The translations under genes and the position numbers were made by a program. A DNA stretch of 64,000 nt from Eledone cirrhosa (lineage: Eukaryota): positions 56,730,001-56,794,000 of the forward strand of contig OZ024742.1 of assembly GCA_964016885.1 (NCBI GenBank), in the 5' to 3' direction. The notes below the pieces were generated by a model. That model saw only the letters and a program-made list of their open reading frames with translations, was not told where the DNA came from and did no database searches. The stretch's first letter is position 1, and each line of letters opens with the position of its first letter. Below, piece after piece: positions 1 through 64,000 of the stretch.

Positions 1-199
1 CTACTTTATTTGAATCTTCATTTTATTTTTCACTTCTCCATATTCCTTTTCATTACTTTTTCACCAATTTTTCATTTATTCTTTATTCTTTATTCTTTAT
101 TCTTTATTCTCTATTTATTATTTATTTTCAAATTATACAAATTATATTATTTATTTTCTGTTTTCTTCATTTATTGCCTTATATTTCTTCATATACATG

Positions 200-857
200 G
201 AAGACCCCCCCCCCCTGACCACCACCACCACTATGAGAGATGGTGGCAGGAGGGAAGAAGAAAAAACACACAAAGATACTTCTAAATTATCAGCAGAAGT
301 AAGACATAAGCTGACCACAACACCAAAAACACTACCAAAATAATGGTAGAGGGAGGTCAAATGTACTTAACAATAGCAAACACAAACACTACAGGAAGCC
401 TCACCCCAGAAAGAATTCTATAGACTTCTGACTGAGGAATGCTCTCAGAACTGACCAGTGGGAAGTTTGACACTTTTTTTGTTATTCTGTTCCTTTAACA
501 CCTTGTCCCTTCTACCACTTTATCAATTTTAAAACTAACTCCAACAATAACAACACTTAGAATGAGGAATGTTCTAACAACTGACCAATGAGAGGAGAAG
601 AGGCCCTTTGACACTAAAATTCATTTGTTTGAATTCATATGATTCCAGTTCCTCAGTGAAATAACAACCCAACCAGGAACTGGGCATATCAGAGTATTGA
701 CAATATTATACACCTCAACAACATATGTACTTGTCTATACCACACTAATTCGGACTGCCTGAAGAGGTCACAGCCAAAGATGGCTGTCACTGAAATATAT
801 ATAGCAGTAATAAACGAAGCTAAATTTTAAACATTTGACTTTTTATTTAACTTTATT
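200..857 (+). mobile_element. PLE-type terminal-repeat fragment (family E) carrying a hammerhead
   Basis: Hammerhead at 754-808 followed by AATAAA. The tail ATAAACGAAGCTAAATTTTAAAC and the upstream CTGGGCATATC match the copies at 15670-15890, 24051 and 26083. The left boundary is approximate. Confidence 0.6.
754..808 (+). ncRNA. Type I hammerhead ribozyme (family E)
   Basis: ACTGC-CTGAAGA-G GTCACAGCCA AAGA TGGCTGTCAC T-GAAA-TATATA-TA-GCAGT: 5-bp helix I, long helix II, palindromic helix III. Confidence 0.85.
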
Positions 858-1217
858 ATGGTGGATGGGTGCTACACAAGAATGCTGAGGATGGCTCTGA
901 AAATTAATCAGTATACACTGAGGGTGAAAAACTCAGAGTTGTATGGGAGCATCCCAAAAGGCAGCTCAAAAGTGACACAGAGGAGACTGAGGTTAGCTGG
1001 ACATGCTCACCGACATCCAGAGTTGAGATTGCACTCAGTGGTCCTTTGGGAGCCCCTACATGGACACACTAGAATAGGAAGACCAAGGTTAACGTATGCT
1101 GATGTCCTAAGGACAGACACTGGTCTGTTGGAGACGCAGGACATGGCAGCGATAATGAGGGACAGAGACCGCTGGAGAGAACTCGTCCATGGATCTCAGA
1201 AATTTTACCAGCCTTAG
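858..1217 (+). mobile_element. 5'-truncated RTE-clade LINE 3' end
   Basis: DGCYTRMLRMAL...RRLRLAGH...VVLWEP...GRPRLTYAD...DRDRWR is the RTE-type C-terminus. It runs into (TA)n. Confidence 0.85.
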
Positions 1218-1314
<97 letters not shown>

Positions 1315-1322
1315 ATTATTAT

Positions 1323-1377
<55 letters not shown>

Positions 1378-1381
<4 letters not shown>

Positions 1382-1565
1382 TATAGAAATGGCTTCTACA
1401 TGACTAGAACTGTTTCATTCGGAAGAAATCATCAGGAAAGCTTACGTGATGATTTCTTCCGAATGTGACAGTTCTAGTGCCGTAGAAGCCATTTCTATAT
1501 TAAATATTTATACTCTGCTATGTATTGAGTACCTTACTTACCGTGGTTACCCCCGATTGAACCCG

Positions 1566-1570
<5 letters not shown>
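1378..1570. mobile_element. Fold-back PLE-type fragment (family A) with a hammerhead on the minus arm (1391-1443)
   Basis: Inverted arms at 1378-1434 and 1447-1503. The minus strand reads CTGATGA-T TTC TTCC GAA T-GAAA-CAG..ATG-TA-GAAGCC. Same family as 35201, 45260 and 45790. Confidence 0.75.
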
Positions 1571-1622
<52 letters not shown>

Positions 1623-1782
1623 ATGTGTGAAGCTCGAATTTTTTTAACACGAAAGCACCGAAGAATTAAATTGATAAACGCAGAATATAACTGCAATTAC
1701 AGTCAGTTGTAGACTAGCTTATAAAAGTCAACTTTTGTTATATTTTCAAATGTTGTCTGATTTAAACAGTAATATGTTTTCA

Positions 1783-1895
1783 GGGGTCACTTAGCTCAAT
1801 GATTAGAGTATGTAGCAGGTATCTGGGAGATACGAAGTTCAATTCTTAGTAGCGGCCATTGTCTACATTGTTGTGTCTCTAAGTGTCTTTACCCA
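1783..1895 (+). mobile_element. Degenerate tRNA-derived SINE inside an inverted-repeat element (arms ~1689-1726 and 1897-1938)
   Basis: A-box-like TAGCTCAATGATTAGAG, B-box-like GTTCAATTC, then TGTTGTGTC. Confidence 0.5.
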
Positions 1896-1959
1896 ATTTT
1901 TATAGACTAGTTTATAACAACTGACTGTAATTGCAGCTATCTTCTCTGCCTGAGCTTCC

Positions 1960-2017
<58 letters not shown>

Positions 2018-3060
2018 GAAAAAGTAGAGAATAACATGATCAACAGTACAAAAAAAGGGATTTATTTGCAGTCTAACAATTGTTTCACTGATAGAGATGT
2101 CTAAAAATTGCTGAATACTAAAAGCAGTGCCACTCAATTTTAAATACGATGTTAACTCGATTAGATCTTCAGAAATTGTTAAAAAATATATATGTAACCG
2201 GCAAAATTACAAATTCAAATTACATCATCAACAATAATATTACAATAAAGATATAGAAAGAAAAGGAGGAAGAAAGGGAGATAGATACAGTAAGGAAAGA
2301 AAGGAAAGGAATGAGAAAGAAGAAGGAAAAAGAAAAAGAGAAAGGAGAAGAAAAGGAGAAATTATTATTGATAGAAATATAAAGAGAGGAAGATATATAG
2401 AAGATGATGGCAGATAAAGGAGAGACAAACATAAGTAAAAATAACGTAGGATAGAGAGAAGAATAGAGGGACAAATGGATGAATAAACGTTAATGCATGA
2501 ATAAATGTAAATAAAAATAAAAATAGGTATATAAAACTTATATGAAAAAATGGTGAAAATATGATAATGTTATTTATGTGTGTATTGGTTATTTTAATAA
2601 ATAAATTAATTAATTAGTTTTAAGTTATATTATATAAGAAAATAAAATGACAGAGATGAAATAAATTTAGGGAGAGAAATATTAAGATAAAGAGTGAAAA
2701 ATAGAGATATATAGAATAAGAATGTAAATAAAAGACGTTTTGATGTTGTTCTTTGATGAGAATTATAATTATAATTATAATTATAATTATAATGATGATG
2801 ATGTTGATGATGTGATATCATAATAGACCCAAGTGGTACAATCTGGGTTATGGAATAGATAAGATGGAATTAAGCTGGTCTAAAGTTCTCAAATTTAGTC
2901 GCCGATTTATGTCGACAAAAAATAGTTACACATTTTCCTATTACCCACTATACTACCATAAGTATTGAGTGCTCTGGTGCGTTATGGTCCATCTGATTCC
3001 TTACCACACCTCCTTCGTTATATAAATATATATATATGTGTGTGTGTGTATGGGTATATA

Positions 3061-3959
3061 TACGGGGTGGGTCAGAAAATTCCAGGACTGATGTCACAAA
3101 AGATTTATTTCAAACCCAAACTTCACACTAAGTGTTTTCTCCTTCAAAGTAATCCCCCTGGAGTATGTAACTGTAATCATAGCTCTCTGCAGCGATCAAA
3201 CTTTTTTCTTCATAATTTTATATACATGTCCTCTGTTTCAGGTCGTTAAGCAATGAGCACAGAGCAACGACCAAACTCGAAAACTCCGTCAGAAGCACTG
3301 TGATTGCTGCAGCAAGTGTATGGAGATGAGACGATGTCACGCTCACGTGTTTTTGAGTGGTGCAAGAGGTTTAAGGAAGGATGCGAGGACGTGGAAGATT
3401 ACCCCAGGAGCGGAAGGCCCGCAACAACCAGGACTGAGGTCAACGTTGAGCGCGTCAGGCAGATGGTGCGTAGCGATCGTCGGCTGACTGTTCGACTGAT
3501 GGCAAATGATCTGGGCAAGAATCGCGACAGCGTCTGGAAGACTTTCACTGAAGATTTGGACATGCGGAAAGTCTGCGCGAAGATGGTGCCAAAACTGCTG
3601 AACAATGACCAGAAGGGTCGACGCATGCAAGTGTGCCAGGACATCCTCGAGCGTCTTGAAACCGAACCAGACTTGCTAGGGACGGTCATCACCGGTGATG
3701 AGTCATGGATCTTCGAGTACGACCCGGAGGGGACCCGTTTTGAAGACGTAGACGATATCAAAAAGGCCGTGACGACGGAACTGCGGAGGATCCCGGAAGA
3801 ATCCTTCCAGGAGTGCATACAAGCGTGGCAGAAAAGGATGGAAAAGTGCATTAGACTCTAGGGGGATTACTTTGAAGGAGAAAACTCTTAGTGTGAAGTT
3901 TGTGTTTGAAATAAATATTTTGTGACATCAGTCCTGGAATTTTTCTGACCCACCTCGTA
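3061..3959 (+). mobile_element. Mariner transposon with ~105-bp TIRs, internally deleted
   Basis: TIR 3061-3164 matches the reverse complement of 3855-3959, with TA flanks. ORF 3304-3861 has the HTH, RSGRP, VCAKMVPKLL and ITGDESWIFEYDPE motifs fused directly to GTRFEDVDDIK, so the middle of the catalytic domain is missing. Confidence 0.95.
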
Positions 3960-3971
3960 TATATATGTATG

Positions 3972-4049
<78 letters not shown>

Positions 4050-5115
4050 GAGGTATCCACTGTAAGTTGTGGGGTCTATTCTGCATGAAGAACTCAATGT
4101 AATCCATATGTTGAAAATGTTGTAGGTCAAGATAAATTTCAGAAAACAATAAAACATTAAAAGGAAAACAGAGTCATGATATAAGTTAAAACAATGAAAT
4201 AAAAAATCAAGTCATTAGAGATATACTTCACTGCTTTACGATCGTTTCTAGATGGTGATAATACATTGTATCTATACTCAGTTATTGATCTATGTAAGTT
4301 TACAAACTATCAGATAGAGAGAATATTTACTTACATGCATATCACCAGCTGTTTTCAAAAGCAATAATAATTTTATTCAATAATAATTTTACTCAGAATT
4401 AGGATCATGTCCATATTTGGAGGTAGTTGAAGAACTAACGAATCAAATTGTTTTTTTCATATGGTGTTAATACATTTTAGTTGAGATCATGACTCTTTGA
4501 AAGGAATGGTTGAAAGGTGTTAGTAGAAATGGCATATAAATCTATTAGGAAGGAAGGGGATTGTCAAACTGATAGGTGAATGTATCTTGTATAGTGAATT
4601 TAAAAGGAATGTCAAAATAAATGGTGATTAGTGTTGTATTGAGTTTTAAGGTGAATATAAATTAATGTTATGGCTAGGAAAGATAGTAGATTAAAAGATG
4701 AACATTATAATAAAATAATGTGATATAGTAATGCGATAATATACAACTTAACCAACAGAATATAGTACGGTGTGGTAAATTGCACTCAGTATAATACAAC
4801 ATATTATACGCTCTAAAATATTACTAAGTATGTTTATGCATAAACAATCAAACTCAGATAAGTACATGTTGGCATAGTTAAAACACATAAATTTCATAGT
4901 CTACAAAGTTCATATATTCACACCACATATAGAGAGAGGTACAGTTATATTGATATCTAACCAAAATATACATAAGTGCAAATAGATGCAAAGCTAAATA
5001 CACATCCACACGCATGCATATAATCATATATATACATATCCATACATATCTATATCCACACACACACATCTATACCCCCATATATACATATACATATACA
5101 GATACATACACATAT

Positions 5116-5155
<40 letters not shown>

Positions 5156-5503
5156 GCACACATACATACATACATACATATATACACGTACATACATATA
5201 GACACACACATACATCCATCCATAAATATATACATACACATATACACATATATACATATGTATACACATGTATATACATATATATACATATATACATATA
5301 TATATACATATATATACATATACATTCACACACATATATATATATACATATACAACACACACACATACACATATATATATATATATACACACTTGTGTGA
5401 GCATATGTACACTCTTCTTATATATGCACATACTCATATATAAACATTCATACACCTATACACACATATACACACACACAAACACATATGTACACATATA
5501 TAC

Positions 5504-5662
<159 letters not shown>

Positions 5663-5663
5663 A

Positions 5664-5697
<34 letters not shown>

Positions 5698-5823
5698 GTA
5701 GGAGGTGAGTTTTATTGTAGTACAATAAAGTAATGCAGATATCGGATAAGAAGCACTCTAAAGTTTGTAGGACTGGAGTATACATAATATAAGATCAAAA
5801 GATGGTTAAAGGAGTTCCATGTA

Positions 5824-5890
5824 TTTTATTATGCGCATTTCAAAAACAAACATCATCATGCAATAATATTTGTGTTTTCATCAGATAAAA
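5824..5890 (-). ncRNA. Type I hammerhead ribozyme (family B)
   Basis: Reverse complement of the motif at 6111-6177. Confidence 0.85.
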
Positions 5891-6110
5891 GAGGAGAACA
5901 TGATATGAAGGCTAAAAAACACTTGTGGATAGTGCAGTTTTAAATCAACATATCAACTTGCCGCATCCGCGGATAGAATACTAGAGGTGGACTCTAATAC
6001 CAGTCGGCATAATCCTTGTGTGGCTTCTTCTTCTGTTCCCCCACGCAATATGTTGATTTAAAACTGCACTATCCACAAGTGATTTTTAGCCTTCATATCA
6101 TGTTCTCCTC

Positions 6111-6177
6111 TTTTATCTGATGAAAACACAAATATTATTGCATGATGATGTTTGTTTTTGAAATGCGCATAATAAAA
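6111..6177 (+). ncRNA. Type I hammerhead ribozyme (family B)
   Basis: TTTTAT-CTGATGA-(long helix II AAACACAAATATTAT..ATGATGATGTTTGTTTTT)-GAAA-TGCGCA-TA-ATAAAA. Confidence 0.88.
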
Positions 6178-6214
6178 TACATGGAACTCCTTTAACCATC
6201 TTTTGATCTTATAT

Positions 6215-6245
<31 letters not shown>

Positions 6246-6790
6246 ATATATATATATGTGTATATATTAAAAACTGAAGTCTGCATTCCTCTACCCCTAA
6301 ATTAAATTTGTGCTACTACTATTCTATCAACTTCAACACTTACTACTTTTCTATTGGTCAATTCAAAACATGTTCCCAAAACAGACCTATTATTTTAAAT
6401 CTTTGGTGGGTTGTTTTCAATAAACAAATATTATTTCTGAAGACAGCATATATATGTGTAGGTATGTATATTCCTTCTGATAGTTTATAAAATGTTTACA
6501 TAGATCTGTATGATATACATACCAACACACACATCCTAGAAACGATCGTAAAATGATGAATTTTTTAATATAAGGAACTATTTCTTTGTTTTTATTCATT
6601 AGTTTTTATTAATTTACATATATATATATATATATATATATGTATGCGATGCAATATATATATACAGATGTGTTGGTATCTGTGTTTCATCACATACATA
6701 TTAATTTATACACTGCTCAGGGGGTATTTTTCCTCCTTCGAGCTGATTCCATTGTAAAAGAATTCATTACCTTATTAATATATATATATA

Positions 6791-7138
6791 TGTAGTGATT
6801 TTGCACCTTAACCTGCCGACTTTCCGGCGCAATGACACGTTCCCTTTTGTAACCTCTTTTTATGTGTAACTTCAACCATACAAGTTAACCAACATTATTT
6901 GTGCTACAACAAAAATAAACATACATTTCATCTCTAATTTCTGCTGTTGAAATCATTATTATGTTACTCGTGTCTCAATAACATTTAATTTACCATGCTG
7001 CTTATTTGGCGACCGGCTCTCGGTCAGTTCACTCACGAGTAAGTTTGTTAACCTTATTATATCTGTATCGAATTTAATTAGTGGTTGGCCTGCAGTGGCG
7101 TTTACCAAAGTAAATAACCCTGTGACCAATTCCCTAAA
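6791..7138 (+). repeat. 5' LTR (lacks ~185 bp present in the 3' LTR)
   Basis: TGTAGTGA is joined to TTTTGCACC. The remainder matches 12121-12461 with about 3 substitutions seen. Confidence 0.92.
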
Positions 7139-7139
7139 G

Positions 7140-7152
7140 TGGTGACCCCGAC
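7140..7152 (+). promoter_or_regulatory. Primer-binding site, complementary to the tRNA-Trp 3' end
   Basis: TGGTGACCCCGAC lies 1 nt after the LTR end. Confidence 0.8.
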
Positions 7153-7476
7153 TAAGAACAACTTGCCTTGCAAGCATAGTTTTCCCGCGTACAGCTTGTC
7201 TTCTTCAATCCCAGCCATCTGATTGGCTGCATCGTGCCACATGACGGCTCCTTCATCACAAACACATTTTTCAATCAGCCATCTTGGGATGTTCTTACCA
7301 AATAATTTTCATGGAAAATAATTTTTTTATTATGCAAATTTTATTTTGGCCGGCGAGAATTTTCAAAAAGAATTTCAGTTGAATTCGCGTGAATAAGATT
7401 TTGGATTCCAGTGTGGCCTTTTGGTTGAGTGGCTGCATCAAAGACATAGTTCGTCCTGGGAGATTCTTCGGCAATC

Positions 7477-8304
7477 ATGAATCCACATCATTTGCCGTCC
7501 TTCGCAGGCGACATCAAATTATGGTTTTTGCAGCTTGAATGCTATTTTGATTTAACCAAAACCAAAGAACAGCATAAACTGAAGGTACTAGTTAGTGGCT
7601 TGCCTGTGTCGTTGGCAAATTCCGTGAAGGACGTGATAACCAATTTAGCCGCAGACGTTACTTATGGCTCGTTGAAAGGGGAAATTATTCGGAGGAATAC
7701 TAAGTCAGCGGAAAGTCGTTTCCGGGAATTGTTAGATGATGCGCAAATGGGTGACAGGACGCCAAGCTCCTATTTGCGACATCTGCGGGAGTTGAGCGAC
7801 TCCCAGGGCATGGACACCCCATTCCTCAAACAACTATTTTTCTCTCGTTTACCGCCAAGTGCGCAAATGGTCTTGGTCAATAATTTGGAGAGGGAATCGT
7901 TAGATCAACTTGCCGCATCCGCGGATAGAATACTAGAGGTGGACTCTAATAGCAGTCGGCATAATCCTTGTGTGGCTTCTTCTTCTGTTCCCCCACGCAA
8001 TTCTTCTGTGGCCGACAGCAAACTGTTGGAGATGATCGAAGCGCTTACCAAAAAAGTGGAGGATTTGACCGTACAACATAGAGAGCCTTCTCAACGTTTA
8101 AGGTACCGTTCGCCTCCGTCTGCTATTCCTCGAAACCGCTACGAGTACCGTTCGCCACCGTCTTCTGTTCCTCGCCAACACTACACTTCAGGCAGCAGTA
8201 ATTCTTCGATTTGTTGGTATCATGTTAACTTTGACGGTCGGGCGCAGCGCTGCCGGGCGCCTTGTAACTATAGGAGTTCGGAAAACGCCAATCAGAGCCA
8301 CTAG
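7477..8304 (+). CDS. gag: Gag (Ty3/Gypsy)
   Basis: [20 protein letters not shown] and C-terminal CWYH..F...A..C..PC motifs. Confidence 0.9.
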
Positions 8305-11300
8305 GGGCGGCTAGTGAACTCTGGGAAACTCGACCAAACCGTCATCTTTTTGTGTACGATCTGCAGTCAAAAAATTTTTTTCTTGTCGACACTGGCGCGT
8401 CACTAAGTATTTGGCCAGTCAGTTATCTTAAAAAAACCCCATCTGAATCAAATATGAATTTACGAGCAATCAACCACACGGCCATTCGAACGTACGGGCA
8501 AATTTCGCTTCCTCTTCGGTTTAAAAATTTGTGTCGTGAATTGAAGTGGAAGTTTACTATCGCCGACTTGCCATACGCCATTTTGGGAGCGGATTTCCTC
8601 CACCATTTTTCCTTGTCGATTGACATCCTCAGACAACGACTTTTTGATGCTAATACAGGCCTATCGTTCGAGGGTACAAAGCCGGAGAGCGCCACAGTAA
8701 GCCCTGCTTTTTTCTTGGCTGAAGTGGGCAACCAGTATCACAGTTTGTTAAAATCATTCCCACAGCTGATGCAAGGAAGATTACGAATTGCTAGTCCGGA
8801 TCATGTGATTGAACATTTTATATCTACTACAGGTCCACCCGTTTTCTCACGTCCTCGAAGATTATCTGCAGAGAAGTTGAAAGCTGCACGTCTTGAATTC
8901 GACCACATGCTGGAATTAGGAATAATTCGGCGTTCCATAAGTCCTTGGGCATCGCCTCTGCATATGGTACTTAAATCTTCTGGTGATTGGAGACCGACGG
9001 GTGACTACCGACGCTTAAACGCGATTACTGTGCCTGACCGTTATCCAATCCCGCATTTGCAGGATTTTGCATTGTCATTGCAGGGTTGCAGAATCTTTTC
9101 TAAGCTTGATTTGATCCGCACTTATAATCAAATTCCGGTTAAAAAGGAGGATATTCCAAAGACTGCTATTGCCACTCCTTTCGGATCATTCGAGTTCCTC
9201 ACTATGCCTTTCGGACTTAGACATGCTGCAAGTACTTTTCAACGATTCATGGATGATGTCACTCGTGGTCTCGATTTTGTTTACACGTATATCAATGATG
9301 TACTGATTGCTAGTTCTTCTCCTGAACAACATTCCAAACATCTGGATATCTTATTTCGGCGTTTACAGAAATATAATGTTCGTGTTAATGCCGCTAAGTG
9401 TGTTTTCGGCTCGACATCGCTAACATTTTTGGGCCATCTTATTGATGCCGATGGTATTCGGCCCCTTCCGGAAAAAGTTAAGGCAATTTTGGATTTGCCT
9501 CCGCCAAGTTCGCTTCGACAATTACGGCAATTCTTGGGCCTTGTGAATTTTTATAGGCGATTCGTGCCTAATTGTTCCAGCTTACTGTCCTCGTTGACAG
9601 ACATTTTTTAAAAACTGTCGACGGAAGAATATGAACATTTCATTAAATGCAACGCACCTGGCGGATTTTGAGAAAGTGAAAAAAGCGTTAGCGACTGCAT
9701 CTTTGCTCGCCCACCCCATGCCCAACGCCGAGCTGTCGCTCTGTGTTGATGCTTCGGATAGCGCCGTGGGCGCAGTCTTACAGCAGAAGTGTGAGGGTTT
9801 ACAGCAACCACTCGAGTTCTTTTCGAGAAAGTTAAAGCCTGCCGAAACTCGCTATAGCACCTTTGGAAGGGAGCTATTAGCAATTTATTTATCAGTGAAA
9901 CATTTTGCTCATGTTCTTGAAGGTAGAATGTTCACAATTTTTACTGATCATAAACCTTTGACGTTTGCTCTTCGAACTAAAGCAGACAAATACTCGCCCA
10001 GAGAAACGAGACATCTGGACTTCATCTCACAGTTCACGAACGACATTCAACATATTCCGGGTTCTTTGAATACAGCGGCGATGCGCTGTCTCGCCTGCCG
10101 ATCGCATCGATTTCGTCTTCCGAGGAGATAGATTTACATCGAATGGCAGCTGCTCAACCCACTCTCGAATCGTTGGATGTTACATCGCCAGAGTTTGTAC
10201 ATTGCAAACTGAAATACATTCCGATCTCAACTGCTGACGGACAAATACTGTGTGACGTTTCGTTGGACTCACCACGACCTCTAGTCCCAGTGGAACATCG
10301 ACAAACTGTGTTTCTCGCTTTACATGGCATTTCTCACCCTGGAGTATCAGCCTCAGTAAAACTAATAACAGCCAGATTTTTCTGGCCTGATATGAGACGT
10401 GACATTGCTGCTTGGTGCCGTTCCTGTGTCGCTTGCCAAAAGTCAAAAGTTTATAAGCTCGGAACTTTCACCTGTCCTGATGCCAGATTTCGTCACATTC
10501 ATGTGGACATCGTCGGCCCGTGGCCGGTTAGTCGTGGTTATTCGTATATTTTGACGATCGTTGACCGTTTTTCGCGTTGGCATGAAACCATCCCTATGAC
10601 AGATATCACTGCTGAAACGACAGCGCGTACTCTCGTATCTGCATGGATCGCTCGTTTTGGAGTACCAACCACAATAACAACAGACCGCGGTCGTCAATTT
10701 GAATCGAACCTCTTCCGTGAATTAACACAAATTATTGGCACTACTCGCATAAGAACCACGGCATATCATCCAGCATCAAACGGAATGGTGGAAAGATTTC
10801 ACAGACAGCTTAAAGCCTCTTTAAGGGCTTCAATGGACTCTTCACGTTGGAGTGAGTACCTACCTATTGTGTTGTTAGGTATTCGGTCGACAATAAAGGT
10901 GGACCTTGGGTTCTCCCCGGCCGAATTGATTTATGGTACTCCTCTTGCGTTACCGGGGCAAATGCTTGCTGCTGTTGATCTTGCTTCGCAGGATCCCGCT
11001 TCCTACGTGTCCCGGCTTCATTCTTACTTCCAGGATTTACCACCGATGGACACAAGGAAGCGAACTGTAAAAACTGCCGTCCCAAGGGATATTGCCTTGT
11101 GGACACATGTGTTCGTTAGAGACGACGCCGTGAGACCCCCTCTTCAACGGCCGTACTCTGGACCCTATCGTGTGCTTGCTCGCACAGACAAACATTTCAC
11201 ACTGAACATTTGGGGTTCCAGGGAAACGGTTTCCGTTGATCGTCTCAAACGAGCAAACCTGGACAATGACACAATGACACTTGAAACTCAAATGCCCCCT

Positions 11301-11414
11301 TCTTTTTCTTTGCCACATACGCCTATTTCTTCCCCCCCCCCCATCAACATAAAGAACTACGACCCGTTCTGGGCGAAGGGTGCATTTGTCCCCGTAAGCT
11401 ATGCAGTAATATAA
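8280..11414 (+). pseudogene. pol: Pol (protease-RT-RNase H-integrase) in the -1 frame from gag, disrupted
   Basis: [30 protein letters not shown] (catalytic DD changed to ND), [41 protein letters not shown] and GPY motifs. Frame breaks near 9610 and 10080-10140. Confidence 0.93.
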
Positions 11415-11927
11415 ACTGAATTGTATTATTTTCTTCTTCCAATTGTTTTTGCTGTATATTTCATTGTGTTGCTTTTTGATTCTTGACTGCCTACGGCAGT
11501 GTCAATATATGTTATTTTTCGTAACATTACGACTGTTGTCAACTCTGACACAGTCCATTTTTTTAGTGCATTTTTTTTTGCTACATATGGCATTTTCATT
11601 GCCTAGCAAAAAATTTTTTTTTGTTTATCGCATTTGGGACCCTTACTGCGAATGGTATTTTTAATGCATTTTGCATTTATTGCTGCATGTGTATAATTAT
11701 TGCATTTGTTGTATATTTTTTGTGTAATGCCTGCATGCATTAACCTATTTCACCTCCATATTGTTCGTTTTGAGACCGGTTTCAATAACTTGTAAAGAGT
11801 ACCTTGTAAGGCTTTGGCTTCATTGTTATATACTACAGGAATTTTTCTTGCACCAATTTACAACTTCTAGTTCCTCCATGCTATCGTTTGTTTTACGATT
11901 TTTATTAAAAATCTGGTCGGAGGTGAT

Positions 11928-12457
11928 TGTAGTGACCTACATTCCGCGGGCTCACGTACATTCTCTGTGCGTGATTTGGCTCAGCTCAGCCAATCAGCGC
12001 CAGTAGAGGAGGATGTATCCCTACGCGTCCTGAGGGAGAAATTACCCGCGAAGATTTGATGAATCTCTCTCTCTCGCACCAGGAACTTCGAACCAGCAAC
12101 ACGTACATGTGACGGTGAGATTTTGCACCTTAACCTGCCGACTTTCCGGCGCAATGACACATTCCCTTTTGTAACCTCATTTTTATGTGTAACTTCAACC
12201 ATACAAGTTAACCAACATTATTTGTGCTACAACAAAAATAAACATACATTTCATCTCTAATTTCTGCTGTTGAAATCATTATTATGTTACTCGTGTCTCA
12301 ATAACATTTAATTTACCATGCAGCTTATTTGGCGACCGGCTCTCGGTCAGTTCACTCACGAGTAAGTTTGTTAACCTTATTATATCTGTATCGAATTTAA
12401 TTAGTGGTTGGCCTGCAGTGGCGTTTACCAAAGTAAATAACCCTGTGACCAATTCCC

Positions 12458-12461
<4 letters not shown>
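11928..12461 (+). repeat. 3' LTR
   Basis: Starts TGTAGTGA after a degenerate purine tract and ends CCCTAAA. Confidence 0.92.
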
Positions 12462-12499
<38 letters not shown>

Positions 12500-12600
12500 T
12501 ATACACACATACACATACATATACATACATACACACATACACACACATACACAAGCATATACATATATACACATATACACATACATAAACATATATATAT

Positions 12601-13646
12601 ATATCCAAAATTAAGATAAATTAAATGAATTTAATCCCAATCGAAATTGTGGGTGTGCCATAACGGCTTGCACCATATCGCCTGGAAATAAGCTCAAAGA
12701 TATATCCCAGCATTTTAAAATAACTAGAAATTGATTAACATATAAATATACATGAATAATCACAGGAGATAATTTTTACAAGCGTGTAACCACGCATGGT
12801 TAGTTTGGGTAATAATTAAATGTATACCTTTAAGTATGATTAACCGTCCTTGTATATATCCCATTAAAGAAATATATTTCACCAATTAATCAGATGGTAA
12901 GTCACGGAAAGTGGATATTATTGGATTGTCAACAGGGAAGAATAATGTCCAGCTATCCATGCTCATACAGCGAGTTCAAATCCTCATCTGGCCGCTACCA
13001 CGTGTTGTGTCTACACATCACAGCAGCTTCGTTTCAGTGGCGTGAATAGGTATTCGACAACTAGAAATAGCAGTCAAAATTCCCTTCAACAGAAATAGCT
13101 CTACAATTAAGGAGCCGTATATATATATATCTATATCCAAAATTAAGATAAATTAAATGAATTTAATCCAAATCGAAATTGTGGGTGTCATGCCATAACG
13201 GCTTGCACCATATCGCCTGGAAATAAGCTCAAAGATATATCCGAGCATTTTATAATAACTAGAAATTGATTAACATATAAATATACATGAATAATCACAG
13301 GAGATAATTTTTACAAGCGTGTAACCACGTATGGCTAGTTTGGGTAATAATTAAATTTATACCTGTAAGTATGATAAACAGATGAGGATTTGAACTCGCT
13401 GTGTGAGCATGGATAGCTGGACATTATTCTTCCTTGTTGACAATCCAATAATATCCACTTTCCGTGACTTACCATCTGATTAATTGGTGAAATATATTTC
13501 TTTAATGGGATATATACAAGGAAGGTTAATCATACTTAAAGGTATAAATTTAATTATTACCCAAACTAACCATGCGTGGTTACACGCTTGTAAAAATTAT
13601 CTCCTGTGATTATTCATGTATATTTATATGTTAATCAATTTCTAGT

Positions 13647-13650
<4 letters not shown>
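12601..13650. repeat. Tandem-plus-inverted repeat element (family D, ~532-bp unit)
   Basis: 12601-12842 is repeated at 13133-13378. 13380-13650 is an inverted copy of ~12718-12990. (TA)n flanks. Confidence 0.85.
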
Positions 13651-13723
<73 letters not shown>

Positions 13724-13899
13724 AATATAAACACACATACATATATTTCCATATCATACATATATGTTTATTTTCACTCATGCAATTACGGGTGGCTGTG
13801 TATCTTGTTGCCTTTAGTCATTAACGCATAAATCTAAGGAAGCTAAAACATTAAAAGTCAAAAATAAGCATGAAAGCATATAATTAGGGGAAAGAGGTA

Positions 13900-15180
13900 C
13901 TAATGAATGTTATTCTATACGTAATTATAGTGAGTTGCTATTTAGAATATTTAATTAGGTTTATAGTATTTAATTAGGTTTATAGTATTTAATTAGGTTT
14001 ATAGTATTTAAATGTTTTTCGTATACGGTGATTACAGACTATGATCAATTCTTGTCTTTTATTTAATAAATCGTCCTTAGATTTAGTAATTTCCAAGATC
14101 TCTCCTGAACATAATCCGCATTCCCTCCTGTCTCCAAGATATGGAGTTTTTCGTAGAATGGTGTTCCACGATAAATTAAAATCTATTTTTTTTCTTTTTA
14201 TAATTATTTACCGCTTCAGCTAAAGATGTGGTGCTTGCTAGTTTAGTATTGTTGAAACTACTAGAGTGCGCGTAAAATCTTTTCTTAAATGTGTTTGATG
14301 TAGATCCTATATATGTTTTGTTGGAGTCTGTAGTAGACACAGTGCATTTATATACTACATTATTAATCAAACAGTTTCCATTTAAGGGGCAAATGCTTCT
14401 ATTTCTGCAATTACAGCCATACGTAAGATGGTTTTGGGTGGTGCCTATACTATTCTCATTTATCCTTGAGCTATTCCTATTGTAATTAATGATAGCAGGA
14501 GAATGAAGGTTGCTTTGTGGGTGGTTTGGTGCTAGAGTTGTATTGTAATTTTGTGTTCTGTTGTTTTTGTGTTGGTGAATTGGGTGATTGTGTTTTCTAG
14601 GTTGAAGGATTGTATTATTTGTCTTTTTATAAGGTGCAGTCCTATTTAAATTATGTTGCGGTGGTGTAGTCACATTATTTTTAAGTTTATAAATGTTGTA
14701 GTTGCTTATTTTTTGTTTGAGATTGTTTGATGTAGAGTATGAGAATTTAACTGTATATTTATTAAATATTTGGGGGTATATGTGGTTTGGTGGAAAATGT
14801 TTATGTAGTGTTTCAAAGAATTTGTTGGGTATTTGTCCAATAGTTTGCAGGTTGAAGGATGCGTTGTACCATGTTATGTTTCTTTTGCGGTTTTTAGTTA
14901 AGCTTTTATTATCCCTTATAGTATTGTGTTGTATTCTAGAAGAGTTCATATGGTTAGTATCCTTATTTGTGGAATTTGGTAAATCATCGTGGTTGTATTT
15001 GCTGTTATTTTGGGGTAGATTATGAGATTTTGACTGCTTGGTATTCATATATGGGTTGATAACATTGGTCATAGATCGTGTAGTAATATTTGTTGTGATT
15101 TTTCGGTTGTTTGGTGTAATAGGAATAACCACTTTAGGTATTTGTTTCAATGGTATTTTTTGGTGTTTGTAGTTTTTGTT
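13900..15180 (-). mobile_element. Penelope-like element 3' part with GIY-YIG endonuclease (Neptune-like)
   Basis: RKRNITWYN..F, HFPPNH...IFNK..VKFSYS and CNCR....CPLNGNC....VVY...YIGST..FKKRF..H motifs. After a frameshift it continues with LSWNTIL...CGLC..E...LLNKRQE. Confidence 0.92.
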
Positions 15181-15233
15181 ATATATATATATATATATAT
15201 GTATGAGTATATATATATATATATATGTATGGG

Positions 15234-15264
<31 letters not shown>

Positions 15265-15269
15265 ATGGG

Positions 15270-15316
<47 letters not shown>

Positions 15317-15626
15317 TATTTGGTTGTCTAACTAAAGGCGGCGTGCCGTTCGAAGAACTCAATGCTGTTACAATGTCCGTCTCGTGTGGGTTTATTCCAG
15401 AGTTAACCCGGCAGTAGCGTGCAGAGTATAATTATATTAATTAGAATCGAAGTCAGAGTTGCATCGTATGTACAAACTTTATTGGCATATTACAAATATT
15501 TCGATATCGATCAGCTCAAGGAACAATCAAGAGGGCGGGGCTTGACTCTTTTTCGATATCTTGTCAGATATGCGAGTTTATGTGGACAAAGATCGATATC
15601 GAAACAATTTTATTATGCCAATAATA

Positions 15627-15666
<40 letters not shown>

Positions 15667-15717
15667 AGCAAGAAGTGTAAGTTAACAGGTTAAAATTAAC
15701 TTCGTTTATTTATATTC

Positions 15718-15777
15718 GCTGTTATATATATTTCGGTGATAACCATTATTCAACAGCTATTTACCTCATCTGATAGC
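15718..15777 (-). ncRNA. Hammerhead, family E (core mutated to CAGATGA)
   Basis: GCTAT-CAGATGA-GGTAAATAGCTGTT..AATGGTTATCACC-GAAA-TATATA-TA-ACAGC. Confidence 0.65.
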
Positions 15778-15890
15778 TAGAACTTGAACAGAAGAAACAG
15801 TAAAACGTAATGATGGAACAAAGTTTACTTCTGTTATTTCGATCTTTCGATATGCCCAGTCCCGAAGTATGGTGTTGTTTTCTCAAAGAA

Positions 15891-16803
15891 CTAGTGGCAA
15901 GCTCAAATTTATATATCGCGGGCCGCCAGCAGACCTAATCGTGGCAAAACTGCATCCGTGAACAATATGTAAAGAAAATAAACCGAATACTCTGATGGCT
16001 GGATAATCTTTAAGATGTTCCTCGATGGAGCAGGAAAAATGCAGGTTTTCACCTAATGCGGGCCCTAGGGGATCAAAAAAATGAATTTTTTTATGTGCAT
16101 AATATGCCTTGAAATTTCCGAAAAGTCGGCTAGACGTAACGCCTCAAAAAAGCCCTAAAAAGCTGAAAAAATGAAGTTTTTCACCTAATGCGGGCCCCAG
16201 GCCATAAAAAAAGTTGGATTTTCTTTGCTCACGGTATGAAGAAGAGACTGTCTAATACATAGTTACAATTTCAAAGAAATCAGTCTGACGTAACGCCTCA
16301 AAAAAACCCTAAAAACCTGAAAAAACGCAGTTTTTCAACTAATGTGGGTCCTAGAGGATCAAAAAGTTGAATTTTCTTATGTGCATAACACTCCCTGAAA
16401 CATAATTCATACACATGTAAAGTTTTTAAAAAGCTGGTTGGGTACTTCTCGAGTTTTACGGATTCAAACTCACAGACACACACACACACAGAGACAGACA
16501 TCCTCAGGGAAGTGACGTAATGCAGACAGTCAGATATACAGACAGATATTATAAGGGCGCGACGTTATATGTATGTATCTATCTAAAAAGAGAAAGACTA
16601 AGAATTATAGAGAGAGATCGCTAAATCGCCTAATGCGGTCCTTATGGCATTGAAAATTTGAATTTTCTTTTGCTCAGAACACTCTCTGAAACATTAGTAT
16701 TACATGTGTAAAGTTTGAAAACAGTAGGTTGGGTGGTTCTCGAGTTTTAGGGATTCAAACTCATACACACACAGACAGACATCCTCAGTTTTATATATAT
16801 AGA
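15891..16803 (-). mobile_element. Non-autonomous Helitron with internal minisatellite
   Basis: The minus strand starts A|TCTATATATATAAAACTGAGG (same start as 44062) and ends in a hairpin plus CTAG|T. A CCTAATGCGGGCCC unit recurs at ~16052, 16185, 16339 and 16630. Confidence 0.7.
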
Positions 16804-16955
16804 TATATATATATTAGTATAAGCAATGAGTTATTTAATTTTTTGGCTATTCAACAAATTTAGTTTATAACAGATTCGAAGCACTCTACAATATTCTTCT
16901 GGAGTATAATATCAATAATATTAATAAATGGAAACTATCTTTATAAAACCATATT

Positions 16956-17017
16956 TATTTTATTATATTTATTTCAAGGGTACCAACATTTTTGGCACGC
17001 TCTCATCAGATAAAATA
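16956..17017 (-). ncRNA. Type I hammerhead (B-related family) in a PLE-type 3' region ~16815-18290
   Basis: TATTTTAT-CTGATGA-GAGCGTGCCAA AAATG TTGGTACCCTT-GAAA-TAAATA-TA-ATAAAATA. Confidence 0.75.
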
Positions 17018-18427
17018 TAAAAGTTGTTTTACACATAGTGATATATTCAAAACAAGAACTTATCGTTTTAAGTTCTGTTTGAATAGTGAAAAAGGAATTT
17101 CAAATGTGAGGATGAATATGCTAATGAAGATAACGTAAAATTGAAAAAGATCGTTATATTTAGACGCTAGGTAAATTTAAATAATTATTAGGATTTTTTA
17201 TTATGGGCAGAGGAGGTAGAGGTTAATATTAGGGTGGAGGAAATCTAAGGAAAGAATATAAGAAAAAGTATATTAGAGTTAGAAATAGACTATTATTATT
17301 AATACATCTATATAAATTGTATGGAACATATTTGTGAGGATGTAGAGAAAGTGAAATAATTACATTTAATTATTAAATAATTTAATTATATATTTTGGGA
17401 GTATATATAATATAATGTGAGAATTATAAATGTGTTAAAGTGGGAATTATAAATGTGTTAAAGTGAGAGAGATATTGTATTCATATATACGATTAGGTCA
17501 ATTCTAATGGTGTGTTTTAATATTATAGAGATAATATTTATTAGTATATTTTATGAAGATTAGAGTTGTAGGTATATTTTATTTTATTATATTACAACAG
17601 GTTATTTATATAAATAATTTTGGTGAGTATATATGTTGTTTTTATTAATAGATAGATAATTTAAATATTTGTTATATGTGAAGAGTTACGATACATTTTT
17701 GTTTACATTTTCAATATATGTTTTAAGAACCAGGAAGTAGTACTATTTTATTATAGAAGATTATTTTGTACATTCAATAGTTGCATCAAGATAAATTTAC
17801 GAAATTATAAAAGAAATGTTTATGTATAGTTTAGCTGTTACTTAGAAAAAATGTGTAAGCGTGTTACATTTCAAAGGAAAAGATAACTCTAAAATTTCTT
17901 AGTTAAAATAGTTAAGTTATATTTAACGTTTATTCTAGAATTTACTTTAAAAAAATATTCTAATTATGATATATGGAAAAATGATTTTATATATGATTTT
18001 ATAGTATCATATATTTCATATTTTCTAAGATAAAAATATTTATATATGTATTTTGATACCATTCCTTATATCTATGAGTAGTTTAATGATATTAAGTATT
18101 TATATGTATCGATTTGCAATGCCTATAGAGTCTATTAGGAAGAAATTCTACAGACATCCAAAGTATATTCGAAAACATCATTAAAACCATCACAAAAAAA
18201 TACATTCAAAAATATCATTTAAAAAAACATCACAGAAACACCTAGAAAGCACAGCTAAGACATATAAAATGTAAACAGGTGAGATATAGAGGCTATAAAT
18301 AATATTTTCTATAGATTATAGATATTTCCAAAAGTCTTAGAATGACGATCTCTGCAAGAGTTAAATAATTCCTTCTTTTTGTTGTATATATATATATATA
18401 TACATTTATTATATATATTATACACAA

Positions 18428-18488
<61 letters not shown>

Positions 18489-18603
18489 GAAAACTCCTCC
18501 AACTGGCATACCGCCTATGGAAGCATCATAGCTACCACTAAACACACACACATATATATATTTATATATATATATATATATACATGGAGGATTGAACGTA
18601 TAA

Positions 18604-18646
<43 letters not shown>

Positions 18647-18828
18647 TTTATATACATGGAGGATTCAACGTATAAGTATATATCTATATATATATATTAT
18701 AAAGTGAGGTTTTTTTACAAAATGAAAAATAACCGAGGTGTCCTACACCAGTGAAAGTATAAAGAAAAAAAGATGAAATCGAAAATGCAACTGGAGTCTT
18801 ATTTTAAAAAATATATATATATTCATTT

Positions 18829-18874
18829 GGTTCCTTTACCGATTTCGCAGTTCTTCTGCTTTTCAAAAGTAGAG
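18829..18874 (-). ncRNA. Hammerhead-like motif with U3-A8 core (family H)
   Basis: CTT-TTGAAAA-GCAG AAGAA CTGC-GAAA-TCGG-TA-AAG. Same family as 35654-35699. Confidence 0.55.
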
Positions 18875-19079
18875 TTGAGATGGAGGGTCTGTGGTTTTTC
18901 TCGCATCTGGTTGGTCTTTGAATGTTACTTGTTTTATATGGAAAAAAGTGGCTTGAAACGCCAGGTTTTTAGAGAAGTAATTTGATTTGTTGGTCAATAA
19001 GTATAATAAATTTCGCGCCAGTTCGCGTTACAAAGTTATTCAAACAGGGGGGGGGGGGGGGGGGGGGGTGGGGGGCTCA

Positions 19080-19279
19080 NNNNNNNNNNNNNNNNNNNNN
19101 NNNNNNNNNNNNNNNNNNNNNNNNNNNNNNNNNNNNNNNNNNNNNNNNNNNNNNNNNNNNNNNNNNNNNNNNNNNNNNNNNNNNNNNNNNNNNNNNNNNN
19201 NNNNNNNNNNNNNNNNNNNNNNNNNNNNNNNNNNNNNNNNNNNNNNNNNNNNNNNNNNNNNNNNNNNNNNNNNNNNNNN
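19080..19279. other. Assembly gap (200 N)
   Basis: N run between poly-G and (CT)n. Confidence 1.
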
Positions 19280-19295
19280 TTTCCTGGTTTGTCCC

Positions 19296-19346
<51 letters not shown>

Positions 19347-20666
19347 TCTCTCTCTCTCTCTCAATTTCTCTATTCAGTTATTCACCTTTACAAAATTTAA
19401 TTATCTGAAAATCCAATTTCCACTTCTTCTTAACCTTTATTCTCACCACTTATTTTCGATAAGTTCATTCTAACGTTTACCTCGACTTCTTTGTCGAATT
19501 GTTATGATGCTGATTGTGCAATTTGAAATTATAGAGATCCCAGTCCTAACTATATGATTACTTTACTATTTACTATATTACTTTGTGTTTCCGTTCTCAG
19601 ATTCGGTGCGAAAATGTGCTGTAAGATTCATTGATTCTTTGTAACATTACACGATTATATTGGTGCTTCTAGTGTAACAGCATAAAGGTGAGATTCACGG
19701 GTAGATTAATCTTTTGGGGAGAAATATACGGTAAAACATCGTTGATTGAATATCCATATCCCGACATGAATTAAACAGGAAGTTATTGTATTGCGCCACT
19801 TTTAATGTGTTTTATATTCCCTGATAAAACGATAACAGACGCCATTGATTCAATGTTTCATTTCACACTGTTACGTGCTCTATTGGGATGTTACACAACG
19901 CAGTCAAATATTATCGGTTCAGTTATTTTTGTCGTTCAGTCCCAAATCAAGTTTCGTCCTGCAGACCTGTAATCAAAGACATTCTAGCCCTGAGCATCCT
20001 CCGTAATTTTTATTTTATTTCAGACTTAATATACCATGGAGTGCGATCCATGGTAACCAATGTGCGGTCACCTTTTATTTTAAGATGGTAGTATGTTATT
20101 TAACAAGAACGGTGAGAAGTGGGGCCCACAGGACTCAATAAACATTGATAGACTTCTATTATCATCTAAGTCACATCAACATGCAGAAAAATATGGTGTG
20201 ACTTGAAGAAAGATTTAGTGCAATTTTCTACAAAGTAAACAACCTACGTAGAACTCTTCTCGTTGATTCGGCTTCGATCATTATTAAGCATCAAATATGC
20301 ATTACACCTATAAACAATGTGTAACATACTCAAGGTTATGAATCATATAAAATACACGCCCGAAATATCATGCAGTGGAATGAAACCCAGATACCAAAAG
20401 TTATACTGCTTAAATTATTGACAATGTTGAAGATTTATAGGATAAAACGGTACATACAGCAATTAACTCTGGAATTGGCTCATGAGGAAGCCTGCACCAA
20501 AATAACTAGCGATGTATTGTTCCACAAAATCATGAAGTCCTAAAGTGTTCCAAAGAAATGATTGCGTTTAAGATTGCGTTTAAGACATTCTTAATTGATT
20601 TCTTCTATTTTTCGTTAAATTGCACAAGCTACTGTGGGTGTATGTGTGTGAATGTTTGTGTGTGTG

Positions 20667-20920
20667 GAGGTGTATGGTTTATTGTTTAGGGTGTTTGGCT
20701 CAAGATCGAAGGTTGCAAGTCCGATTTCCGGTAGCACCTTGTGTCCGAGAACACGTCAATTTATTTCACGTTGCTTCAGTTCTTTCAGCTTACAAAAATT
20801 AGTTGCACCTGCCTTTTCATACTCAGTATCAAGCAGCAACACCTTATGGATACACGGGGCAGACTCTTCAGTTGACCGAATCAACTTAAACACTTGTCAT
20901 CGGAACCAACAGAGGTTCAA
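20667..20920 (+). mobile_element. Degenerate tRNA-derived SINE
   Basis: Head GGAGGTGTATGGTTTATTGTTTAGGGTGTTTGGC...AGTCCGATTTCC followed by CORE-like TTGTGTCC...TTTATTTCACGTTGCT. Confidence 0.55.
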
Positions 20921-21099
20921 CCAACCACGCTCTCACTCGCACACACACGTACACACAGACAAACACACGCGCACACACACACATGAAAGAGTTAATGAAA
21001 TTAACAGATTCAGAGCTTAATAATATCAAATATGGAAAAAGCAAACAAGTTAAAAAAAAAATCTTTACTTACTCACTTTAATGCCTCTACTGCAGTTTC

Positions 21100-22942
21100 A
21101 TTAGAAATATAACGAAACTCCTAGTAGAGTGTCGCGAGAAATCCCAAATCATCATAAATATGTATAATGGAGTACTACAAGCTGCTACCAAGCAACTGTC
21201 ATGCAATAAAGCGCCTGGCAAAGATGGCATCCCAACTGTCATTTTCAAATATGTTAGTCACAAACTGGTCCGTCAGTTTCTTCTGATATTTTTGGTAATC
21301 TGCAAGGTCAATCATGTGTTTCGAAACTTCAGATATGCATCTATAATCTATATTTTCTATTACAAAGGTGAAACATCTATATGTGGCAAATCTAACGACA
21401 TCTCCCTTCTCTATATTGCTGGTAATGTACTTGCCCGTGGCATTCTCAACAGAATAATATCCAAAATTGTTAATGATATCTACCCTGAAAACTAAGATCG
21501 TTTCCGCACAGGTAGGGTACATGCTTTTCTCATTTTGCTAGGTTACAGAGACGGTTCGTGAAAAGAACCAGGAACCTTTTATAGTCTTTATCAACTTTAC
21601 CAAAGCCTTTGATACTGTCAATCGCAAAGCTCTCTGGAGAATCCTCAAAAAGCTTGACATACCTATCAATATACTGAATTATGTCATGTCTTTTCATGAA
21701 GGTATGAAAGCTTCAATTCAAATGGCGAATGTCTGAACCGTTTAGTGTCACAAACTGTTCGAAGTAGAGTTGTATCGTGGCCTCTGTTCTTTTTGCTTTT
21801 TTCTTCTCTGTAAGACTCCAATATTCATTTGGCGACTTAGATTTGAATTCTATACATCAGTTGGGTTATTCCACCAGCAGCACCTTAAGATGAAAACACT
21901 TACACGAACAAGTGTTGTTCGTGATTTACTGTTTTCTGAGGATGCTGCACTTGTTGCAACATCCCGTGAAGCGACACAAAAACCGATTAACCGCTTCTCA
22001 CTTGCCTGTATTTGGTTTAACAAGCATTAAGAATTAAGAAGACTGAGGTGGCACATCAACCAAGGCCAACCACCCCAGGCTAGTAGCTTTTGGGACAAGA
22101 ACAGCTGGAGCCCGGGTATTCCTATGTCCCCATCACTGCTGATGACAAGGATCTGAAGTTTGTGAACTCCTTTATTTACCTTTGCAGCAAGGTGCACCAC
22201 TGTGGATCCTTGGATGATGAAATCGTCAATCGCGGCTCCAAAGCAATTGAAGCCTGTGGTAAGCTACATCATTGTCGATGAGGCGTCAGAGGTATATCCC
22301 GGAACATGAAAGTTGCAATTTATCGCGCCTTGACACTGATAACACTTTTATACAGCTCGGAGTCATGGACACTTTATGAGCTTGATGTCTTCCACAAACA
22401 TTGTTTTTGCTCTACCTGTGGTTATACTCTTTCTGAAAGAATCTCCAGTATCGATCTGTTCCCAATGTGCAACATTGATGGGATTGAGTCATTTCTGATG
22501 CAATCCCAACTCAGATGGGCTAGTCATGTCCTTTGGATGGCTGAGGAGTGCACACCCTAGGTAGTTATGCAGTCAACTTTATAATGGTGCACGTAATGTA
22601 GGCAGACATTACACAATATAATTACAAACAGAAGTACAATCTTAAACCTATGAACATACCTCTTACTTCTTTTGAAGCCTTAGCTGCTGACCGTGGAAAA
22701 TTGAGAACTGCCTGACACCGGGTTATAAAGACTTGCTCATCTTCGTTATCTACGATCTTACTCCAAGATCCGATCACACTTTACACCTTGCTCCGCTGAA
22801 AATTCTGTCATCTGCACTAAATGCTGCTTGTTATGTAAATCAGCAGCTGAATTAAACGGCCATTTAAAGTACAACCATAAACAATGAACTGAGAAGACTG
22901 TTGAAACCTCATACGTCGATATACACCGAGAGAGTCCGTCAT
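21100..22942 (+). mobile_element. Degenerate RTE/BovB-type LINE (RT and C-terminus)
   Basis: KAPGKDGIP, ISLLYIAG, F.N.TKAFDTV, RDLLFSEDAAL, FIYLCS, LLYSSESWT and QLRWASHV motifs across broken frames. Confidence 0.9.
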
Positions 22943-23582
22943 ATATACATATATATGTGTGTGGGGGGGGGGGTGCGTGTGTGTGTGTGTGTGTGTGCGT
23001 GTGTGTATGCATAAAATATATCTAGATAGATATAGATATATAAATATATATATATGTAATGTATATACTCACATACAATCGATTATGATTAATTTCATAC
23101 CGAATAATCACATAGATAGGGGGTATATGGCATCAAAGATTCCAACCGTTTAGCGTGAAATCTACGTAAAATCGATCGGTTAACTGCATAAGAATTTTTC
23201 TGATTTTTATTAGGAAAGCTAGTGAATTGTATCGTAAAATTAAAAATTGATTTGATATGAATAAAGTTGAGTTTAAATTGTGCTATCTAGAAACTATTAT
23301 ATAATGATAGTAGTCAGTATTTCATGTTCACAAACAACCATTGACAAAATATCGAAATGTATTCACATTATTCTTAGCAATTAAATGGATCCAAGACGAT
23401 CTATGATAAAATTGCGGTATATATTTATAGTATTTTTAATCCTTGCGCAATAAAATTTTTGAATATGTAAATCTTCATTACAGATTTTAAAAGATGTCCC
23501 GAAAGATAGTTTTAAACCAATCAGTGAATGAAAGATCTATTGTTGTGTTAGTTATTGACTATTTATTATCCTGCTTAACCCA

Positions 23583-23751
23583 CCGTATTTCCCGGCACCG
23601 AAGACGCTTCGTCCTCGAGGACGCGCCCTAATTTTGACAACCAAAAATTTGAAAAAAACAATAAACAACCTTCGGCCTCCAGGACGCATGGTAGATTTTA
23701 GAGACTTATTTTAGGGAAAAGAAGTAGCGTCTTCGACGACGGGAAATACGG
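23583..23751. mobile_element. Pogo/Tc2-type MITE
   Basis: TIRs CCGTATTTCCCG..GAAGACGC and GCGTCTTCG..CGGGAAATACGG, followed by TA. Confidence 0.8.
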
Positions 23752-24080
23752 TAATTAACCTTTTAGTTAATTTGAGTAATTTATTTGCAAGAAAATGATT
23801 GTCTTGTTCATGTGTTTATGTAGTGGATTCAGCTGCTTTGGAGTGAATATATGCCACTTAACTGAGTGATGATCAAATACATATCTATCATAACTATTAT
23901 ACTATATATTCCAATATATTATAAACTATTATACCTATTATATATGCAAATATATTACAGTCTATGATAACGAAGGTATAGATCTGAAGGTAACCGGTGT
24001 CCAAAAGAGTCCATGTACCCACAGCCTTAGCCGTGAACTACAAGTCAACACGTTAGAATTTACTTCATTTATTCATAATC

Positions 24081-24139
24081 GCTGTTATATATATTTCGAT
24101 GATAATTGTTATGCAACAGTTATGACCTCATCGGACAGC
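24081..24139 (-). ncRNA. Hammerhead, family E (core CCGATGA)
   Basis: GCTGT-CCGATGA-GGTCATAACTGTTG CA TAACAATTATCATC-GAAA-TATATA-TA-ACAGC. Confidence 0.65.
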
Positions 24140-24627
24140 TATCAGTTGAACAGAAGAAATAAACAAAATAATATGAAGAAGAAATAAAAATTACTCCTGT
24201 TGTTTCGATTCATTCATATGTCCCGGGTTTATATTCGGTGTTGCTTTCTCAAAACACCGGTGACATATAACTTAGAAGAAATATACTCCCAGCAATACAA
24301 GGAATATAGAGGGCCTGTAGCTATTGGTCAGAGGTAGTTTCACTACTATATCATTAAAGCATTGTGAATTTCTTAGTGGCACCATGGTCTGAGATTTGAC
24401 GTCCACTTGGTCAGGAACCACGATAATCAGAGATGTTTTAGCAGGAGTTAACCTTGGAAATCAGTTGCTGTATCAGATGGATTTGTTTACAACAGCAACA
24501 ATAACAGACCAGACTTCATTTTCGATACCTTAGTTAGATAAGAGTGGCACTCGGCCCCAGTGACCGTAATAGTAGTGGCAGCGGTGATAATATAATATAA
24601 TAACCAGTCTCACCCTTATGTAGTACA

Positions 24628-24990
24628 ATAGACATTTTACGGTCGACAGGTTTACGGTCGACCCGTAGCAATAGAGACTTCTGGTGTTCTTGGCCTTAGG
24701 GCGACCTCCTTACTCGCCACCAACGGCACAGAGTTGGCTACCCGGTGGTGTGAGCCTCCGAGCTGGAATGGCTCTTCCGGCGCGTCTCCCTCACCATCCT
24801 CCGCGGAAACGCCTTCTCTATTCTGTCCACCGGGACCACGGGGCGGTCAGCGTTTGGGACCCCATTTGCTCATATTAGTGAGAGATGTGGAGAGCTGGAG
24901 CGACAAAGGCAGTGACAATGGGAGTTTGGTTCCTTTGCGTTCGGACTTGGTGTATATGTGTATATATATATTTACCACACCACATGTTAC
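24628..24990 (+). mobile_element. CRE-clade-like RLE retrotransposon 3' fragment
   Basis: Manual translation with one frameshift gives PVAIETSGVLGLRATSLL...EP/ELEWLFRRVSLTILRGNAFSIL. It is absent from the other arm of the fold-back. Confidence 0.75.
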
Positions 24991-25995
24991 AGTTCATACA
25001 CATTAGTAGAGAATTAGTGTTGACATATAGGAAATGATGAAATATAATAAAGTATAATAAAGTAAAATAAAGTAAAAGTAACGTTGAAGATAGATGACCA
25101 TTAAATAAACAAGGGATATATCACAAGTGGAAAGTAAATGGTACAAAAGTAGAAACTAAATACAGAAAAAACTAACAAAAAGGTGAATAAAAAGGAGAAT
25201 AAAATGGTGGAATGTATGAAAAGTACCAAGATTAGACTATGCCAACGTCTAATATGTATCACAGAATTGATAGCCGTTCAAAGATATAGAATATGCTAAG
25301 AAACGTATAAGATTTGTATTTGCAATATACAAATCTTATAAGTTTCTTAGCACCCACCTTTTTGTCCTTATTTGTGTTACTTTTTCTGTCTTGTGTTTCT
25401 ACTTTTGTACCATTTACTTTACACTTGTGATGTATTCCTTGTTTATTTAATGGTCATCTATCTTTTTACTTCATTCTACTTATTCTATTTTATCATTCAT
25501 ATATGTCAATACTAATTCTCAACTAATGTGTACTGTACTACATACTAGCGAGACTGGTTATTGCCACTACTACTACTACGGTCACTGGGGCCGAGTGCCA
25601 CTCCTATTTAACTTAGGTATCGTCAATGCAGCCTGGTCTGTTATTGTTGCTGCTGTAAACAAATCCATCTGATACAGCAACTGATTTCTAAGGTTAGCAC
25701 CAACTACTACAGTATCTCTGAATGACCTGATTCCTGAATAAATGGACGGAAAATCTCAGACCATGGCGCCACTAAGGAATTCACAAATTCTTGATGATAT
25801 GGTAGTGAAACTACCTCTGACCAATAGCTGAAGGCGCTCTATATCCCTTGTGTTGATGCTGAGAGGGATTTTAATTTAAGTCATATGTCACGGGTGCTTT
25901 GACAAAGCAACACCAAATTTCAGCGTGATATATCAATGAATCGAAACAATAGGAGTTATCATTTTTTTTATATGGAGTTTTCTATTCAACTTTTA

Positions 25996-26053
25996 GCTGC
26001 CTGATGAGGTAAAACTGTTGCATAACAGTTATCATCGAAATATATGTAACAGC
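25996..26053 (+). ncRNA. Type I hammerhead, family E
   Basis: GCTGC-CTGATGA-GGTAAAACTGTTG CA TAACAGTTATCATC-GAAA-TATATG-TA-ACAGC. Confidence 0.75.
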
Positions 26054-26111
26054 GATTATGATTAAATGAAATAAATTCTAACCTGATGACTTGTACTTCA
26101 TTATTATAACA

Positions 26112-26300
26112 GGCGGTGGATTGGCAGTATAGGTAGAGGGTCGGACGCCATGCTTTAACACATAGAGTTACGACCCTTGCCATTCTGAGTTCAAATCCTG
26201 CCGGGGTTAACCTTGCCTTTCATCCTTACGGGGTCGATAAAGTGATGCGTTATGTCCTTGAGCAAGACACTTTATTTTACGTTGCTCCTTCTACCTGGAG
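26112..26300 (+). mobile_element. tRNA-derived SINE (Nin/Deu-like domain fused to a CORE-like segment)
   Basis: GGCGGTGGATTGGCAG head, GAGTTCAAATCC B box, CCTTTCATCCTTACGGGGTCGATAAA, then GTCCTTGAGCAAGACACTTTATTT. Confidence 0.8.
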
Positions 26301-26391
26301 TTGCGACCGATAGATAGTATTAGCAATTGGAAAGACCAATGGAAACACTGTTTCCTCGGTCCGATTTGACGAAAGTCGATCGTTAGGAAAA

Positions 26392-26445
<54 letters not shown>

Positions 26446-26490
26446 TACACACACACACACATATACATATATATATATATATACACACAT

Positions 26491-26560
<70 letters not shown>

Positions 26561-26564
<4 letters not shown>

Positions 26565-27475
26565 GAAAATAGAGAAATTAATTGTTTCTATTTTAGGCAC
26601 AAGGCCAGCAATTACCCAGTACATTACTGGTACTTTATTTTATCGACCCCGCAAGGATGAAATGCAAAGTTAACCTCGGCGGGAAAATAGAGAAATTAAT
26701 GTAAGCAAGATGCCAACAATAATTCAGGCATATAAGTGACTATAACATCAAGATGGAAAATGTTTTAATGTAAGATGAGGGAAAAAGTAATACAATCTTA
26801 ATTTAAAACAAATCAAGAAGAAAATCTTTATCCTCAGACTTTATGTAAGTTGGGGAAAAAGCAATACAATCTTAACTTAAAATAAAATCAAGAAGAAATA
26901 CTTAACCGTCAATTTGGGGAAAACTACAAATGCACTATATAGTCTTAAAAGACTATTTCACGAAATTTGTCAGTGGGGTTGCTCAACACATTAACTAGAA
27001 TACCACTGCTAACATGCCGGAGGGGAATTAAAAGCAGGCAAGCGACAGCGTGTAGAATTGAAATAACAAAACACACGTGGACGCACGCTAGTGATGGCGG
27101 GATGAGACGAAAATCTGTTTACAAGAAACAACAGTCAAAACAGTCCGAAAAAACTCAACAAAAATATGGAGTTCAGCATAAGCAATATTATCGTAGTTTT
27201 TTATTTTTTAAACTGGGATTAGTCACAAATATTAATAAGCACTCTAGGAAAACTCCGAGTATTAATATATAAATGAAAATAGAGAAATTAATGTAAGCAA
27301 AAAGCCAACAATAATTCAGGTATATAAGTGACTATACCATCAAGATGGAAAAATGTTTAATGGAAGATGAGGGAAAAGTAATACAATCTTAATTTAAAAC
27401 AAATCAAAAAGAAAAACTTTATCCTCAGACTTTGTGTAAGTTGGGGAAAAAAGCAGTACAATCTTAGCTCAAAAT
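26561..27475. repeat. Partial-tandem element (family K), with a truncated SINE (26583-26682, minus) in the first copy
   Basis: 26561-26885 is repeated at 27271-27475. The SINE has an 18-bp TSD GAAAATAGAGAAATTAAT, and the second copy shows the empty site. Confidence 0.85.
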
Positions 27476-27858
27476 AATTAGCCGCTTTGTAAGAAGATTG
27501 AACATATCCTGGCACGATAATGTGTTCGATGCAGGCCGCTCTATCCTACGTTGGACTTCCCATGGTGATTATGAATAAGATCAAAAATGATGATGCAATA
27601 AATGTTCTACAATATCGTAATATTATTTCTCCAACAAAGAAATGCTGAAAAATACGTAAATATACTATATCTTTAAATTACATTGGCATAGTCGTATCTG
27701 AAAATATCTTATTAAATAATATGAAATTTTGCTTTTAACTATTTTTTATATTACATTTCTATTAAAAAAAAATTGTATTTCAAATTTTCGGAAATTGAAA
27801 CAACTATTACATTCAAATGCAAATAAAATTTTATTTAACGTTTCATATATATATATAT

Positions 27859-28060
27859 ATTAAACACACTTTTGTTATAGAATAAAAATATTTAAGTAAC
27901 CTTATTTAATTACAAACAAGATGTAACAAATTATAATATATATATATTTAACACACTTGTGTTATAGAATAAAAACATTTAAGCAACCTTATTTAATTGC
28001 AAACAAGATGTAACCAATTATAATATATATACGATATATATATATGTATATATATATATA

Positions 28061-28147
<87 letters not shown>

Positions 28148-28222
28148 CACACTTGTGTTATAGAATAAAAACTTTTAAGCAACCTTATTTAATTACAAAC
28201 AAGATGTAACCAATTATAATAA
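27859..28222. repeat. Three ~80-bp direct repeats separated by (TA)n
   Basis: TTAAACACACTT.TGTTATAGAATAAAA...CAAACAAGATGTAAC.AATTATAATA occurs three times. Confidence 0.85.
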
Positions 28223-28534
28223 TAATAAAAAACATTAATAACATTATCTACGAGTGGATATTTTAGGCTTGTTAAATAAAAAATTTCTAAATGACATGAA
28301 AAATTTAAAAAATATATCAGAGGTGAATACATTTGAAAATGATCGCAGTTCAGAGTGAATTACGGTTAATCTAATATCCATTGAAAATATTTGAGGGATG
28401 ATTCTAAATTCCGCAATTAAAGGTGAATTTTTCAGAAAATATATTAATATTAGAATACTTTAGAATTTACTTTGCATTTCATTCTAAATAATAACATATG
28501 TGGAGGGAACGTTACATAGTTGCATCTGTATTCC

Positions 28535-28571
<37 letters not shown>

Positions 28572-28574
<3 letters not shown>

Positions 28575-28692
28575 CTGAGTTCAAATCCCGCCGAGGTTAA
28601 CTTTGCCTTTCATCCTTACGGGGTCGATAAAATAAAGTACCAGTAATACACTGGGGTAATAGCTGGCCTTGTTCCAAAATTAGAAACAATTA
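28572..28692 (+). mobile_element. 5'-truncated SINE
   Basis: Matches the SINE at 50993-51180 from the B box to the tail. Confidence 0.85.
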
Positions 28693-28836
28693 TATATATA
28701 TATAAATGTAATCTGAGTTTTTCGAATATTAATAATAACATTCGATTCATTTGCAATTTTGCAAACAAGCCTCAATTTTATAGCCATGTCAGTAGAATGA
28801 ACACTTCATTCTTGCTCTTGTGTTGGCATGAGAACA

Positions 28837-28886
28837 GAACGGCAGACACTAATGTTTCTGTGTATTGCCCTTCATCAGTACAGCTC
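28837..28886 (-). ncRNA. Hammerhead, family J (left arm of fold-back 28774-29210)
   Basis: GAGCTGTA-CTGATGA-AGGGCAATACACA-GAAA-CATTAGTG-TC-TGCCGTTC. Helix II is damaged. Confidence 0.65.
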
Positions 28887-29097
28887 AATGTAATTTAAAA
28901 TATAGTTTTTTAATTGAATTTGGCAAAGCCGGCCATTTATCGCTTATATGCAAATCTCGCTGATCAGTGGATCTGCTAATATGCAGATCTGACTGATCAG
29001 CCAGTCTGCTAATATGCAAATCAGGCCGATCATTAACTGTGTATTTTTGAAAATAGAATATATTTTCACTAGCTCTGACAGTTGGCAGGGGAACAGT

Positions 29098-29147
29098 GAG
29101 CTGTACTGATGAAGGGTGATTCCCAGAAACATTAGTGTCTGCTATTC
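29098..29147 (+). ncRNA. Type I hammerhead, family J
   Basis: GAGCTGTA-CTGATGA-A GGG TGATT CCC A-GAAA-CATTAGTG-TC-TGCTATTC, with a GUC cleavage triplet. Confidence 0.75.
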
Positions 29148-29941
29148 TGTTCGAATGCCAACACAAGAGCAAGAATGAAGTATTCATTCTACTGACATGG
29201 CTATAAAATTGTATAGAATTCACTATAGACTATATTTTAACCTGTAATCCATGTTTCATTTCTGTTGCACCTCATTCCCCCCCCCTCTCTCTCTCTTTCT
29301 CTCTCTCTCTGATATTTGAATCTACTATGATTTGGGCTTAGCTTATTCCTATTTGATATATATATATTTGATTTTAAATTTGATTTTGAAAGTAGGTTTA
29401 TAATTATCAATTGTCATCATACTTTTGCAGTTTTCTGAGTGGCCTAGTTGGAGGAATCATAGACGATGGTGATCCTCGTCTGAAGTTCGGTCCTGGTCAG
29501 GAGTATGGTTACTGGTAAACCATTTCATTATTTTCTACGGGTTGTAAAATAAAAACTGTAAAAGGTTACATGTACCTCTTGACCAGGATTGAACCCAAGG
29601 CCAGCATCTCCACCGTCTCTAGTACCTACAGAGACAACAACGAAAATCTTATGAAAATTCATGCTTATAAACTTACTTTCAAAATGTTGGTGTCGTTCAT
29701 GTCTTTCTTAATGTTATTGCTCCTACTTAAGGTCGACTTTTAAATCATTTGGGTGTTCCATAAACTACATCATCGTTCTGTTTCACATCTATCTAGATTA
29801 TATTTTAACCTGTAAACCAACTTTCATTTCTGTTGCACCTCATTCTCCCCCTCTCTCTCTGATATTTGAATCTACTATGATTTGGGGTTAGCTTATTCCT
29901 ATATATATGTTTTTGCATGTCAGTTAGATTACAGCTTACAA

Positions 29942-30011
<70 letters not shown>

Positions 30012-30120
30012 CAATAATAATAAATTTGAAGACTAAAATCCAAAGAGGGCTCGATAAGGATAAATATATATCAAATATATAAGAACCGTAGAGCAAATAT
30101 TTATTAAAATAACAGATTAA

Positions 30121-30171
30121 AGTTTAAGCAAAGAATCGCTGCTTTCACCCTTAACGGGATCTTCTGAAACT
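30121..30171 (-). ncRNA. Hammerhead, family G (core CAGAAGA), inside fold-back 30013-30340
   Basis: AGTTT-CAGAAGA-T CCC GTTAA GGG T-GAAA-GCAG..TTGC-TT-AAACT. Confidence 0.55.
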
Positions 30172-30350
30172 AACAAAGTCAATTTGTAAACGGAGGAAGA
30201 CAGGAAGACGATATTTTGGTTCGTGGAAAAGTTCCCTGGCAAAGAACGGGAAAAAACGAATATAATACGTCATTATATTTGATATATATTTATCCTTATC
30301 GAGCCCTCTTTGGATTTTAGTCTTCAAATTTATTATTATTACTATGTATA

Positions 30351-30433
<83 letters not shown>

Positions 30434-30441
<8 letters not shown>

Positions 30442-31327
30442 GACGTAAAATAAGAAAATTATAAAAATTAACTTACTTACTAAAATTTCACTCCAACTAA
30501 TTACTTTCTGAAAGGGAATAAACACGGTTTCCGAATGGAACATGGAGAATACCTTTCGTCATCAGGAAGTCAATTGTCAGCTAAGTTCCCAGGCGATGCG
30601 TGGACACAGGGAACTTATACAAAAATAATTCAGTGGATGGAAAAAAGCAAGCGAGGACTAGATTCCAGGGCATTGAAAAAATCACTGCCTACTTGGTCGG
30701 TGGCAAATTCAAAAGAATCAATCACGTGACATCGACAAAACCTATATATTTGCTAGCATAGGTATGCATCTGTATATATATATGTTGGTAGATATACTAA
30801 TTCTTTATAATTATCTTCAAATTATTTTGTTGAGCAAAAATTTGCCAAAACTACTTCTATAGTTCATAGTAATAGTCCGGCTACTGTCTTATTAACACCC
30901 CCACTCCTCACTGATTGACCTCGATGTCACGTGATTGATTCTTTTGAATTTGCCACCGACCAAGTAGGCAGCGATTTTTTCAATGTCCTGGAATTTAGTC
31001 CTCGCTTGCTTTTTTCCATCCACTGAATTATTTTTGTATAAGTTCCCTGTGTCCACGCATCGCCTGGGAACTTAGCTGAGATTTGACTTCCTGATGAAGA
31101 AAGGTATTCTCTATGTCTTATTCGGAAACCATGTTTATTCCCTTTCAGAAACTAATTAGTTGGAGTGAAATTTTAGTAAGTTAATTTTTATAATTCTCTT
31201 ATTTTACGTCTTTCATATAATTGTTCTGCATCCCCTTGCATTGAACCACAAAGTTTCTAAGACAAAACCTATATATTTGCTAGCATAGGCATGCATCTGT
31301 ATATATATGTTGGTAGATATACTAATT

Positions 31328-31330
<3 letters not shown>
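30434..31330. mobile_element. Family F element: inverted arm plus a ~527-bp unit with a terminal direct repeat; hammerhead-like motifs at 30486-30573 (-) and 31082-31170 (+)
   Basis: 30434-30735 is inverted to 30921-31218, and 30734-30806 repeats at 31261-31330. Motif: GACTTC-CTGATGA-CGAA..TTCG-GAAA-C...GTT-GGAGT. Confidence 0.7.
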
Positions 31331-31404
<74 letters not shown>

Positions 31405-31415
31405 TATATACATAT

Positions 31416-31524
<109 letters not shown>

Positions 31525-31526
31525 TA

Positions 31527-31617
<91 letters not shown>

Positions 31618-31628
31618 ATATATATTTA

Positions 31629-31733
<105 letters not shown>

Positions 31734-31781
31734 AATTAGTATATCTACCAACATATATATACAGATGCATGCCTATGCTAG

Positions 31782-31835
<54 letters not shown>

Positions 31836-31869
31836 CACACACACGCACACACACACATACATATATTGA

Positions 31870-32258
31870 GTGAGTGTGAAAGACCTAAGGTAATTATTTT
31901 AGGTCTCTGGATTTCGCAGAATACATAATATTTTTTATTGGAGAAGGTCAGATATTTTAGTGGGGTGGTTAGATTTAAAATTAACATAATTTAGATTCTC
32001 ATTGTTTTTATGGTAAGGGTAATATAGGCCAGTGTCAAGATTAAGAGATATATACAAGAAGTTAGCTAGTTTGACGTTGTTATCAAATCCGATTTTTAGG
32101 TTATGTTGGTTAAAGAGATCACCTATATTGTTCTTAATAATATTAAGGTTAACTAAATTGCAATTTAAGATAGTAAAAAGTCCATCGTCACGATAAATTC
32201 CACCGCGAAGTTGAGGGATTTTCCGATTTAAAGAATTAAACCCTTCAATATACAAACC
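31870..32258 (-). mobile_element. Penelope-like RT fragment
   Basis: GIYRDDGL...NFL.ISLNLDTG.YYPYHK.N....YVN..SNHP. Confidence 0.88.
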
Positions 32259-32616
32259 TTAATTTAATATTATTCTTAACCCCCCTTTTTCTCTTCATCA
32301 ACTTTTAATTTCAAATTCTTTTAAATTATCTATTATCTTCCAACGGCTTTTTAACTTCTCTCTGTGAGACAATATATATTTTTCTCAGTTGTAAAGGCTA
32401 TCTCTCTCTCTCTATCACCCATCTCTCCTCCTCTCTCATCCTTCCTTATTATACTCCTCCCCCACCATTCTCTACTCTCATCTCCTCCTCTTTCTCACCC
32501 TTCCCCCACCCCTCACTTTTTCCCAATATCATACATCAATCTTAAATTATTTTTCATATGTTGATTTAAAACTTTACTATTCACAAGTGTTTTTTAACCT
32601 TCATATCAAATATCCC

Positions 32617-32687
32617 TATTTTATCTGATGAAAACGCAGATATCATCTCATGATGATATTTGTTTTTGAAATGCGCATAATAAAATA
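32617..32687 (+). ncRNA. Type I hammerhead (family B) in terminal repeat 32260-32813
   Basis: TATTTTAT-CTGATGA-AAACGCAGATATCAT CTC ATGATGATATTTGTTTTT-GAAA-TGCGCA-TA-ATAAAATA. Confidence 0.88.
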
Positions 32688-32810
32688 CTTTGAACTCTTT
32701 TAACCATCTTTTGATCTTATATATTATTTATACTCCAGTCCTACAAACTGTAGAGTGCTACTTATCCGATATTTGCATTGCTTTATTGCACTACAATAAA
32801 ACTCACCTCC

Positions 32811-32945
<135 letters not shown>

Positions 32946-33083
32946 AGTTAATATGCCCATTGGATTTCTGGTGTTTTACAAAGCGAAACCGATCGGTAAG
33001 GGCCAAAAGAATAGGTAAATATTTAAATTATATTTTTTAATTTATTTTAAAAAATTGGTTGAATTTTGCTTGTTCTGCTTATC

Positions 33084-33148
<65 letters not shown>

Positions 33149-33187
33149 TTGCAGTTTGCTTGAAACATTGTTGAATAGGAATATAAA

Positions 33188-33370
33188 TTCAAATAATTTT
33201 GAAAACCATACATTGCAATAGAAAATCAAAAGCGCCACGATAACAATAGAATCTTACCATACCAAATTTAATAATCCTGAAAATATTAAATTTTCTAAGG
33301 TAAGATTCATTTGTTATCTTGGCACTTTTCATTTTCTAGTGCATTGTATGCTTTTCGAAATTATCTAAAT
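33188..33370. repeat. Imperfect fold-back (~85-bp arms)
   Basis: 33188-33273 pairs with 33284-33370. Confidence 0.75.
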
Positions 33371-34173
33371 ATATATATATTCATTAGGTTACACTTAATC
33401 AAGGTTGGAATTATAACCATTATAGAATTAAAGAACACGGTGTAATGTTGATGTGAATATCACATCGAAGCAAAGTGAAATCTGTTTTTGGGAGTGATGA
33501 CATCGCCGTATATATCACTACCGTATTCACATCACGCCGTATTCATGACTACAATGCCAGATATATAATTTTAAATACAAAAAGCATATGCAACTGCCAT
33601 CTATTGAACCGAAAATCGCTTATAAAACAATGGATTAATTAATTACTTCACCTATTGTTATTCTTTCAAATGTGAGAAGCGAAAAACAAATACTCAATAT
33701 ACGCGGGAGACTTTATTGGGTTTATGTCCTGTTGAAGATTTGATTGTTGGAAATGTCATTTACCATTCAGATGGCATCACGACAAACACGACAATCGAAT
33801 TACTTCAACTGTTTACTCTTAACACTGAACATATTTAATAGGAAAATATATTTACACAACTTTTCCTACATACTAAATAAGTTAAATATGTGAATCGCTC
33901 AAAAAGTTTATAGGAAATTGGTTTCAACGTATTTAACGGTTGCCTATTGATTTTGTATCTTGACAAAATCAATACGTAATTGATTTTGTATATTATATAT
34001 ATGGAGAAGTGGGTAGAACAGGTGGTAGTAAAACATGCTGTGAAATGATACATGCACAGTTTGAGTTTTCATTATGTACAAATCTCAGTGTTCAAATATT
34101 ATATATATAAATTAATAAAAGCAATGAAATAAAAACAAAGAACAAGTTCCTTATATTAAAAAATTCATCAATT

Positions 34174-34223
34174 AAAAATATGGAACGCTTCACGAATTTG
34201 CGTGTCATCCTTGCGCAGGCGCC

Positions 34224-34256
<33 letters not shown>

Positions 34257-34280
34257 AATATGTACTGCCGTAGCTAGAAT
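34174..34280 (-). ncRNA. RNU6: U6 snRNA, full-length copy, probably a pseudogene
   Basis: AAAATTGGAACGATACAGAGAAGATTAGCATGGCGCCTGCGCAAGGATGACACGCAAATTCGTGAAGCGTTCCATATTTTT, with substitutions in the 5' stem and the ISL. Confidence 0.95.
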
Positions 34281-34302
34281 ATATACTAATATATACTAAT
34301 AA

Positions 34303-35063
34303 TAATTGTTTCTACTTTTGACAAAATTACAGTACATTACTGGTACTTTATTTTATCGACCCCGTAAGGATGAAAGGCAAAGTTAACCTCGACGGGATTT
34401 GAACTCAGACCGGAAAGGGCCATAACTCTATGCTGCAAATATGGCTTCTGGTTTAGGCACAAAGCCATGACATTTGGGGGAGCGAGAAGTCGATTAAATC
34501 GACTCCAGTGCTTATTGGTACTTTATTTTATCGACCTCGTAAGGATGAAAGGCAAAGCTAACCTCGGCGGGATTTGAACTCAGAACGTAAAGGTACATAA
34601 CTCTATGCTGCAAAGCATGGTGTCTGAGGCTCTACCAGTACTGCCAACCCAGCGCCCTATATATACTAATAATAATTGTTTCTACTTTAGGCACAAGGCC
34701 AGCAATTACCCAGTTCATTACTGGTACTTTTTATTTTATCAACCCCGTAAGGATGAAAGGCAAAGTCAACCTCGGCGGGATTTGAACTCAGATCGTAAAG
34801 GGACGTAACTATGCTGGAAAGCATGGCGTCCGACCCTCTACCGATAAATGATTTCTAGTATAGGCACAAGGCCAGTAATCTGAGGGAAGGGAAAGTCGGT
34901 TAAACTGACTCCAGTACATTACTGGTACTTTATTTTATCGACCCTGTAAGGATGAAAGGTAAAGTGAACCTCGGTGGGATTTGAACTCACACCATAAAGG
35001 GGCGTATTTCTATGCTGCAAAGCATGGCGTCCGACCTTCTACTGATACTGCCAATCCCCCGCC
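34303..35063 (-). mobile_element. Four tandem tRNA-derived SINEs (two dimers)
   Basis: GGTACTTTATTTTATC.ACC..GTAAGGATGAAAGG occurs four times, with TATATATACTAATAATA-like spacers. Confidence 0.9.
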
Positions 35064-35210
35064 TATATATATATACAAATAATAGTAAAAAGTATTACAC
35101 TCTGCTTAGAACTACACCTACTGGAAACAACGCATCGAGTGCTCGCTACAGTAACTACAGTAACTGGACATTACAATCCATATATATATATATATATATA
35201 TAATATAGAT

Positions 35211-35263
35211 GAGATTCTACAGGACTAGAACTGTTTCATTCTTTAGAAATCATCAGGAATCTC
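35211..35263 (-). ncRNA. Type I hammerhead, family A (perfect 56-bp fold-back 35201-35318)
   Basis: GAGATTC-CTGATGA-T TTC TAAA GAA T-GAAA-CAG TTCTAGTC CTG-TA-GAATCTC. Confidence 0.88.
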
Positions 35264-35389
35264 TGATGATTTCTAAAGAATGAAACAGTTCTAGTCCTGT
35301 AGAATCTCATCTATATTAAAACTTTTATACTCTGCTATGTATTGAGTACCTTACTTACTGTGGTTACCTCCGATTCAACCCGGAATAAC

Positions 35390-35450
<61 letters not shown>

Positions 35451-35501
35451 GAGGTTATATTTAATTTGTTGGGATTCAACAACCTTAAAAATACAAATCT
35501 G

Positions 35502-35567
35502 TATTTTATCTGATGAAAGCGCACCATAATTTGCCTTGGTTGCCCTTTAAATATATATAATAAAATA
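35502..35567 (+). ncRNA. Hammerhead, B-related, with GAAA mutated to TAAA
   Basis: TATTTTAT-CTGATGA-AAGCGCACCA..TGGTTGCCCTT-TAAA-TATATA-TA-ATAAAATA. Same family as 16956. Confidence 0.6.
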
Positions 35568-35653
35568 AATATGGTTTTATAAATATAGTTTCCATTTATT
35601 AATATATTGTATATATATATATATATATATAAACCACAGACCCTCCATCTCAA

Positions 35654-35699
35654 CTCTACTTTTGAAAAGCAGAAGAACTGCGAAACCGGTAAAGGAACC
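35654..35699 (+). ncRNA. Hammerhead-like motif with U3-A8 core (family H)
   Basis: CTT-TTGAAAA-GCAG AAGAA CTGC-GAAA-CCGG-TA-AAG. Confidence 0.6.
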
Positions 35700-35766
35700 A
35701 AATAAATATATATATTTTTTTTAAAATAGACTCCAGTTGCATTTTCGATTTCATCTTTTTTTTCTT

Positions 35767-35799
<33 letters not shown>

Positions 35800-36202
35800 G
35801 CGTCCAGATATAGCCGTCGAAACGGCTTGAGCTCTGCCGTCGGGGTCATACTTTTTCCTATTACACACTCTACTACCCTAAGTATTGAGTACCCTGGTGC
35901 GTTATGGTCCATCTGGTTCCTTACCACAATTCCTTTGTTCTATATATATATACAAATATAAATTAGCGAGAATCGCATTTCGGCTATTGGAAATTAGCGA
36001 AAAACAACTTCCGATATGTCTGGCAAGCGCTCAATAGAAACGAGTGAACTAGAGCAAAAACATATGTTAAAAGGCCAACCACACTAAGACGATTGTTAAA
36101 CCATTAACCGCAAAGCCATAGAAGCGAACAAGCTATTCGGGTCAAACATATATATATATACATATATTTATAGAAGTGGTTACACAACAGTTAGTTCACC
36201 AT

Positions 36203-36244
36203 ACCGAGAACAATTGTTTCACCTTCGCGGATCTTCAGCTCGGT
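36203..36244 (-). ncRNA. Minimal 42-nt type I hammerhead
   Basis: ACCGAG-CTGAAGA-T CC GCGAA GG T-GAAA-CAATTG-TT-CTCGGT. Confidence 0.88.
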
Positions 36245-36251
36245 GTTCCAC

Positions 36252-36360
<109 letters not shown>

Positions 36361-36753
36361 GTAGTGGCGGGCTGGCCAAGTTTCCAGGTTGCCCAATGGT
36401 AAGTGAGCCCCATGGTAGCATTGCAAGAACCCACAGTAGCATTGCAGGGCCCACTGTAGTATTTTAGGGGCAAATGCTTTGCTTTCAAAAAATACCTGAA
36501 ATCTCAGAGAAAGAATAAATTTAAAAAAAAAACAAACAAAAAACAATTAAGCAAAGGATTTGTTCAACCAAATTCCCAGGGAAATACTAGAAATCAAAAT
36601 ATACGATAGTGCAAATATCTGGAATCAGTGGTTGTACATTCTACTAAATCTAAAGCTTAGTATGTATGCAAGCATACATACTTAGACACAGACACAAGTA
36701 TATGTATATATATATATATTTATATATTTACACACGAACTACTGACCAAATAA

Positions 36754-36935
36754 TTGTTTCTACTTTTGGCACAAGGCCAGCAACTACCCCAGTGTATTAC
36801 TGGTACTTTATTTTATCGACCCCATAAGGATGAAAGGCAAAGTTAACCTCGGCGGGAGTTGAACTCAGATCATAAAGAGCCGTAACTCTGTGCTTTAAAG
36901 CATGGCGTCCGACCATCTACCGATACTGCCAATCA
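36754..36935 (-). mobile_element. tRNA-derived SINE with TSD
   Basis: TSD AACTA(C/T)TGACCAAATAAT on both sides. Confidence 0.9.
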
Positions 36936-37235
36936 ACTATTGACCAAATAATATTTGGTATCAATGGGTTAAAACTAGAAGAACATACATACATACATAT
37001 ATACATACATACATACATACATACATACAGCTCCCTAATTCATAGTCTACAAATGGCTGCGGTAGCTGGCACCTTCAAAATTTGCAAAACATTCTTGCGA
37101 TTCAAGGGATGACAATTTCTTTTCTTTTACAACCTTGCCACCAGGATGGTGGCCGGTCAAAAAAATATACTCGAAATTAAGAGAAAGAGATAACATACAT
37201 ACATACATACATACATACATACATACATACATACA

Positions 37236-37812
<577 letters not shown>

Positions 37813-37821
37813 TACATACAT

Positions 37822-38697
37822 GCTGGCTGCAAATTCGCGTTCGAGTATTGCCATCGCCTGATAAAATGCTCAAAACTGTGAGACACGAATGAGCCTCTTC
37901 AAACCAGCCAAAGACTTGCACTCTCTGGCACATACATGGCAACTGTAGAGTCCTCCGGGACTTTCTACTGCTTGGTTCTGACTGTGCGTTCTCATATGTC
38001 TTTAACGACCTCCTATGCTTGCACATTCGTTACCATATTCCCAGCACCTTTTCAGATCACGCTGTTCATAGTCTAGATGAGGTCAACTGATATGACATTG
38101 TCCATATCTTATCAGACCAGCTTTGATTCAAGCAGACTCAACCACAGTGCTGACAAATCAGATGCTGCTCAACAACAGGCAGTTCAGAACAGTCCCTTTT
38201 TCTCACCTTCCTTTTCAGTGTTTGGTACTCCCATCGATGAGTTTCAAAGTGATCACTTCCTTACTTGACCAAACGCCCCCACTTCACACGCTCCTCAGTC
38301 ATTTTCTCCCATTCGTCAGATGAAATTCCAGCGCAAGCCTATCTACCCTGACACAGTCCTGGCACTGCATTTTCGGTTTGTGTAGTGGTCGCACAGTTCA
38401 CCACGTGACCTCACCACCTCAACCAATGCCGAAAGATCATGCTCTCTATACTCATGCAACTGCTCCGCTCGAGATCTTCCAAATCGCTGACGAACATTTT
38501 CCATCGCACGCCAAGTATCTTACGAAGAGATTGTTGGTGAACCCTCTGCAGTTCCTTGAGGTGCTTTCTGTATGTGACCCACGTTTCTCAAGCATAAAGC
38601 AAAGAGAAGACACAAGTCAGATACACTTTCACTTTGGTTTCAATGATGATACCTCGTCTCGACGAAAAACGTCTCTGGCTTTCTTGATTCTTAAGGA
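37822..38697 (-). mobile_element. Degenerate RTE LINE 3' part
   Basis: TKVKVYLTCV..LLYA*ETW...LRKILGVRW...LRW*GHV. Confidence 0.8.
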
Positions 38698-38901
38698 TAC
38701 ACACATACATGCATACACACATACATTGGCAAACATTTGTGAAATTATAAAACCAGAAGAACATACAATACATACATACATACATACATACATACATACA
38801 TACATACATACATACATACATACATACATACATACATACATACATACATACATACATACATGAATACATTAATTCATACATACATGAATACATACATACA
38901 T

Positions 38902-39581
38902 AGTAAAAAAGATAGCCCCGATAATAAACACATTAAAAGCTACAGCAATGTGGAAGACATCCATGTACATAATATGAAAGAGTACTGGTGGAATGTTCCA
39001 GTAAAAACCCCAATAAAATGCAGGCATAACAGACCAGATATTATGATATGGGACAGGGAGAAGAAAGCATGCACAGTAGTGGAAATTAGCTGCCCAGCAG
39101 ATGCCAATATAATATCAAAGATTTACGAAAAGGAGAATATTTATGCAGAACTGATGAGAAATCTGCAGATACTCCACCCTGATTAAACCTTCAGATTTAT
39201 GCCTGTGATTATTGGGGCACTCGGGTATGTTAGTAACTGCCTCAATACAAATTTTGAGAAACTAGGCTTCACAGGAACAGAAAAAACTCAACTAGTTAGG
39301 AAATTACAAGTACAATCCATTAATGGAAGAGTAAAAATATGTAAAACATTCCAGAAATTTTGGATCTAATAACTGCATATACACATGTACAGATACAAAG
39401 CATATACACATGCACACATACAACTCAAAACATCCACATCCACACAAACAATAATATCCATGCATACATAATCTACCTAGTTGATGTTGCGTAAATTCCA
39501 ATGAAAGAGTCTTGTATCTATGGTAGAGACCGACTTTCTCTCTATTGGGGAAAAATAAGTGAAATTATAAAACCAGACGAA
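38902..39581 (+). mobile_element. R4-like RLE retrotransposon 3' fragment in (CATA)n
   Basis: KEYWWN.PVKT..KC.HNRPDIMIWD...VVEISCPAD...EKE..Y...PVIIGALG...KICKTF. Ends AAACCAGACGAA then a CATA-type repeat. Confidence 0.9.
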
Positions 39582-39727
39582 TATACATACATACTATGAG
39601 CGAGGATATATCAGTGCATATATTGTGTATGTTATATAATCATACTTCACATAAATGTTATGTGCAATATATTCTTGTACAAGTAAATTCAATTACAGTA
39701 TGTATTTCTCTCACTCTCACTCTCTCT

Positions 39728-39770
<43 letters not shown>

Positions 39771-39870
39771 TATATCATACATATATATATCATACATATA
39801 TATATATCATACACATATATATCATACATATATACGCACGTACATACATATACGTACATATATATATACG

Positions 39871-39919
<49 letters not shown>

Positions 39920-40299
39920 GGAGAGAGAGAGGGAGAGAGAGAGGGGGAGAAAGAGGAAGAGAGAGAGAGACATATCAGTATGCAAATGAAGCATATGTAT
40001 ACTGAATAATGATAGTATTAACATGTAAGTCATATGTTTAGGCAGTATAACCATCTATTCCTACCTCATTATACATATACAGTGACAAAACATGGGAACA
40101 TCCTTTTAAACTTACGTCATATACAAATGGCATTGTTTTTTCTTGCTTGTATGGTACATACAAGCAAGTATTTTTGGAGTAAATCTATCGTCGCCTCTAG
40201 TGCCATTTTTAATGTTCTTGCACTATAACTGTTACATATTATAACGTATTTCTCAATATAATTTTATTTCGTATGTATATCTCTATGAATATCTATATT

Positions 40300-40342
<43 letters not shown>

Positions 40343-40590
40343 GGGGAGGAAGAGACAGGAAGACAGCGAGACAGAGAGATTAATAAATCACATGAATACA
40401 CCAATTTACGCAATTGAAGGATTAATATTTATTACTGACGCGTGTTTCGTTAATATGCAAGTGAACACGTCTAGAACCGCTAATCCGGGGTATGTTTTTG
40501 GAGAATTCGAATTCGAATTCGAGTATTCTGCTTCAACAGTTTTACATATCAGCTTGTCAATATATAACAATGTTTTTATTCACACATATT

Positions 40591-40629
<39 letters not shown>

Positions 40630-40632
40630 CAT

Positions 40633-40716
<84 letters not shown>

Positions 40717-41054
40717 GCAAGTATTGCACCAAGAAAAATATAAACCTCGGCGTGAAAGAAGGTTTTGGAATTTATTTGCTTTGACATATGTTTCTGTGTC
40801 TATTATAATCGTCTACATATGCTGACTACAATATATATTGTTCAATCATATGCAATACTTAATTATTTATCACACTTCATCAGAAAATCTATAATAGTGG
40901 AAGTGACTATTCAGTACGCGGTCAATTCAGGAATGGAATTTTCGTTTAGAGAAAGTCTAGAAGGCTGTCTAAATGTTTATTTATTAAGCATACCGTATGT
41001 CAAGAGATATACGAAATTCACATAGTTGTGTGTGTGTATATATATACATATATG

Positions 41055-41088
<34 letters not shown>

Positions 41089-41362
41089 TATGAAAAGAGA
41101 AAGTGTGTACGACATTAAACATACATCTAGTAAACTTCACTAGAACTTTCGCGTTACACGCTAACAAAGGCATCTTCTGATTGCAATCTAATGGAGAAAT
41201 CGTTATGAAAGAGTTACTGTTTGGAAACCATATTATGGGGATTTTCATAATTAAATACTATGACAAATATTCAGTTTTTCAGTGGTACACTCTACAAAAG
41301 GACTTTCATAAATAACAGTCAAATTTATTAAATAAACTGAGTAATAAATAAATATAAGAATG

Positions 41363-41441
<79 letters not shown>

Positions 41442-41716
41442 CCTATGTATACTTATATATAAATAGATGAATATATTGAACTATCTACATATTATATGTT
41501 AATATTATAAAAACACGTAAAAACATACTAATTTAAATATTAACCTTGATTAAGTAAGTGAATGTCATATATTTGCTGTTTTTCGATATCGGTTTTTCCT
41601 TTTGTTCAACAAAATACAAAGGCGCACATTTCAATAAATATATATGTATGTGTATATTTGTGTGTATGTTTATATATAAGTGATATATATGTTTATATAT
41701 GTGATATATATGTATA

Positions 41717-41806
<90 letters not shown>

Positions 41807-41828
41807 TATATATAAACATACATATATA

Positions 41829-41888
<60 letters not shown>

Positions 41889-43056
41889 GACTTTAAATTG
41901 ATTTTCGTCTTGTTAAGCGGGACACAAAGGAGAATGTACATATATATGGGTGCGTACACCGAAACTCATGTATATATATAAATATATATACCTCTGTATC
42001 TTTGTGTGTGTGTGTAAGAAGAAATTAAATTGCAATTGATTATCGACATCGACATACAAATTTAACCTCACTCAATAATACATTTGCTTTTAGTAGTCGA
42101 GGGGAAAGTTTTCTACTAGTTAGACAGTTCCATTTTTGTTTCGAAGTAAATATAAATATTTGTATAAATATGTATGTATATATGTATGTATATGTGTGTG
42201 CGCGTGTGTGTGTTTAAGTATATTTATATATATATATAGGTTTTCATGTATGCATATTCAATTATAAATATGTGTAAAGACACATACTTATACATATATA
42301 TACATATATGTAGAGTTATACATACATATATGTAGAGTTATACACACACATATATATAAATATATATGTGTGTATGTGTGCGCGTGTGTGTGTGCATATG
42401 TGTGTGTGTGTGTGTGTGTGTGTTTGTGTGTTTGTGTTTGAACATTTATATGTATGTCTGTATGTCTTTGTATATTATAGGGGGATATTTGTAACGGAAA
42501 TATTGATAGAAGAGGAAATTTCCTGAATCGCAGTTATTTAGGAAGATTCAAATTCTAATTCAATCTATACAATATACCTTATAAATTGAGTCTCTCATCG
42601 TTTCTGAACGCCATTTTACCAATGTTTTCTTCTGTCTTGGTCCCTTCTTTTCCTTTTCTCTCTCCCTCTCCCCTTTCTTTTCTATCTCTTTCTATCTCTC
42701 TATCTTTCTACCTATCTATCCATCTGTTTATTTATACATCTATCTTTCTGGGGTTGCTGAATAGCAGGACCACACTGAAACGTGGTGCAGTATTTTATTG
42801 TGGGTCTCACATAAGCAGTATAAACTGTTTGTAGTTTGATGCAGGGTGCAGAATTTTGTGCGCCGGTTGTAAAATTAGTAAATTTGTGAAACTTTAACTG
42901 TTACTTATTTGATTTGAGATAACACCTCAGGAGTAGTATCGCTTTTAATTTGATTTCACATAATGGAGGAAATATAACTCAATAAAAGTTCTGAAATTTA
43001 TGTCTGTCTGGGAAACATAGAGGTATTTAAAAGATTGAATACACCTTTATAAGATA

Positions 43057-44062
43057 CTAGAAGTAAAGCCGGGCGTTGCTCGGGCTGCTCAGTAGCTGTG
43101 TTAAAGTTACAATGTTAAGTTCCTTTCTTGGCTTAAAAACTGTAGAGTCTACAGTGTAGACTTTCATGTGGTACTTTTTATTAATATTCCCTCAACCAAC
43201 AGTTTGCCTTATGAAGTTAAGAAAACATAAGAAGATGCTGGGGATAAAAACTGCACTGGTAATCTATTGACAAAAATCGAAAATGTAAACACTGCAACAT
43301 TTGTCTCAGAGAAAAACATCAGCGTAACCAATCTATCAGTTATTTTGAAACAAAGAAATTGGATGGACATGAAAAACAAACAAAAAAAAATGCGTTATCT
43401 GTCTGTCGTTTAAAATCATTGCTTCTAAATGAAAATCTCATAAGGCTTTATTCGAGATAAATGCTTTCCTTACAAAATATTTGCTTGTTTTCCGGTGTAG
43501 GACATGAAAAACAAACAAAAAAAAATGCGTTATCTGTCTGTCGTTTAAAATCATTGCTTCTAAATGAAAATCTCATAAGGTTTTATTCGAGATAAATACT
43601 TTTTTTACAAAATATTTGCTTGTTTTACGGTGTATTCAAATAGGCTTGTTTTCAAATAAAAATATTGTTTTAAAAGACTTTTTAATGGAAATGAAGCAAA
43701 ATGGAAGCTTAATGTTGAAACTTCGAACTCGTGAATTTTGCAGGTTAAAATTTTGCTGGTCCGAAAACTGTTCGTGTATTTTTGTACTTTTGCACGCGTA
43801 GTATAGGATGACGCCATAACACGGAAATAACTCGTCTCTCATCTCTATTTATACATTTGAACTGAAAAATGAATACATTACAAATTCGATTTTTGCACTT
43901 GGCGTGGGTCGGTTTGAAAATGTTTTTTGATCGATGTGTCCGCCGGGCCTTCATCTATAAGTGTAGTAATTTCACCGAAATTTGAACGTACGGTTTAGGA
44001 GGAGATGTGTGCCGACCGTTTTAGTAGACAGACAGACGACCTCAGTTTTATATATATATAGA
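43057..44062 (-). mobile_element. Non-autonomous Helitron
   Basis: The minus strand runs A|TCTATATA...(TGTC)n...hairpin GCCCGAGCAACGCCCGGC...CTAG|T. Internal ~135-bp tandem duplication at 43365-43635. Confidence 0.85.
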
Positions 44063-45181
44063 TTATAGTAAGAACTCTTGTGACGGTGCGTGTTCATCAG
44101 CTCACGAGATTAAGAACTCGTGTTCCATTCCCTTTGTTAAGAGATTAAGTTCTAGCAAACAATGGAAACACATGACAATTATACTAATTACACATCAGAA
44201 AGATTAGAAAGCTATATCTACTTCACTCCACTCAACTGGTAAAAATTAGTTATACCTGCAATTCAATGAGCCAACCTTTTTACACATTGTGAGAGGCTTA
44301 ATCTCCCAGAAATATTCATTAAATGTTCGTGTGTGTTAATTTTACAAACCTGCTGTTCCATTGTTCGATCACTCGTCTTCTAAATCGACAAAGGTTCAAA
44401 ACATACGTAGCAAGCATTTAGTAAAACAACTCTGAGGGTTGATTATTGTTTCCCACAGAAGCTAATTCAATTGAATTACTTTGTTAATGACTTTCACACT
44501 ATGATGTAAGTTTCACAATGTCAATCATTAAAAAAAATATGAATAAACTTTATGAACTCCTTGTGCTATGTAAATGCATAAACCTTAGATACATCCATAA
44601 ATATAGTTAATGTATAGAATTACATCAACACCTTTGAAAACCGGGAATATTAATAGAATATTTGAACAATAAAGCCAAAACCAAAATTTCTGAGAATACA
44701 GAGAAACTGAACGGTTTTGTTTAGCTTGCATAATTGTTTTGCGAATATCTCATAAACGCGCCAGGGAACAAAATATTTATTGCAGTAACATTTGTATTAA
44801 CGTTAATTTTGTGGCTGCTTTAAAAATATATTATCTATGATGTATATGCCTTGAAATATGTCAAACTTTCGAAATAAATACCTCAACTTATTTTTTTTTT
44901 AAATTTGGCTTTTACAAAATCCACTTTAAAGTCAAAGAGAGAATACACGACAGTGTAAAAATGTGCTAAGTATCCGGAAAGTATTCGAATCTACAATCTG
45001 GATTCTAATCAATTTTGTCACGCTTTCTATAATCGGCGTTTATTGTGATGCAATTATCTAAGTAGAAGAATTATGTAGGAAAAATAGATATGAATCTAAA
45101 ATCACCTATTTATATATATATACACGTATATAAAGAGAGAGGAGAGAGAGAGAGAGAGAGTGTAGGGGGGGATAAATAAGC

Positions 45182-45226
<45 letters not shown>

Positions 45227-45254
45227 TAGTTACAACATATATATGTGTGTGAAA

Positions 45255-45915
45255 TCCAGATTCAAAACGGATGTAACCGTGGTAAGTAAGGTACTCAATA
45301 CATTAGTAATGTAATATAGAAATGACTAGAACTGTTTTATTCAACAGAAATCATTCTAGTCCTGTAGAAGAATTTCTATATTAAACATTATATATATATA
45401 CATACACATGCTTATCTGTCTCTATATAGAGATAGACAGACAGAGAACCCCACTCTCCATCTCACCGTGCATTTCCTATTCCCATGATTAGTGGACTCCC
45501 TAGTCTCACCACCGCAATTCAATTCAATATATATATATATATATATATATATGTAAAAAATTATCTGTGAATATATATATATATATATTATTCAGTTGAA
45601 GAAAGTTGGTTGTTCAAAAATGTGCCGATTTTTCTTAACAGCCGTGAAGCGTTCCTTAGGTTTGTATTCTTTAGGATTTTCTCCGAAAGGTATCATCCGG
45701 AGTTTTAGTACAATAAATAAGAGGGACGGTTTTAGTCGTACATTATCATTTTATTATCTAGATAATAAAATGAAGATGTACGAATAAAACCGATGATTTC
45801 TCACGAATTAAACAGTTCTAGTCCTGTAGAAGCATTTCTATATTAAATATTTATACTCTGCTATGTATTTGAGTACCTTATTTACTGTGATTACCCCCGA
45901 TTGAACCCGGGATAA
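45255..45915. repeat. Two degenerate family A hammerhead/terminal fragments (45255-45390 and 45790-45915)
   Basis: GATGATTTC TCAC GAATTAAACAGTTCTAGTCCTGTAGAAGC and the family A tail. Confidence 0.65.
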
Positions 45916-45929
45916 ACTTATATATACAC

Positions 45930-46050
<121 letters not shown>

Positions 46051-46508
46051 ATATATTGTCTGTATACGTGTTATAGCGCGTCTGTTTAGAAAGAGAGATA
46101 TGTCTCCAATAGCTGCAATATTTGCATGAAAGACTTCACAACTGAGATTCTGATCACAAATACAAGTAACGCCAGAGAGAATATATAAACCTCATATGTA
46201 ATGCCATAGAGATTATATAAACCATATAAGTAATGCCACAGAAAACAGATTTATAAGCCACATGTGTAATGTCAGCATAAACAGATGTATGTCACATATG
46301 TAATGCCAAATAACACATATGTATAAGTCACATGTGTCATGCCCAGGAGAATTTATGAAAAAAAACAATGATGAAAAAAAATGACTAAAAATAAGTGAAT
46401 ATCGGAAAACTGAACTATACCTGAATCGTTTTATCTACAACATAAAATTTACTTGCAAGAAACCAAGCAGATATAGCATATATATACATAGGTATACACA
46501 CACGTGCA

Positions 46509-46550
<42 letters not shown>

Positions 46551-46555
46551 CATAC

Positions 46556-46626
<71 letters not shown>

Positions 46627-46964
46627 CATATATATATATATGAGGATTGGTGCTCTGAAATGAATGTACGTATAGTGTATTTGGCAATATACCGTATGTT
46701 TAATTAAAAACATTTTGAAGACCCTGCGCTATCATTTTTAAAGTAGTGACTATGTCACTTACTTCTTTTTTTAAATATGTTACCAAACAGTGCTGGCCTT
46801 GTGCCTAAAGTAGAAACAGTTATTTATATCATAAATAATTTAGAAATGTTTCATCCTCGCGGGTCTCCTCGGAATTAACCAGCAAGTTCATCTTTTTCAA
46901 ACGCACAATAATCTGTAGAACGTTCAGTTTTTATATTTGAAAACGAATTTCTTTGTATGTATAT

Positions 46965-47038
<74 letters not shown>

Positions 47039-47959
47039 ATGTGTGTGTGTGCGTGTGTGTGTGTGTCTGTGTGCGTGCGTGTGTGTGTAAATCTGAGTTT
47101 TTTTTTATATTAATAATAATATTCGATTAATTTGAAATTATGCAAACAGCCTCTTTCAGCCATGTCCGTAGAATGACATCTTCATTTTGCTCTTGTGTTG
47201 GCATATTAACAGAATGGCATATATAAGTGTATATATATGTGTGTATTATATACGAGGCTAACACTATGTAGAGGGCTAGTTAGCTATAGATCTCCCATAC
47301 TTTCTTTAGAAAACAATCCCATACTATCTTCGTGCGTATTAACTATGAGCATCATTCATTCTGTCTCCAACCGTAACTTTATTTTATCTCATGTTATTTT
47401 ATTTGTCAACTTTGATTCTCACTTTTACCTGCCCCCCTTAGTATGTATTATTTAGTAGCTAGCCTAATTCTATTATCACTACTGTCACTGAAGCTACAAT
47501 CTTTTATACTGATCCCTACTACCTCATCCTGTTTAACAGAGATCTTAGTGGTAGAGCCTTGACTGTTATTGTTGTTACTTTATTTAACTCAATCTCCCAC
47601 CACTACCGCATTCTAAGGTTGACTATCATGTAACCCCCTACTGTAAGTATATACAAATGACCTGTTTGTTGTGGGGTTTAGATGAACATTGACGTACATA
47701 TATGTCAATACTCATCTTTTTCCTCATTTCTTAGAGGGTTCTAAATCCCACTATAAGGCTAAAATTTCTTTAGTCAATAAATACGGCGAAAGCTACTATT
47801 TCTGTTATATATACATTTATATATATTCTTCTTCTCTCACTTATATTCATGAGTGGGTCGTGGGTGTAGAGTCCTCAAACACCCCTCCAGCGGGTCATGT
47901 CAGAAACAACCGTCTCCGACTGATCCAGCTGGGTCTCCTGTCGGTTGATTTTGCCCGTA

Positions 47960-48730
47960 AAATCTGTTCAGCGATCGTATTCTTTCGGTCAATCCCCAAA
48001 ATTCATGACCTTAAGTAAGGGTTGGCATGAATACCGATTTGAAGATAGTGAGTTTGGCTTTTACACCTACCTCCATTTTCTTATTACCGAATACTGAAGC
48101 TGATGAATTAAGGCACCAGCTCCTGCAATTCTTGCACTTAATTCAGTCTCCTGCCTTCTATCAATTGTGAACAGGGCCCCGAGATACTTGAGCCTCTCCA
48201 CCTGCTTCAGTGGAACTCCACTCACATGTAAAGTGCACTGCACTCAATTTCTGCAACAGTGATTTTCATTCCAGCCATGCAGCACTCGGAATCAAACCTA
48301 TCAAGTGCAAGTCAGAGATCACCCTCTGTTGAGTTAAGTAACTCCATGTCGTCTGCAAATTCCATCCGACAGATTTTATACCTGCCAGCCATGTCACCAC
48401 TTCCAACCCGGCTACGCATGTCAATTCTGTTCAAGAAAATAATTGTTTCTACTTTTTGGCACAAGGCTAGTAATTACCCCAGTGCATTACTGGTACTTTA
48501 TTTTATCGACCCCGTAAGGATGAAAGGCAAAGTTTACTTCGGCGGGATTTGAACTCAGAATGGCAAGGGCCGTAACTCTATGCGTCAAAGCATGGCGTCC
48601 GACCCTCTACCGATACTGCCAATCCACCACCCCCTGTTCAAGGAAATAATTAACAGGAGAGATGACAGTACGCACACTTGGCCGAGTCCAACTCGCACAT
48701 TAAATGGTTTCGATTTAGCACCATTTATCC
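47960..48730 (-). mobile_element. Degenerate RTE-X-like LINE fragment interrupted by a SINE (48445-48633, minus, 18-bp TSD)
   Basis: EFADDM, AGMKI and LKQVERLKYLG motifs. TSD CTGTTCAAG(A/G)AAATAATT. Confidence 0.75.
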
Positions 48731-50992
48731 GGGTACATTTATCGGACATTTATCGCCATTTATCGGACATTCGTATAGAGACATCTGTATGTGTGTGTAT
48801 GTATCCATGAATGTTTATATAGATGTGTGTATGTATGAATGTATGCATGTTTGTATGTATAGCAGTGTGTGTGTATGCGAAAATGTGGATAACCATTCAC
48901 TATGTTTTTGTTGTTGCTTTATGTTATTAACTATATTTACTTTCTCATTAAAATGAAATATGTTAAATCTCTTTAAATTGCATTACAAAGTTTCACCTTT
49001 TCACCGAATACTTAATACATCGTTATTAATTCCATTCGATGTTCTGTATTATGATATACATTTACTCGCGATGTTGTGCAGAGTATTCTACATTATGATA
49101 TACCATTATATATACATACATTTTATACAGAGTTCTGCTTTATCATTTATCATTAAACACAGCGTCGTATAGAGAATTCTACGTTATGATATATATCGTT
49201 AAATACAGTGCATAAAGAGCTCTACTTTATGACATGTATTATTAAACACAGTTTTGTATAGAGTGTCCTACAATATGATATCTCATTATATATTATGATG
49301 TATAATTGTATGTATGGTGCCATAGTATGTATGGTGCCATAGATTTGAACAAAGAGCCAGAACGAATACCGGAAAACGTTCTGTCCGACGTTATAACGAC
49401 TCTACCAATTCACCGCCTTGATATAACATTATACATGTGGTTGTATATAATGTACTTAAATTGTTTTGACACCCATAAATAGGGGTTAAATTTCTAAATT
49501 AACAACAACTCTACTTATGTCACATAACTCGGATTCAAATTTCTCCCTCCCACACACACACACTTTATTTATTCTTCATAGATTCTCTTTCTTCCAATTT
49601 CTCAAACAACTCATCCCTTTTTTCATATTTAGTTAATTGAAAGAGAACCTTGTCTCATTATTTCAAATATGTTGAAATTCTTTCAATATATTATACACTC
49701 TAATATATTTATTACAGCACATTCGCTCTCCTCATAATATGTTTAGCCGTTCACACTTCGACTCCTACTAAATAACTTACACTTCTTTTTAGCTTTTGTT
49801 CAATGATTAACATTAAATTTTTGGCCCCCCCCCCCCCCCACACACACACACAGTAGACTTCATTAATTCAATAATACCCCTATAACTTTTAGAGTTAAAC
49901 CAATTTTGCATGAATCTATACTACTTTACAACTTTACACTGTGAACAATTTCATTTAATTTTACTAAATTCTGTAACCTATAAATTCACTTTCCATTCAG
50001 ATCGTCAAACACTTTCGTTTTCTGTATCAGCCCCATCTTTAAACTGTAGGTATAGTATACCTATAAGTAAACTTAGAAATATTCCGATATCAGTTACATG
50101 ATATCGGATTTTCTTAAAACTCTAAATAGTTTTATGTATTAAAATCGATCCATTAGATAACTAAAACATTGTTGGCTAATGGAATTTAATAGTCACTTTC
50201 CAAATCCTTTCTTTGAATTTAAGATTATAACCAATGTTTATATATCGGACATATGATAAATATTGGATTAAACGGTCATAATTTCGAAATTTCCCCCATA
50301 CTATCTACAATCTCCGACACTCTCAATGTTCTTCCCGCTGCCATTTTTTTTTCCTTTTTTTACCCTTAACTTCGTTCTTTAGAGCATATGTTATCAGACT
50401 TAAGAATAGGTTTCTTGTGTATAGATGTGCAGTATTGTTTGGGTTGTGTCGATTGTGCTTTGTGTGAATTGCTCTAGCGATGCAGTGTCGGCTAACAAAT
50501 GTGTTGCATTTATTTATTGCGTATGGGTGTATTGGAGTGTATGTGTAGTGATAATTGTGTCATTTTATTACTTGTTCATTGTGTATTGTATGCAATGGGG
50601 GTAGGCAGTGTAAGGTGTGATATGTGATATTAAATTGAATGCGTCATACGTTGGGTTTTTGCTCTACTTTGCACTAATAGTGGTCAAGGTTGTTAACAAT
50701 ATTAGGATTTGTATATTTTGAATATTTGTATTCATATGATGTTATCATACCTATTAATGCAATAACCATTGGTAAAGTATTCAATTTTAAACGACAGATT
50801 TTACATTGTTTGTAATATTGTTGCTGTTGATGTTGCTGTTCTTGTTCTAGTTGTTGTCGTTCTCGAGGCTGTTGTTATCATTATTGTTGTTTTGTTGTTA
50901 TCATCATCATCATCATCATCATCATTATCATCATCATCATCATCATCACCATCATCCTCATCATCATTATTGTTATTATTACTATTATCATT

Positions 50993-51180
50993 AGGGCGGT
51001 GGATTGGCAGTATCGGTAGAGGGTTGGACGCCATGCTTTCCAGCATAGTTACGTCCCTTTACGATCTGAGTTCAAATCCCGCCGAGGTTGACTTTGCCTT
51101 TCATCCTTACGGGGTCGATAAAATAAAGTACCAGTAATGCACTGGGTAATTGCTGGCCTTGTGCCTAAAGTAGAAACAAT
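50993..51180 (+). mobile_element. Full-length tRNA-derived SINE with Nin/Deu-like central domain
   Basis: A and B boxes, GACTTTGCCTTTCATCCTTACGGGGTCGATAAAATAAAGTACC, and TSD ATTATTACTATTATCATT. Confidence 0.9.
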
Positions 51181-51199
51181 TATTACTATTATCATTGTT

Positions 51200-51643
51200 C
51201 TTTGAGTCTCAGTCATTGATGTTATTAACTGGAAAGTTTGTTGAAATTAATATCAAGCCACTACCTGCAACCTCAGATAGTCAGGACGTATCAGGAGGGT
51301 GGGGGGGTCTTACTGTTCCCAGCAAGCATGCCTTTTGAAGTGTTCCAAAAAGCGGGGCTGGACTAATCTTCTTTAATCATCCTTGGAAACTCTTTGAGAT
51401 AGTACCTGACAGTTCTATTCAATTCTTTCGTCCAGTTGGTTCTTGTCCCTTTCCTTCTTCATCCTCCAACACCAGCAGTATTTGGATGACAGCCAGGTCC
51501 CTGCTTCTGGGCCAGGGACAACTTGCTGGGTGAGAGTCTTTCACATGACGTTCCAGTCTCCTTTTCACCGTTATTCGAACTGTTTAGGTTCGGCATTTAA
51601 ACACTCATATCGAGGATTGGTGAATGTATGGTTACATAACAAC
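51200..51643 (-). mobile_element. Internally deleted R4/Dong derivative
   Basis: 51409-51643 matches the ORF start region (55313-55545) and 51200-51407 matches the 3' end. Confidence 0.9.
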
Positions 51644-51697
<54 letters not shown>

Positions 51698-51698
<1 letters not shown>

Positions 51699-51980
51699 AG
51701 TTGCAGTTATCTTGCTTTATGTTCATACGAGTTATCACCAAGTCACAACCAGTGACCTCAAGAGACAACAAGGTCTGCCATGTTCAAGAAAGAACATACA
51801 AACACATGCATCTTTAGGTGTTTAGACTTGTGATGTACTTATATTGACAGAATCTTCCTTAGTATATGGGCAGTTCCCATTAGTACTATCTTTTGTATTT
51901 CTCCTATACGCGGGTTTCCTTGGATTTGCGATAAGTAATCATTCCTAGAGCGCCTACAACCACTGGTATTGTTTTAGTTT
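51698..51980 (-). mobile_element. Second R4-clade family, 3' fragment in (TAA)n
   Basis: KTIPVVVGALGMI...GNPRIGEIQKIVLMGTAHILRKILSI* with an unrelated 3' UTR. Confidence 0.85.
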
Positions 51981-52004
51981 ATTGTTATTATTATTATTAT
52001 TATT

Positions 52005-55000
52005 CTTTGAGTCTCAGTCATTGATGTTAGTTAACTGGAAAGTTTGTTGAAATGAATATCAAGCCAGTACCTGCAGCCTCAGATATTCAGGACGTATCGG
52101 AGAGCTCTTGCTGTTCCCAGCAAGCATGTCTTTTGAAGGGTTCCAAAAAGCGGGGCGGGGCCAATTTTCTTTAACCATCCCTGGAAACTTTTTGAGATAG
52201 TACCTAGTGCGCCTATGACAATCGGGATCACTTTGACTTCATGGCAGTTCCAAATCCTTTTTACCTCCCACTTTAAGTACTGGTATCGGTTAATTTTCTC
52301 CCTCTCCTTCTCTTGCACTCTCGTGTCGAATGGGCAGGCCACATCCACAATCAGGCACGATCTTTTTTCCTTGTCCAAAACCACCAGGTCAGGTCTATTG
52401 TGTTCCAGTTTCTTGTCCGTCTGTATCCTAAAATCCCATAGCACCTTCACCTGATCATTTTCTATCACCGACTCTGGCTTATGCTCATACCACTTCTGAG
52501 AATGTGGTAAATTGTTTACTTTGCATAGGTGCCAGTGGATCACCCTGCCCATCACATCGTGTCTCCAACCTTTATAGTGAGTCTGGGCTAGGTGTTTACA
52601 CTCGGATACAATGTGAGCCACAGTCTCCTCTCTCTCTCCACAGATCCTGCACAGTGGGCTAGCCTCCTCCTTGTAAATATGGTGTTTCTGCCACTTCGTT
52701 TTGAGAGCCTGCTCTTGCGCAGCTATTAGCATTCCTTCTGTAGACTTTTTAAGGTCCCCTCTTCTCAACCAGTTCCATGTCTGTGGATCTCTGAATTCAG
52801 TTTTCTCAAATAAGGTACTATGAAGCGATTTTTCATGAAGGTTGCTCTTTCTACTCGTTGTTATTTCCTCCTTGGACATCCCCTGGTCTATTGTCCTCTC
52901 TTTCAGTACAATTCTGAGCATTCGCTCCTTACTATCGGTCACGTATTTGTGTAGGTTGTTTTTCTCCATCTGAACACAGTCCTCTATGCTTATAAGACCT
53001 CTTCCACCTTCAGATCTCCTTAAGTAGAGTCTATCGACATCACTCCTCTTGTGGAACATGTTGTAGATAGTCAATAGCTTCCTAGTATTCCTATCCATTT
53101 CTTTTTGTTCAGCAACATTCCATCTCAGACTTCCGGCACTCTACCTAATAATAGACACAACTCGGGAATTTACTGCACTTATGGCATTCCTACTGTTCAG
53201 ATGTGACTTTAATACGCTCCTTACTTTCCGAATGTATTCAGATCTTATCAATTCCTTCATTTTTTTGTTCTTGGTCATCAGCCTCCAGAATACCCAAATA
53301 CTTGTATCCTTCTCCAGTGTCAATTTCCTTTATCATCTCGCCTGTTGGTACCTGGATTCCGTTGCTTCTGCTCAATTTACTCCTCTTCATCACAAGGACT
53401 CCACACTTACTAATACCAAATTGCATACATATATCATTGCTGAAAATACGGACAGTGTCAACAAGCACATCCAACTCCTTCTCACTCTTCCCGAAGAGCT
53501 TAAGATCGTCCATGAATAGGAGGGGATTGATGGTAAGCTCTCCCTTTCCCAACTTGTATCCTGCTCTCACTTTTCGCAGTATAATGGTCTGGGGCATCAG
53601 GGAAAGGACAAACAACAGAGGGGACAGACTATCTCCCTGGAAGATACCCCTCTTGATCTTCACGCCTCCCAAGGATTCTCCAGTTGATGTTAACTCTGTT
53701 TTCCAGGACTTCATACTTTTGCTCAACAACTGTCTGATGTTATCTGCCACCTTGAAGATCTCTAGGCTTTTGGTGATCCAAGAATGAGGCACCATGTCAA
53801 ATGCCTTTTGGTAGTCTATCCATCCTATGGCAAGACCAGTGTGTCTCCTCTTGCAATTCCTCATTACCATATTATCAATAAGTAACTGGTCCTTTGTACC
53901 ACGGAACTTCTTTCGGCATCCTTTCTGTTCGTCCGGTAACAAGTTGTTTGTGTGGAGGTGATGGTAGATTTCCTCAGACACAATGCTTGTCAACAGTGTC
54001 CACATTACGGACAGACATGTAATAGGTCTATAGTTGGTAACATCATTACCCTTGATTCGGTCTTTCATTACCAGAACTGTGGTACCTTTTGTCAACCACT
54101 CTGGTACTTCACCTGACATCAAGCAGTCATTGAACATGGTTGTCAGTTTCGGGTGGAGGGATGTTTCATTTTTAATCCAATAACCCTGAATACTATCTGA
54201 GCCTGGTGATTTATAGTTGGTTAGTTTTTTGGCCTGCCCCTTGAGAGTTTCTTAACTGTGATACTCAAATCAGTTTGTTGGGGTGCCTGTTCACTAATCT
54301 TCTTTTGTACTGTTTCAATCCACACTGCCTGGTCATTATGTTTAACATCCTGCTCCCATATTCCTCTCCAGATTGTCTTAGTTTGTTCCGCCTCAGGGAT
54401 CAAGTCGTTGCCTCTTTCTTTCCCTTCAAGCTGTCCAAACAACATCTTCTGGTTGTTGTCAAACATGCGGTTCTGTCTATACTGACTGACTCTGCTCTGA
54501 TACCGCCTAATCTTTTCAATTTTTGCTACAATGCGTTGCTTCAGTTCCCCTATGATAATATTCAGCTTTTCCTCCCTAGTTTTGTACTTTATTTCCAATC
54601 TATTTTTAGTGTCTGTGTTTTGTAATGTCCCATTCAGTAGGGACTCAAGCTTTCCAATGTCATTTCTCATTTCCCTGAGTTGACCATTCAGTCGTTTCTT
54701 CCACCAAGGTTCTGATCTTTCTTGTTTGTTGTTTCCTCTCGCTTTTATGCCAAGTAATTTCCTCACCGCATTTGCTGTTGCTTTGAGGATATTGTTGCAC
54801 TGGTGAAGGCTCCTCGCCTCAAGGTATGGGATGACTTTGTTTACCTTAGCTGTTGTTTCTTTTAATTTTTTCCTGTCTACAAATCTTAGGTTCATAGGTT
54901 TCCCACTATCATTGTTCATTTCATCTACCACTAAGTTTAGGATTTCAACCAAATCTTGTCCTAGCCCGTCAGCATTCATCTCCTCAATGGCCGTATCTTT

Positions 55001-56291
55001 GTTCCAGGCATTATTTGTTTCAGCATTCAGATCATTGTCTGCTTCGGATGGTTCCTCCGTTCTCTCAATCTCTTCACCTTCATTTCCCACTGGCTCATTT
55101 GACTGGCATACTCCACTCTTCATTTCCAACCTAATCTCTCTGCTCAGTTCCTCCAGTTCCAGCTCGCTTATCCACCCATTAGTTCTTATTACCCGAGCCT
55201 GCCCGGCCAATTTTTGTTCATCTAATTTAAATAGACCAATCTCGTTCCTGATGTTATGCATCCGTTTCCTATAGCCCTTTTCCTTGGAGTTACTCTTCAG
55301 GTAACATTGCATAACAGTTCTATTCAATTTTTTCGTCCAGTTGGTTCTGATCACTTTCCTTCTTCTTCCTCCGACACCAGCAGTATTTCGTTGACAGCCA
55401 GGTCCCTGCTGCTGAGCCAGGGAGCACCTGCTGGGTGAGAGTCTGTCACATGACATTCCAGTCTCCACTTCACCGTTATTCGAACTGTTTAGGTTCGACA
55501 TTGAAACACTCTTATCGAGGATTGGTGAATATATGGTTACATAACCACCGGTGATTTTAGCGTGGCACTATCACGCTGTAGACGAACATAAATAAACAAA
55601 CAAATAGGTAAAAACCCCAATAAATAAGCATAAGTTTCATTGTAATGTAATGTTTGAATATCTGACTTAGTTTTTTTTGCTTGTCTGTCTGTTTGTTTTT
55701 CTTTTCTTTTTTCTTTTCTTTACGTTTTTCGTTGCTGCTGTGCTGTTTTGATTTTGATTTTTGATTTTTTGATTTTTTTGACCGGGTCATAAAATCAGTC
55801 TATTTATATCTTTTGATGCCTTCCTCATTTAGTGGGAGTACTATGATGCCTGTCTTAGCAGGAGGTATTTGGAGAAAATAGCGGCGGTAGCGATAATGAG
55901 ACAGTGGTGGTGGTGATGTGATAGTAGTACTGTAGTGATGGTGTTGAAGTTGCAGTAGAAATAGAAGTTTAGATAACTTGACTAGAGTTTTTGGCGTGGT
56001 AGTGGTGATGGTGGCGGTGGTGATGTTGGTGGTAAAATTATTTGCCTGTCTGTCCACTTAGCCATTTTCTCTTTTTCGACTATAACATTTCTAATCCGAA
56101 ATTAAATATTAAATATTGGGGCCCTATGACGTAACGTGATGCGTTGTTGCCTGCTGAGAGTCAAAACTGTAATCTTATATTTCATTTGTAATAAGAATTA
56201 TTCTAACACAGTTGTTTTAAATAAGTAAAAATCAAAAACTTACGGGAGCGATTCCATAAGGATATATATCCACCATGTGAGTTTTCTTCAC

Positions 56292-56292
<1 letters not shown>
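52005..56292 (-). mobile_element. Full-length R4/Dong element, frameshifted
   Basis: ORF pieces at 55501-54221, 54137-53238 and 53098-52079 are colinear with the 1130-aa ORF. (TAA)n lies on both sides. Confidence 0.95.
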
Positions 56293-56347
<55 letters not shown>

Positions 56348-56360
56348 TATTGTTATTGTT

Positions 56361-57826
56361 CTTTGAGTCTCAGTCATTGATGTTAGTTAACTGGAAACTT
56401 TGTTGAAATGAATATCAAGCCACTACCTGCAGCCTCAGATATTCAGGACGTATCGGAGAGCTCTTGCTGTTCCCAGTAAGCATGTCTTTTGAAGTGTTCC
56501 AAAAAGCGTGAAGAGGCCAATTTTCTTTAACCATCCCTGGAAACTTTTTGAGATAGTACCTAGTGCGCCTATGACAATCGGGACCACTTTGACTTCATGG
56601 CAGTTCCAAATCCTTTTTACCTCCCACTTTAAGTACTGGCATCGGTTAATTTTCTCCCTCTCCTTCTCTTGCACTCTCGTGTCGAATGGGCAGGCCACAT
56701 CCACAATCAGGCACGATCTTTTTTCCTTGTCCAAAACCACCAGGTCATGTCTATTGTGTTCCAGTTTCTTGTCCGTCTGTATCCTAAAATCCCATAGCAC
56801 CTTCACCTGATCATTTTCTATCACCGACTCTGGCTTATGCTCATACCACTTCTGAGAATGTGGTAAATTGTTTACTTTGCATAGGTGCCAGTGGATCACC
56901 CTGCCCATCACATCATGTCTCCAACCTTTATAGTGAGTCTGGGCTAGGTGTTTACACTCGGATACAATGTGAGCCACAGTCTCCTCTCTCTCTCCACAGA
57001 TCCTGCACAGTAGGCTAGCCTCTTCCTTGTAAATATGGTGTTTCAACCACTTCGTTTTGAGAGCCTGCTCCTGCGCAGCCATTAACATTCCTTCTGTAGC
57101 CTTTTTTAAGGTCTCCTCTTTATTATTATTATTATTATTATTATTGTTGTTATTCCTTGAATCTCAGTCATTGATGTTGGTTACCTGGAAAGTCCGTTGG
57201 ATTGAATATCAAGCCACTACCTGCAGCCTCAGATATTCAGGACGTATCGGAGGGTTCTTGCTGTTCCAAGCAAGCATGCCTTTTGAAGCGTTCCAAAAAG
57301 CGTGAAGGGGCCGATTTTCTTTAACCATCCCTGGAAACTTTTGGAGATAGTCCCCAGTGCGCCTATGACAATCGGGATCACTTTGACTTCATGGCAGTTC
57401 CAAATCCTTTTCACCTCCCACTTTAGGTCCTGGTATCGGTTAATTTTCTCCCTCTCCTTCTCTTGCACTCTCGTTTATTATTATTATTATTATTGTTATT
57501 GTTATTCCTTGAATCTCAGTCATTGATGTTGGTTACCTGGAAAGTCCGTTGGATTGAATATCAAGCCACTACCTGCAGCCTCAGATATTCAGGACGTATC
57601 GGAGGGTTCTTGCTGTTCCAAGCAAGCATGCCTTTTGAAGCGTTCCAAAAAGCGTGAAGGGGCCGATTTTCTTTAACCATCCCTGGAAACTTTTGGAGAT
57701 AGTCCCCAGTGCGCCTATGACAATCGGGATCACTTTGACTTCATGGCAGTTCCAAATCCTTTTCACCTCCCACTTTAGGTCCTGGTATCGGTTAATTTTC
57801 TCCCTCTCCTTCTCTTGCACTCTCGT
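56361..57826 (-). mobile_element. Three 5'-truncated R4/Dong copies (56361-57119, 57155-57474, 57507-57826)
   Basis: Each has the RLE C-terminus, the 3' UTR and a TAA tail. Confidence 0.95.
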
Positions 57827-57858
57827 TTATTATTATTATTATTATTGTTATTGTTATT

Positions 57859-60800
57859 CCTTGAATCTCAGTCATTGATGTTGGTTAACTGGAAAGTCCG
57901 TTGGATTGAATATCAAGCCACTACCTGCAGCCTCAGATATTCAGGACGTATCGGAGGGTTCTTGCCGTTCCAAGCAAGCATGCCTTTTGAAGCGTTCCAA
58001 AAAGCGTGAAGGGGCCGATTTTCTTTAACCATCCCTGGAAACCTTTGGAGATAGTCCCCAGTGCGCCTATGACAATCGGGATCACTTTGACTTCATGGCA
58101 GTTCCAAATCCTTTTCACCTCCCACTTTAGGTCCTGGTATCGGTTAGTTTTCTCCCTCTCCTTCTCTTGCACTCTCGTGTCGAACGGGCAGGCCACATCC
58201 ACAATCAGGCACGATCTTTTTTCTTTGTCCACAACCACCAGGTCAGGTCTATTGTGTTCCAGTTTTTTGTCCGTCTGTATCCTAAAATCCCACAGCACCT
58301 TCACCTGACTGTTCTCCATCACCGCCTCTGGCCTATGCTCATACCATTTCTCAGAATGTGGTAGATTGATTACTTTGCACAGGTGCCAGTGGATCACCCT
58401 GCCCATCACATCGTGTCTCCAGCCCTTATAGTGGGTCTGGGCTAGGTGTTTACACTCGGACACAATGTGAGCCACAGTCTCCTCTCTCTCTCCACAGATC
58501 CTGCACAGTGGGCTAGCCTCCTCCTTGTAGATATGGTGCTTCAACCACTTCGTTTTGAGGGCCTGCTCCTGCGCAGCCATTAGCATTCCTTCTGTAGCCT
58601 TTTTGAGGTCTCCTCTTCTCAACCAGTTCCATGTCTGTGGATCTCTAAATTCAGTTTTCTCAAAGAAGGTACTATGAAGGGATTTTCCCTTAAGGCTGCT
58701 CTTCCTCCTTGATGTTATTTCCTCCTTGGGTATCCCCTGGCCTACTGTCCCCTCCTTCAGTACAGCTTTGAGCATTGGCTCCTTACTATAGGTCACGTAT
58801 TTGTATAGGTTGTTTTTCTCCATCTGAACACAGTCCTCTATGCTGATAAGACCTCTTCCACCCTCAGATCTCCTTAGGTAGAGTCTATCGACATCACTCC
58901 TCTTGTGGAACATGTTGTAGATAGTCAATAGCTTCCTAGTCTTCCTATCCATTTCTTTTTGTTCAGCAACATTCCATCTCAGAATTCCCGCACTGTACCT
59001 AATAATAGACACAGCTCGGGAATTTACTGCGCTTATGGCATTTCTGCTGTTCAGATGTGACTTCAATACGCTCCTTACTCTCCGAATGTATTCAGTTCTT
59101 AACAATTCCTTCATTTTTTTGTTCTTTATGCCATCAGCCTCCAGAACGCCCAAATACTTGTATCCTTCCTCAGAGTCAATTTCCTTTATCATCTCACCTG
59201 TTGGTATCTGGATCCCGTTACTTCTGCTCAACCTACCCCTCCTCATCACAATGACTCCACATTTACCAATACCAAACTGCATACATATATCACTGCTGAA
59301 AATACGGACAGTGTCAACAAGCACATCCAACTCCTTCTCACTTTTCCCGAAGAGCTTAAGATCGTCCATGAAGAGGAGGTGATTGATGGTAAGCTCTCCC
59401 CTTCCCAACTTGTATCCTGCTCTCACTTTTCGCAGCATAATGGTCAAGGGCATCAGGGCAAGGACAAACAACAGAGGGGACAGGCTATCTCCCTGGAAGA
59501 TACCTCTCTTGATCTTCACGCTTCCCAAGGATACTCCAGTTGATGTCAACTCTGTCTCCCAGGACCCCATACTCCTGCCCAGCAACTGTCTGATGTTATC
59601 TGCCACCCTGCAGATCTCCAGGCTTTTGGTGATCCAGGAATGAGGCACCATGTCAAATGCCTTTCTGTAGTCTATCCATCCCATGGCAAGATCAGTGTGT
59701 CTCCTCCTGCAATTCCCCATTACCATCTTATCAATAAGCAACTGGTCCTTTGTACCACGTGACTTCTTTCGGCATCCTTTCTGTTCGTCCGGTAACAAGT
59801 TGTTTGTGTGGAGGTGATGGTAGATTTCCTCAGACACAATGCTCGTCAACAGTTTCCACATTACGGGCAGACATGTGATAGGTCTATAGTTGGTAACATC
59901 ATTACCCTTGATTCGGTCTTTCATTATCAGAACTGTGGTACCTTTTGTCAACCACTCTGGCACCTCACCCGACACCAAGCAGTCATTGAACATGGCCGTC
60001 AGCTTCGGGTGGAGGGATGTTAAATGTTTAATCCAATACCCCTGCACACCATCTGGGCCTGGTGATTTCCAGTTGGTTAGTTTTTTGGCTTGCCCCTTAA
60101 GAGTTTCAACTGTGATACTCAAATCAGTCTGTTGCTGTGCCTGCTCACCGATCTCCCTCTGTACTGTCTCAATCCACCCTGCCTGGGCATTGTGTCTAAC
60201 ATCCTGCTCCCATATTCCTCTCCAGAATGTTTTAGCTTGTTCCGCCCCAGGGATCAAGTCGGTGCCTCTTTCTTTCCCCTCAAGCTGTCCAAACAGCATC
60301 TTCTGGTTGTTGTCGAACATGCGGTTCTGTTTATACTGACTGACTCTGTTCTCGTATCGCCTGATTTTGGCACTCTTTGCTACAATGCGTTGCTTCAATT
60401 CCTCTATGATAATATTTAGCTTTTTACTCCTAGTTTTGTATTTTATTTCCAGTCTATTTTTAGTGCCTATATTTTTTAGTGTCCCATTCAGTAGTGACTC
60501 AAGCTTTCCTATGTCATTTCTCATTTCCCCGATTTGCCCACTCAGTCGCTTCTTCCACCACGGCTCTGCTCTTTCTTGTCTGTTGTTTCCTCTCGCTTTT
60601 ATACCAAGTAGTTTCCTCACCGTATTTGCTGTTGCTTTGAGGATATTGTTGCACTGGTGAAGACTCCTCGCCTCAAGGTATGGGATGACTTTGTTTACCT
60701 TAGCTGTTGTTTCTTTTAACTTTTTCCTGTCTACAAATCTTAGGTTCATAGGTCTCCCACTATCATTGTTCAACTCATCTACCACTAAATTTAGGATGTC

Positions 60801-62376
60801 AACCGAATCTTGTCCTAGCCCGTCAGCATTCATCTCCTCAGTGGCCGTATCTCTGTTCCAGGTATTATTTATCTCAGTATTCAGATCATTGTCTGCTTCG
60901 GGTGGTTCCTCCGCTCTCAGGACCTCCTCACCTTCATTTCCCGCCGGCTCGCTTGTCTGGCATACTACACCCGCCATCTCCAAGCCATTCTCTCTGCTCA
61001 GTTCCTCCAGTTCCAGCTCGCTTATCCACCCATTAGTTCTTATTACCCGAGCCTGCCCGGCCAATTTTTGTTCATCTAATTTAAATAAACCAATCTCGTT
61101 CCAGATGTTATGCATCCGTCTCCTGTAGCCCCTCTCCTTGGGGTTACTTTTCAGGTAGCATTGCATAACAGTTCTATTCAATTCTTTCGTCCAGTTGGTT
61201 CTGGCCCCTTTCCTTCTTCTTCTTCCTCCAACATCAGCAGTATTTCGTTGACAGTCAGGTTCCTGCTGCTGAGCCAGGGGGCACCTGTTGGGTGAGAGTC
61301 TGTCACATGACGTTCTAGTCTCCATTTCACCGTTATTCGAACTGTTTATGTTCGATATTTAAACACTCTTATCGAGGATTGGCGAATGTATGTTTACATA
61401 GCCATCTGTGGATCCGCCATCCCACTTGGCCCTTGTGTGGCATTATCACCACGCTGTATACGGACACACATAAACAAACAAACACACGGGCAGAAAGGGC
61501 CCCAAAAATGAATAAGCATAAGTTTCATTGTAATGTAGTATTCGAATGTCTGACTTAGTTTTTGTTTTTTAAGTTTTACTTTTTCCCCCCTCTTCTCTGT
61601 CCGTCCGCCTGCTTCTCTCTTCATTCTTATTTTCTTTACGTTTTTGGGGTTTCTTTTTTTGTTTTTGTTTTTCTCTGTTTTTCTCGTTTTTTACTGTTGT
61701 TGCTGTGCTGCTTTTGTTGTTTGTTTTTTCTTTTTTCTTTTGAGTCTATCTATATATTTTGATGCCTTCCTCTTTGTTAGTAGTAGGAATTCTATAATGT
61801 GGAAGTGGTAGCCAGCAGAGACTAGCGGCGTTGGCGATACTGAGACAGTGGTGGCGGTGATGTCGATACCGAGGCAGTGGTGGCGGTGATGCGACCGTAT
61901 TACTGTAGTGATGGTGCTGTAGCGGTGGCAGCAGCAGTGAAGGAGTCAAGGGGTGGTGGCGGCGGTGATGGGATAGTGGTGGTAATGATGGCCGTAGTGA
62001 GCGGTGGCGGTGAAGGTGAAAATGCTGTTGTGTTTAGTGTACACAGATGATGGGGTGGGCGGTGTATCTAGTTTCTGGTGTTGGTGAGTTTAGCTGTCCT
62101 ATATAGTGTAGCCAGAGGAGAGGAGGGGGGGTTCTTCTTCTTCCATTTATAGCCATTTTTTTTTGGATATACAGTGTACAATACAAAGTTGAATATTTGA
62201 ATATTTGAGCCTTATAACAATATATTTTGGGTCCGAATTTTTTGGGGCTCAAGCCGGGTGCTTTACGTAGCATTTGTACTAAGAGTTGTTATTTCACAAA
62301 TGATTTAAATATGTTAAAAATTCAAAACTTACGGGAGCGATTTCATGACCTCCGTCACCTCGTGCGTCTTCTTCCC
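57859..62376 (-). mobile_element. Full-length, apparently intact R4/Dong element
   Basis: ~1.05-kb leader, single ORF, ~75-nt 3' UTR, (TAA)n flanks. Confidence 0.95.
57933..61325 (-). CDS. R4/Dong RT plus CCHC and restriction-like endonuclease, 1130 aa
   Basis: WT.ELN...MQCY, WKSPGPDG, NYRPITCL, EQKGC, WIDYRKAFD, GIFQGDSLSPLLF, LFMDDLK, YKYLG, CRICG...ETVAHIVSEC, RHD and RPDLVV..IVDVACP..EK..RY motifs. Confidence 0.97.
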   Translation of the reverse strand: METRTSCDRLSPNRCPLAQQQEPDCQRNTADVGGRRRRKGARTNWTKELNRTVMQCYLKSNPKERGYRRRMHNIWNEIGLFKLDEQKLAGQARVIRTNGWISELELEELSRENGLEMAGVVCQTSEPAGNEGEEVLRAEEPPEADNDLNTEINNTWNRDTATEEMNADGLGQDSVDILNLVVDELNNDSGRPMNLRFVDRKKLKETTAKVNKVIPYLEARSLHQCNNILKATANTVRKLLGIKARGNNRQERAEPWWKKRLSGQIGEMRNDIGKLESLLNGTLKNIGTKNRLEIKYKTRSKKLNIIIEELKQRIVAKSAKIRRYENRVSQYKQNRMFDNNQKMLFGQLEGKERGTDLIPGAEQAKTFWRGIWEQDVRHNAQAGWIETVQREIGEQAQQQTDLSITVETLKGQAKKLTNWKSPGPDGVQGYWIKHLTSLHPKLTAMFNDCLVSGEVPEWLTKGTTVLIMKDRIKGNDVTNYRPITCLPVMWKLLTSIVSEEIYHHLHTNNLLPDEQKGCRKKSRGTKDQLLIDKMVMGNCRRRHTDLAMGWIDYRKAFDMVPHSWITKSLEICRVADNIRQLLGRSMGSWETELTSTGVSLGSVKIKRGIFQGDSLSPLLFVLALMPLTIMLRKVRAGYKLGRGELTINHLLFMDDLKLFGKSEKELDVLVDTVRIFSSDICMQFGIGKCGVIVMRRGRLSRSNGIQIPTGEMIKEIDSEEGYKYLGVLEADGIKNKKMKELLRTEYIRRVRSVLKSHLNSRNAISAVNSRAVSIIRYSAGILRWNVAEQKEMDRKTRKLLTIYNMFHKRSDVDRLYLRRSEGGRGLISIEDCVQMEKNNLYKYVTYSKEPMLKAVLKEGTVGQGIPKEEITSRRKSSLKGKSLHSTFFEKTEFRDPQTWNWLRRGDLKKATEGMLMAAQEQALKTKWLKHHIYKEEASPLCRICGEREETVAHIVSECKHLAQTHYKGWRHDVMGRVIHWHLCKVINLPHSEKWYEHRPEAVMENSQVKVLWDFRIQTDKKLEHNRPDLVVVDKEKRSCLIVDVACPFDTRVQEKEREKTNRYQDLKWEVKRIWNCHEVKVIPIVIGALGTISKGFQGWLKKIGPFTLFGTLQKACLLGTARTLRYVLNI

Positions 62377-62444
<68 letters not shown>

Positions 62445-64000
62445 GGCGACCTACGTAGTAAATCGTATCATCGTGAGCTCCGCAAAGGTTTGTTATTTTC
62501 AGTTATTTAAAATTGCCATTTATGGAAAAATTTTATTGTTCACTGTATATAAGTGCACATATATTGATTTCTGAAAATGACACTCAAAAATATTGGGGCC
62601 TTGAGCCCAAATTTTAAACTTTTTATAATTATACAACAAAAAATTTTTCTATGAAAAATAATGGATGACTCAGATTCACTCCTTCCTCACAATCCAACAC
62701 CTCACACCGACACCACCATTGTAAATATTGCTACGTTTGCCAACACTGGAATTGAAAGCAGTAGCAATATTTTAAATTTGTCTCAGGGAGACGTTCATTT
62801 CCCGCCATTACCAATGACTGCAGGTGTTAAAGCCGCCACCAGCACCACCACCGCGACAACCATCACCCCACCACCACCACAGCAACAACAGAAACAAAAG
62901 AAAAAAATAAATTAACTCGTGATATTGAAATGAATTCAACCAAAATGAACTCTTCCACACCGAAGACCACTGACGCCACTACCACCACAACTGAAACTAA
63001 AATTAACAATAGCAAAAATAACGATAATAACAACAGCAACAATGAAATTAAGAAAACTACCCTGAGTTTTGCAAGAGTAGCAAAAACGTGCGAAGCGATC
63101 CAGGTAACTCAGGAAGAATTAGACGAAGCCAAAGGAATGGTAAAGAAAGATGGGTACAGTGTCAGCCCCCCCCACCCCCCCACCTAATAAAATGGAGCAA
63201 CGTCGCCTATGCACCGTGTCTTATCGGACAATAAACATAAAATCGCGCCGAGTGGAACGGGCATCTGAGTCCCAAATCCAAAAAGCTTTGGGACATGTGT
63301 GGGCAAAAAAACCCCACATCAGACGTGGGCAGAAGTATGGAACCGTGGACGTGTTCTTTGAAACACCACAGGAGGCCAGAGAACACTCCATGGCCCCATT
63401 AAGAAGTGACGACTTCACACTCATCCCAAGCTATTGTGGCCAGAGACTTGTGAAGATCAGGGTGACCCACGTTCCACCGGCCATCGAAATTCCCTGGCTA
63501 TTGGCTGCCGTCCTCGCCGGCATCGAGGCCAACACCAAAATAATAGTAATAGCAAAAGAAAAGCAGGAGAACTGGTCCGGATCTGGGATGGAGCTCCTGA
63601 TCCAAGCGGACCATAAAAGCGTTGAGGAGATCCCAGAGGTAATAGACCTCACTGACGGCAGCCACCTCACCGTAATCGTCGAGGGCAGAAGACCTAGGTG
63701 TGTCGTTTGTGGTGAAGGAACCCACCTAAAGGCTTTCTGCTCTCAGGCTAAAAGGTTGAGGCCACTCTCTTACCCACCCCAGTGACTCAACCATCAACAC
63801 CACCAGCAGCAGAAATAGCACCAACAACTGTAGCAGCAACAACAGAAGCAACTGTAACAGCAACAACCCCAGCAACAGTAGCAAAACCAACACCACCACC
63901 ACCCAACGCCCCAGAACTAGCACCAGCGCCTACACCATCCACCACGCCACAACCAAAACTAACGCCTGTGGAGGATTTTCCACTCCCCGGCTTATCGCAA
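62445..64000 (+). mobile_element. 5' end and disrupted ORF1 of a Tx1/L1-like LINE, running off the window
   Basis: T/P-rich N-terminus, SFARV, RRM-like middle and VIVEGRRPRCVVCGEGTHLKAFC zinc knuckle. Frame breaks lie at homopolymers. It starts right after (TTA)n. Confidence 0.7.

What the first reader, a model, noticed from the sequence alone, without database searches (positions are those of the whole stretch)
5952..6049. 98 bp of the neighbouring gag gene captured as the loop of a hammerhead fold-back
Seen: the spacer between the inverted family B arms matches 7904-8001 at 97 of 98 nt, in the same orientation and about 2 kb away, with 1-2 nt microhomology at the joints. Inference: during insertion the PLE polymerase or repair synthesis jumped onto nearby DNA or Gypsy RNA and back. 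A transcript would form a ~165-bp hairpin displaying gag sequence, with a ribozyme on either strand.
Basis: partly seen in the sequence, partly recalled or inferred. Interest (0 to 1): 0.75.

Follow-up and report, generated by a model that had tools for sequence, protein, structure and literature searches.

The report
Penelope fold-backs patched with nearby DNA
A small mirror-image jumping-gene insertion holds a 98-base copy of DNA from about 2 kb away that happens to be part of another transposon's gag gene; sister insertions hold similar copies of whatever lies 0.3-2 kb away, so it is likely a repair patch made while the insertion was sealed, not a gag-silencing device.

Summary
Observation confirmed: arms 5779-5953/6048-6222, spacer = 7904-8001 at 97/98. 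The adjacent Gypsy is the best of 39 other scored genomic matches and shares a rare allele with the spacer. The arms are the 3' end of a hammerhead-bearing Penelope-like element with Hydra-clade motifs; about 2,060 matches of such head-to-head joints exist, mostly with no or tiny loops. Of 13 complex foreign loops tested, 10 have a donor 0.3-1.9 kb away, none of the other nine donors is this Gypsy family, and 10 of 12 donor segments are in direct orientation. Likely mechanism: two cDNAs primed from both (TA)n nicks end at one RNA start; one end briefly copies flanking DNA before they join. Gag is incidental, Gypsy RNA unlikely as template, and the hairpin is predicted to block both ribozymes. 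No read spans the structure (inconclusive). Local patches are known from L1; this scan noted them at Penelope fold-backs in other genomes, and twin priming in this one. Different here: kilobase reach, direct-orientation bias, a family-wide count.

The parts
5700..5953 (-). Long arm: 254-nt 3' end of a Hydra-type Penelope-like element, with 79-nt tail (5700-5778), 3' end in (TA)n
   Evidence: same unit lies about 1 kb after the stop of a 908-aa PLE frame in L119
5838..5884 (-). Type I hammerhead core of the long arm, palindromic helix III
   Evidence: architecture as in PMC4209133 (passages)
5952..6049 (+). Captured patch (94 nt loop plus AT microhomology at each end), direct copy of 7904-8001
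6048..6222 (+). Short, tail-less arm, running into (TA)n
6117..6163 (+). Type I hammerhead core of the short arm
6791..12461 (+). Young Ty3/Gypsy LTR retrotransposon in (TA)n; LTRs about 6791-7138 and 11929-12461; pol in three separate frames
7904..8001 (+). Donor of the patch, inside gag, left intact

Best explanation
The 98 bases are a direct copy of the neighbouring Gypsy's gag DNA, likely written in as a filler while a Penelope-like insertion was being sealed. Inferred steps: the element's endonuclease nicks both strands of a (TA)n tract; each end primes a cDNA on the same short RNA (one from the tail end, one from the tail-less start); both run to a fixed 5' end; the two free 3' ends normally anneal through their terminal ATAT; here one end first primed on single-stranded flank DNA 1.7 kb from the target, copied about 96 nt, let go, and annealed to the other cDNA through AT. 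The donor is whatever DNA lies within about 2 kb, so gag is incidental and the patch has no function.
For: Shown: local copy 97/98, the other 38 scored copies at most 96/98. T at spacer position 47 is in the local copy, while 26 of 28 other fetched copies have C, including the four closest gag relatives (96-97%); the two other T copies are 87% identical and differ at two more sites. 10 of 13 complex loops have a donor 320-1,857 nt away though at least 10 kb each side was searched; for 8 of the 10 no match at the 22-23 other loci used as control (the control asked for 60% of the loop, which is strict for the two-piece loop). 10 of 12 donor segments direct (p 0.039), the class ascribed to copying from the other resected end in PMC7165422 (passages). 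17 of 30 top family copies carry an adjacent inverted arm, 16 of these ending at the tail boundary, matching two-strand nicking and two RT start sites in PMC11167929 (parts 1-2 of 4). Joints with loops of 0 or 1 base cannot form by one strand folding back (inference from geometry). Arms share 140 minor alleles against 29 differences at segregating sites in 46 true pairs. Arm divergence tracks patch divergence (rho 0.65, p 0.04, n 10).
Against: No read spans this structure. 3 of 13 complex loops have no donor within 20-40 kb, and one has no other match in the genome. Two of the ten donors are repeats (control 9 of 23 and 2 of 23 loci, at lower identity). Without the 18-nt donor the direction count is 9 of 11. 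Two segments are inverted. Reach and length exceed what is described for Pol theta patches (template within 50 bp, tracts rarely over 10 bp), so the polymerase is unknown. Loops were picked by eye from partial listings. Which end invaded, and that the flank was resected, are not shown.
Confidence: 0.7

Rival explanations
1. The insertion began as a perfect 175-bp palindrome; it later broke at its centre and was repaired with a local templated patch.
For: Perfect palindromes are common in the family and are fragile (established knowledge, recalled). A local patch and short microhomology would look alike.
Against: Both arms are complete to the last base; several patches sit next to an extra C/G that is in neither the donor nor the element (C1:240313, C9:38937, C23:2923), which fits unjoined cDNA ends; patch age tracks arm age.
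Confidence: 0.12
2. The PLE reverse transcriptase jumped from the end of its RNA onto nascent RNA of the neighbouring Gypsy (or any local transcript) and back.
For: If the right-hand cDNA jumped, the template would be gag sense RNA. Co-insertion of a nearby pre-mRNA is reported once for L1 (PMC10191854, passages).
Against: The other nine donors are not this Gypsy and lie on either side; an RNA template gives no reason for 10 of 12 direct segments or for a limit near 2 kb. Transcription of the donors was not testable.
Confidence: 0.08
3. A loose single-stranded fragment cut from the flank during resection was ligated between the two cDNA ends, and the gap was refilled.
For: Two patches start with no microhomology at the left joint (C1:240313, C9:38937); cleaved flaps are proposed for L1 (PMC11702581, passages).
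Against: Most joints show 1-4 nt of microhomology, and one loop is a two-piece mosaic of opposite orientations, as template switching gives.
Confidence: 0.07
4. Assembly or library chimera.
For: No spanning read was found; palindromes are hard to sequence (recalled).
Against: The spacer has a base found in none of 29 other copies, the arms differ from each other, both joints fall on the family's exact end, and nine independent loci show the same anatomy with age-related divergence.
Confidence: 0.03

Closest known systems
Templated insertions at human L1 integrations (bioRxiv 10.1101/2024.08.27.596794, passages; PMC11702581, passages)
   Same: Non-element genomic DNA under 250 bp copied into a new insertion; twin priming from both nicks; joining of two cDNA ends by microhomology.
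   Different: There templates are described as within 15 bp of the site (as printed; supplementary figure not seen); here 0.15-1.7 kb from the element's outer edge, placed at the centre of an inverted duplication, germline, in a PLE.
Inverted-pLTR insertions of EN+ Penelope-like elements, Hydra clade (PMC8557442, section 11 and passages; PMC3846280, passages)
   Same: Head-to-head inverted ends, tail on one end, hammerhead, (TA)n targets, Hydra protein motifs; host DNA captured between pLTRs is reported in rotifer elements.
   Different: Tail is 79 nt, not 30-40; both arms stop at one fixed base about 1 kb after the ORF; the passages read do not trace captured DNA to the local flank, and favour self-priming, which loops of 0-1 base do not fit.
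Pol theta templated insertions, TINS (PMC7165422, passages)
   Same: Direct and inverted classes, short microhomology, repeated rounds; the many short self-copied loops of this family look like TINS.
   Different: TINS use template within 50 bp with tracts rarely over 10 bp; these patches are 31-183 nt from hundreds of bases away.

Membership tests
Hydra-clade Penelope-like element | Single ORF with RT and C-terminal GIY-YIG endonuclease | tested here: met
   908-aa stop-to-stop frame L119:5803-8529 upstream of the same 254-nt end; Atlas look-alikes 0.95-0.98 with GIY-YIG/RVT_1/HTH_animal members. Pfam and PDB gave no significant hit.
Hydra-clade Penelope-like element | DKT, CxCX5C linker, CxxC and CxH motifs | tested here: met
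   DKT 234, CNCRIKNKC 767, CNLC 867, CLH 895 against PMC8557442 section 11.
Hydra-clade Penelope-like element | RWK motif; CCHH motif absent | tested here: inconclusive
   RWT at 148, a variant; one cysteine only within the GIY-YIG core, judged by eye; the paper's supplementary alignments were not seen.
Hydra-clade Penelope-like element | Hammerhead in the end repeat, (TA)n targets, inverted copy with tail on one end | tested here: met
   tail 79 nt rather than 30-40.
Hydra-clade Penelope-like element | Placement in the Hydra clade on an RT tree | not tested
   No reference sequences were fetched.
Type I minimal hammerhead | Conserved core, helix I and II, short palindromic helix III | tested here: met
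   helix II probability above 0.9 in single arms, helix I weak (0-0.08).
Type I minimal hammerhead | Self-cleavage (as dimer) | not testable with these tools
   Predicted blocked in read-through hairpin RNA.
L1-type templated insertion | Copied genomic template under 250 bp, donor intact | tested here: met
   98 nt here; 31-183 nt in the family.
L1-type templated insertion | Template within about 15 bp of the insertion site | tested here: not met
   About 1.7 kb here; 0.15-1.7 kb in the family.
Pol theta TINS | Template within 50 bp, short synthesis tract | tested here: not met
Pol theta TINS | Dependence on POLQ | not testable with these tools
   Needs genetics.
Ty3/Gypsy LTR retrotransposon (donor) | Direct LTRs, gag, then RT-RNase H-integrase | tested here: met
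   LTRs 99%; Pfam DUF7041, RVT_1, RT_RNaseH, Integrase_H2C2, rve in that order.

The most novel reading that the evidence does not exclude
Hydra-type Penelope elements integrate through a distinct intermediate: two complete cDNAs of one capped mini-RNA, started at an internal promoter in the 3' UTR, hanging from ends resected for up to 2 kb; the element's own polymerase jumps onto that single-stranded flank. The patches are then a fossil ruler of germline resection length and settle how PLE inverted ends form.
Probability: 0.25. Interest if true: 0.62.

Novelty: new variant of a known kind. Interest (0 to 1): 0.37.

Why it matters
How Penelope-like elements finish integration and form inverted ends is stated to be open (PMC8557442, PMC11167929). 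This family offers about two thousand joints with one fixed end, and the rare patched ones give testable numbers: reach 0.15-1.7 kb, mostly direct orientation, 0-4 nt microhomology. It also shows a steady route by which small pieces of any neighbouring DNA are duplicated into hairpin loops. The gag content itself matters little.

Tried and rejected
Reads: no RNA holder listed; contigs and RAD reads laid twice gave no piece bridging a joint and, at 98% likeness, no cover of the loop; inconclusive. Rfam found no hammerhead. Pfam and PDB did not recognise the PLE protein. Patterns for loops starting with other bases added few cases. No donor for C2:331393 (30 kb each side), C5:114645 (20 kb), C3:31428 (40 kb; genome search returned only itself). 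C19:22137 has a 34-nt match 5.9 kb away but it is a common repeat (control 3 of 23): not counted. C12:38430 was mis-parsed and dropped; nine short, microsatellite or self-repeat loops were left out of the 13. One of 47 arm pairs joined two separate insertions and was dropped. My first clade guess, Neptune, was dropped after the motif check. The 252 single-base joints (49 of 50 listed C/G) do not prove a cap: a start one base upstream gives the same letters. Donor side relative to the tail showed no clear bias (7 opposite, 4 same). Gilbert 2005 (PMC1190285) was not held. Searches listed no title or abstract start on local flank capture at PLE fold-backs; only four PLE papers were opened (passages or parts), so absence from print is not established.

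Full report
Observation. The arms (5779-5953, 6048-6222; 175 nt, 99%) and the direct match 5952-6049 to 7904-8001 (97 of 98) are present. AT at each end is shared by arm and donor, so the loop is 94 nt. The left arm has 79 extra nt (5700-5778). The donor lies in the gag frame of a young Ty3/Gypsy element (LTRs: 2 substitutions and 1 single-base gap in 349 aligned nt, plus a 184-nt gap in the 5' LTR; Pfam domains).

Is the neighbour the donor? A genome search scored 40 of 80 candidates: the spacer itself, the neighbour at 97/98, and 38 others at 96/98 or less. Among 28 other fetched copies, 26 have C where spacer and neighbour have T (position 47); the two with T are distant (87% over gag) and differ at two more sites, while the four closest relatives have C. 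So the T likely arose at this locus and was copied. Position 49 C is in none of the 29 copies, a later or copying change. None of them is flanked by family B arms.

What family B is. [quoted passage not shown] DKT, CxCX5C, CxxC and CxH match the Hydra clade description; Atlas neighbours agree; Pfam does not hit; no tree was built. The Hydra lead came from earlier scan notes and was checked here by motifs. Of 30 top copies, 17 have an adjacent inverted arm, 16 of which end at the tail boundary. Exact-arm patterns give 1,659 joints with 0-11 bases between and 405 with 12-160 (a few loci count in both). In the listed rows most loops are empty, a single base, short self-copies, or more of the element.

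How the fold-back forms (inferred). An anole PLE protein nicks and extends both target strands and starts at two RNA sites that define the tail (PMC11167929). Here one arm has the tail and the other starts at its boundary. Joints with 0 or 1 base between perfect arms cannot be made by one strand priming on itself, so two cDNA ends are joined. Arms nearly always share subfamily alleles (140 shared minor alleles, 29 segregating differences in 46 pairs), so both came from one RNA or one source. Both stop at one base, which suggests a defined RNA start. An extra C on the cDNA, absent from donor and element, is seen at three clean joints plus the ambiguous C19 locus, and 31-mers ending in C outnumber T 7,000 to 1,800 in contig depth. 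This fits a cap-derived G as noted for L1 (PMC11702581) but is partly ambiguous, because the element's upstream base gives the same letter on the other arm.

Survey of foreign loops. I chose 24 loci by eye from the listings (one search listed 50 of 405 places, 100 of 122 rows); one was mis-parsed. Thirteen have complex, non-element stretches of 30 nt or more. Ten have a donor 320-1,857 nt from the loop (about 0.15-1.7 kb from the element's edge) at 92-100% identity, with at least 10 kb searched each side; three have none within 20-40 kb. Controls against the other loci were blank for 8 of 10; two donors are repeats, with the local copy the best. One further loop has an exact 18-nt donor 859 nt away. 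Of 12 segments 10 are direct (p 0.039); one loop is a mosaic of an inverted and a direct piece. None of the nine other loci has this Gypsy within 2.5 kb. Patched joints found are thus about 0.5% of the pattern matches, a lower bound. The window's case is the farthest donor.

Mechanism of the patch (inferred). Direct copies are what priming on the opposite, resected end gives (PMC7165422). For this locus: the left cDNA primes on the bottom strand of the right flank through AT or ATC, or through ATCAAC after a short self-slip of a kind seen in the family; copies about 96 nt; and anneals to the right cDNA through AT. In that route the template is the antisense strand, so not Gypsy mRNA; the mirror route (right cDNA on gag sense) cannot be excluded for this one case. 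Length and reach exceed Pol theta patches and the L1 templated insertions as described, so the polymerase (PLE RT or a host enzyme) is open.

Function. A read-through RNA folds into a 175-bp stem (-299 kcal/mol, z -40). On either strand the antisense arm comes first and the hammerhead stems have probability 0; such ribozymes are also thought to need dimers and cleave poorly (PMC4209133). Gag sequence is in the loop, so dicing of the stem would give PLE, not gag, small RNAs (inference). No RNA data were available.

Reality. No read or contig bridged a joint; the data were short contigs that drop rare variants and may be from another animal. Private mutations and nine parallel cases make an artefact unlikely.

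Verdict. Real; a variant of known templated insertions; gag incidental. The scan recorded the same kind of patch at Penelope fold-backs in other genomes (mostly inverted single cases) and twin priming in this genome; those notes are unchecked and not counted as support. Papers were seen as passages or named parts only; no supplements were read, and those of PMC8557442 and the L1 preprint may bear on clade motifs and template distance.

Noticed in passing
window 6791-7138 vs 11929-12461: The Gypsy's 5' LTR lacks 184 nt present in its 3' LTR and in another copy's full LTR (L016); the gap lies between the PLE insertion and the donor, at a short shared motif. A link to the same repair event is possible but unshown.
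   Followed up: partly
window 8217-8265: Gag ends with a C-X2-H-X9-C-X3-C knuckle, a motif I recall for the CsRn1 group of Gypsy elements (name recalled, not tested); pol is split over three frames.
   Followed up: no
window 12591-13653: Another fold-back family: arms 12716-12990/13379-13653 (98%) with an internal direct copy 13123-13379 of 12591-12844.
   Followed up: partly
window 14176-15315 (-): 379-aa frame whose C-terminal part is 38% identical over 236 aa to the PLE protein's endonuclease end: a second Penelope-like family.
   Followed up: partly
window 32553-32811 (-): Older family B copy (89%), single arm, continuing into the element's upstream sequence.
   Followed up: partly
window 24997-25532, 28773-29211, 30433-31219, 35201-35318: Further inverted structures, several with hammerhead-like cores (26001, 29106/28878, 31091/30565, 35263/35256, 17009, 1435); no local donor found for the loops of the first two.
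   Followed up: partly
window 34174-34280 (-): U6 snRNA gene or copy, 103 bits.
   Followed up: no
window 51979-61566 (-): Tandem, partly duplicated non-LTR retrotransposon with a 1141-aa RT frame at 57933-61358 and 352-nt repeats at 56327-58178.
   Followed up: no
L017/L018 (G000:C3:296242069-296243683): Two gag copies 1.5 kb apart in opposite orientation, an inverted duplication within a Gypsy copy.
   Followed up: no
G000:C1:426598035 and C1:426817895; C1:18486714 and C1:18493179; C1:341218784 and C1:341222766: Pairs of fold-backs with the same complex joint 4-220 kb apart: local segmental duplications or assembly duplicates.
   Followed up: no
L040:1454-1500 (G000:C3:31428998): 47-nt loop with no second match found in the genome: orphan filler of unknown source.
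   Followed up: yes
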